Assembly (NCBI GenBank): GCA_965644295.1 | Contig: CBFFRP010000193.1 | Location: 1 to 60,842 of the forward strand | Direction: 5' to 3' | DNA from: Paraphysomonas bandaiensis | Lineage: Eukaryota; Protista; Chrysophyceae | DNA length: 60,842 bases | Shown: one piece after another, positions 1-60,842 of the stretch | Position numbering within the stretch: position 1 is the first letter of the stretch | Layout: the number at the start of each line of letters is the position of its first letter | Program-made: the position numbers and the translations under genes | Notes under the pieces: generated by a model | Database searches by the model: none | Told to the model about the DNA's origin: nothing | What the model saw: only the letters and a program-made list of their open reading frames with translations

Positions 1-132
1 TAGTTTATTCTCAATATCTGTTTAAATCTGATTTTGTTTGTTTATACTTAGAATGACGCTATCTAGTATGGCTGATTTAAGTATTTGCATACATGAATCA
101 CAGTCTGTATTCACAATCTAATTTCTCCAGCT

Positions 133-432
133 GGGGGGAAAGAGGGTAGTGTAACGCAGTACTGGTTATTTTCTGCGTTGGTAGTAGTATTATATGTTAC
201 TCTTCTGTTGTACTCTCTAACACGTACAGAGTGTTTTTGTATTTTCAGTTTTCAGTTACATATTCAGTTTCTACTCTTTCAGTGTATACACGGAGTGTTG
301 AAGCTGTACATACGTACCGGATAAAATACTTCTGATCTGGTGTGTTGTGTGCTGAAGTGAAATGCTGAACATGATGTTGTATGTGTGTGTTACTGTAGAG
401 TTGTATAGCATGTTACTCACTTTTCTATTACA
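133..432 (+). mobile_element. 3' end (polypurine tract + LTR) of an LTR retrotransposon, probably Ty3/Gypsy-type, nested in the copia element
   Basis: Purine tract GGGGGGAAAGAGGGTAG (133-149) is immediately followed by TGTAACG at 150, and the segment ends in TTACA at 432 (TGTAA...TTACA termini). No coding part of this element is in the window. Confidence 0.55.
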
Positions 433-629
433 CGTTTTAAATAACGATTTATTTAAATTCTTTCGCGGTTTGCGTCTGAGTTGAGGAACATCACCCGCTG
501 GTGAGTTCAACAGTGTAGCAGCCCGCTGGCGTGCACTTAAAATCTTTTTAAAACGTTATAGATCAGTGTTGTTTTTGTGTGAGCATACGTTGTTCTTAAG
601 AACAACTACATGTCCTCGGCGATGTCTCA

Positions 630-2249
630 TTGTTTCTTGATTCCTCCAACAGCACAATTAAAGAGCCACAGACGCTGGCAGAAGCAAAGAAGACTCCACA
701 GAGAACATACTGGATTGAAGCTACCAGGAAGGAGGTGCACAAGCTTGAACGAAGGACATGCTGGAAGATTGTCCGAAGGCCGAAACACCGAAAAATCATA
801 AAATCTAAATTGGTCTTTAAAGTAAAGCGCGACCATCTTGGAAAAATTAAGAAGTTCAAAGTTCGACTTGTGGCGAAAGGGTTTACTCAAGAACAAGGAG
901 TCGACTATAATGAGACATTCTCCCCAGTAGCTAAAGGTGTATCATTTAGGCTGGCACTGGCACTGGCTCTGCGATACAATCTGCAACTCCGTCAACTCGA
1001 TGTAGAAACGGCATTTCCGTACGCAGATCTGGACGAAGATGTGTTTATGTCTCCACCTGCAGGAATAGATATTCCACAAGGCTGTTGTTTGAAGATTCTG
1101 AAGAGTTTGTATGGCCTAAAACAAGCGCCTCGAAATTGGCATTCAATGCTGAAGGACAGTATAAAGGCGATGGGGTATAAACAATGTGTTCTTGACCCAT
1201 GTTTATTTGTCCTCAAGGGCACTGATACTAACCTACACATGATACTTGTGTATGTAGATGATATCATTGTGCTCAGCTCTGACAGCCGTCATATTGAAGA
1301 AGTCATCAGCGCTTTTAAGACTCAATATGCCATGCAAGATATGGGGGATCTTAAGCATTATTTAGGTCTTACCATTGAGCGTCATAATGGCCAGATTAAG
1401 TTACATCAGTCTGCATATGCTAAAGATGTTGTGGCCAGATTCAATCACTTGTTGTCAGAAAAGAAGAGACGGTGCAAGGCAACCACACCTCTACCACCTG
1501 GCCTAAAGTTGTCCAAGGATGCAAAAGAGGAAGAAACTCGAAAACAGAGAGAATACGTTGATGCATTTCCCTATCAATCTGTTATTGGTGCCCTAATGTA
1601 TTTGGCAGTGCATACTAGACCAGACATGGCATATACAGTAAATCTTCTCTCCCGGTTCACCACAAGACCCACGTACGCTGCATGTCAAGCTGCTCTGCAT
1701 ACTTTATTGTATTTAGACAATACAGTTGATCAAGGTATCATATTTCCTAATTTCACAGATGAAGACCCTCTATGTGTGTACTCTGATGCAGATTGGGCCG
1801 GAGATCTGGATACATGCAGATCCACTACAGGGTATATCGTATATCTGTGGGGTGCTCCAATTGCATGGCAGTCCAGACTGCAGCCAACAGTGGCTACGTC
1901 GACTATGGAAGCTGAATATATGGCTGCATATGCTGCAATTCAGGAGATTGTATGGATACGAGGGGTGATGACAGAGCTCGGAATTCGTGGATTTGAGCTC
2001 AGTAAGAATGCGTCTCCAACAATCTTGAATATGGACAGCAAGAGTGCGATTGATCTAGCTCAGAACCCGGTAAATCATAAACGTTCCAAGCATATTCGGA
2101 TCAAGTATCATTGGATTCGAGAGCAAGTGGGAGGCTGTATCGTCAGGCTGAATCATGTGCCAACGGCAGAGATGACAGCAGACGTGATGACTAAAGCCTT
2201 GTCCGAGAAGCTGCACTATCAGCATGTGCACACTATGGTATCGCACTAA
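630..2249 (+). CDS. Ty1/copia pol C-terminal part: reverse transcriptase (RVT_2) + RNase H
   Basis: Motifs KFKVRLVAKGFTQEQGVDYNETFSPV, QLDVETAF, LKSLYGLKQAPRNW, YVDD, YSDADWAGD, STMEAEYMA, KHIRIKYHWIRE. Upstream (434-600) it appears to continue in another frame with a stop, so the copy is probably defective. Confidence 0.95.
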   Translation: MFLDSSNSTIKEPQTLAEAKKTPQRTYWIEATRKEVHKLERRTCWKIVRRPKHRKIIKSKLVFKVKRDHLGKIKKFKVRLVAKGFTQEQGVDYNETFSPVAKGVSFRLALALALRYNLQLRQLDVETAFPYADLDEDVFMSPPAGIDIPQGCCLKILKSLYGLKQAPRNWHSMLKDSIKAMGYKQCVLDPCLFVLKGTDTNLHMILVYVDDIIVLSSDSRHIEEVISAFKTQYAMQDMGDLKHYLGLTIERHNGQIKLHQSAYAKDVVARFNHLLSEKKRRCKATTPLPPGLKLSKDAKEEETRKQREYVDAFPYQSVIGALMYLAVHTRPDMAYTVNLLSRFTTRPTYAACQAALHTLLYLDNTVDQGIIFPNFTDEDPLCVYSDADWAGDLDTCRSTTGYIVYLWGAPIAWQSRLQPTVATSTMEAEYMAAYAAIQEIVWIRGVMTELGIRGFELSKNASPTILNMDSKSAIDLAQNPVNHKRSKHIRIKYHWIREQVGGCIVRLNHVPTAEMTADVMTKALSEKLHYQHVHTMVSH

Positions 2250-2288
2250 GTAGACCTGCTTAGTACAGTATATTCTGATATGTTCATT

Positions 2289-2535
2289 GAGTGGGAGTAT
2301 TGAACTACAACCAACTCCTACGTGCGTACTTGAAGTTTGGTAAAGCCAATCGCTAGTAGTTATCCTGTATTCTATGTAGCAATGAAATACAGAATATACA
2401 TGACTACAGTATAGGAGTAGCTATTACAAGTATACAAAGAAACTGAAAAATATAGTAGCTGTTAAAGATATGATTTGTAGAACAGAATGTCGATGTTGGT
2501 GAATGACGTGGTTCCTAACTCATAGGGCTACAACA
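2289..2535 (+). mobile_element. copia PPT and 3' LTR
   Basis: GAGTGGGAG (2289-2297) lies 40 bp after the pol stop, followed by TATTG (2298) ... CAACA (2535). The right boundary is inferred. Confidence 0.55.
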
Positions 2536-2605
2536 TCATAAAACTTACTATATCTCCTATAATATCAATCAGTCAATATTGCACTAACTAAAAGCGTAAA
2601 TTAAT

Positions 2606-2789
2606 AAACTAACGTGAGCCGCAAACATAGTCAGCAGATATTCTTCTGCCCACTCATAGCCGAATGCTTGTGTGATACAGTGTCTGGTGACTGTATATTA
2701 TGCAGCTAACGTTAATTTACCGGAGAAATATCTTCGGTACTTATCTCTCAGAACACCTCGGTAAAGTTCGAGTCCGACTTTGTTGAGGG
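2606..2789. repeat. Family-R fragments in mutually inverted orientation
   Basis: 2606-2680 matches 25533-25607 directly; 2722-2789 matches the reverse complement of ~25460-25528. Confidence 0.85.
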
Positions 2790-3119
2790 AATAAGCAATA
2801 ATAATCATCTATCTAATCTAACGACATTATTTTTCTTTAACGATCTAAACAACTAAAGCGTTCAAAAGCCAATATTTAGAACAGCAATTGTTGTTGCATT
2901 GAAAATAATATATGCAAAGATATAGTATGGTTCTCTGCCGCTAATTTACGTAGTCATTTAGATGAAATAATTTCGTGAATGCAAAGTGATGCAGCATATA
3001 AAACATGTCATACTACACATAAAAATAGAGCAAAACAGACATACGTAGCCACATTAGTTATGATATATGATTGTAACTATTTATAACGTTACTTTCAACA
3101 TCCGATGTATATAGTTGGG

Positions 3120-4853
3120 CTATTTCGCTACACCTCTAACTACTGGTAACAAAGCGAATCTTCGTATAGTAAGTAACCGCAGGGCATCCTTTTGAGATTC
3201 ACTTAGGGTAGTGTATCCTAGAATACCAGGAATAAGAGATGCAGAGTAACTCAATACTGCTTGCCCCCATGCATTGCAACCGACAATGTAGCATAACCTC
3301 GAGTCATCTCTCGGTGTGCCGATCAAGGGGACACAGTCGGGAGTCTCAGAGTACACACCATATTGCTCTGAGTACTCCATTGTAGCACTGCCTGTTGGTT
3401 GCAGATAAGGATATTTGTTATATGTCCACTTAGCCATTGCAGCACATCGCTCCTTCATACGAGGCGGCTTAAGAGCCGAATAGTGGTCCTCACCACTGAT
3501 GCGCATTACCCCGTCCGTCATACACCTGACATCGAAAACAGTAATCATACCACATCACATCGATATGACAATGTATAATCAAATTAGCAGGATGTGATCT
3601 TACCAGTCATGTGTGAACCCCCAGGTAAAGAAATTCGGTGAGTTTGGATGTTTCATTTCACCAAAAGGGTGCGGATGGTTTTGCTTTGCTACTTCATTAA
3701 CAGAATCCTTTATTCCGACAAGATAGGACCAGCAAGGGCGTATGACACCAGCTATAGAAGGATCAACGGACAAACCGCCTATATATACCCATTTTAAGTG
3801 AAATGCCTCAGGGGTTTAAACCAGAAATTAACAGAACACGGAAAATTTAATGCCATGGAACGATAGTCGGTGTGACAAAATAAAATCACTTACCAGTTGC
3901 AACAACCACATACTTGCATGAAATTTCATGTCCAGAAGTAGTCTTTACTACAGCATACGCAGCACCCTTGACATCGTTGACGCTGAGTACCTGGGTATTT
4001 TCGTAAACCCGTAATCCCAGTGCGTTTTCTAGAGTTTCATTGCACGATATGCCATACCGCAGCAAGTCTTTACAGTACTACATAATAATCATTGAAATGA
4101 AAAATACTTGATTAGATTGTGGTGAGAACTTACCTGCGCGGAATTAATTATTCCATCATCAGGAAAAAATATACCAGCGGAGAACCCTGGGCCAGCCTCA
4201 GCCTGCACCTTTTCTTCACTCCACCACTCTACTCCTGCACATCCGAGACGAGTTAGTGCGTCAAATTCAGCCCGCAAAGAACCGGCGTCCGATTCCTCTG
4301 CCAAGTACAAAGATCCTAATGATCGGATATGTGTTGGGTCACTCAGCACAGCAGCAGCCAATCTCTTTTCGATACGTATACCTTCAGCTGCAAGTGAGAG
4401 GTATCTGCGTGCACCCTCTTCTCCTGTGACACACATCGATCAATATTAGTTTTCATACAATTTATAACAAACGTTAAATATACCATGATGCTTACAAAAT
4501 TCAGCGGTTGATGATGCATATAAATTAACCATCATCTTAACAGTGCCTGGAGTTGCATCAAGGACAGCGGACCCGCTGCGATGAGCAAAGGCGAAAACAT
4601 TTTCGTCCTCGCAGTCTCCGGGTTTAATATGCGCCTGATCTGAACACACTACAGAAGACGTTCTTCCGTCACCTGGACTTCCAGCTTCAAGGAGGATAAT
4701 ATCACGCACACCAGAGGTTAAGAGGTGCACAGCAGTGGACGCCCCTGCCACTCCTCCTACAAACAATGGCGCAATGATCACTTACTATTATGATTAACTA
4801 CATCTCTTACCTCCTACAATAACAACCTCACAAGAGTCAGGAAGGGCTGACAT
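3120..4853 (-). CDS. FAD-dependent oxidoreductase (DAO/glycine oxidase-like), multi-exon
   Basis: Spliced N-terminus MSALPDSCEVVIVG|GGVAGASTAVHL (Rossmann GxGxxG-type motif), VVVATG, PCWSYL, ETPDCVPLIG and GCNAWG; GT-AG introns. Confidence 0.85.
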
Positions 4854-5400
4854 TAGAATGTATCTGTTGAATGCAGTCTAAGAATGATTGTCAGTGACTT
4901 TAATTAGACGTGTACAGCAGTGTATCACAGTTGCCACAAGAGACAAAAATCATGTTGCTGATGGTCATTTTCTGTGTGTCTATAAAACCGGATAATAATG
5001 GGACAAACCGACTAGTTGATATAAAAAACATTGAGAGGAGAATGTGTGTTTTTATATGCACAGACTGCTGTACATAATATCGCCAGGTTTTGAGAAAGAA
5101 ATTATATGGAATATCCCTATTTTTTATAGTTCAGAAAATACTGCGATACAAAACTCGAGAAAATAGGGAGCAGAAAATAGGTTTCATAATACGGTTCATA
5201 CAATGAGGGAAGAGAGGTGTACAGTGGGACATGAAAGTGCGTCACTTGAAAATGTCGTAAGAAACAAAGACGAACACTTACAATGAGGCAGTACGATACC
5301 CCTTATAAACACTGGGGTTAGCAGAGTTAACAGGTGTGAGGTAGTTGCTAGCGGGCCTCTATTGTCAACATATATCGAAGTGCTCCTAAGAATAGTGACT

Positions 5401-6680
5401 ATGGGCTGCTCCTGCAGCTCTCCAGAAGAGTATGATGTCTCCTCTGCTCGTATGTTCGATGAGTTGAATATCACCAGTGGGGAGCTGCAAAAACTCTCCA
5501 AAGTATTCAAGAGAATTGATCTCGATCGTGACAATAAAGTCGACATGAGCGAATTCTTTGCCACTTTTCATATTGAATCAACCGCTGTGAACAGAAGGCT
5601 ATTTAAGGTCTGTGATATGGATAATTCAGGAGCATTAAACTTCTGCGAATTTGTATGTGCAATGTGAGTGACTAAAGATATAAACTGAAGACAGTAACAT
5701 TTAGCTTTAGGTGGAATATGCTAACTTTGCATCCGAATGAGCTTGGCGCATATGTATTTGAGGCTTTTGACACCAAACGAGACGGCAAACTGAGTCGCGA
5801 TGAAGTCAAACACCTTGTGGAGGCCATTCACCACAATTCTTATGAATCTAATAAGGTGGTTAAGCGAATTGTTGACAAACTTGCGGAAAACGATAAGGCG
5901 TTTGTAGATGTTGACCATTTTGTGGACTGGACAGGGAGGAATCCTTCCATTTTGGCGCCCATCATACACATTCAGGTGAATCTACAGGATAATGTTGTCG
6001 GGCGGCGATTCTGGGAGAAACTACGACATAGAAGGGCATCTAATATAAAGAATCAAATGAATATGGGGTACATGCGCCAGGTGGTGGATATGTACCGAAA
6101 TATGTGGATACATCAAGCGAAGCACAACAATTACCGCATCGGCAATGGATCTGTTGGTGGTTCACAGTTCTCTTCTACGCTCAACATCAAGCCTAGAACA
6201 CGTACATGGTCTACTGCATCAAGTTGCAACTCTAGCGTAGCCAGTGAATGTGACATTGGGATGGGAGTCGAAGGAGAGTATGACACGAACAGTTCCGTAG
6301 ACTGTGACATATCGCCAGTACCTACAGGGTCCGATAGTGTGTGGCGAAAGGCAGGACGCAGAAACAATGCTGGTGGAGTTGGACGCGCAAGAAATCCAAC
6401 GAGGACGGGGGATATCCAATACAGAGGTGATGCCTTGGCCGAACTCAACAAAGAGTCGCCAACTCATGCGCCCAGAAACTATAGGAGGAGTAAGACATCG
6501 ACAGATAAAAGAACAAATCGAGATCGAGAGAATAATGGCCAGAGGCGACGCTCTTCTCTGAGTCATTCACGTACCACTGAAGTAGAAAGTGGACGACGGC
6601 ACTCATGTAATGGTGGGGGTAATAGTGATAGGAGGAAGCTAGATGCTGACAGGCGTCACTCTTTATCTGGCGCTCATTGA
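5401..6680 (+). CDS. EF-hand Ca2+-binding protein (calcineurin B/CBL-like) with a disordered basic tail
   Basis: MGCSCS acylation-type N-terminus; EF loops DLDRDNKVDMSE, DMDNSGALNFCE and DTKRDGKLSRDE; intron ~5664-5710. Confidence 0.85.
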
Positions 6681-7408
6681 CAGTATATGACTGTGAACCT
6701 CTTCATTCCAGAGGCTACTCACACCAGCATGATATTTGGAGGTGTGCAACAATGTTAAAGTGTTTGTTATATATAACTTATTCTGTTGAACTGCGACTTG
6801 TCTGTTGTAGTCGTGGTATATAGAGTAAGACTAGTCCTCAGAGTGCAGATGTCTTTGTTGGTTATCGAAATAGCGACATGATATGTTTTGAATATTTCGA
6901 GAGAAGTGCTAAACATTGATCTGAATTTTTTAAAAGCATATAAATACTTTTATAGTAACATCATATGATATTAGCCTCGTCTGGTGGTTGCCGAAACGAT
7001 AATGCAGCATATTCATATATTTATAATGCGAATGTCTTCTTAGAAACTTCTATTACATCATTGCTAACGTGAAAACGTTTCAGGTGATATAGAATTTCGT
7101 CGAATGCATACTCCTTGAAATCAATGCAATTCATTCGACGAAACGTTACGACAGACTAATACATCATGAAATAGAATTAATTATCATTAACCATGAGAAG
7201 TTATTATTCTTCGATTTTATTGAGTACGATACGAAAAACAAGTGGATCTCAAACTTATCCAATTAGGCATCATGGTGGAATAGTACTAGAATTTATGTAA
7301 AAGTACTTCTCAATATATCACACATTATGCACTTCAAATAAAATGTGCCTCAATGAATTTAATACGGTCTTCAAGATCTCCCAATAGCGGCTTTACATCG
7401 ATATGTAA

Positions 7409-8675
7409 CTAATTCCGGGTGATATCAAGGTCAATACAGGCTTCCGCTGTAGGTTCAGCAGTGGGAACGCGAGTATCCCTCGAGGAGTCTAGTTTAATGT
7501 TACAATCTAAAAAGGGTACACCGTACTGGAATTCCCCCGCAATGAGTACATGAACAACTTCTTTAGTAACGTGTTCTGTTTGCTCGGTGGTGCATTGGTC
7601 CTCTTTAGTGATGAACACAGAGCTACCGACAGATCTATCAAACACAGAAAGGCTGGTTGAGTCCACGAGGCTATGAACTGACCCCAGCATGCCGAAAACA
7701 CCAGGGGGGTAATCATACGGTGCTAAGAGGTAATCCAGCGCAATAGCATTATGAGTCACATTGGTGAAGGTGCGAGTCTCGAATGCAAGACCCTCAAGGC
7801 AGAGAACACTACTCCCTGTGGGGAAAACCACATACGCTACTGTCTCAGGAGTGGTGATCTCGAAGTACGAAGCATCATGGGAATCATGTGGTACCAATAC
7901 AAACCAGACGCTGCGCAGCTTGACCTGCCAGGCCCTGACAGTCAAAAATAAGTCCCAACCATTGTCGACTGTGTTGACGCTTGTTTGCAGCTGTTGGATA
8001 CACCCCGCAAGAGCGTTTACAGTGCAGTACTCGCTAGGCGAAACACAACCTTTTGGATAATTGAACTGAATAGCGTTACCGTTGTTGTTGTTGGCAATAG
8101 GTGTGGCCGAAGCACGGGTAATATTCCCAGACCCAACAATGAAGTTAGTATTATGGCTCTCGTCGGTGTGGTTGGCAAGAATGTTATAGGCTCCCTCTGG
8201 GCCGAGCATCCACGCTACCTCAAGGTATAGGGGTGTGGGGGGAAATATTGGGGTGAACCACTCTTTAGAGCAGTAGCTATCATTCGGAAATACGAGCTTA
8301 AACTCAAATGTGTAAGTTCCGTCCTCATTGTGCACGGGGCGTCCGTTCATCTTGGGAACAATGGGCGGTATCACTTGATTTTCAGGGTACCTTAAGATCA
8401 TGTTAAACAAAAAATACATGTTACATCAATCCATACCAGTCAGCTGCGACAATTTCAGCCACATCCGGTATACTAATAAAAGCCACAGCGTTTTCATGTT
8501 GAAGAACTGTTGTAGTGGTAACACTAGTCCAGCCGGGATTGCCGAGAGCTTCCACAGACCTGAAGCCGATTTCCAACCAGTTGTAATCAATATACTCTTT
8601 CCTTATTAGGTCGAAGGGAACTGCAGAAACATTTCCGAAAAAATAAGCCACGAATAAAAATATATATTTGAGCAT
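7409..8675 (-). CDS. Secreted protein of unknown function; the frame is broken near 8420 (intron or indel)
   Basis: Signal peptide MLKYIFLFVAYFFGNVSA; repeated beta-rich modules ending ETVAYVV / EVVHVLI; PTAEPT linker. Confidence 0.55.
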
Positions 8676-9262
8676 TTCGTGTTTCTATAAATAATCGGAT
8701 GATTTAATAGATGTGATGTCGACGAGTTGGTGCAGCACTTGAGTTCTTATAAAGTATAACCAGCAATAGACATGGTATAAACAGGAGGAGTGATATACAG
8801 TATGTCTAGCTGTAATTGATTATGCTGACATCTGCCTATACTTAACACTCTGTATATACGGAAGATCATGATGTTTTTCCCTCACTTCTCTTGACTATTT
8901 AACCGTCCTATCCCATAACTGTATTTGTTGTATTCTAAAATACAGTGTATTCCTACTATCGAGGGAGTATGTATTCCGTTGTTTACTAGTACGATCTTCG
9001 CATATTCTTGGTATACTGGTATACCTATCCTGTATATACCTTGTATTCAGATGTTTGAATAGAACTAACTTACTTCCAATCGAAGTGTCGACTTGCATGT
9101 GCCCCTCCGTTCAACAATATACAGACCTTCACATCTATGCGACTGATAATTGAATAAGTGAATTCGTTGTGTTCATATGAAATGTACGTTTGACATGTAA
9201 GATTCAGCATATGTCGAGCTAGTGTATCACCGTTTCGCTTCTTTGACTAGCAGGAGAGAAGT

Positions 9263-10616
9263 ATGACACCGTGTCAACCACAAAAAAGGAAACGGAAGAT
9301 AAAGAAGTGCGAACATGAAGGTATGTACATGATACTTGTGATCTATTAAAATAGTACTTACTTATATTGTTTTGCTATTTGAAGGGTGTGAGAAATGTGC
9401 ACAAGGAAGCACTAATTTTTGTATTGCACACGGTGGTGGAAACAGATGCCAGTTTCCTGGTTGCACGAAAGGATCTCGAGATATTCGTTATTGTACAGCT
9501 CATGGTGGCGGGAAGCGTTGTTCAATGAGTGACTGTAAGAAGGCAGCAGTCGGAGCGTCTGACCTCTGTACATCTCACGGTGGAGGAAGGAAATGCATTG
9601 CCCCGGGGTGTCAAAAATCTGCCCAGTCTCCCACAAATTATTGCGTGCGGCACGGTGGAGGACGAACATGTGAAATGGACGAGTGCCGCAAAGTTGCACG
9701 AGGCAAGTCTAACTTTTGTGCCAGTCACGGTGGTGGTCCTTCATGTTCGATAGAAGAATGTGGTCGACAGGCCATCTCCAACACGCAGTTCTGTCGGGAG
9801 CATCGTCCCCCACGTCCACGCAAGGGCACCGCCGTTGCTAAGTGTGCAACCTCCGTGAAAGGTGACCAAACTTCTGACCACCACCCAAGCGGCAGTGAAC
9901 ATGCTACATCTGCCTCCTCTTCTATTAAAGAAACTTTACCTCCTGATTCTAGTGCAGGTGAGTTTTGTGCTGCAGAGATTAACGCCGCAGCCATCCTGCA
10001 TAGTTTCTCACGCGGCCCCGCTCGGAAGAGGAGTTGTAGTGATATGGAGAATTCAGCTGAATCTGATGCATCACTTCCTGTACCCCCCTCTGTACCGTCC
10101 ACAGATTCCCATTCCCTCCCGTCTAAGATTGAGGAAGCCCCTAATACAACCTTGTCTATTGCTAATCCCGTGACATCAAAAGCTCCTATACCTCATATTC
10201 GACAGCAGGCGTATAGTAGTCTAGTAACTCAAACCCGCTCTACAGGCGGGGTTACTACAGATAGTCGACCGCGTGAAACCTTGCGAAGCTATCAAAAGGC
10301 CTACAGCGAGTTGGCAAGATATAGTCACTCACATACTGCCATATTGTATGCGATGGAATTCCCATACCCTTCTCGATATCCTGCTCCGCTTCACCCCCCT
10401 GCTTCTCCAACCACAGGTTCTGCATCGACCCCTGTTCTATTTCCTTCCTCCGAATGCTACTCAGAGAGCCGTATTTGCCAAACATCTAGTCCTAGAACTG
10501 TACCACGAGGACCAACTGCTTCTCCCGTGTCCCAAATAGATTCCTTATCAACCCATTATTCTGAAACTACCCGTTCTGAAACATCGTCCAATAGCACACA
10601 CGATCGTTCTGACTAG
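9263..10616 (+). CDS. WRKY19-like Cys/His zinc-finger repeat protein
   Basis: Five to six CxxxGCxKxAxxxxxxCxxHGGG repeats; short first exon MTPCQPQKRKRKIKKCEHE, intron ~9320-9384; Ser/Pro-rich tail. Confidence 0.85.
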
Positions 10617-11196
10617 ACTGCATGTTTTTTAAATCACTCACAGCCAGTTGTATGGACAACTGCTTATCTGCTACCACAGTGATGTACCCTTCTGAGCATT
10701 TCCATTTCCACAGTTATTACTGACTAGGGTTCTGCTGATCACTACAGATATATGATGATATATATATATATTGAACGTTATGTTTACACATTGCAATAGT
10801 TCCTATTTAGCTGTTAGTTGTCCTTATTTTATTACATTATGTTTTTTTGTTGCGATGGAAGACTGAATATTACCAGGACGCATGGAAATATACTATCCTA
10901 CGTGATCATTTTCGTGCTAAAGATCGCATATTATAATACACTCATGTAGTTCCGAAACGTCTTAAAGCAGGGCTGAGAACATTATACCTATTACATACGG
11001 GATTGTTCCTTCCAATCTCGAAGTATTAGATAAGGTCTTCTGGTTGTAGCTCTTATGCGTACACACCTAATACCAGTAGTATTGTGTAACTTGTATTAGA
11101 TAATGTGATCAACTTTCAGTTTCACATGAAACTATTTATTAATTTACATAATATATTCAACATGTTTATTATTCCTGCCTTAAACATGGTTTCGAT

Positions 11197-11830
11197 CAGG
11201 TTCGGTAACAATATATTGATTGGTGGACCTCAATGTTGCTTTTGTTAAATAGCTCACAACTCACAATATATTGCAATCACAATATACCGAAAGCTTCTTT
11301 GTTCTTTGCTGTAGGGTGTAAAATATAAGTCCATGCTTTGACGATGATTGCAACAATACAGAGCGAGGATGATGAAACTTAAAGCTGATTCTGGCTATGC
11401 GGAAAATTTCGTCACTCACCTCAAATTTAGAAACGAAAAGTTGAAATATCTAAGTTATGTTGTGTGTATTTCCAATACATATGAACGCCTGTTCAGCACA
11501 GCAAAACTTATTTTATTAATGTTGCAAAAACGTATACTACACTTAACAATGTGATGTTGTTTCTGAAAGCAAATCGAAAGTTGTGGCCCGATGCATGTAT
11601 ATTCAAATAATTTTGAATGAACATGGTGATGATGACGTCACCGATGATGGATCATAGGATGAGAAAAATTGTAATTAGCTAAACAGTAGCCAGCGAAATG
11701 GGTGTGAATATCATGTGATCTTAGTGACTTGTTCTAAAAATGGAATATATGGATGTTTTTACTTACAGATCAATTATTACTATATTGCAATAGTATTTTG
11801 GGCCGGTTCCGAAACCTCCATCAATATGAA
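11197..11830 (+). mobile_element. Degenerate non-autonomous hAT element (same family as 17660-18692)
   Basis: Degenerate TIR CAGGTTCGGTAACAATATATTG; dimerisation-domain relic CISNTYERLFSTAKLIL; colinear with the reverse complement of 17700-18260. Confidence 0.75.
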
Positions 11831-12841
11831 CGAATTAAAGTGTTAACATTCATAGCATATTACTACTAGAACTGTACTATATTATCGCACACTTACAATG
11901 GTATGCTACCTCCCAGTGAATGTGTTCAAGACATTGTTCTATAGTTTCACATTCAGTGAAGCCTGGCAACACAAATTTACGCCCAATGATTTCTTCTCTA
12001 AGACAAACCGAGGTTAATATATATTTCTTACACCGATAGCCCAGTCCATTAAAACCAAAATTAACCGAAGATTCTATGTAGGAATCTTAAGAACTTTTAT
12101 GCAACACCTGAGCATTCATCTATTGATCATCTATTGGAGTATACGTGCAACATTCCTTTAAGTACAAGTAGACTATCTTGATTGTTCAGTCCATCAGAAG
12201 TATACAGGCAGGTTCCTCTTTAACCATTCCAGACACTCTCGGCTATGGAGAGTACCTGAGATGTACATGCATGCCATGCATCATTGACTGCCTTCAAGGG
12301 CGGATATGTACCTTTTCATCCAATCACCGCGTAGGTCAATTTCCAGGAAAAATTATTTAGCCCGCACCGCAGGTGCGGGATCCCGCACCCTTGTTTTTAC
12401 ACAAAGGCCGCACAGCAAGTGCGCCCATCGAGTGATCCAATCAGCAGAGTGCATCATAGCATAGTGCATCATATCACATGCATCGAGTATATGTATATAG
12501 TAATATGACGAGGCAGCCATATGCAGCAGATACACGTTAATGAGTGCTTGAATGATAGGTGATAACATGTTGCTACCATCTTATTTCATGAAACTGTGAG
12601 ATGAGATATGCAGTTACTGGACGAGGTTTATAAGGCTGTATGGAGAGGAACTGTGAAGGGCTGTATATTATGGTATGAAGTGATATGATATGGATATCAA
12701 TGATTGAATTCCAGGTGGGAGCATCATGCTCCCATCATCCTATTTAAAGTGTCAGGTATGCAGAGAGATGAGAAGTGGTACATTTGAAGGAATAGAAGGC
12801 TGTATATCATGCATGCACTATGTTGTGTGATGGTATATGAG

Positions 12842-13776
12842 ATGCTGAATGTTGTCATGGTTTATTATGCTGTTGTAGGCGCAATGACGTTTATACTTAC
12901 CGGTGCAAGAGGGATGCCTAAGCGACACAAGCGCCCGGCTGCCCCTGTACCATCTTGCAGTGAATATGTGTCATGTTGTGTAAGGGTATGCAGTATGGCT
13001 GTATGTGATAAGAATTCTGAACGGTGTGGAATAATAAAATGCTGAAGGCTGTGATGGTTTATTATGCTGTTGTAGGCGCAATGACGTTTATACTTACCGG
13101 TGCAAGAGGGATGCCTAAGCGACACAAGCGCCCGGCTGCCCCTGTTCCATCTTGCAGTGAATATGTGTCATGTTGTGTAAGGGTATGCAGTATGGCTGTA
13201 TGTGATAAGAATTCTGAACGGTGTGGAATAATAAAATGCTGAACGCTGTGATGGTTGATTATACTGTTGTATGCTCTGTAAATAATGATACGATGTATTC
13301 CAATTACTAATGAATCATTAATTATAAGGGTACAGTATAAAAAGTTGATGGAGTGGTTATAAATGAATACATATAGGCATTCTACAGATTACTAACATCA
13401 GACTGTGTCGAATAATAAAATGCTGCACGCTGTAATGGTTGATTATACTGTTGTATGCTCTGTAAATAATGATACGATGTATTCCAATTACTAATGAATC
13501 ATTAATTATAAGGGTACATTATAAAAAGTTGATGGAGTGGTTATAAATGAATACATATAGGCATTCTACAGATTACTAACATCAGACTGTGTCGAATAAT
13601 AAAATGCTGAACGCTGTAATGGTTGATTATACTGTTGTATGCTCTGTAAATAATGATACGATGTATTCCAATTACTAATGAATCATTAATTATAAGGGTA
13701 CATTATAAAAAGTTGATGGAGTGGTTATAAATGAATACATATATTGGCATTCTACAGATTACTAACATCAGACTGA
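12842..13776. repeat. Tandem array A-A-B-B-B (197-bp x2, ~184-bp x3); every unit starts with a shared ~45-bp motif
   Basis: Motif GAATAATAAAATGCTGAACGCTGT(G/A)ATGGTT(T/G)ATTAT(G/A)CTGTTGTA(G/T)GC at 13029, 13226, 13410, 13594 and partially at 12842. Confidence 0.9.
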
Positions 13777-16011
13777 AGTTTCCTTTTCTTTGTCCTTGGA
13801 ATAATGTTACCATCACTGTCCCTTCGTGCACTCATTGCATCATATATACTGTTTATGTATTTCTTAGAGGCTTTTTTTTTGGGGTGAAACTTGTCGTAAT
13901 TTTCCTGACCAAATAAATCAACAATAACACGCAATTCAACCTTTTCAGCTATGCATTTTAAATTACTCTTCCATTCTCTGTACGAAGTAGACTGACTTGC
14001 CATACAGGGTTTCGGCTCATCAAGAAAACGTTTCTCGTCATCGTACAATAGGCCGAGTCCTTTAGTCAATACTCGATTTAGTTTTTTCTGTTTGTTGACG
14101 TTGTCTACCATAGGGTATCTCTTTCCTACAATTTCATGTAATTCATAATCAAAATAGTCAATAATAACTGTTGATAAGCATAATTTTTCGAGAGTTTTAT
14201 ATTGAATGAAGGATATATGGGGCATGCGCTGCATGTTAACTCTCATGTATTGAAAAACATTTGTCGTAGTAGTGGATGGACCTTTGGAAGGTCCTTCAGT
14301 AATCGGAGGCAAGACTGTAGGCGATGTAGGTATCCGTGATACAGTCTCTGAAGTTGGTATAGTGGTATCCGTTGGAATATTTTTCAAGCCTTCTAGAATA
14401 TCAGCCACAGCAGTGTCTAATTTCTTGTGCAGATCAGCTATTGCAATAGTTTGGGTGTCACACTTTCTATGAAGCTGTTGTATTTGGTCTCGAAGAATGC
14501 GATTCTCCTGGTAAATTTCGTCTACATTTCTTGTGTCTACAAAATTAAGGCGAAGCCATTCCTCCTCAATCGCAGCACTCCATTGCATTATGTCATTCCA
14601 AGTGAAATGGTGGCGCATCATGTTGTGCTTGAATTTACAAACCACTGCATGTTGTGCCGTGTATTTAGAAACAAATGATGGTAACCTCATAAGGAATGTA
14701 GCAAACACAGAGAGTTTAAATTGAAATAGACAGCCATCAACCCCAAATTCTGGGTAAGTGAGTGGATAACATGTTTCGATTAACGCCATCACTTGTTCTC
14801 GGTTTCCATTGTTGATAAATACACACTCGGGTGGATATATCTTATTCCTGGGATTAGAGTAGCCACTTAAAATTTTTCCACCCACAGCAATAGTGACATC
14901 TAGTCCCATGATATACTCAAAAATGCTGCACTCTCCGGAGAAGTCCCATCCTCCACGCATAATCGCATGGAAGATGCCGCCTGACTGACTACTGGCTATG
15001 TCAGTTGCAGCCCCGACTCTAAGACCCTTGCCTGTTGTTTCCTTTGTAACTCCAGGTACCTTCCCGATCATTTGTTTTAGTAGCTTAGAAACAAATTGAC
15101 TAGCGCTTGATGTAGTCAATGCTAGATCTGGAAAGACGAAGTCACCGTTGAGATCTGCTGCAGTACAGGACATCCAGTACATTGAATAAGCGAAGAAAAC
15201 ACAAGTCTCTAGACAAGAGTAGTCGGGAAAAAAGTTCATTGTTTTGATAGAAGCCACCTTCAATTCTGTCCAATCAAACGTTAAGTATCCATCGCAGTGC
15301 CACATTGCATTATTATACGAAGCAAACATTGCTTCAGACACCCGACCAACAGCAGCAAACGTGAAAACCAAATAGAGATTGTACAATGAATACTTCTTCA
15401 CTTCTAAATAAAGTTTATTAGCATACAGTAAATCATAGATATGTGAAGTATGTCCACTTACCGGAGAAATCAGATGCCCGATGTATAATGTATTCACCTA
15501 TGCGCTTCATTAGTTCTTTCCCCACTGGACTTGTTTTCTCTGATATACGCACTCCTTGTGCGATACACCGCTTGATAATATGCTTTGATACTGCCGCTCT
15601 CACATCTTTGTACCACAGCTCATTGGAGCTGCTTAATAACTCATTTCTTTTAAATCGCTTCGTCAGCGCAGTCTTCGTGTCTGACAAATACTGCCAAGCA
15701 GTACCTAGGGTCAAAGGCTTCTTCGTTGTTCCATGGACGGCGTGATCGATCAAAAAGCCACCGAAACATTGAAATAGTTCTACATTTATATCACTGTCTA
15801 TGAGTTCCTTATACCTCTTCTTCCCGTCGAACCGCATCTCCAAGTACTTCGCAAACTGAGCTAACGCAGAGGAGTTACGATTTTTGGTTTCCCCATCACC
15901 GACTTTTCTAATGCCCCCTGTGGTAGTTGATTCCGTGGTAGTTGATTCCGTGGTAGTTGATTCCGTGGTAGTTGATTCCGTGGTAGTTGATTCCGTGGTA
16001 GTTGATTCCAT
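13752..16011 (-). CDS. Crypton tyrosine recombinase, two exons (intron 15404-15461)
   Basis: GTAAGT...TTTAG 58-nt intron joins ...HRASDFS-E-VKKYS... in frame. Catalytic pattern GRVSE (R), KGLR (H/K-x-x-R), RGGW and SIFEY (Y). N-terminal core-binding-like region LTLGTAWQYLS, coiled coil, basic C-terminus PRTKKRK. Confidence 0.85.
15919..16008 (-). repeat. 15-bp coding minisatellite (ESTTT)x6 at the recombinase N-terminus
   Basis: GTGGTAGTTGATTCC tandem repeats. Confidence 0.9.
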
Positions 16012-16517
16012 GCTACTATGATATGTTCTCGCTGTTATTATGTTCTGTATGTATGATACCATGCTGTGATGAGAGAGCTCCTCCTTCAACACCCACCTCC
16101 CTGGATCTATTACTCACCAGCAACACCATACATACCACTGGTCACTCATCATCACCACTTATATAGTTCCACACCATTATGGTGCGGGCTTGAGTACGGT
16201 ACCTTCCACATTTTACAGAAAAATATACCCTAGGAAGTTAAAAATCACCAATTTTAGGAGCAAATTTCGAAACACACCAAATTACTGTAGCCAATACAGT
16301 GTACTTTCTCCCCACACCATTCTGGAACAATCTGATTGCACATTATAAAACATATCTTGAAGAGGCACATTGGCTAGATTGGTGAAAAAATTCCTGCAAA
16401 ATTTCTGTTTTCTTGGTCAGAATTGATTCCATCGCTAGAAGTATGACATACAGGCTCACACAACAACGACTTTCATAATATTCATATCACACTACATACC
16501 GACAGCCAACTATAATA

Positions 16518-16883
16518 ATGGGGGACGTTGCCAAAGGAGCAAAGATTTTTAAGACCAAGTGTGCTCAATGTACTAGTATCACGTGGTTAGAGTTTGCTGT
16601 CTAATTTTCACTGTCCACAGGTCACGTTGTTGAAGAGGGAGCTCCCCATAAGCAGGGCCCTAATCTGCACGGTCTTTTCGGAAGAAAAACCGGCCAGGCT
16701 CCTGGATTCTCCTACTCTGCAGCGAACGTCAATAAAGGCATTACCTGGAGCGAGGAGACATTATTTGACTACCTCTTGGCACCCAAGAAATACATTCCTG
16801 GAACCAAGATGGTGTTCGCTGGTATTAAGAAGCCTGAGGAGCGAAAGGACCTTATCGCGTACCTTAAAGAGGCCACGGCTTAA
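16518..16883 (+). CDS. CYC1: Mitochondrial cytochrome c (nuclear gene, one intron 16570-16620)
   Basis: Spliced [43 protein letters not shown]...[14 protein letters not shown]; the intron splits the second Cys codon of CxxCH. Confidence 0.97.
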
Positions 16884-17659
16884 TTGATGTTACGCAGTCT
16901 ATTGTGTATTGCAAACCGTTAGTAATAGAGGATGCGATCTGCATTATTTATCCTCCCTATCAGATATGGTGGTTGTAAATCAATTAAGATGTGTACTGTA
17001 TTGTCCGTTTCTTGCTGTTATATATATTTAAGGCTAGCGTCTTTTCTTCAAGAACTGCGTTTCTTAAAGTGGTGAGCTATTCAACCTGACACTTTAGACA
17101 TCTGGGTGCAGGTTGATTGCAAGTTGTAGTCATCGTCTCCGCTACAGATGCATATCACTTGATGTGTGATGTTAATGAACTTATCACTTGTAGTTTTAGT
17201 AATATTGCTTTGAAATTGGACACTTACAAACTTGTAGTCATCAGTACTATGCTCTATGCTGTACATATCCTCAGTCCTCAGCATCTCAGCATGCGCTCTT
17301 TAAGAAGATGAAGCCAATAGGTGCAGAGAGTTGTACAGGTTATGTAAATTGGTCTCTCTGAAATGAAGTATTAGTTGAGCAGCCTATGGTGGCATCTAGT
17401 GTATAGCTAGTAGAGTACGTAGATTTGTAGTAATAATTTTCAGTCTACATTATTTAATTGTTACGGAACACATTCACGTTGTCCCTTATATTGTCTGACA
17501 CACATATCAAACGCTCTATATAAGATGAAAAAAAGTCATTCTTTTTTTGATTTATTGATATCTTTTGTGTGTATTCTTCATTCGTTGTTGTCTTTTTTTC
17601 TTCTTTTTCTTCATGCCATTTCTTACCATTGTTTTTTATGACTTCGTTATCGTCCTCAT

Positions 17660-18692
17660 CAGGGATAGGGAACAATATATTGCAATACTATTGTTAGGTA
17701 GCGTTCCATCAATAGTATTGATGGATTTTTTAAACCGGCCCTACAATACTATTGCAATATATTGCAATATATTGTACAATATATTGCAATATATTAGTAT
17801 GACTAATCAGTAAGTAAACACATCCGTAGTTTTCATTTTTAGTACTTGCCATATTTTATAAGGTCTAAGGTCACTTGATAATCAAACCCACTACTCTTAA
17901 CTAATTAAAAGTTTCCTCATACTCATCCTCTGAGCCATCATCGGTGACATCATCATCACCATATTCATTCAATATTGATTGAAATATGCTTGCATCCGGC
18001 CACAACTGTCGGTTAGCTTTCAGAAACAACAGCATATTAAGTGTAGTAGGATGCATACGTTTGCGCAACACTGATATAATCAGTTTTGCTGCGCTGAACA
18101 GGCGTTCACACGTATTGGAAGTACATACTACATGACTCGTGCACCTGTACTTAGATATTTCAACTTTTCGCTTCTTAAGTTTTTGAGCTGATTGAAGAAT
18201 TTTTTCCGCATAGCCAACTTCAGCTTCATCATCCTCTGTATTGTTGCAATAATCACTGTCTGAACGGAGATATATTCTAACAGCATCTTTCTCAGATCTT
18301 GTCAAGTCCAATTCTTCAGTTGTCTCTTCTTGTCACTATAGGATATATATACTATATTAAGAGAAGTACTGTACATACATGTGGAGAGGTGTAGAGTGCT
18401 GTTTGAGCTGGCGATACATAAAAAATAGAAAATAACATCAAAAATAGGCTTTTTTTCTTATTTTCCGGATATTTGTATACAGAGGCGTATATTTTGCACC
18501 ATACAGTTGAGGATCTTCTCTTATATGACTATCATAATATTGATTGCAATATATTGCAATAGTATTGTGAGCTCTATTAACAGAAACACTATTGATGGAA
18601 TATTTGACCAGTCCACCAATCAATATATTTTACAATATATTGCAATATATTGTACAATATATTGCAATACAATATATTGTTCCCTATCCCTG
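17660..18692 (-). mobile_element. Non-autonomous hAT transposon, 1,033 bp
   Basis: Perfect 23-bp TIRs CAGGGATAGGGAACAATATATTG; 8-bp TSD GTCCTCAT (17652-17659 and 18693-18700); ATATTGCAAT subterminal repeats; dimerisation-domain ORF 17901-18311 (CTSNTCERLFSAAK). Confidence 0.95.
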
Positions 18693-18889
18693 GTCCTCAT
18701 CATCAGCGCTTGACTCCCCTGACTGCTTGAAAACTTTTTTCAGATTTCCATTCCTGAAGCCTGCTCTTAAAGGATTATGCAATGTTATACAGCACTTCAT
18801 GGTTTTCAGTGCAGTACTATGCTATGATGCACCTATTTTCTCATTGTTGCCCAAACTACTTGTAAAGATACACTGGGTATGATATATAT

Positions 18890-19015
18890 TAGTTTCTTGT
18901 AGCTTTCTGGTGCTTGATGCATACATATTTCTCGTATTGAATTAACGTAACACTGATGACGTTACCGAAGATGACTCAAAGGTTTAGTACAAGGGAAGTT
19001 TTAATTATCTACGCA
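18890..19015 (+). mobile_element. Short, very degenerate hAT 3' fragment
   Basis: GATGACGTTACCGAAGATGACTCA...TTTTAATTA resembles the DDVTDDGSE-stop region of the other hAT copies. Confidence 0.45.
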
Positions 19016-20040
19016 GTCATGATAACCACAGCTGCTACATGCATAGTACTCACTCATGTTAAGCTTAAGCAATCAGCTCTATATTTTTGAGACTAAGACT
19101 GCTTTACGCTGAATACACTGAGATATATTGGTTAATATACGACGGATGTAATAGTACTCGTGACATTAACAAAAGCAATAATTTAAAAGTTACATAATCA
19201 TATATACAATATACTATATTCTCCACTACATACAAATCATCAATTCACTTCATACATGAATCGAGTAATCAATTACACCTAGTTACACCTATTAACAGGA
19301 ACCAGGACTTTCCGTCATGATAGGGCAACGTGTGTTTTACCAACTGAAACTTCCCCTCAGTGCTTTAAATTGTAGAATCATGATTCCACGTCCTCGCAAT
19401 ATCATTTGCAAATATTACCACAAGCTCGGGATCATATCCTGAAACATGTCAAACTGTCAGTCATACTTCTCGTACTTTGGTTTAACACTGTCGTCGATTT
19501 CCACTCCGTATTAAGTCTACTTTCGAGAGTGCATTACACCTCACATGTGGTCCACACGACGTAAGTTGCTTTCCTAAAGATACATTCTTGTAATATACAT
19601 CCAGTCACGTTGCTGTATTTTCGACCATAAATTCAGCCATTTCTGAGAGTGTTTCTGTGAAATAATTTACCGAGTTGTCAGATGGTATGGGCGGTAGCCG
19701 CATGAATCTGAGGTTGAAAACCATAGCAGTGTAAAATATAGTGTACCTACCATCTCCTCGACTGCAGTGCAGCACTGTGTTTTTGTTTGAGACTGTATTC
19801 TACGTGCAATACTGGAATACTGCACTCCACATACATCCATTCGCAACCACAATTGGGAGGAGCTATATGCGAGTAGTCCATCATGCACACGTATACACAC
19901 ACATACATACAACATACACACCCACATACATATACATGCACCTACATCCAAGCATATAACACAACTCTCCCCTATACATTCATGCTCATAGAGTTATAAA
20001 TATAGTGGTTACCTTAGTTAAATATTGCGCAAAGGAAACC

Positions 20041-20796
20041 ATGGTTTCCATTATGAACAGAGCAGCGAAGTCTGCATTTTTTGGATCAACATCTGCGAGA
20101 CGTTTCCACGAGAGAATTATTCACTCTTTTGTGCATAGACAGCGCCCTGCCTCCACAGTATTCGCTAGACATATATCTGAAAGATCCTTTCTTGAAGAAA
20201 CTTTGCGAGAGCAAGGAGTAAAATTGGAACCAGCACCAGAGGAACCACTCGTAGTTGTCGAGGAAGGGATGGTCGATCGTCCCACTCCACGTGTGCAGAA
20301 ACTTGCTGATGAAATTCTTGATTTGAATCTTCTAGAAGTTAATATGCTTTTCAAGTTACTCCAGGTATTGTTGTAGATTTTAAATTTATGCAAGCCTAAT
20401 GTTTTTTCATTGTAGAAAATTTTGGGGATATCAGATGAGATGCTCGTCGGTGGAGGCGGCGGCGGCGATGGCGGAGGATCTGGTACAGGAGGTGCGGACG
20501 CACCTGAAGCCGCGGCAGAAGCTGTCAAGGATACTTTTGATTTAAAGTTGAAAGGATTTGATGCAAAAGCAAAGATTAAAATTATCAAGGAAGTGCGTGG
20601 AATTACTGGCTTAGGGCTGAAAGAGGTAAGGCCAGAGTAAAGTATGTTCTGTGCGTTTATAATATGGGCTGCATCTCAGGCCAAGGAATTGGTTGAGAAA
20701 GCCCCTGTCGTGATTAAAGACACTTTGACTAAGGAAGATGCAGAGAAGTTACAAAAGGTTCTTGTTGATGCTGGAGCTGATATTGAGCTTGTTTGA
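20041..20796 (+). CDS. MRPL12: Mitochondrial ribosomal protein L7/L12, three exons
   Basis: Arg/Ser-rich presequence; [15 protein letters not shown]; [18 protein letters not shown]|AKELVEKAP; introns 20365-20415 and 20626-20679. Confidence 0.93.
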
Positions 20797-21139
20797 TTCA
20801 CCTATGACAACTCACCAACCATGTGACAACGTGCCTCTCGTTCAAGTAATAATAAAATCCTTACATCGCAAAGTTCCGTTCATATACTAATCAAATTGTA
20901 ATATTGCCTAGCATTCCTTGGCTGTTTATATATAATCCTCCCACAAAAGTGTGTAGGAAGCTACTGGCAACATTTTTACTGAGATAGCTACTGAACTGTG
21001 GCAGTACAAGTGAATATAATATTAGTACACATGGTAACCGTAGAGTAGTAATCGGAGTAAGAATTGACAATGAGTTCCAACTACTACAAGTAGAATTTTC
21101 TTAGGCTGGAGTGGTAAACAGGACTGAGAAGTCGATGTC

Positions 21140-21215
21140 GCTTGACTAGTCTTCATCTAACAACTTATCTAGTGTCAATTCTTGACGCCTACTACTAATA
21201 ATAAGACTTTCACAA
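21140..21215 (+). repeat. Degenerate family-R terminal fragment
   Basis: GACTAGTCTTCATCTAAC...GACGCCTACTACTAATAATAAG matches 26031-26090 and 26328-26350. Confidence 0.6.
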
Positions 21216-23487
21216 TATACCTGAGATAATGCCTGGTTAAATTGAAAGAACAGAAACTCTATCGATCATGTAGAGAGAAGAGAGTCTAGCGCATCCAGAA
21301 GCCAATCATCAGTATCTGCCAGAAAAATACATATAAGGAAGTCAAAGAAGTAGTGAGTGAGAAAAAATACCTGCATCAGCACCATCCTTGAAGCGATACA
21401 GGATGTCGTCGATACCCTTGAGGTCTTTGAGAAGTACTTTTGGCGAAAGATATGCCTTCCAATGATGATCAAGGGTGTCAAGGTTTGACGTAATATGAGA
21501 AGTATTAACTTAACAACAGAAGGTAACTTATACTCAATGCTGAGAATTATAAATTATAATCAATATCTCTTATCATTCATCAATATCATGTTGTCTCCAC
21601 TACCACTCATTTCTCGTACGACGATCTTACATCGTCACTATATTCCGTTTTACCGCTATATGCTTATCGTCATTCATTCTCACAATACGATTAACAAGAC
21701 TACAACTGTATAATACAGTAATTTAAATACCTTATAACTACAGCTTTCAATTACTCTCATATAGCAGAACTCAACAAAGAGGAAGAGTCGTCTTCATCTA
21801 GAACGAAATGACAGTTGAGCAAGCTATGTTGGCAGCTAATGTATAGCAACCAGAGTGCATAGTTTAGTATCTGTTATTTGCAACACAATTAATGAGGACA
21901 ACATATAATAATTGGAATTTTAGTTGTCTACAACCTGCGGGAAAAGTAATGCCATTAGAAAAAGCTTTAGCTGATGTAACTGAATTAGAACCAGTAGAAG
22001 ATTGAAAGAAAGTGGACAGGAACCTGTACCTCAAAGGTGATAATCGGTTTAAGTGGATGCGTGAATGGTTGGCCCAAAAACGGCATATGTTATTATGTTA
22101 ATGTAAAAAAAGGGTTGAAATACTGTTAAGAATACCAAAGTATATATATTTCGAAGAAAGTAAACAGGCATTTCCGATGTACAATGAGTAAATAGACCAT
22201 TATAACTTTGCCATAGAGAAAACGGTTTTAGTTACCAGTAGTATATATTTAATAGTAAACGATAAAGTAGGGACTTTAATGTAAACGTGGTGTACCACAG
22301 CTACTTCGTTTTTTGAGAACTTAAACTTAAAATATATTAAAGTAAAGTATTATATATTGGCGATAATAGAAGTACAGTATTTCCTTGTATTTTTGATAAC
22401 AGTATATTGACGCAAACTTTAATGATTATGACTAGAGAAATTTTGATGTAGATTTTGTATAAATTTATCAGTAAAGTTATTTTGTTCAACTGTAGTTCTC
22501 ATTATTTTGTTAGAAGTAAAACTACAGGTGGAGATAACATAGGTAACAAGTAAGTTACGTTATACACACGTGAAAATGTTTCTTGTGTCTACGCCTGTAT
22601 ACGAGACATCGTTTTACCGTAGCATAGTTCCTTTGTTGATTTTTTAGCTTAACCCATCAGTTCCATTGTTGACCTATGGTACTACAGTACCTCTCGCTAC
22701 AACCGTAGTTTGCATTCAACGGATAAATATCACCGATAAGGCAATCCGTATATACAACAATCGCCATTAGTCATATTGAGCTGCTCTGTACTAACTAATG
22801 CCAGTGCCAAATCTTTTTTGTCTTTGACTATCAGCATTTATATTAGCACTTGAGCTGGTGGTTTTACGAGCTTGATTGAGGGTGCTCCAAGTTACAGAAA
22901 AGCCTCAACGATGCAAGATCATCCTTTAAGACCGACACCAGCCTAACAACTCCAATACGATCAATGATTGGATGCAAGACTACAGCTGTACTTAACAGAG
23001 TGGACTACCATAGAACATACCTCTGATAGATCTTCTCACCCACCAGCAGCACTCTGAGAGACCAACCGATTGCACTGTGGTGTCATGTATGCACACACAC
23101 ACACACACTCACACACGTCCTACAGTATACCGCCATATACTGCTGTATCTGCCTGTGGAGCAGTGGGGCGTAGCAGATACATCGTATCGGCGTCCTTTGT
23201 TATTTTTGTTCAAAGATGCCTCTAATATTGAGTGAACAATTATCTGTATTCCAGCCGTAGTTGTACTCCAGTAATATAGCGCAATTTTGCTTCAATATAT
23301 TTCCGAAAAATAAGATGCTGACTGCCAATTCGATATATATATACACACTGTGCATATCAACAGCTGCTTAAACACGTCAAGCCCCATCAAATACACCTTT
23401 GCCTATTCACTCAGTTTATCTCACTCAGTTTCCAATCTACGATAATGTCGGGTTAATTAACAGCAAGTAACATATAGCAGAGGAGTT

Positions 23488-24413
23488 ATGGGAAACCGTC
23501 TGGTGAGTTCCTGTCTGCTGTGTTGGTATACTAACACGAGAGATATAAGGGGAAAGCTGAAAAACTGGATAGTGAAGATGAGTCTGGTCAGGCGCCAAAG
23601 GAAGACAAGTATGATACGAGAAAGATATATTGGGATCGTGATGGCAATCTTAGATATGGTAGATTACACCATTAGGATTGCTGTGAGTCATGTGTCCCTT
23701 CAGGATATTCTGTCAGGAGTAGAGATGAGGAACTAATTCAAGTTCTTGCGGCTGATAGATGCGTTGATGACGATCCGCATAAACTTTGGTGTGTGTTTGT
23801 AGCTATGTTGACAGTTTAAGTTTACACTTTCATGTATCACAGGATGATAATTCCGTCGCGATGGATCAGGAAATGGATTGTATTCGCACACCTGAAGGCT
23901 GGACCAGAACCAGGGAAAATTAATATGAGTTCCTTATTAGTGTCTTCAAGTGATGGCAGTCTTCGGCCAAATAGGAGCCTAAAGCCCCCGAATTGGGATG
24001 AAAACGGCGAGGAATCACCAGGACATTTCAGGTTATATTGTTTTATTCAGCGCACCACATTATCACGTAAGTGATTATTAGGCGCGTGACTCTAGATACG
24101 TGGCTTCAATTGCTAGAGTTGTACGGGTCGGATGGTCCTGCCATTGCTGTGGTATGTTATTTGCCTCTGTATTGTATTCCCAAGATAACCCTTTGTGTAG
24201 AAAGGAATACCTTACAATGATATCTCCAGATGGAGGTTGTTTAAAAACCCCTCCGAGATTGACCCGGTAATTATATCATGCAGAAACGATACTGGTTCGT
24301 GTGATTTTTTTGTTATCTGGTAGAGCATTTTACCTGAGCCTGAAATACCGGACGAAGAGCCCGTTCCAGAAGAAAAATCGAAGTTGAGTGGACTCACATC
24401 TCTCTTCAGTTGA
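23488..24413 (+). CDS. Small multi-exon hypothetical protein
   Basis: ATG (MGNRL) then GTGAGT donor; a series of short acidic exons bounded by GT...AG; terminal exon EHLPEPEIPDEEPVPEEKSKLSGLTSLFS*. Confidence 0.5.
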
Positions 24414-24744
24414 GCAACTTGACCCGGTACGTATTACTACTAACATGTATTGATATTGACAATGGAGAGTGAGTTACATTGCGCCAACTACATGATTAAA
24501 TTTCAGCGTATGTTGAATGTGTGTAATTCAGATATTGACTGGATACTTTACTGTGAGTGCATCATGAACGATATGGTAGGGGTTCTTTGTCTCTGTGTGT
24601 AATGCAAGGTTCTTTCTGTAAAAGACATCTTGTGACCACCATCTCGAGATGTTGGTCACTTCTAATAAATAACCGTTGAGCTCTTACATTTTTAATACCG
24701 TTGATTATTCACTTCGAAAGTGTACTTTCTGTTAATGTCATTGG

Positions 24745-24960
24745 GCAGATATTGTTCTGCCCACTGATAGCCTAATGCTTGTGTGGTACTAGGGGCATAC
24801 AGCTACGATATGCAATATATCCATGACTTGGACGGAAAGTGGTTGCACCTTGGTGCCTGCGGTGACGCACAAGCAGCTCTCGTATCAGAGTCAAGCATTA
24901 CTTAGTTAAACTGTTTTGCTACACTAGTTCTGACTCTTACACGCCTATGGCTAATAATCA
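24745..24960 (+). repeat. Internally deleted family-R copy
   Basis: Joins a match to 25561-25610 with a match to 25914-25965 and the terminal ACGCCTATGGCTAAT. Confidence 0.8.
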
Positions 24961-25169
24961 AATATTCACTACCTCATTTTTTGAAAAAAGTTAAAAGGAG
25001 CTAAAGTTCACAACTAAACAAAATAGCAATATATTCTGTAGTTATGATACCATCATAATATATATTTAATTAAGCAACGGTTATAGTAAAAAAAATGATG
25101 GCAGTGTAATTTACAGAGTCTTCTTCCGATTTGATTCGCAAGACCACCGAGGTTCGTGCTTCTTATGTT

Positions 25170-26583
25170 TGTTTTCCGAGCGAGCAAACTGGCATTCCTT
25201 GAAGAAAGATCTAACGACGCTTAAGAATTCCAGTTTTCCCGCATCCGACAGCAATCACTACAAAAGTGAAAGAACTGATTTTGCACAGCGTGTTCTGGAC
25301 AGCGCAGAGGTCACTAAGAGAGTTAGACTTGGTACCTGTGAGTCCAACTACCGCTGCTTGCTTTATATCGAAAATCACAATCTAATGCTGCTGAGAGGGT
25401 CTTTCAGTCGTGCAAAGTTGATTATGACCTGCAAATAGATCTTGATGTGCCAGTAGTGGACCCTCAACAAAGTCGGACTCGCACCTTTTCGTGGTGTTCT
25501 GGGGGATAAGTACCGGAGAGATTCTCTCTTGGAAACTAACGTGAGCCGCAAACATAGTCAGCAGATATTGTTCTGCCCACTCATAGCCTAATGCTTGTGT
25601 GGTACAAGGGACACCAATAAGTGTCACTTGTGTAGACGTCTTTGGGCCTTGACAAATAAACAGGCATCCGGGAATGGGCCCATCTTAAGGGCATCCGGGA
25701 CAGGGTCCACCTGTAGGGTAACAACGACACCCTCCACCACTCCACTCCCCTCACAGAACACCCATCTAGTACTTGGTACACTTCGGACATTAATGCAAAA
25801 CCCTGTACCACAGAGCCTGGTAGAGCCGTATCCTAAGAAGGGAAGACCCCCAGACATCACGCGCCAGTGAGTCAAAGACGCACAAGCAGGGCGAAACTCA
25901 CAAACAAAATTTAGAACGGAAGTGGTTGCACCTTGGTGCTTGCGGCGACGCACAAGCAGCTTCTGTAGCGTTAAATAGTAGGATAATGGAATTTGTACGG
26001 ATTAGTTATGGGTAGAGGTCTAACTAGCATGACTAGCATTCAACTAACCACTATATTGGTACAGGTTTCTAACGCCTACTGCTAAATAAAAAGACGTTTA
26101 ATATAGGGTAACCGGGGTATTGGGCTGCCTGCTGAAGTCAAGCATCCGGGATGTTCACCTTAAGAACACAGAACGGAAGTGGTTGCACCTTGGTGCTTGC
26201 GGCGACGCACAAGCAGCTTTCGTAGCGTTAAGTAGTAGGATAAAAAAAGTGTGTACTGATTAGCTACAGGTAGAGGTCTAACTAGTTTGCCTATCATTCA
26301 TGTAGCTACTAAGTTGGTGCAGGTTTTAACGCCTATTGCTAATAATAAGGCTTTCAATATGCGCCAGTGGAGAGCGAGAAGTAGTTACGATTCGTGGTCT
26401 GTTATTTAGCTAAATTAGTAACTAAGGGAGCACCACACTATCTAAGATTAGCGGTGATATCTACTTAGGTATTAATGGAAATTAGTGGGCCATTATAATT
26501 GCTGGGACATTATTCATTAATGCCATTACAATTACCAGTAACTGGACTACCATTAATAGGCCATTAATGGTTACCAGGCCCTG
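25170..26583 (+). mobile_element. 3' relic of a second hAT family, interrupted by family R
   Basis: Frameshifted DFAQRVL...YRCLLYI...SNAAER/FSRAKLIMT dimerisation domain (25270-25440); CATTAAT-rich subterminal region; end GTTACCAGGCCCTG at 26583. Confidence 0.7.
25455..26358. repeat. Family R: longest copy of an unclassified dispersed repeat with a tandemly duplicated end (25914-26105 / 26171-26358)
   Basis: Homologous pieces at five other loci in the window; possible 10-bp TSD ATGTGCCAGT (25445-25454) / ATGCGCCAGT (26359-26368). Confidence 0.8.
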
Positions 26584-26904
26584 CATCAGATATTGAAATT
26601 CGTCCTTTGTACCTGAATTCACCTTTTCCTACTATGAGTTGGTTTCACCTGTCTGGAGACTCAAGACATAATATCAATTACTTGATTCTTTTGCAGTGAA
26701 AAATGCTACTTAATTTACATGAGAAAGGTGGTAGTCTTGTTTGACATATTCTCATTGCTATTTTATTATAAAACCTCCATCCATGTTACAGTCTACGTGC
26801 TTCATCAGAACACATATCTCTTTTCCACACCCACGTTAATATCTTCGCGGCTTACAACAGCACAACGTACCAAACTAGATTCCTGTTCCGTCAATACAGT
26901 TGCA

Positions 26905-29900
26905 TTAATAAATTGGATTCTGGGGCTGTCCAGTCCACGGGCAGTGTCGAGTCTTTGACACAAGTGCATTCCATTCTTTGCGATTGGCGACGGAATTGTT
27001 AATTTCAAGCATATCAGTAGAATACACTGGATATCCGGAGACGATGCAAGTCGGCCTGTCACTTACAAAGAGGCCATCATACAAAGTATTTCTCGTTTTT
27101 TCTCTGTTAGGAATCTTCTGTTCAATATTGGAATCCGTCACAACAGACAAGACCCATGTACGCACATCTTCTCTCATATCCTAAATAGGCCCGATCAAAA
27201 TAATCGCGAACACATAATTTACGACATACCTCATCCTCTAAGTAGTGGGAGTGAGGAAGAGGGCTGTTAAGAGGAATAGCATCCGCATCTTGGAAATCTG
27301 CGTTATCCATAAAGCTAGAATCGTTGGTGTCAATCGCTTCCGTTAAATCAACGTATCTACGCCAAAAATACATCAGGTTATCACTGCATCCATATCAACA
27401 TAATACCTATTTAGTAACAAGAAAGCGAGGTTGATATTTCCTTGCTCCCGACAAGCGACTCCCGCCTGATAAAATGCTTTATCGGGAACCACAATATCAG
27501 GATACTTAAGTAGTGTAATAGAACACTTGGCTGCTGTATCTACCAAGCCATGTTCGGTACACAAGAAAAACATATGCTGGTAATGTGTTGCCATCAACAG
27601 CTCCTCCAAATCTTGGGGAAGTTGTTTATCTACAGCATGGCCGCGATATTGCTTCGCAAGTCGGAAAAGGACCTCACGCAAGTTCGAGACAGTTTCAGCT
27701 TGATCAACGCTCTGCTCTGTACCATATGACCTCGAGAGAATTGTGGATACCAATTCATGGTAAAAAGGAATGTTAGAATCACCGGCCAGGCCAGGGCGAT
27801 TAAGTAATAGGCTTACCGCCTCATCTTGCTTGGCCGCATTTCCGCGAAGTAACTTCAAACAAATTTAAGAGTCATACATAGATTCTTAACGTCTTACCTG
27901 TGAGCATCTCATCATTACGTATTTCGCAACCGTAGCGTGTGAGAGTTTTTCTTTAGAGGCAACTTCCCACAACCTATCCCAATCGCCTCGCTTGGCCAAG
28001 ACATCAAGGGCCACATCTGTGCGTCCTAATTCAACCAACTCGCCTGTTCCATCCTCTTGTAGTACAAGATGTCCTTGGTAAGCTTCATCGAGTCGTCTTT
28101 TCAGTGCGGCATTTCCTTGAGACAATGCCTTGGCTTTCTCAAACTGGAGCCACAACAGTTACCTCGATAATTGTACAACACATAGAACTACCTTTTTCGC
28201 AGTTAAGCACACTGTCAACGCTTCATCTTGTCGTCCTATCTCAAAGAGTATATCGGCAGCAGTTTCTTCTCTACCTAAAGCAATGAGGCGCCGTGATACC
28301 TCTGTCGCAATCTCAACATGCTTATTCGGTAAATGGTTTCTGGCTAATTCAATAGCTCTATCCCACAGGTCTTCAAGATCCTCAACATTGTCAATCACCT
28401 CTTTACGGGCTGCTAGGTAGGCGTCTATGGCTTGAGCCCACTGCTTACTCTGCTCCCAACCTCTTGCCGTTGCGATGAAGTCTTTCTTGCTCCCACCTTT
28501 TCCAGATCTAGCCTGTGCAGATTGATACGCCATATTGACCTCTGCAACTCTATGCGGCAAGTGCATTTGAGCTAGTCGAAGAGCATCTTGCCATAATTCG
28601 GCTTCTTGCAGCATTACGAGTGCCAATTCAGGTCTGGCCGCAGATATATATAATTCTTCTGCACCCTTAAAGTCACCAGCATCAGCTTGGACACGAGCAT
28701 GTGCCACATACACGTCCGATATTGCAGCAGGATCATAGTTCTCGGCCACACGGATAGCACTTGCCCAATCTTGCTGATGAACGTACATATCAATGGCTTC
28801 TTTTGGTTTATTCGCCTTAACGAACTCTTCCTCAGCAAGTTGGTACTGCTCTTCGTCCTCCAAGAAAAGTGCATGTTTCAAGTGAATTTCTGGTAACTTT
28901 TTAGGAAGACTGTGGTTTGCGAGCTCAAAAGCCATATCAAATGCTCCGTTTTCGGTAGCATGCTCAATTGCAGCTTCGATTAGACCATGTTTGATCAGGT
29001 ATTTTGAGCCTTCTGATACTCCAACAGCCATCAGTAGCGCAATAGTCACACGCTTACAGGCGTTAATACCACCATAAAACTTCGCCACACGGATAGCATC
29101 ATCCCACAGCTCATTGGATCGATACATATTAACCGCACTATGCCACTCCTGTGCTTCCACATAATGGTGTTCAGCTTCGCGCAGAGATCCCTCAACTTCC
29201 AGTGTTTGTGCAAGGAACTGGTGCGTTTCTTTAAGCAAATCTACACGCTGTTCTTGTACCAGTCGAATCATATCATCAAATCTACGATTCTTCTTGTACA
29301 TGTTAATGGCAAGGTCTTTCTCTTTCACAGTCAAGTACATTTTTTCAGCTTCTTTGTATCGGCCCTCAGCTTCCAGCTTCTGTGCTTGATTAATATAAAG
29401 CAAGCCAACTTCACCCTCATTCATGTAACCCATTGCCAGTTTGTGGGCGAGTTCCCAGTGACCGAGTCTGGTGTGCATTTCAACAGCGAATTGCGGTTGG
29501 TCAGCAGATACATAGCACCGCTCAGCCAATTCGTACTGTGCGCTATCTTCGTAATATCTAGCCAATTGCTTATAATAGGGCTTCGCAGATTCGCTATCAA
29601 TTGCGTCTACTAATTGAAGAGCTCGGCTATACTGTCTTGCATTCAAAGCAGCTTCGATAGCTTTGTGGAATACTTTCGCCTCGATGTAGTGATTAATGGC
29701 CATATCAATCTGTTTCTGAGATACCAAATAGTCACCCCATTGCTCTTGTAGCTCAACGACCATTCCAGGGAAGCTTCGACGAGCCAAATCAACAGCTTTA
29801 CGAAATGCATAGCCGCGAATATAGCTATCAAGTGCTTTCTGAAGATCATTAAGAATTTCATAGAAATCTCCGGCTAGGTCGTGCATACCGGCTCTAGTTA

Positions 29901-32453
29901 ATGCGCTAACAACACTCTCTAGTTGATGCACAGGTTGCATAATATTGTTATCCATGATCACTTGCGCTGCCTTTGCAGGCATACCACCTTTCAAATAAAG
30001 TTTTATGGCTTGATCGAAGTCACATTCTTGTTCCTTAAGTGCGGCAGCTTGTTCTTCTTGATTCGAATCTAATAAATATTGGAAGTACGCCTATATGCAG
30101 ATGTGAAAAATATGGTAAAGATAACATATATATACCTGTCTCATCTCTATGGCCTCTGGATGCTTTGCATTTTCCGCAACTCGAATAGCTTCGTCGTACT
30201 TAAATAGCTTTTGATACATCTCAATGCAGTCATCCACTTTTCCTTGCGCTAGCATTTCATCCTCAGCTTCCTTCAAGTCCTTTGACATCAGACTAATCAT
30301 ACTTCGAACCTAAGCAAATACTAACTCAGAAAACATTTAACTTACATGCAATATTACAAACCTTGTAGTGGTCTGTGCCACTCACACCTAGCTCTTCCTC
30401 TGCACTCTCTTTGATGGAGTTGATATTACCCAAATAACGACCAAGAGCAACATTTCCCACAGCGGCCTGGCATCTCTGGGCTATTCTAAATTCGTTCTCC
30501 ATGAGCGACATTTGACTTAACTGAAGCCACATTGCTTCAGCTTCAGAGCTCATTTCAAGATTTTCAAGAACTTCCATAGCATGTAAGAAGTCGTGGTCAT
30601 CAATTGCTGATCCAAACTCAATTAGAGCACCATCGAGAGGATACACAGCTTGTTCCATCCCTTCATCAACGATCACCTCAGTCCGGCCATCAACTCGCTC
30701 AATTTCTTCAATATCACCCTTAATCGTGTGCAGTGTTATTTGGTCAGGAGCATTTATATTGTACCACACGCATAGATTATTCCTATTCTGGGCAACAACA
30801 ACATCGCTTTGAGGAACCCATTGAACGTATGTGCAAAAATTCAGAAGTTGATTCTTTGCTTGTGTTTCAGTATTGTACAAGTGCAGCAATCTCTTTTTAT
30901 CACGAAACAATAACATATTAGCACGTCCATTTAGCTCTAACCAATCAACTTTTATATCGTGGTAAATTGTGGCCGAAGAATGTGTTACAAGGTCCTTTAT
31001 ACAGATTGTCTGAGCATCTAGCAAATACGCAATTTTCTTGTTATCCTCGCAACTTCCAGTTTTCGACAGACTCCGACGTTCATTAATTCGCAAACTCAAC
31101 ACATGACTGGATATATGAGAGGTTCTTACCGATCCCAGAAATTCATTTACGCCATACTCCACAATAGAAATCTCACCGGCGAAATATATTACGCAGGCAA
31201 ATGGATTGTCAAATATAAATTTCTCCGTACCATCGCCATGCCATTCGATTTCACTTACTTTTAATGTTTCAAGATCTGCTAGCAATAAAGTCTTGCTCGT
31301 GTTCGCTACAACGAAGCGATTCATATATATATTAGTTTTGCTGATCTCTAGGCCGTACTGTGATCGAACAACAATCTTTGTGTTAGAATCAATGTGGCGG
31401 ACTATCACTTGGCTGTGTGACACATATGTCATTTCAAAGCCACCTTTGTACATTGTGCGCTTGAGACACACATCATATATATCTACAGCACCACAGAGTG
31501 TGCCAACTGCAAGCTTTCCGCCGTCAGATTTCCATCCAAGCGCTGTAACTGAGTACATATTCTCCACTTTGGTGATACTTTTCTCCTCCCAGCCCATAGT
31601 GTCCTTGTTCCTTGCGTATACATAAAACCTGTCAAAATTTCCAAGAACAACAGCATCGCCAGTTGGGTTGGCAGCTGCTGCAGTAAATTCTCTACAGTTT
31701 GAATCATTGGAGTGGTCAAATGTACCTTCCTCTCCTCCATCCTCATCATAGAACGTGATCTGCCTGTCGTTTCCAGCTACAACAATGCTCCCACCCCATG
31801 CGAGCGCAAATGGAGCGGTACTGTGCCTTGCAATGACATGGGCACCACGCTCACCACTTTCAAACCAGTATGTGTATATAGAACCATCCAAGTGTGCCGA
31901 GACAACTGCACTACCACGAGGATTGCAACACATAGCAGTCACATAACTATCCGTTTGGTATAATGTTGACGGCTTATGAGTTTTTAACTGACCAAGCTTT
32001 ACCTTTCCTTCAGCTAGACCGTATAAAATTTCATTGGGTCGTTTCATAGGCCACGCGAGACACGTGGCAGGACTTGACGATGGGTATTTATTGCATATGC
32101 TCTTCTTATCACCCCAATCGGAACCAAGTTTGTAAACAAAGACCATATTATCAGTTTGCGCAATTGCCAGCTTATCAGATTGTGGCGAAAACATCATTTG
32201 ACGAACAACATAATTTTTAGGGCCCTACACCATAAGTATTAACACTACATGATATGATATCAGTGAAACGGACCTTGTCTGCGGGTTTCGTAGAAAATTT
32301 ATCTTTCCGCACTCCTTCCTCGTCAAACATAAGCACTACTCGATCTGTCGTACACACGGCTAATCTCCTGCCATTTGGAGCCCAACAAAGTGCGGTCACC
32401 TTCTGGATACCCTCATTTGGCTGGGTGATGGTTTGTAAATGCTGGAGCTGCAT
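26905..32453 (-). CDS. IFT172: Intraflagellar transport protein 172
   Basis: MQLQHLQT...WAPNGRRLAVCTTDRVV, WGDKKSICNK, CTYVQWVPQSDVVVAQNR, AINHYIEA, EIHLKHALFLEDE, AFLLLNRY and C-terminal CIVSGYPV; multiple short introns. Confidence 0.97.
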
Positions 32454-32899
32454 CGAGCTATTTTTATTTCAGAAATACGTCAATTTAATTACACTGTTCC
32501 AACCCGAAGTAATTCAATTGGTATTGATTATGTTTCTAACAAGGACAACAGGCGGTTAATAGTGCTATAGTGTCCTCTGATCTCCTCAACATTTTAAACC
32601 GTGTCTCTAGTAGCTAACTACATCGAGTCGACTATACGTAAAAATACATAGTCAACCACACTGCGTGTGACGTTGCATTGTTTTCAATTCAAAAAACTGT
32701 GAAATAAAAAAAAAAACTTCTACTTCATATGCATATTGCTATGAGTGTGTGTATGTATATGTATATGTATATGTGTGTAGTGTAGTCTATGCCTGGATTA
32801 TATGTGAAACTGACTATATACTGCTACTGTATTCCTATGATATCGTATACCGCATAGTATACGACGCGTATTTTCTCAGCAGAGGAAGGTCTTGTAAGA

Positions 32900-33400
32900 G
32901 GACGTCTGGAGGGTTGAGGGGATCTCATTGATGTCGTGCTGCGAATGATGTCTGGAACACATGCTTAATCTCTCACTCTGATGATGCGAAATGCAGAAGA
33001 ACTCCACTTTCCGGATACGATGATCTGGAAACAATATTATCCGGTTGTTTGTAATAGGGGTTTGTTCCTTTTCTTCCATTGAGGTTATGTGAGCCCCAAT
33101 AGTGGAAGCAAATCTGATCGACTTTAACAGACCTTCTCCAAGGTTTCCATCCCCCATATTATATGACAAATACTATATATGAGAATAGAGGAACAGCTAT
33201 CCAGTTGACATATGATGCATATGTCGAAAGTTTTGCGAAGTATGGCGGAGCAAACACTTCCAAACTAATGAAGACTTCAGTCTTGGAATAAAGCGGAATT
33301 GTTCATCAGATTGAATGCCGCTGAGAAAGAAGTGTACCTTACTAGATCTATTCCGTGTGGACTTTATTATGTCCTTTCAGTTGTTTATTGACTTTAATTG
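32900..33400 (-). pseudogene. Possible highly degenerate Crypton-type recombinase C-terminal relic
   Basis: Frame-hopping translation gives ILRK...STYAS...YSICH..GGW/NLGEGLLKSIRFAS...LFP..IRKVEFFCIS, resembling the HSxRKG..TY...SICxRxGWxLG..RY region of Crypton recombinases. Confidence 0.35.
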
Positions 33401-34062
33401 GCTTGTTTTCTGTCATAGTAATAATGATTGCAGCGTAGCTATTATCTATTATACACTAACGCCGACAACTTTATTGCACTTAGGGCATATACCATCTTCT
33501 TCTCCAAGAGAAAGAGACGGTAACAATCCTAAATATACCAACATGAAAAGCAATGAATGGTTTATTCTTTAGGTGGTAGTGTAATGGGAGTTTTCTTGAC
33601 TTCAAATGATGTAGTATGTAGTCATTTCATATAGCATATAGTCGATTCTATAGCTAATTGAGCAACGGTAGTAAGTCCTAAAAATGAAATCAAAACACTC
33701 GTTGTCATCACTGTAAAAAATAATCTAAGTTGGAAATACTTCACTGAGTTAGTTTACTTCATGACGGCCCAGCTTCCACTATATAAACTAACTGAACGGC
33801 TTTTTCTTATAAAATTTCAGTTGCATATTAGTTGAGTTTTAGTTCGTTTAAAGCTTAAACTATTTCGCACCACCCTATCGATAGTCATATGTACGTAACA
33901 TTCCACATTGCCGACTTTGGTTCTGCAATAAACAATAAACTGGAGTTCATCTCGATAAACAACCTCCGTCTGATTAATTGAATCTTACGCATTAAATCAA
34001 CATCAAAGTGAAGTATATATACTGCTCACTTTAAATCATGTCTAAAAGTTAAAGCACGATTT

Positions 34063-35610
34063 CTAATCTTTACGGAGCTTATTGATGTCACCCAGAAGAT
34101 TTGCACGGGCTCCAGTAGGCTTGGGTGGGACTGATGCCGACTTCGAACTTACCGGAGGTGGTGGCGGTGGTGCAGGCCGACTTTCAACATTCTCTTGGGC
34201 GGTACTCTCAGGCTGCTCATTAACAGGTGCAGGTTTAGAAGCGACGTTGCTAGTGTTCTTGGCCGCAACAGTAGCTGAATTTGAGTTTTCGCGGGCCCCT
34301 GAAGTACTTGTTCGGGTACTTGGATCTTGCTGTCTGCGACTGCATAAAAAAATTACCAGACTATCATTGTAAGGTTATTTATATACCTCAGTGCCCTTGT
34401 AGACAATCTCCGAGTAGAAGTCCTTCTTTCATTGCCACTTCCCTGAACAGCTGTTGACGAATTATTGGTCTCACTGCACGTCTGTGAACTACTTCTATCA
34501 GGCGCAACTTCCTCAGGTTGCTCCGCACCCTGCCCGAGTAATTCAATTTTATTTCGAAATGAAAATGTAAGCACCATACCTTATTTGTACCTTTCAGCGC
34601 TCCATCAACATCGATGAAAAGCTTCAGCACATCCGAGCAATGATGCTTATTAAACTCAGCAACTTTATCAATGCCAATAACTTTTTGCCAATATACATTT
34701 AATTCTTCCCTGTATACTTCTCAGGATATCACATTTCCATCGTATAAATACTTACCGACGCTGCTCCATGAAATCAGGAGCAAATTTATTGAGTATAAAA
34801 GAATGAGCTGATGGCAGTTCAATGTTTTCCATTTGCCAACCCAATGTGCGTTTGAGTTCTGCATGCAATCGTGTGAAATCGCTGTAGCGCTTCCATACGC
34901 TCCATTTAAATATCTTTTCTTTTTCGACCTGTAGACTTACTGCCCGAAGTTGGCAAACAACTTCGTACTCAACAAATCTCGAAGATGTAAAATTATTGAT
35001 TCGGGATCTTCGAATAAGCGATAAAAAGGGGTGCTTCTGTTCCTTATTACTTTTAGTCGCGATTCCATCGTGCCTCGAATTCCTTCTTCTGTATCAAATA
35101 GAGTTAATCTCCAAAGAAAGCAACTTCAGCAAAACATACTTATGCTGAACATATTCTTCGCCATTTCTGAACTTTAAATTTTTTTGAGCGATATTTTTAT
35201 TGCTCAACAGAGCGCTAACTTCGGAAAAGGGCATTGAGTACAGCTGAATATCATTTATGGCAAACAAAACGTCCCCGATATGAACCCCACCATGCTATAA
35301 TCATTAAATGAATCTAAATAACATTGAAACAGCTTCGCAAACCTTTTGAATGGGTCCAAACTTTCCGTTCGGTAATCTCGCCCATGATCGCACTACAGCA
35401 GCACATCCCTCAAAATCTACAAAACAAAATTTTATAAATCATTTCACTCTAAGTTAATACTATCAGTCGACCTGGCTCTAGTACGACCCCATACGGGCCA
35501 TCTGCAGAGACACTGACAACAACAACCTGTCCTGTGTATGATCTCATTACCACATATCCATATCAACACAGAGATAAACACTCACCAGCAGCTGTGTTAG
35601 CTGCAGCCAT
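34063..35610 (-). CDS. PDZ + PX domain protein with a Pro-rich, WH2-like C-terminus (sorting-nexin-like), multi-exon
   Basis: Exons encode GGVHIGDVLFAIND (PDZ), WSVWKRYSDFTRLHAELK...ELP (PX) and APPPPPP...RANLLGDINKLRKD* (WH2-like). Confidence 0.75.
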
Positions 35611-35961
35611 CCTCAGTTTGTTCTACAGGATCACGGAGTAGATTGCACCTCACGATAAGTAATGTTCGTGTGAGCTATTCGATGTCGCTGTGACCAGGAT
35701 GGATATTATGGAGAGCTCCAGCTGGCACATACAGCTGCACTGTCGAGTAGTATGGTATACCAGTATGTGGTATACGTTCAGCTGTAGATACGAGCAGAAT
35801 CATCATCACATAAATACAGCAGTATACAATGGTAGTATACCAGGATACTGCTGTATATGAGGCCTCACCAACAGAGGACTGTATATGATTGTATACGGGG
35901 TGGGGTATACCGTGGACAGAGATCCATGCATCTTGAGAACGGGAAGTTGATACGATAAGTT

Positions 35962-36620
35962 CTGAGTGAATTGACAGTGATAGCTAGCAACAACACTGAG
36001 TGAATTGACAGTGATAGCTAGCAACAACACTGAGTGAATTGACAGTGATAGCTAGCAACAACACTGAGTGAATTGACAGTGATAGCTAGCAACAACACTG
36101 AGTGAATTGACAGTGATAGCTAGCAACAACACTGAGTGAATTGACAGTGATAGCTAGCAACAACACTGAGTGAATTGACAGTGATAGCTAGCAACAACAC
36201 TGAGTGAATTGACAGTGATAGCTAGCAACAACACTGAGTGAATTGACAGTGATAGCTAGCAACAACACTGAGTGAATTGACAGTGATAGCTAGCAACAAC
36301 ACTGAGTGAATTGACAGTGATAGCTAGCAACAACACTGAGTGAATTGACAGTGATAGCTAGCAACAACACTGAGTGAATTGACAGTGATAGCTAGCAACA
36401 ACACTGAGTGAATTGACAGTGATAGCTAGCAACAACACTGAGTGAATTGACAGTGATAGCTAGCAACAACACTGAGTGAATTGACAGTGATAGCTAGCAA
36501 CAACACTGAGTGAATTGACGTGATAGCTAGCAACAACACTGAGTGAATTGACAGTGATAGCTAGCAACAACACTGAGTGAAGAGACAATGCTAGCTGGCA
36601 ACAACACTGAGTGAAGAGAC
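35962..36620. repeat. 34-bp minisatellite, ~18-19 copies
   Basis: CTGAGTGAATTGACAGTGATAGCTAGCAACAACA in head-to-tail repeats; one 1-bp deletion near 36519; last units degenerate. Confidence 0.97.
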
Positions 36621-36624
36621 ATAA

Positions 36625-37220
36625 ATAACCGAGAAATTGATTACAACATTACAGAGGATGATGAAGCTGATATTGACTATGCGAATAAAATTCTTCAGTC
36701 AACTCAAAAACTTAAGAAACGTACAGGTCCACGAGTCATTAACGGTTACCAGGCCCTGGTATGTACTTCCAATACATGGGAGCGCCTGTTCAGCGCAGCT
36801 AAACATATTATATCAGTGTTTCGCAAAAGTATCCATCCTACTTAATATGCTGTTGTTTCTGAAAGCGATTCGACAGTTGTGGCCGAATACTAGCATATTT
36901 CAATAAATTTTGTGGATGAATATGGTGATGTTGACGTCACCGATGATGGCTCAGAGGATGAGGACGAGGTGGATTTTTATTAGCTATAAGCAGTAGTTGG
37001 TTTGGTTGTCATGTGATCTTAATGACTAATACTAAACATGGAATCTACGGATGTGTTTACTTACTGATTAGTCATACTAATATATTGCAATACATTGACA
37101 ATATGTTATATGTTGCAATATATTGTAGTTGTATTGTTGGGCATGTTTAAAATCTCCATCAATAGTATTGATTGAACGCTCTCTAACAATAGTATTGCAA
37201 TATATTGTTTCCTAGCCCTG
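36625..37220 (+). mobile_element. 5'-truncated hAT copy (family of 17660-18692)
   Basis: Dimerisation-domain relic plus right TIR CAATATATTGTTTCCTAGCCCTG ending at 37220. Confidence 0.85.
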
Positions 37221-37513
37221 ATTCAGAGAAATAACTAAGTAGAGTGTGTAATATTGAAGTACTAAATGCTTTTACTGGTAGGTACTCGTATTAGAAGTAC
37301 TCTACGCATAAACATGAACTAGTAGGTTTACTACCAATAACACAGATTGAATCAGTTTTACATGCCGTACAAATTACACTTATATCTATTATGTTGCGTG
37401 AAAAATCATATGTCCATTAGTTGTTCAGTCTTATTACTTATTTCTTTATTTATATATTATAATCGAAGGGTTAATCATTTTACATTACAGAGAGGTTAAA
37501 GGTTCGCACATCA

Positions 37514-40346
37514 CTACTCTCGTGTTATTCTACCATCAACACTAGACCTATGTACAGGAGGTTTTCTCAATGAGGACATTTCAGATATCGACATTGGTGT
37601 TGACTCAGTTATTGGGCGCCTGTTATCTTTTCGACCATGACGGGTAGGAGATTTTCCACCAGATCTTGGCAAAAGTTTCACATCAACACCGCCCTCATGC
37701 TTATCTCGTAACTTCATATGCAGTTTGGCTCTGTTCACAGTCGAATCGCCAGATACGTGCGGAGCTGAACTGACTTCAGAGATCTCTTTCCCATAGTCCC
37801 TAGCTAACTCGTCTTCAAAAGTCGTATCTTTTGAATCGATTGGAATCATTGCTTCTGACATTATACCGACATTTAGCTCAAGAATACAGATAATCTCCTC
37901 CACCGTTCGCCGCGCAATTAAGGCTAAATTCCAACTCGGTACACTGATGTGGCCATACCTCGGCTCCCCGTAGTCGCTTAAGGTCAATCTTGGGCAAAGT
38001 CGATTTCTATCGCATATAGTGATCTCATCATCATCACTTTCAGATGTTGCATCATCTTGTTTGCGACGACCAGGCATTAGTAATCCAATAAATGACTTTT
38101 TATTTTCCTGAAGAGATGTTTTTTCTCCCGTACTGGATAATGTAACGCCTTTGGGGTCACTCTTTGAGTTATATTTCTGATACAGTATTCCATCTCTCTC
38201 GTCTGGGCGCGGAAAAAGCATATTAAAAGCTTGCATTATTCCAAACCAATAACTATCCATTTCAACAGCCAGAAAATGTCTTATCTGATAGTACCGTTAT
38301 GCAATACAAAATAATACTCAACATGCTCTACCTTTGAGTTATCTAACACCAGCAGCTTAATCAGTGAAGAGAGTTGATATAGCATTGACTCCTGTATCAC
38401 AAAAATTCAAATCTATATAGTTGGGTAACATCTAAGACCTGTGTCTCAAACATTGTGCAAAGCGAAGAAGGAAATTGAGCCTTCTGCATCTCACGAGCCT
38501 TTTTTTTGGGTGACGGCGGTACTCTTCGTCTGTTAAGTTCATCATCAAATGGTCCAGAACGATCAACCGAATCAGTTGAATAACCTCGCTGTGCTTAAAA
38601 GATTATAGTGGTAGAAAGGAAACTAATATCACAACCTCTCGATTACTTCTTTTTTCTTGCATCGAATCGTCTCGCTTCTCTTTTACCATATCCACTCCTC
38701 GAAATTTGATACTAGTCCTAGAAGATAACAACGCAACTTTTCGTAGCCGACGTTTTACAGTGCTAGCAACGGAATCAAGTGCCAATATGTCATCCAACAC
38801 ATCTGATATTCTTCGTAAAATATCCTACGAATAGTCAATGCGATCGAACACACGATACAAGAAAAAAGAACACCTCAATAAACCCTTCCCAATTGCGAGT
38901 TCTTGTTAATGCATCACCAAACTTTATATTCGGTGAAGGATATATGGTTTCACCGTTAATAACTGTGGGGGGTCGGCCCATGACAGCACTGTCGCACACA
39001 CTGAATGCAATCACGGCTTGTAAATCTTTTATGCTTTGACAAACTACGATAACTACTTAAATGTAAAACTAAAGAAACCTGGAACGTACCGACTCGCACC
39101 TCTGACCATTCGCTCAGATGTGAAAACTCGGCCTGTTCTCGTATTCTCTCTCGAAGCGGTGTCAGAAGTTCATCAGAAAAAGTGCAAGATGCAATCGAAT
39201 TTCCTCGACTTCTCACACAATTTCTTCCCGGAGTCATCATAGATATATTTTCAAAGGATTTGTCTATTTCTTTGTCAATATCTTGATACCCTTCTTCCTC
39301 TGTGTAATCTGCCGGCTTATATTTGTACCTAAATACTGCACAAAGACGTTTGTGAAAGTCTACAGAAGTAATTTCTACCCAGGATGATAGAGATAGTGGG
39401 CTACAAGTAAGTGAATTAAAAAAACAAACGCAATGGAAATATATATACTACCGAATCGTGCTGGCAAATACATCAAATCGTGCGGGAATACTATCACTGG
39501 AAAAAATAATACTATATAGTGTTGTCAAAATTGCATGGCATAACTTTAATCTTTTCAAAATCTTCTCTTCTATAAGTTTTCGTTTTCTCCCTTCTTCCTC
39601 TCCGAAACTCATCGAAACTGCTATCGACCGTCCTGTCGAATAAGAAGACATCTTACCATAGGAATCAGTCCACACACTCTGATTCTCTGATGGTTCTAGA
39701 GCAGTTTCATACATGTTGAAAAGGATGACAAATATTTCTCTTGACGAAAAGCAAACGGTTTTCAACGTAAGATCGGTGACGCATTCGTTAGCAAACTCTC
39801 GCAATATTTCTGTTTTTTCAGATAAAGTTTGCGCTGTATGCAAAGAAGATATAGTTTCGGTGTAATACACTTTTGCCAGGTCTATTTCTGACTCGCCAAA
39901 GTCATCAAGGCAAAGACACTTTCTATATAAGGATGCTGTCCACAGTGATATTACATTGTGGTGTAAACGACTACGAGGATCCGTTCTAATATTATATACT
40001 ACAAGAAACAGATTAGACAATTATGGTGATCAGATTCATACAAACTTTGCAGCTTTCCACTTAAACGAATGTATATACGTAGCAGATGACACTCCCTGAA
40101 GTTCACCTGCTGTGGGTCACTATCCGCCACTGAGAGATGATCTACATCATCTATTAGAATCATGTCCTCCACTTCATTAAAGCAGATTTCATGACGAATG
40201 CATCGCTTTCTTTTAATCTCATAGAGATACAAGGAGTCGTGAGATGGCTGTATCCCCACTTGACTCACCAATGAATCCCCTTCAACAAACACCTGCTCCA
40301 ACCTCTCGCTCATATCGGCATAATTTTTCAAGCCAACACTTGACAT
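37514..40346 (-). CDS. Multi-exon hypothetical protein
   Basis: Chain of same-strand ORFs (39999-40346, 39448-40020, 38603-38800, 37514-38260) separated by intron-like gaps; no recognisable domain; start uncertain. Confidence 0.55.
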
Positions 40347-40802
40347 AAGCTCGATAAGATCTCTCTCACACTCTAACGACCTAATCTTTTGGCTACATAT
40401 GCAGTCTATGCTATGTGGGTTCTGAACTGTCGATGCATGCAGATGAACGAAATATAATCGTTATAAAAATAACAGAAATCTTAGAGACTGATGCAATAAA
40501 CTACAGATTTTTGAAGAATCTACTTGGCATAAAACTAAAATAAGTCCATATTTTATACTCCGCTGTTCTGCTCAATATGGAAGAATTGGACGAATATATA
40601 TACCGTATACTGTACCTGCCTTCCTACAGCATGTAGGAGTGGAGTAGTTTCCAGAGGTGGGTATGCATGATTTCTATATGGACATACACAGCCAGTATAT
40701 ACAGTAGGAATATGATGCATATACCGTGCAGTCAACACTCGATCCCCAGCACTTCACATGAGCGCCTATTAAATCGCTATCAAACTAGTCTCCTCGTTGA
40801 AA

Positions 40803-43049
40803 ATGGAGTCCTCTTTGTACAATGTTGAAGAGGTTATGAAAAAGATCGACATCAGTAAGCCTGAAGGTATGTATAGTGATAGAGTGTGTGGTGAGTGTTG
40901 TTTTAAGTTAATGAAATATACAGAGAGCAGATTAATATTCACTGAGGAGATATTTGATTGGACAGATAACTATACAGAGACATTGCAAAATGATCCTGAG
41001 AGTTCTGCTGCAGTTGAAGCTAGGAAAGCGATTGCTAACCTGTGGCTGAGCTATGCCAACATGGAAAAGGACTTAAGGCAGTGGAAGAAAGCTGTACGCG
41101 TTTTTGACGATGCTCTTAGTGACAATATTGCATCCCAATCGCCCTTGATATTTATATCATATGCTGAGTTGTGTAGAGCACGAGGAAAATTATCTAATGC
41201 TCAAAAAATTTACTTGAAGGCACTCAGTACGGAATTCTCGGAGCATGACATCGACAAGATATGGACATCATTCTTACATACTATGCGCGAAAATGGTTCT
41301 CCTAATTTAACAATGGACCAGTTGTACGTTGCTGTGTCGTCACAAATTGGCTATGAAGCATTACGCAAACCAAGTGCCTCATTACTAGGGGCCACAGATG
41401 CTTCTGAGCAGCCCGAACTCAACGAAGGAACTACAACTACTGATGATATCAAATCCGAAGAGCCTGCTCCAAAGAAAATGAAACTCAGCAGTAGTGATGC
41501 TGACGAAAGCCGTGATGATAGTAATAATGCTTCGTTGAACGATGCAGAAGAGAAAGAGGATATGGACATTCAAGCTGGAGGTAGTACTGTTGTTGAACCT
41601 ACTGCAGTCATGGATGCAGCTTCCACGCAAGACTCGAATGAAGTAGAAACATGCAATAGTGCAGCAGTAGACACACATGATGATGCCAGCACAGACAACA
41701 CCGATGCACCGAAAAATAAGAGCATGGATGCAGTGGAGCAGTCGGCTCCTGCATTACCTCAGCTTGACACGAATTTGGGAGATATAAATGACATAACAGG
41801 TGTATCTGCTGAAACTCTTCTCAACGACTACAAATCCCGACCTACAATGCTGTTTATGCCATTGACCGCGGCACACTTAAAGGTATGACGTTTTTTGCGA
41901 TACGCAATGGTGATATGCTTCGTGTAGCAAGCTCAATCTGTACCCGGTTCTGCATTCAATGCACTCGATAAGAACTTAGTATCCGAAGTTGAAAACTTCT
42001 TGGGGATGTCAATCGCAATGATGTGTGAAGCAGATAGAAGTAGTCGAGGTGCTTTTGTGATTCAAATTTATGTGCTTGATAATACTATTGTTGTCACAGA
42101 TAGTCATATTAGCCGCCTATTAGACGTTATTGAAGCAATGTGGCTAGCCCAAGCAGTGAGAGAACTGCATTTTGACAGGTGGTTTGCATCTGTGATTGAC
42201 ACACAAAATCGGGAGGTAAATATGGTGTAATATTTTGTTCGGTGTACAATGCTGAAGAGTTTTGGTTTAGCATGTAATGTTGGAGGGAAAGTCACCGGCA
42301 GACGAAATAGGCCGCGCCAAGTTTAACGTAAGCTTTTGCATGCTTAACCCACAACGTAAAACGATTGTATGGCACAGGCGGAAATGAGGAGTTTTCGAAT
42401 TCAATGTGCACTTCGATTAGACACATTAAATTGTGCGGTTAATTACTTCCTTGGAACACTCTTGCAAGAACAATTATCAATATTGGCTGCAATTCCTAAA
42501 TTTCCTTATGCTCATAAGGACAAGCAAGATATATCTAGTAACGGGGAACAAGAAGAGGAGTTTTCTCATCTGAAGCAAATAGTTAATGCATTTTTATCGG
42601 TCAGGTTGTATAGTCGTGCAAAGGCGATGCATAACATACCACCGGAAGCCGGAAGTGACATGATTGATGCTGCACAAGAACGGCCCGATAGATATCGTGG
42701 CCCAATCAACGACCAGGCCCCTGAGAATGAGTTATTTTCAGCTAAGAAAAAATTTCGCAAGAAGAGAAGAAAAATTGTAGACCAAAACGTATCTGGCATG
42801 CACCGCCCTGCGTATTATGGTGAGAGTGGTAACGACGTTCAACGTCGAGTTAACAGCACAAGCCATGCTTTCGTACCAGATATTGTACCAGCTTCACATA
42901 ATGAGCACATGTCTTCCCAACAACCTCGTCGAACACCGCATCATACGCCTTCTCAAGATGCCATGGGTTTACCCACAGTGATAAAGCCGGCGTCTAATTT
43001 ACATAAGCTGGCAGCCTTATTAGGTAAAAGCGCAAAGGGCTCGAAGTGA
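40803..43049 (+). CDS. HAT/TPR-repeat protein (putative RNA-processing factor), multi-exon
   Basis: LWLSYANMEK...AVRVFDDAL, IFISYAELC...AQKIYLKAL and IWTSF helical repeats; basic KKKFRKKRRK patch. Confidence 0.65.
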
Positions 43050-43643
43050 TAGTGCTGGTATATCTGGAAGTCTGTGGTGTTAGCTTGAGACAGCCTTACG
43101 ATTAGTCCTTGAATTCTTATTTATGGCAGCTCAATGTCGAAAGAAGTAATAATGATTCTCCCTAAGTTTATGTTGTAAAAATAGGGGCTTCAGTTTGGAG
43201 GAAGTAGTATAGCACTATGGTATAGTGTAATTTTCAGACGTTAACCTCAGTTAATTTCACCCGAGAAATTATTCTACTATATGACTATGTATCCTGTAAT
43301 GTAACGCTGGGCAGTAGATGATACAAGCATGAATTCATAGCTCATAGTAGCCAGAGTTTGATTAAGGAATACACATAGAATTGTCTGCCGATAACTGAGA
43401 AAGAAAAGAATATATTATATTAATCTCTTGATATGTTTATTTCCAACTAACTCAATGTATGGCATGATTTCTGCTTGAGATTGAGTAACACATATAATAT
43501 AATTGGTTCCATATTACGCGAAGGGATGCTCACTACAATTCTATAAAAATAACGGTTGTAGCTACGAAAAAACATTGACTTATCGCTATAAACTTTTCCA
43601 TTTATTAATCTGGGCTACTATATTTCTTCAATAGACACCAACA

Positions 43644-44591
43644 TTACTCAGAACTTTGTGACACACGGAGGCGTTTATTCTGCGCTTCAAGGTCGTCACA
43701 TGCTTTCTTGATTTGCCAGGCTTTCATCAGTGTGTCGTTGGTCTTTGTAGTCATCCGCTCCAGCGCGGCCGCAATACCTTCCTGTTCAGTTTTTCTCTCA
43801 AGGTTGACTTCGTCGCACTTCCTCTTTACGGAAGTAGTTAAAGAGTTCACTTGTCGTAAGACACCTGTACAACTAAGTTACACGGTAGACAGCACACTCT
43901 AGAGGAAACACAACATGCACACCAGAAGAAACGTTGCATACAAAACGACACTCAAATGCGGCAACAAGTTATATGACTAACTCTCTGGAATACATATTCT
44001 GGTAAACAACACACCTTCCCCAGCAGAATTACTCTGTAACCACACAGCACTTCCATGACTGTCAGCAATTTCTAAATTCAAAAGCCTATTTGCCTGGTGT
44101 TCCATTTGAGCTTTAGCATTGGACACAGATTTCTTCCAAGCTTGAACATCTTTTTCTAATGGACCTGAAAAGAGACAAGCATATTACCCGCACGTTGGCA
44201 TAATATTATAGCAAATACACCTTCCGGCTTTTCAACACAATATCTACTGTTATCAACAGCGTCCAGTGACGTTCCATTGGCTACACGCGCCATCTCACCC
44301 TATTTACAATTGAGCGTTAATATTAATATACAGATATTAGCCAGATTTAAAACCTGAAGTACAGCTGAATTAGCAAATTTTAATCGCGGATAAGGCAAAT
44401 GGGATATATAATTCTTCGAGGGAGCGAAAGAGCGCATCTCATCAGCTATTAAGGCGTGAATGGCATCTTGTACAGCTGGATGTTCATACTCCTATATTTG
44501 AAGGTAAGATTATTTGTCCTTTCATGCAAGATATCCCAACCTTATCAATATACGGGAGAGCATCGAATTCATATTCCAGCAGATGATTCAT
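43644..44591 (-). CDS. BCAS2: Pre-mRNA splicing factor SPF27/BCAS2, multi-exon
   Basis: FDALPYIDK, ALIADEM, DVQAWKKSVSNAKAQMEHQANRLLNLE and EVNLERKTEQ coiled coil. Confidence 0.88.
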
Positions 44592-45202
44592 ACTCAACTA
44601 TACAATAACAAAATATTCTAATGAACGGGCGCACTGGTTTCGTCTAAGGTATGAATTTAATAGTGTTTGGTATAAGCGTTGAACAGATCGAAACCCACTG
44701 CTGCTTATTGAAATCAATGAACGATGATGCCTTCTCATGTACACCACTGTATAGTCTACATATAGCATCTACGCACACACCACTGCGATAGTCTCCTACT
44801 ACGATGTATACAGGTAGTACTGCGGTAGTTGTTTATTGTATATGGTGTACATATGTAATACAGTGTAGGGGAAAATCTACTGACGACGATACCACACCAC
44901 AGCAGTACTACAGCGTATTCCATGGTATACGATATATGGGTTCCAGAGCGTATCCGCCTACCCTCCTGCGGTCCTATGGGCACCCCCGGTCTCAAATATT
45001 GCACAATGTTTTTTGGTGATGTGCCGATCGAGCCCATACACACACAGCTGAAACACAAGGCCTCCAGAGGTCACTTAAGGCACTTATATATAGAAGTAAT
45101 CGTCAATTAGAGCCATCTAATTGTGAGTTATATTAAACAGTGGTGTAGTTTTTATTCCCCATTACGCTGATTGGAGTATCTATAAGAGTTATCGATAGTC
45201 TC

Positions 45203-48200
45203 ATGCGGGGGTTTAGTTACTACTTGAGCTTATATTTATTGGCTCAAATTAACCAGATCGCTGAGTGCACTTATGAGGGTCGATCCTGGACCAATCAAGG
45301 GGTGTATTTACAGAATTCTAATGGTGGTTATGACGTATATTCTCGATCTCCGTTTGTCATGTATGGCAGAGGTTATCAGACTGTACTCTCTGGTTTTTAC
45401 AGAGTTGACCCCGGTATGATGGTGGATATTCGTAGCTGGAAAGATGGGACCGATGTGTGGTCTATTCAGGCTTTAATGGATCCTCCTGATTCGGTACCGG
45501 CAGAAGTTGAATTAGATGACGATGGAAACGAGCTGATGGTGTATGACGGCAGTGCATATGGATTCTGGATAAGCGGCACTGGAACTTTAAAAACGGGAGT
45601 GATCTTTGCTGTTACCGCTCCTCAGGATATTATATTTTATCCTGATGAATATACGCGTTTGAACAGATCTGGGTCTGTTTATATGTACCGCGGAGAATAT
45701 AGTCAGTGGACTAATACTCAGAAACTCATCCCCGATGTTCCACAGCGAAATGCTTTTTTCGGTGATTCAGTAATGATGTGCCCGAAAATTCCAACGAATA
45801 TGGTCATTGGAGCACATGGTGATAATAGCAAGGGCCCGCTTCTTGCTGGCGCAGCGTATGTGTATCGCTCGACGCCAACAGGAAGATACTGGACGCAGTC
45901 TCAAAAGCTACATGCGTCCGATTATGCCCAACAGGATTGGTTTGGTTTCCGTGTGGGTATATATGATGAATTTTTGATGGTATCTGCACAGAAGGACGAC
46001 GATAATGGTATCGAAACTGGTGCAGTGTATGTTTTTCGTGAGGAACGAGCTGAAGGCCTCTACCAATGGTCTCAGCAGCAGAAGCTTTTGTCAACAAGGG
46101 ATGACAGTACCTGGTTTGGTGAATACTTATCACTTCACCAGCACACTCTTGTTGTGGGTGTTCCTTTTGAGCGTACCAATAGAGGCACAGCTTATGTGTT
46201 CAAAACGTACAAAACTCCTGAGATACCGTACCACAAACCTCACCCACATCCTCATCGCACTCTGACAGATTGTAATTTTACTGACAGCAACTTCACCGAT
46301 GGTAATTATACAGATGGTAATTATACGGATGATGACGACAACGGACACTGTCATCATCACCACCATCACCCAAAGCCGAAACCAAAGCCCAAGCCAATGT
46401 TCAAGTGGTGGTCACTTCAACAGAAGCTCTATCCGAGTGACCCCCACACTTTCAGGAATTTTGGGTCTTACACTAGCACATATGGCAACGGTGGCCTTAT
46501 TGCTGTTGGTGCATACGGCGAGGCATTTGGCGATACTGATTGGGATGACGATACTTCAGATAACTATCGCTCCGGGTCTGCCTATATTTTTGTCAAGGAT
46601 GACAAGTATGATAGGTGGTCACAGCAGCAGAAGTTCATTTCACCGACCCCCGCCAAGGGCGAGTACTTTTCCGACCCTTATCTACACGGTAGTGATCTAA
46701 TCATCCGCAACACTGTGCTGGGGTACAAGTATTCTGATAAGTTTGATTGGGACTGTTTACTAGTATCTGTGAGTGATCACTTTGGGGATGGATGGGACGG
46801 TGCATATCTGATTGCCTACGCTCCCGGGTCGAACACAAAGCTCACCGATCATTACGCTCCATTCTGCGACTCTGAAAATCCGTTGCAACTTCGGTACTGC
46901 CCTTTGATGGTCGAGGACGAGGGAGAATACCTGTTCGAGATATCTCATGATGTATTGACCAAAAAGTTTTCGAGTGAAATTCGATTCGAGATATATAATG
47001 AGAAGGACGGGAAGTACTACTATGGTGATATCGAAACGTCAATCAAGTTCCGTTGGGACTCCACAGAACGTCATTTTGACCATCTTTTAAGTAAGGAGGA
47101 CAAACTTGTGAAGAACGACAAGTGTCAGGCGTGTCCTGTTAAACCTAGTCCGAAGCCAGTGCTTCCTCACCGCGAGCTTAAGGGCGGAAAGTCGAGTACC
47201 AGCTCTCCAACGATATCACCCGCCCCCACCCTCAGTCAAGGTGACACATTAGACTGGAATGTAATGCAAATGGCGACGACCGAGCCGGATGGATGGTTTG
47301 GTGTTGGTGATTACAAGAACGGCACAGGGATGTCGTGGTATATTTATGATGGGAATGGCAAGAAGCTAATTTACACTGGCACCCTCTGCAATGGTTTGGG
47401 GTTATCATACGATTGCCCTCTGGTGTTGCCTGATGGAGATTATATTCTACGATTTGGTGGGGCATTGGATGCTGTTGCGGGCTCACATTCTTGGACGTTT
47501 TGCGGTCGATCCGGTGGAGACACTGAGATGCTGGTGTTTTCCGTTGTGAACCGGCAATGTATTGCGTACAGTCAAGCTACAGCTGCCGAATACTGTTCGG
47601 ATGAACTGAGCCTTACCCTTCTTGTGTCCGGCACTGTTCAGCTACAGGGAATATCCGCTGTAGAACAATTGAGTGCTAATGACTTCGCCGTTATTGGAGA
47701 TGCAATGATGCACCTGTCCCCTGTCAGTGCGAAGGACTCATCGGCATCTTTTGTTCGATATGATGATGGCTTGGTCGTAAAATTTACCATCTACATCGAT
47801 ATGAAGGCACTTGGGTACACCTCGTCAAACACCGATGACTGTATGGAAGTATTCGATATGGTATCAGATGCTCTTTGGTCGGCGAGCGAATCGGGTCGGC
47901 TGGCATCAGAGGTGGTTATTTCTTCTTCCACGCTCCAGTCAGATTCGAATGTAATGTCAAAACTGAAGGATATTAAGTTGTTGACTGTTGTCAACGAGGG
48001 CCCACAATTTCATCGTGTTCCTGCTGTTACGAGCAGTGATACGTCTTCAAGTGTTAAAGATACGAACACAGATCATCTTAAAGAGCATCTGTCGACAGAG
48101 CAGGTTGTGCTAGAAACAACGATGCAAATCGAATCCAACATCGGATACGCAATTGCTGCAATGGCGGCAGTGTTAGCTGCTGGCGTTGCGTGGAGAATAT

Positions 48201-48565
48201 CTGTACGAGAAAATGTTAAGACGAGACGCCCTTTTAAAGGCACTTTCTCTGGTGCTGTGAGTGAGGAGTCCGCAAGCTTGTCATCACACTTGCTGGACAG
48301 CTCGCAAGAGGAATCTCTGAGACCGAATTCAAAGAAACTGTGTAGAGAGGGTGTAGATTCGGAGAGTGTTGCCTTATCCAGGAAGGCTGGTGATTCTAGT
48401 CCAAGTTATTCCTCTTCCCGTAAGGCAAAGTCCATGCGGGTTATGTCCGCACTGGCTAGTATGAAAGAAGATCTAAAAGAAATGGCCGCAATAGAAGACA
48501 ATTCGCTGAAAAGATCTGATATTACTGAAGATATGGATACCCTACTAAGACACTCGAGAGCATAG
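45203..48565 (+). CDS. Intronless type-I membrane protein with FG-GAP (integrin-alpha-like propeller) repeats
   Basis: Signal peptide; repeats FFGDSV...IGAHGD..GAAYVY, WFGFRV..GAVYVF and QQKL; DHFGDGWDG motif; TM helix IGYAIAAMAAVLAAGVAW. Confidence 0.85.
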   Translation: MRGFSYYLSLYLLAQINQIAECTYEGRSWTNQGVYLQNSNGGYDVYSRSPFVMYGRGYQTVLSGFYRVDPGMMVDIRSWKDGTDVWSIQALMDPPDSVPAEVELDDDGNELMVYDGSAYGFWISGTGTLKTGVIFAVTAPQDIIFYPDEYTRLNRSGSVYMYRGEYSQWTNTQKLIPDVPQRNAFFGDSVMMCPKIPTNMVIGAHGDNSKGPLLAGAAYVYRSTPTGRYWTQSQKLHASDYAQQDWFGFRVGIYDEFLMVSAQKDDDNGIETGAVYVFREERAEGLYQWSQQQKLLSTRDDSTWFGEYLSLHQHTLVVGVPFERTNRGTAYVFKTYKTPEIPYHKPHPHPHRTLTDCNFTDSNFTDGNYTDGNYTDDDDNGHCHHHHHHPKPKPKPKPMFKWWSLQQKLYPSDPHTFRNFGSYTSTYGNGGLIAVGAYGEAFGDTDWDDDTSDNYRSGSAYIFVKDDKYDRWSQQQKFISPTPAKGEYFSDPYLHGSDLIIRNTVLGYKYSDKFDWDCLLVSVSDHFGDGWDGAYLIAYAPGSNTKLTDHYAPFCDSENPLQLRYCPLMVEDEGEYLFEISHDVLTKKFSSEIRFEIYNEKDGKYYYGDIETSIKFRWDSTERHFDHLLSKEDKLVKNDKCQACPVKPSPKPVLPHRELKGGKSSTSSPTISPAPTLSQGDTLDWNVMQMATTEPDGWFGVGDYKNGTGMSWYIYDGNGKKLIYTGTLCNGLGLSYDCPLVLPDGDYILRFGGALDAVAGSHSWTFCGRSGGDTEMLVFSVVNRQCIAYSQATAAEYCSDELSLTLLVSGTVQLQGISAVEQLSANDFAVIGDAMMHLSPVSAKDSSASFVRYDDGLVVKFTIYIDMKALGYTSSNTDDCMEVFDMVSDALWSASESGRLASEVVISSSTLQSDSNVMSKLKDIKLLTVVNEGPQFHRVPAVTSSDTSSSVKDTNTDHLKEHLSTEQVVLETTMQIESNIGYAIAAMAAVLAAGVAWRISVRENVKTRRPFKGTFSGAVSEESASLSSHLLDSSQEESLRPNSKKLCREGVDSESVALSRKAGDSSPSYSSSRKAKSMRVMSALASMKEDLKEMAAIEDNSLKRSDITEDMDTLLRHSRA

Positions 48566-49019
48566 TGATGTAAATTATTGCTTCGTAACTGGCATTTTTA
48601 TTATTGGAATGGTATAATAGTCTCTAGAAGCTTGTATGAGGTTAATATTATTGGGTGCATGGCCCCTATCGTGTTGCAAGTAAATAACTTCTTATACGGA
48701 TATAGTTGTAGCAAGTTTGAATTATTAGCTAGCACTCGTTCAAACGCTATATGGGATGGGTAAGAAGCGGGGCAGTATGAGAGTGATATCGAAGTACTAA
48801 TTAGAGCCAGCTTGCAATGTGGACGGTTCTTATTATTGACCTTTCTAGCGACTATAGATTTCTTAGTTATATCCTTTTAAAAGCATATCCAACCGTTAAT
48901 CGCAGCATGCTACAATGACTAGCTGCACTACGATCAATTATATGGTTACTTACAGTCACCATATGTAAATTTACCGAATATATTTTTCAGATAGTAGTGT
49001 ATGTCTTATCATTAGTGTA

Positions 49020-49630
49020 ATAACCAGCCGGCTTGCGTAATAATTAATTGGCAATTAATTGGTGACAGGTGTTCAACAATAATAATTGTTATTATTAATC
49101 AAGCATTGCATTGCATATTGCCAATTAATTACCTTTACTTTTACTGATAGATTTTAGAATAACTTTCTGGACTATAATCTCATATTAAAGAAATATTAAC
49201 ATTTTCACGCAGAAAATTCAACATTTCATGGTGTCTAGGAAAATCTAGTCATAACAACCTTTGCTCTTCTAAACAACCTCTCACAAATATTGGTAGTGCT
49301 ATACAAATATACTTCATGCAACGATACCGTGTTGGAAGTTTGACGCGTGCTTTATGGCACTTTCGGTTGTATTTAAGTAAACGAATGGCCTCGTCTTCCT
49401 CCTCCTCATCTTTCTCTTCACATCAAGTTCACCTTCGTGTGAAGGTACATCACTTTAAGAAAAAGCGTCGCACCTGTGCTTTTCAGCGCAGTTCAGTTCT
49501 TCTTCCCTACCGCGCTGAATTTTGACTACTGCTCTCTCGAAATCTGCATTTTGAACAATTTCCGCGTCTGCACCCAGGTGAAATTTTATACCAGGGTACT
49601 GACGAATTAAATCATCAAATTTGTTCATTG
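49020..49630 (-). mobile_element. Degenerate hAT transposase 3' relic with AATTAATTGG subterminal repeats
   Basis: Reverse translation ADAEIVQNADFERAVVKIQRG ... YRCMKYI ... TNICERLFRRAKVVMT, with frameshifts. Confidence 0.7.
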
Positions 49631-49824
49631 GATGCCATCCTGTTGAATAAATAAGAATGATAAGTTTGGCTGTCCGATGCTTCTAGTCCATTATTGTTGT
49701 ACACACACACTACGGCTGGAGGAGAATGATCCACCAACGGCTGAATTCTCCAATGAGAAGATTATCAGGAACATTGGACTTATGATTGGATTAGATGATG
49801 CCGATATCAATAAATTGATATTAC

Positions 49825-51482
49825 ATTAGCAATAGGCGTTTAAGAGTCAGTGCTTAACTCTGATATCCAATTATCTAACGCTGCGAAAGCTGCTTGTGTG
49901 TGTCACGGTGGCCAGGTTGCTGGCCAAACTGGTTGAGCGGGAACAGCCCGGCCTGGTGTTGCTCGGCAAGCAGTCCATCGACACCGACAACAATCAGGTC
50001 GGGCAGATGCTGGCCGCGCTCACCGACTGGCCGCAGGAAACCTTCGCTTCCCGCATCGAGCGACAGGGCGACGAAGTGCAGGTCACTCGCGAGGTGGATG
50101 GCGGCCTGCAGACCCTGGCGCTGACGCTGCCGGCGGTGGTGACTACGGATCTGCGGCTGAACGAACCGCGCTATGCGTCGCTGCCCAATATTATGAAGGC
50201 GAAACAGACACCGTTTGAAACCCTGGGCCTCGACGAGCTGGGCGTGGAACTCGCCAGTGGCGTGGTGATGCTGAACGACTGGCTGCACCCGCCCGACAAC
50301 TTCGGCATTCTGGTCAAAGACCATCTGGTCGGTCAGTTGACCGACAGCTATAACGCCGGCGTACTGGTGTTGCTGGTATTTATCGGCGGCTTTGTGGCGC
50401 TGATGGAACAGTCCGGTGGTGGCCAGGCCTTTGCCCGCAAGGTCACCCACTGGGTCAGCACCAAGTGCCGGGCCCAGGTGGCAGCCTGGCTGGGTGGTAT
50501 CGTCATCTTCTTTTCCGATCTCGGCACGCCGCTGATCGTCGGCCCGGTATTTCGGCCGCTGTTCGACAAGCTCACGCTGTCGCGCCAGAGACTGGCCTTC
50601 ATCATCGACTCCACCGCCTCGCCGGTGGCGATTATGGTGCCTTTTATCGGCTGGGGCGTGTACATCATGGGTCTGCTGCAAAAGGAATTTACCGCCCTTG
50701 CGCTGCCGCTGACCGACTGGGAAGCCTTTATTGCCGCCATTCCGTTCCAGTTCTATGCCGTGCTGGCGGTGGCCATAGTGCCGCTGATCGCCTTCAAGAA
50801 ACTAGACTTTGGCCCTATGGCCGAAGCCGAGCGCGCCGCCGAACGGGGTGAGATTGCCCCCGGCCCGCAAGAGCAGCAAACCCTGTTCAGTCACGACAAC
50901 GCCCGGGCCTCGTTTGTATGGGCGCCACTACTGGTGATGGCCGGGGTGTTGTCGTCAGGTAGGATATGTATCAAAAGTAGGTAAGATAAATTCTTCTCCA
51001 GAGTGGCTAACACAATTTTGCTCAAATAAATCCTACTGAGGAAGACGTAGATATTACAAATGTAATTTGCTTGAAGAATAGTGTCAGATCTTTGTTATAA
51101 TCTCAATGAGCTGAGTCAGGAGCAAACAAGAGTAGATAGTAGATAGTAGAGTATGGTAAAACATAGCACTGTATTCACATTACATTGGCCCAGCAGATGC
51201 CGGTAAATGTAAACTCATGCATCTATAACTCAAGCAAAATATTAATTAATAAGCCTGAGCGATATTTTCTCAATTTAGAAGTCTATAGCTATCCCGGATG
51301 ATCGACTAATGCAAGCAACTCTAAACTCCAGATGCATATTTATTGCAGGCCCCAATACATTTACAAAAGAAACACAAGTGGTGAGTGGGGAGAATAGTGC
51401 ATGCTAGCTAAAAATTGGGTACATATTAGTTTCTCAGAAAACAAATTCTGGTACTTATCCCGGAAACACCACGGCGTGGTGC
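49825..51482 (-). repeat. Degenerate family-R copy hosting the bacterial insert
   Basis: 49825-49904 matches the reverse complement of 26205-26345 / 24868-24957; 51285-51380 and 51425-51482 match the reverse complement of 25620-25703 and 25480-25540. Confidence 0.7.
49905..50949 (+). other. Bacterial-derived GC-rich insert: internal etfB fragment fused in frame to an internal Na+/H+ antiporter (NhaC-family) fragment
   Basis: LGKQSIDTDNNQVGQMLA...TREVDGG...TDLRLNEPRYASLPNIMKAK (EtfB) runs to ~50255, then IGGFVALMEQSGG...LAFIIDSTASPVA...FQFYAVLA (NhaC family). Abrupt GC and GC3 jump relative to the flanks; no introns or stops. Confidence 0.9.
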
Positions 51483-51971
51483 TACTACGAATTAGTAGAG
51501 GGTGGATCTACTATTATTCCATAATGGTTATTGAATTAATTTATAGCTAAATATGCACCTGCAATATATTCAACCATACCCATACATACTCATATTGTTA
51601 TACAGTTATTAGGTCACAACAAAATCTAACCAGCAAATCACACTGCTACCTGCAACAATCGGATTGTAAGAAGCAGAGGCTGTGAGTGTGTAGACTATAA
51701 TAAAAAAGTTGACAATGATCTATCATGTTGGCTTCCATATCAGGATCGCAGTGCTATAGTCGTCTCAAACGGATGATAGTAATTCGTTTCGTGATGGAGA
51801 CTCAACACCATCGACTGATTCAACAGCTAATCAGCTCATGCAGTGCTTCCACCTGCTATCGCTCTACAAAGCATATATCCTGTACTGGGAATGCTGCTGA
51901 GAGTAGAGTTGAGTGGGAAGAATGTCATGATAGTTCTGTTCTCACTCTCTCGTGAGTGTCACTGAGATCTT

Positions 51972-52183
51972 ACCTGTACCTGTGCATCTGTCCCTATACA
52001 CCTGTACCTGTGCATCTGCTATCGGCTCACACGACAAGAAGAAATGTTGTCGTAGTACTTGTATACCAGATGCACAGGTACAAGTGTATAGAACAGATGC
52101 ACAGGTACGACAGATGCACAGGTACAGGTGTATAGAACAGATGCACAGGTACGACAGATGCACAGGTACAGGTGTACAGGTAC
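51972..52183. repeat. Fold-back cluster of CAGATGCACAGGTAC units (MITE-like)
   Basis: Two units on the minus strand (51972-52018) face five units on the plus strand (52067-52183). Confidence 0.75.
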
Positions 52184-52232
52184 AGCCATATTCTCCTCTA
52201 TTTGAAGCGGCCATACGCATAGATGGCAATGC

Positions 52233-53468
52233 ATGGATCTGTCAGTAACAGATATGCATGTACTTATTGTTGCATGCATTATCACCTCGAGCTGTTATAC
52301 GACAGCAGCAGTGAGGGGTCAGTCTAATGACGCCCATACAGACACATGCAGAGATACACACTCCTATATATCCACAGACCCTCACACAGAGACAGAGACA
52401 GAGACAGGGATACACAGTAAATTAGTGTTTGCAGATGGGGCATCTTATGAAGGAGAAGTTCAAGAGGGCAGAATACATAATTATGGAAAGTACACTTATC
52501 CTGATGGGTCTGTGTATGAGGGCCAGTTCAGCAATGGGAAGGTCACCGGGAAGGGTAAGTACGTGTTCGCCAACGGAAAGATATACGAGGGTGATTTCGT
52601 GGATAGTAAAATGCATGGTCATGGAGTGATGGTGTTCAGCGACGGAACAAAGTATACTGGAGAGTTTTATCAAAATGCTAGAGAGGGACGTGGTACAATT
52701 CAGTTTGCTGACGGCAGCGTATACAATGGCGAGCACAAACACAATCGTATCAATGGATTAGGCTCGATGAAATACCCCTCTGGTGATATGTATGAGGGCT
52801 CATGGAAGGTTCTTTGAATGTAGGATTACATTGATGTTTGATAATAATATGCACAGGACGAAGTTAAGCATGGAAAAGGAACAATGCATTTTTACAGTGG
52901 CAAAGTGTACGACGGTTATTGGGCAGATGATAGCATGCATGGTCACGGGGTTATGACATATCCTGACGGGAAAGTATTTAATGGAAATTACTATCACAAC
53001 AAGAAATCTGGTCATGGTACACTGACACTTACTGACGGATCCATCTACGAAGGAGAGTTCAAAGGCAATAAAATGCACGGCATAGGTATTATGAAATTTG
53101 CCGATGGAGCTGTATACACAGGAGAGTGGGTGGAAAACAACATTCATGGTCATGGTACAATGACTTTTAATTCGGAATCTTATACTGGTATGTGGCAAAG
53201 TAATCAGCGACACGGTTTTGGTAGAATGGAGTTCACGGATGGTGCTGTTTATGAAGGTCAGTTCAGTAGTAATAGTATTGAAGGCTTCGGTCGTATGACA
53301 TATTTCAATGGTGAAGTGTATGAAGGTGTATGGAGTGTTGGAGAATTAGTTGATACTACAATTTTGAATAGCATGCGTAGGTGGGCTTTACATGTTGTTG
53401 GGAGAAGTTATACATTCCTGTTGTCACTTTTTTTGAAATGTTGTGTATGCTTTCATAATATTGAATAA
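52233..53468 (+). CDS. MORN-repeat protein with hydrophobic N- and C-terminal segments, one intron (~52809-52855)
   Basis: More than 12 YxGxFxxxxxHGxGxxxxxDG repeats. Confidence 0.9.
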
Positions 53469-54049
53469 TAGCTATTACCATTGATCCATACGTTTTAGGT
53501 TTTAGTAACACTTGAAGACAAGATGTTAGAGACTGCCTGCTAGGCGTTAAGTCATTTACAATGCTAGTACAGACTACATTAGCTTAGTGCTGTGAACGCA
53601 ATAATAAAATAAATATTTGAACGATGCTGCAGAAAACTTATTAATTTACCACTCAAACTATAAAAATTATAACGATTGAGTCGTCCGATTTGAGTTCTGA
53701 TATGTCAAGAGGTTGTCTATATAATACTTTAAAACCCACATAACAATCAATTTGAAGCGATGGCGGAATGGGAAAGACAAGTATAACAAATGTGTTGAGA
53801 CAGAAATCGTAAGTTATGAATTCATCAGAATGATTGCACCTGCTCAAATACCATATCAGTGCTGCATCTTATTTATCTACTCCATGCATGATACCACATG
53901 CACAAATCAACCTGTGAAGCAATGCACTACTTAGCCCGCGCATATCACTATTATGCAATAACGCAACACAGGTACCTATATAATCTTTGATTCATCCCGT
54001 GGTATTTTAGATATTTTCAGAAAGGCTCGAGTTGATATAATATAGACCA

Positions 54050-56988
54050 CTACAACTGAATCGCAGAAAATTTCTCACTAGTTTCAGGAGACCTCTGGCG
54101 ATTACGAATGTACTCTGTCAATGGAACAGCAGATAAGATAACAGATCACGTGAACAAACTTGTCAAAATAAGACCACAGTGGTATACACAATACCGTAAG
54201 ATACTACTTTATTTTCCATCACAATTTAGTAATACAGATAAGGAAAAGCATACTGACCAAGGGTATTACGATAGTGAGCTTTTACTGCTGATCCCATTGC
54301 CTGTCCTCCGTCTTCAGACCCTATTTGTTCGTTGATAAGCGCGATTAAACCGCTCAAGTACCGCACGTGGATAAGAGGGTTGTTGTTTTCATAGTAGAAA
54401 ATATATCTGTCAAATTCGTTAGGTCATATTACCTGATAAGAATAACATATGATATGCAGACTACCACAAACACATAGTCCAATATATAACAATTACCAAC
54501 CTGTCCAAGATTTCAACAAATATATTGGGATTGCACACGGATGCAATTTTGAGTGACCGCTGCATGCACTCCAACACCCTGTCGCAATCTGCGTATCTAG
54601 TTCCGTGTACAGCTGGCTCTTCTTCACCATCAGCAACTATGGGTGGGTCCTTAGGCCAAAACAAATGAGAGCATAGAGTAACCATGCGACACTGATCGGG
54701 CTTCTTCAAGAGCTTGTTTGCATACTATACGACAAGAAATAAACTAAATTGACACTGTATAATGAAGGATAAGACTCCGTGTACCTGCGCTGTTTTGGTA
54801 ATTAATGCCTCATAGTCCTCCGTGGGAAAGTTGCGACAGTTCAAAAGCGTCCCAACGATAGCAGTCAGAGCTCGCACCTGAGACTTGCTCTCACTAATCT
54901 CACACTCATAAATCAATAATCCTTCTTTTACGAACTCATACGCAATAGCAGAAAAATTGCATGCATCCGCCGCCTGATAATGCAAGCAAGTATAAAACAA
55001 CACACATCAACGGTATACGGAAATTTGTCAAATAGTCAGTTCATCATGATACCTGTGCCGCTTGAAGAAAAAGCTTCATTGAAATTTCTGGATGAGAAGT
55101 GGCCATGGCGGTCACAATCTCGATAACAAATTGGAACACCTTTCGGGAACTGTACTGAGGGGCGACGTCCTGTTCCGTTTCAGCCGCTTTCTCTTTTGCA
55201 AGTACCCTCTTCGCCAAGGACAATGCGGCAAATACGAGAGGGACGAGAGTGAATTGAATGCGCTGAGCGCCACCGTTAATGAATTTGGAACGTGCTGCCA
55301 CATATATGCGAAGCAGTACATCGGTATCATCATTCTGCATTAAATGCACAACTTTGGCGACAAGCACTTGTTCTTCCTTAAATTGGTCATCAACTGGTGG
55401 CTCCGTGCCGTCCTCATCAGCTTCTCTTGTGGTTCCGTCCGGGTCCTTCAGAAGTGGGGTAATGATTGCAAACAATTGTTCCGCCTGGTCCACTTCTGTC
55501 AGTGGGGCGTTCCGTGCAACCACGCTGCGCAGAAGGGAAACAGCAACGTCTTTCCAATTTCCCCACGGAAGGAAAGACATAAGAGTGGCATATTGCTGAA
55601 GATCAAGAACCTTGAGGGCAAGAGAGGATAGGGGGACTGAGAGTAGTTGCTCAATCTGTGCTGTTGTGTCACGAAGGGACTTCGTTGTCGAATGCCTCCT
55701 CCTTCAGCAGCCAGGGATGTTTGAAAGTCACTTTTTCTATAAGTGCCACACACTAGCAGCCAGACAGTGGGCAACATAGTCGAGCTTGTTGGGGTAGCAC
55801 TTCAATGAAAAATTAGTGAGAGCCGTTTGAAGCCGCAAGGTTTCTGTGAGTGTCAAATTCGTTCGATTTTCAATGAGAGTTGTAATGCAGTCGTTAAACA
55901 TTTTGAACGCATGAATCTCGGAGGGGATCTGACCGGTGTTGTTGGCTGCATAGTTAGCTAAGCGATCCATCATGGCCTCTAGAATAGATCGTACATTGAC
56001 TTTTCTTTGAGATTAACACATGTATGCAAAAAAGGTTCAAAGTGGCTAGATGGAATTCGTCAGGAAACACCTGTATAGTGCAGTCCATGAGATATGTCTG
56101 CGCGATTGTATCTTTGCACAAGACTACTTGCTCCAGGATCTTAGGAAGAACATTTACTCGATACTCTTGCAAATCCAAACCCTCTAGTTCACTCAGTCGA
56201 ACCAAATTCGTACCTACTAGGATGCGTAGGTCTTGACGTTCTTTTTCGCGCTTTTTACGGTCTTCTTTTGCCCCCTGTTTTGCAGTCGCACCCAGAGGCG
56301 ATTGGCTTGTTCAAAATTTTGGAGGACAAAATTATAGGCATCTTGTACATTTCCACTGACCCCTTCGAAAGCGGAACCTGTATCAGGCAGACGCTTTTTG
56401 GTCACATGGCTAAGGTAGTTGCGGAGAAAGAGTCCACGCATCGGGTTCTGTCTACCCCTTTGATCATGTCCACTAAATCCTTCAGAATATCCTTTGCAGG
56501 AACTTCCGGGAGTCAATATAGACCCCACCCACACAGCAGAGTAAATGCAGCGCGGGGAAGTACCTGGGAACACGATTGAACTTTTTCATATAGCTCTTGA
56601 ATCTTGTGTCCATTTCGCTGCAGAGTTGAAAAGAGAGTATTCTTCCATTTCTCTCTATCTCATCTAGAACTTTCATATAAAGCTCATAATAATGCTTGGG
56701 GGCCAGTTGGTTTGTACGTAACTCTCTGAGCATTTCAGTCGCGTGGTCTAGTGCGAGCTTCACGTTATCCCCATCCTGTACACAGACAATTACATCATAC
56801 CATTCACCACACAGTGCTGTCGAAGTACCATGGCTACGCTGCTTAAAAAATAGCGTGTTCCTTTACCTTCGTCACGGATTGCTCGATCGGTCCTATTCAC
56901 AGAGTCATAAGAGCGGAGCGGTCAATACATATATATATCCACTCCCTCCACTCACCGCATCTGTTCCGTTTCATTAATAGGCCGCCAT
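54050..56988 (-). CDS. VPS35: Retromer subunit VPS35; the 5' half carries many frameshifts
   Basis: [69 protein letters not shown] and LLKKPDQCR. Confidence 0.92.
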
Positions 56989-57564
56989 GTCCCGTTAATT
57001 ATGATTCGATACACGGCTTTGTTATACGATTGTACACTGATGCCTAGTGTACACGCTGCTTCTTGTGGTGTGATGGTTGCTTCCAGCCAGGTGAGGCAGC
57101 AGGATAGCACAGCAAGAAAGTGGATACGAAGTGATGATCAGGTACTCGTTTGACATGTACTGCTGTATATGTACTGTAGTACTACTTTTGCTCGCATTGT
57201 TGGTTGACACCGCTGTACTAACGTACTAATGTACCACTACTCGTACTCGTATATATCATATTACGGATCTGGTCCACATGGATGCCGACATGAACGTATC
57301 TTAAGGTGATAAGAAACAGTGAACATTATGGATCATACTGACATGAATCTCGACCAAACAACTGCTCTACATAACTGGAGATGGATTTATACAAATCAGT
57401 TTGCTGTCAAGAGCTCAATTCTTGTGACAATATAATCAGCGATCTGACAGTCCTGGAGGAACACAATGGTTCTGAGTGAAAGCCACGGCCCTATCAGAGG
57501 ACAAGCATCATTCGATGATGTACATTCACCTTGTTCTGTGTCGTATATGCGATTGTACGATGCA

Positions 57565-57900
57565 ATATAGAGAGAGGACGGTGACAGAAACACCATTCAC
57601 GCACAGATTTCTAATGATTGGACAGGCGGTTCAAATGTCAAAAGAAGTGGCACGGAACAAATCACAAGCAATGTCAAAAATTTCGAGATGTTTCCTTTTT
57701 CCATGCTGTTCACATGACAGCAATGAAGCATCTGACACTTGGCACTGCTTGGAATTTCTTAGCACCCTGTCTTTAGAAGCTCAAACGTATCTCTGGCAGC
57801 GACTGCTAATACTGCGTAGTTAACACCATCTCTCAGGGTGATATGATTTATTTTCTAATTTAGTTGTTTCAGAAGAAACAACGTTGTCACTGTTCCAAAA
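57565..57900 (+). pseudogene. Degenerate Crypton recombinase N-terminal relic
   Basis: CQKFRDVSFFHAVHMTAMKHLTLGTAWNFL aligns with FQCFGGFLIDHAVHGTTKKPLTLGTAWQYL of the 16011 gene. Confidence 0.7.
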
Positions 57901-58154
57901 ATATGCAGTACATAGCCGCAGCACGTGTGCCGACATGCACACACAATAAAGAGGTACTAGCATGCGCTGCTATTTGGATTTTCTTCCATGTTGTTGTAGT
58001 CATAAAAGCGTGTACATAGTTGTGTAAAACTAATAGAGCAATCAAATTATTACAAACACAAACAGTCGATATCCTGTAAATGTGCCCTATGAATACGGAT
58101 ATACACTTGCTGTAATGCTTTCACAAGTGGAACCTCGATAATTAGTAACAAAAA

Positions 58155-60842
58155 CTAGAGCCATGTGATATGGGAAGCGATTTCCTCTGAGCTCTTCTTC
58201 GATGGCAATTTCAACCTCTTCATCCTCACTGTAGTCTCATCATCCCCTTCGTCCTCATACACCACCTCAATGTAGTGCTCCATCGTAATAGTAGTCGTCT
58301 TCATCAGTTCCTGTGTGTTGAACTTCCACCAACTGGTTATTTTCGTCAATTTCATACGATTAAGGCATCTTCAAACTCTTCAGGAGGCCGACTTTGATAT
58401 GCACCCTCCTGAATGATTTCATCGCCATTCAAAACCTCATCTTCTGGAACCGGTACCATATGCTCCGACTGTCTCTCTGTACGTTCATCATCCCCTAACA
58501 TCACAGCCTGCACACCTTCCGGTGGGCGGGAAATACTTAACTCACTCATACTTAAACCAGGTTCATCCATTTCTTTTTCCTGTGCTTCCTCTGGAGTAGG
58601 TGTGTCCGAATTTTTGTAACGGAGGGGATAGCTTCTTATCTAACGTATTCTTGTCGGCAGAGAGTTCACTCAGTGCTGATACTCTTATTTTCATACAAGG
58701 CCGTATCACCTGTGCTTGTGGATCGCCGTTTCTTCGGCCCTTCGCTGAGGCGGTGTACCCAGATCGTCTGCATCAATCGAATTGGAGCTTATAGATGGCA
58801 ATAAACGACTCCACATCGGCCAACGCTGCGAAGGCGTTTCGGGAGTGAGGGGATCGATCGAGTCCATGACCACCTGGACGACGACCGCCCTTCCTTGCGG
58901 ACGAAATAACACGATCAGATTGCTACGACTGTGATAACCCACACCCCTCTGACTAGACATTGGACGGGGCTACTGGACTACGATTTAACCCGAAAGGTGA
59001 CTTCGTGCCGTCCTTAGACTCCATATCCTCATGGACCTTAAGGACATCCAGTTCGTTTAATGAATTACGGCGACGAATTTGGCGTATTTTTGCCCCAGGT
59101 TTGCTGTCAATTATCGTTTTCATTGCCATAGTAGTTGGAGAGTCCGTACCGCTCGATGCTCTACGTAAGGGGACCCTATCAACTATCTCTGCAGCACCCT
59201 GGACAGATCCCTGTAGAGAGCGTCTAGACCCGTAGAGGTTGTTAGTGGAGGCAGTAGACGTAGGCTTTCGAGTGGGAAGCGAAGAACGAATGGCAGGAAC
59301 GGACATTCTGGGGGTGGTTGCAGGGCGTGTCTCCAGGTGACGATACTTCTATGTATCAACAATCAGGGTGATGAACCTACCATGTGCAGCTATCATTACA
59401 CACTACAAAACACACTTTCCAAGATCACAGTAAAAGGCCCATAGCATATCACATAAATACTTACACTAGAAAGAGATGGATTGACAAGGTAGTCTCATCA
59501 TTGTAAAATCTCACACTTCCCGAAAATGCCACTCCAAAGATTCTGTACACAACCCAAAGAAATATTACCACTTTACAATACACCATCAAATACACAACCA
59601 AAGCGATCACGTACATATGTAAAGAAGCAATTGTACATCGAAGACACAGAGTAAATATGCCGCCGTCTGTGAAATGAGCTGTCAATAATAATAATATGTC
59701 AGCACAAGTAATTCAGAAGCTCATAACTTGTCGCTTACTCTTATGAGAGCCTCTAATAAGAGTCATTAGGAAAATAGACAATCCCAAAAATATACTGAGC
59801 ATAACTTGGTTTTGGTCGTCATGTTCATGCTGAATTTAAAAGTTAATTCGAAATAATAACGCATATATAATTCAAACCAAGCGTAAATCTTCATATATAA
59901 GCTTAATCGAGACACCGACGCCTGCAATAAAACAGTAAATACGCGCATGCATGCATACAGCAGCATATATTTTAAGAAGTGTATAATATACATAACATCA
60001 AGTGGAAAACAATTGTCGCGCATTTCATATATAGGTCAATCTTGGCAAACCTACCAAATAACGTAAATGATAAAAATGGATGGAGACATATCCATAACAT
60101 TCCCTTGCTTCGAGATATTCCCAACGCATGAGCTGCATGTTGCTATGTGGTGGCGGACGTCCCGAAGTACTAAAAACCAAATTAGTAGTCACATAAAAAT
60201 ATATGCAAGAGTACACCCATAACGAAAATAATAACAACCATACCAGCACAGCCAGAAAAAAAATAAGAAGCGAGCCAAGAAGGGTAAATGCATAAATTCG
60301 ACCAGGAGTTAGGCTAGTGTTGATCGGAAGGATCAGTAGCAATGACAGCCTCGCCTGCTGAAACATAGATCCACTTGAGACGCAGATCATGATATGGAAC
60401 ACTATGTCGTACCGAGCACAAGCATGACAAAGGTACCAGTTCTTGATGCATGATGATGAACGTTAGTTGGAATCAGTGCACTGCCGAGTAATAATTTATG
60501 ATTGCTAAACTCCAAACTTCCGTTTACGAACTCACGGTACATACCTGCGTCCAACAGTTCTTAATGATCAAACATGAACCAAACACCAAGACTTCCCATA
60601 CCGCCCATCTAATAAAACGAATTATCGCATAGATCACAGTAACTGAAGTATCAGTTTTGCACAGTAAGATAGCTATCGTTTGGGACTCCCAGAATATTCT
60701 TGACATGATATAGTGCAAAAAAACACTCACCCTAAAAACTCAACTAATGAAGCTGCCATGATTATGTATGTATGAGTGTATAAATCACTCGTTGGAACGA
60801 AGTAGTTACTGCACATGATGGCCATGCCTGACAATATCAAAC
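58155..60842 (-). CDS. Probable multi-pass membrane protein with a long disordered C-terminal tail; frameshifted, starts beyond the window
   Basis: Several hydrophobic ORF pieces at 59400-60800 followed by Ser/Pro/acidic pieces at 58155-59306, all on the same strand. Confidence 0.4.

Follow-up and report, generated by a model that had tools for sequence, protein, structure and literature searches.

A chimeric piece of Oceanisphaera-like DNA integrated among broken host repeats in Paraphysomonas bandaiensis

The genome of Paraphysomonas bandaiensis contains a short stretch of bacterial DNA in which internal fragments of two unlinked Oceanisphaera genes, etfB and an NhaC-family antiporter gene, are joined to each other in frame. 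The insert is physically integrated in the host chromosome, and it sits in a row of broken host repeats on both sides. Very probably it represents a one-off, non-functional integration. All positions below refer to the window, by which we mean the whole 60,842-nucleotide stretch that was analyzed (contig CBFFRP010000193.1 of assembly GCA_965644295.1, hereafter C193). An earlier reading made from the letters of this stretch (the sequence-only reading) had proposed a very recent integration of gammaproteobacterial DNA, either as a patch at a chromosome break or as cargo captured by a host dispersed repeat, family R. Recent integration as a repair patch is supported by our analysis, which found both a donor genus and chromosomal integration; the cargo proposal fared poorly.

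Composition, donor and junctions of the insert

GC content is 62% over positions 49905–50949; the adjoining 500 bases have 41% on the left and 36% on the right, and the window as a whole has 41%. An open frame of 362 codons, free of stops, covers the segment on the plus strand (49896–50984; first in-frame ATG at 50007). These figures bear out the GC-rich segment with an uninterrupted frame that the sequence-only reading described, but its bounds of 49905–50949 need correction: comparison with donor relatives places the donor-like DNA at 49903 to 50950/50951. Pfam finds an ETF domain (PF01012) in the first third of the fused frame and the Na+/H+ antiporter family (PF03553) across the rest. The first piece (49903–50249, plus strand) is an internal part of an Oceanisphaera-type etfB, about residues 96–210 of 249. 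The second (50251–50951, plus strand) is an internal part of an NhaC-family Na+/H+ antiporter gene, about residues 33–265 of about 500. The two are fused in frame at ...ELGVE-L-ASGVVML, the sides of the join being positions 50249 and 50251. Pfam and the donor comparison thus agree with the earlier description of two internal fragments of unrelated bacterial genes joined in frame. Both domains are truncated inside their fold and, with both genes present as internal fragments, the insert is not a complete coding unit.

The best matches of both halves are from Oceanisphaera (Aeromonadaceae), a donor genus that bears out the suggested gammaproteobacterial origin. The etfB piece has 93% nucleotide identity to O. 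sediminis JCM 17329 and 90% to the MAG P03SST1Cbin.11, and clusters with these two (99/99). The NhaC-family piece has 98% nucleotide identity to O. sediminis and 90–94% to other Oceanisphaera. The gap between 93% and 98% (Fisher p 4e-5) means either that the donor strain had a divergent etfB or that the pieces came from two cells. A protein search with the NhaC piece, limited by length, gave 72% at best, and among the matches listed in a metagenome scan there was no closer donor and no host copy.

The sequence-only reading had proposed matching each half to find the donor and to see whether the two genes are neighbors there; the donor genus was found, and adjacency was not. In five Oceanisphaera genomes etfB and nhaC lie on separate contigs, neither of the 10-kb loci around these genes contains the other gene, and in O. 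sediminis etfB is at least 42 kb from a contig end. From the separate contigs and neighborhoods we conclude that no bacterial chromosome supplied the join ready-made. We therefore rejected a natural etfB–nhaC fusion or adjacency in a bacterium, the genes not being neighbors in Oceanisphaera. One long O. ostreae match (L030) was considered as a natural fusion, and its nucleotide similarity covers the nhaC part only.

At the left junction, a 4-bp microhomology, TCAC (49903–49906), is common to the R2 subfamily of family R and the etfB donor. R2 copies read ...CTTGTG(C/T)G-TCAC-CGCAAG, the donor ...CCGC-TCAC-GGTGG and the window ...TGTGTG-TCAC-GGTGG; TCAC is present in 23 of 30 motif copies. At the inner junction, the etfB match stops at 50249 and the nhaC match starts at 50251, the O. 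sediminis nhaC limits being taken from match coordinates only. The single C between them (50250) is assigned to neither closest donor, and this join is near-blunt, with no microhomology seen. Donor similarity stops at 50950–50951 on the right, where no microhomology can be called. The donor side of these junctions, like the private changes discussed below, is judged from closest relatives standing in for the true donor strain.

No target duplication is visible at the filled site. The sequence-only reading had noted TGTC at both junctions and had reported that removing the insert approximately restores the family-R motif. Neither point held. Both TGTC 4-mers overlap donor-like sequence and so do not form a target-site duplication; this overlap, together with an excision that leaves R unrebuilt, led us to reject TGTC both as target duplication and as shared microhomology. 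R reads on as ...GTCAC-CGCAAGCACC or ...GTCG-CCGCAAG, and excision at TGTC leaves the window reading ...TGTC-GTCAGGTAGG. In the other host loci examined, the GTCAGGTAGG continuation had no match within two mismatches.

Integration and the surrounding host DNA

A second contig, C332, carries the same 1045 bases at 100% identity. Its surroundings are the same too, although the flanks of the two contigs differ by about 1.8%. At contig level the insert was also found, with identical letters, in three public runs (X1, X8 and X9), each from a different study, one of 2019 and two of 2024. A 741-base X1 contig (49877–50617) has zero differences and spans the inner junction fully; it extends only 26 host bases past the left junction, under the 31-base crossing rule. 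The right junction is crossed by an X8 contig (50689–51015) that includes about 65 bases of host DNA; X8 is a seawater metagenome whose flanks carry variants of their own at 51592, 51718 and 53068. X9 has identical contigs inside both pieces. The insert is found on at least three haplotype backgrounds, and its depth in the public runs is comparable in magnitude to that of single-copy host DNA. The second contig and the three runs argue that the insert is not an assembly chimera. Because X1 is possibly the source sample and the three runs could represent closely related strains, they show that the insert is real rather than that it is widely fixed. X1 has one base missing at 50680, which would put the insert out of frame; it likewise lacks one base of a 4-base run at 48232, inside the expressed FG-GAP gene described below, so both are treated as likely read errors. 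None of the joints listed in the public runs was an empty site, leaving the pre-insertion state and any deletion unseen.

C193 and C332 show zero differences over 49814–50992, that is, the insert with about 90 bases to its left and 40 to its right. About 22 differences would be expected there at the right-flank rate and about 6 at the regional mean, and the other difference-free runs of comparable length fall in genes. Most simply, the patch would have formed on a single homologue, and gene conversion or loss of heterozygosity would later have given the second homologue the same copy; selection is an alternative account of the identity. The interval 49814–50992 can be regarded as a possible gene-conversion tract.

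Expressed host genes lie on both sides. To the left is an FG-GAP repeat gene (45203–48565, plus strand), 100% identical to a Paraphysomonas protein of MMETSP1103, with an RNA contig that reaches 49030. To the right is a MORN-repeat gene (52233–53468, plus strand) with a 48-nt intron at 52807–52854. Contig depth over the insert and the FG-GAP gene is about half that over the MORN region in both X1 and X9. The FG-GAP region (44500–49000) is single copy in the assembly, and a structural difference between homologues near the insert is therefore possible. Several other features of the window were recorded. From about 53800 to 57000, and on to 60842, translations read as a VPS35-like gene with many frameshifts; from 56000 the two contigs differ by dense one-base indels, as is typical of poorly polished long-read consensus. 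A palindromic and tandem repeat block with a 44-base unit (51972–52185) lies between the MORN gene and an abundant short polyadenylated RNA contig (51577–51868, minus strand, seen in run X11), whose strand has no ORF of more than 30 codons. Another dispersed repeat family, 450–600 bases long with AT-rich inverted ends, has three copies in the window (11343–11797, 17658–18254 and 36638–37222).

The repeats to the left of the insert are all incomplete. Dispersed repeat Q (49030–49715; C332 ends inside it, at 49088) has more than 40 copies at 76–92% and is cut short at 49715; the eight copies inspected all read on into common sequence absent at this site. It is followed by a 112-base piece of dispersed repeat S (49717–49828), with nine other genomic copies at 74–95%. 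The S piece is low-copy and has an open frame on both strands, and a Pfam search of it returned nothing significant. By match coordinates only, it overlaps by 4 bases (ATTA, 49825–49828) with an 82-bp tail-proximal piece of family R (49825–49906, minus strand). This piece is 86–92% identical to R2 copies and lacks the terminal tail; the sequence-only reading had correctly taken the left flank for a reverse piece of family R.

On the right (50952–51502, minus strand) lies a single-copy sequence that is related to long-form R but has diverged to about 70% identity, with its head at 51502. It is 64–74% identical to long-R copies and 83–84% over 51068–51143, and no close copy was found besides that in C332. 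Positions 50952–50991 align only weakly to R. The R-like DNA on this side had been noticed earlier and given the bounds 51285–51482; the homology in fact starts near 50992–51020 and ends at 51502. The diverged head (51440–51502) retains two perfect hairpins in letters unlike those of modern R copies, possibly as a compensatory variant, and simple folding of the R head gave z -1.2, which is not significant. The RNA contig mentioned above ends 75 bases from this head.

Family R itself is a SINE-like retroposon. It is about 510 bp long and non-coding; its ends are fixed, its middle varies between short, R2 and long forms, and the genome contains 718–3192 candidates. Intact copies are flanked by target duplications of 9–16 bp and have no terminal inverted repeats; R as a Helitron or MULE-like carrier was rejected given the variable-length duplications and the lack of inverted ends. 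One short R copy is nested inside a long one (L120:1230-2750), and at two loci (L018 and L019) long R copies lie just past the ends of copia-like reading frames.

Decay, expression and competing explanations

Twenty substitutions are private to the insert, including 10 that change an amino acid and 13 GC-to-AT transitions. The count was made against 8–9 relatives per gene with the O. sediminis nhaC left out, and some of these changes may be the donor's own. Private change amounts to about 1% at non-synonymous sites (778 sites). Four changes fall at columns that are at least 90% conserved (131/132 once and 28/28 three times); 11 bacterial relatives have 0–2 such changes each, and the closest relative has none. 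With relatives representing the true donor, these numbers point to modest decay after insertion. The integration is thus recent, as the sequence-only reading had it, but its "very recent" holds only in part, given about 1% of private amino-acid-changing substitutions and at least three haplotype backgrounds. The insert is probably silent. In X11, which is presumed to be an RNA run, was read at contig level and may come from another strain, no contig lies over 50028–51385; the run deeply covers the FG-GAP and spliced MORN transcripts on either side. A collection that contains the neighboring gene's MMETSP1103 protein has no record of the chimera protein.

That the insert is an artificial fusion with DNA of a co-cultured bacterium, made in assembly or in the library, is largely refuted and in our view extremely unlikely. 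Cultures of bacterivores are xenic, parts of the contig are error-rich (56000–60842) and X1 is possibly the source sample, all of which would speak for an artifact. Against this, two contigs with different flanking alleles contain the insert, and contigs span its internal and right junctions. Three studies have the identical sequence, one of them the seawater metagenome with its own flank variants. The sequence does not run on into bacterial neighbors (a 21 kb Oceanisphaera query around both genes matched nothing in the assembly beyond the two pieces), and it is changed at invariant residues. Coverage matching a co-cultured bacterium had been named in advance as a sign of a chimera; we found host-like depth, and contigs that cross the junctions. 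The same data bear on whether the insert is a young chimeric gene, consisting of an EtfB half and about half an antiporter, that is kept by selection. We judge this unlikely. The frame is in phase and stop-free, and the insert is identical in C193, C332, X1, X8 and X9 while non-coding flanks differ. However, a random join is in frame 1 time in 3 to 1 in 6, and the probability that the frame stays open after 20 substitutions is 0.56, so the intact frame is weak evidence. Selection for function also fits poorly with domains cut inside the fold, changed conserved residues and the lack of a transcript or protein record in the sources named above.

The remaining alternatives give family R an active part. 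In one, foreign DNA is taken up at the GCTTGTG motif and carried along by R or its LINE partner, and the copy here is cargo-bearing. Read on the minus strand, the order of head (51502), body, insert and tail-proximal piece (49825) resembles a single interrupted element, and R is so abundant that any screen of its copies is a sample. We nevertheless regard this as very unlikely. The flanks come from different subfamilies with different divergence, and the R head is present at 51502 but the tail, which is needed for retrotransposition, is missing left of 49825. No target duplication was found around the unit from R2 piece to head, and the composite has no second locus other than its C332 counterpart, so it has not been amplified. 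The sequence-only reading had asked whether other R copies hold foreign inserts; 73 R-containing loci (235 kb), a sample of hundreds to thousands of copies, held no bacterial-like DNA. The screen applied a bacterial-versus-host fifth-order Markov score to stretches of 200 bases. The highest score in the 73 loci was 0.077, below the 0.107 of the insert's weakest 200 bp (insert mean 0.17). A GC-rich stretch after R in locus L154 was read and scored; it proved to be host repeat and not bacterial. The high density of R makes a landing beside it likely by itself. A template switch, in which a LINE reverse transcriptase jumped from R RNA to bacterial etfB and nhaC mRNA, is scarcely credible to us. 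Both pieces are coding, in one orientation and between R sequences, and the TCAC microhomology could seed a jump. Yet both are antisense to R, whose head at 51502 is on the minus strand, so first-strand cDNA would require an antisense bacterial RNA template; and, again, the R tail and a target duplication are absent. A broader idea is that R SINEs mark recurrent sites of prey-DNA capture, through LINE-endonuclease breaks or template switching, with other R copies holding other bacterial pieces and patches being copied to the second homologue. If true, bacterial DNA would enter a eukaryote genome again and again by a route that repeats direct, but we give this idea very little credence.

Proposed mechanism and comparison with known systems

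We favor a single patching event. Fragments of an O. sediminis-like chromosome, most plausibly from digested prey, would have reached the nucleus. End joining would have ligated two of these fragments, one of 347 and one of 700 bp and both from unlinked genes, to each other and into a chromosome break or deletion among decayed repeats, with a 4-bp microhomology on the left, a near-blunt middle and no target duplication. The patch may then have drifted by about 1% and become common to both haplotypes, probably via gene conversion or loss of heterozygosity. We infer the prey origin, the break, the end-joining pathway, the conversion step and the lack of function; the insert does not qualify as a cargo-carrying element or as a functional acquired gene.

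Transfer of prey DNA to the nuclei of phagotrophs is widely assumed and is usually known only from old, finished genes. Here the intermediate itself can be seen in raw form: its donor is placed near species level, its junctions can be read and its decay is slight. It supports end joining as a route of entry, and it shows that incoming pieces can be rearranged into an in-frame chimera as they arrive. One silent event leaves theory as it stands; the insert is useful as a marker for the frequency of such events in Paraphysomonas and for the spread of a new insert to both homologues. Literature searches returned nothing on this insert, on horizontally transferred fragments in Paraphysomonas or on SINEs with bacterial DNA.

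Pack-MULEs, Helitrons and chimeric retrotranscripts are gene-capturing mobile elements, and like them the insert has several gene fragments between repeat-derived sequences. Unlike them it shows no terminal inverted repeats, Helitron ends, composite target duplication or amplification, its flanks come from different subfamilies, and R is SINE-like. In yeast, break-patching experiments are said to capture extrachromosomal DNA at double-strand breaks. As in those patches, short foreign pieces, sometimes concatenated, fill a break without target duplication; the present insert is natural, its donor is bacterial and its break would be deduced from the product.

Paraphysomonas is a bacterivorous chrysophyte. 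[quoted passage not shown] The insert departs from the ratchet, so presented, in having brought no whole gene and no function, and the donor's status as prey is likely rather than observed. Complex numts and nupts and mosaic "numins" consist of several fragments whose junctions are blunt or have a microhomology of a few bases (Portugez, Martin, Hazkani-Covo 2018, PMC6215612). The insert differs from them in that its donor is a free-living bacterium and not an organelle, and in that there is one event here, with the empty site unseen. It resembles them in its non-adjacent donor fragments, its blunt or short-microhomology junctions and its integration in a chromosome: in both, unlinked extranuclear fragments have been linked together and attached to chromosomal DNA. 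Complex numts are non-functional and decay after insertion, as the present insert probably does too.
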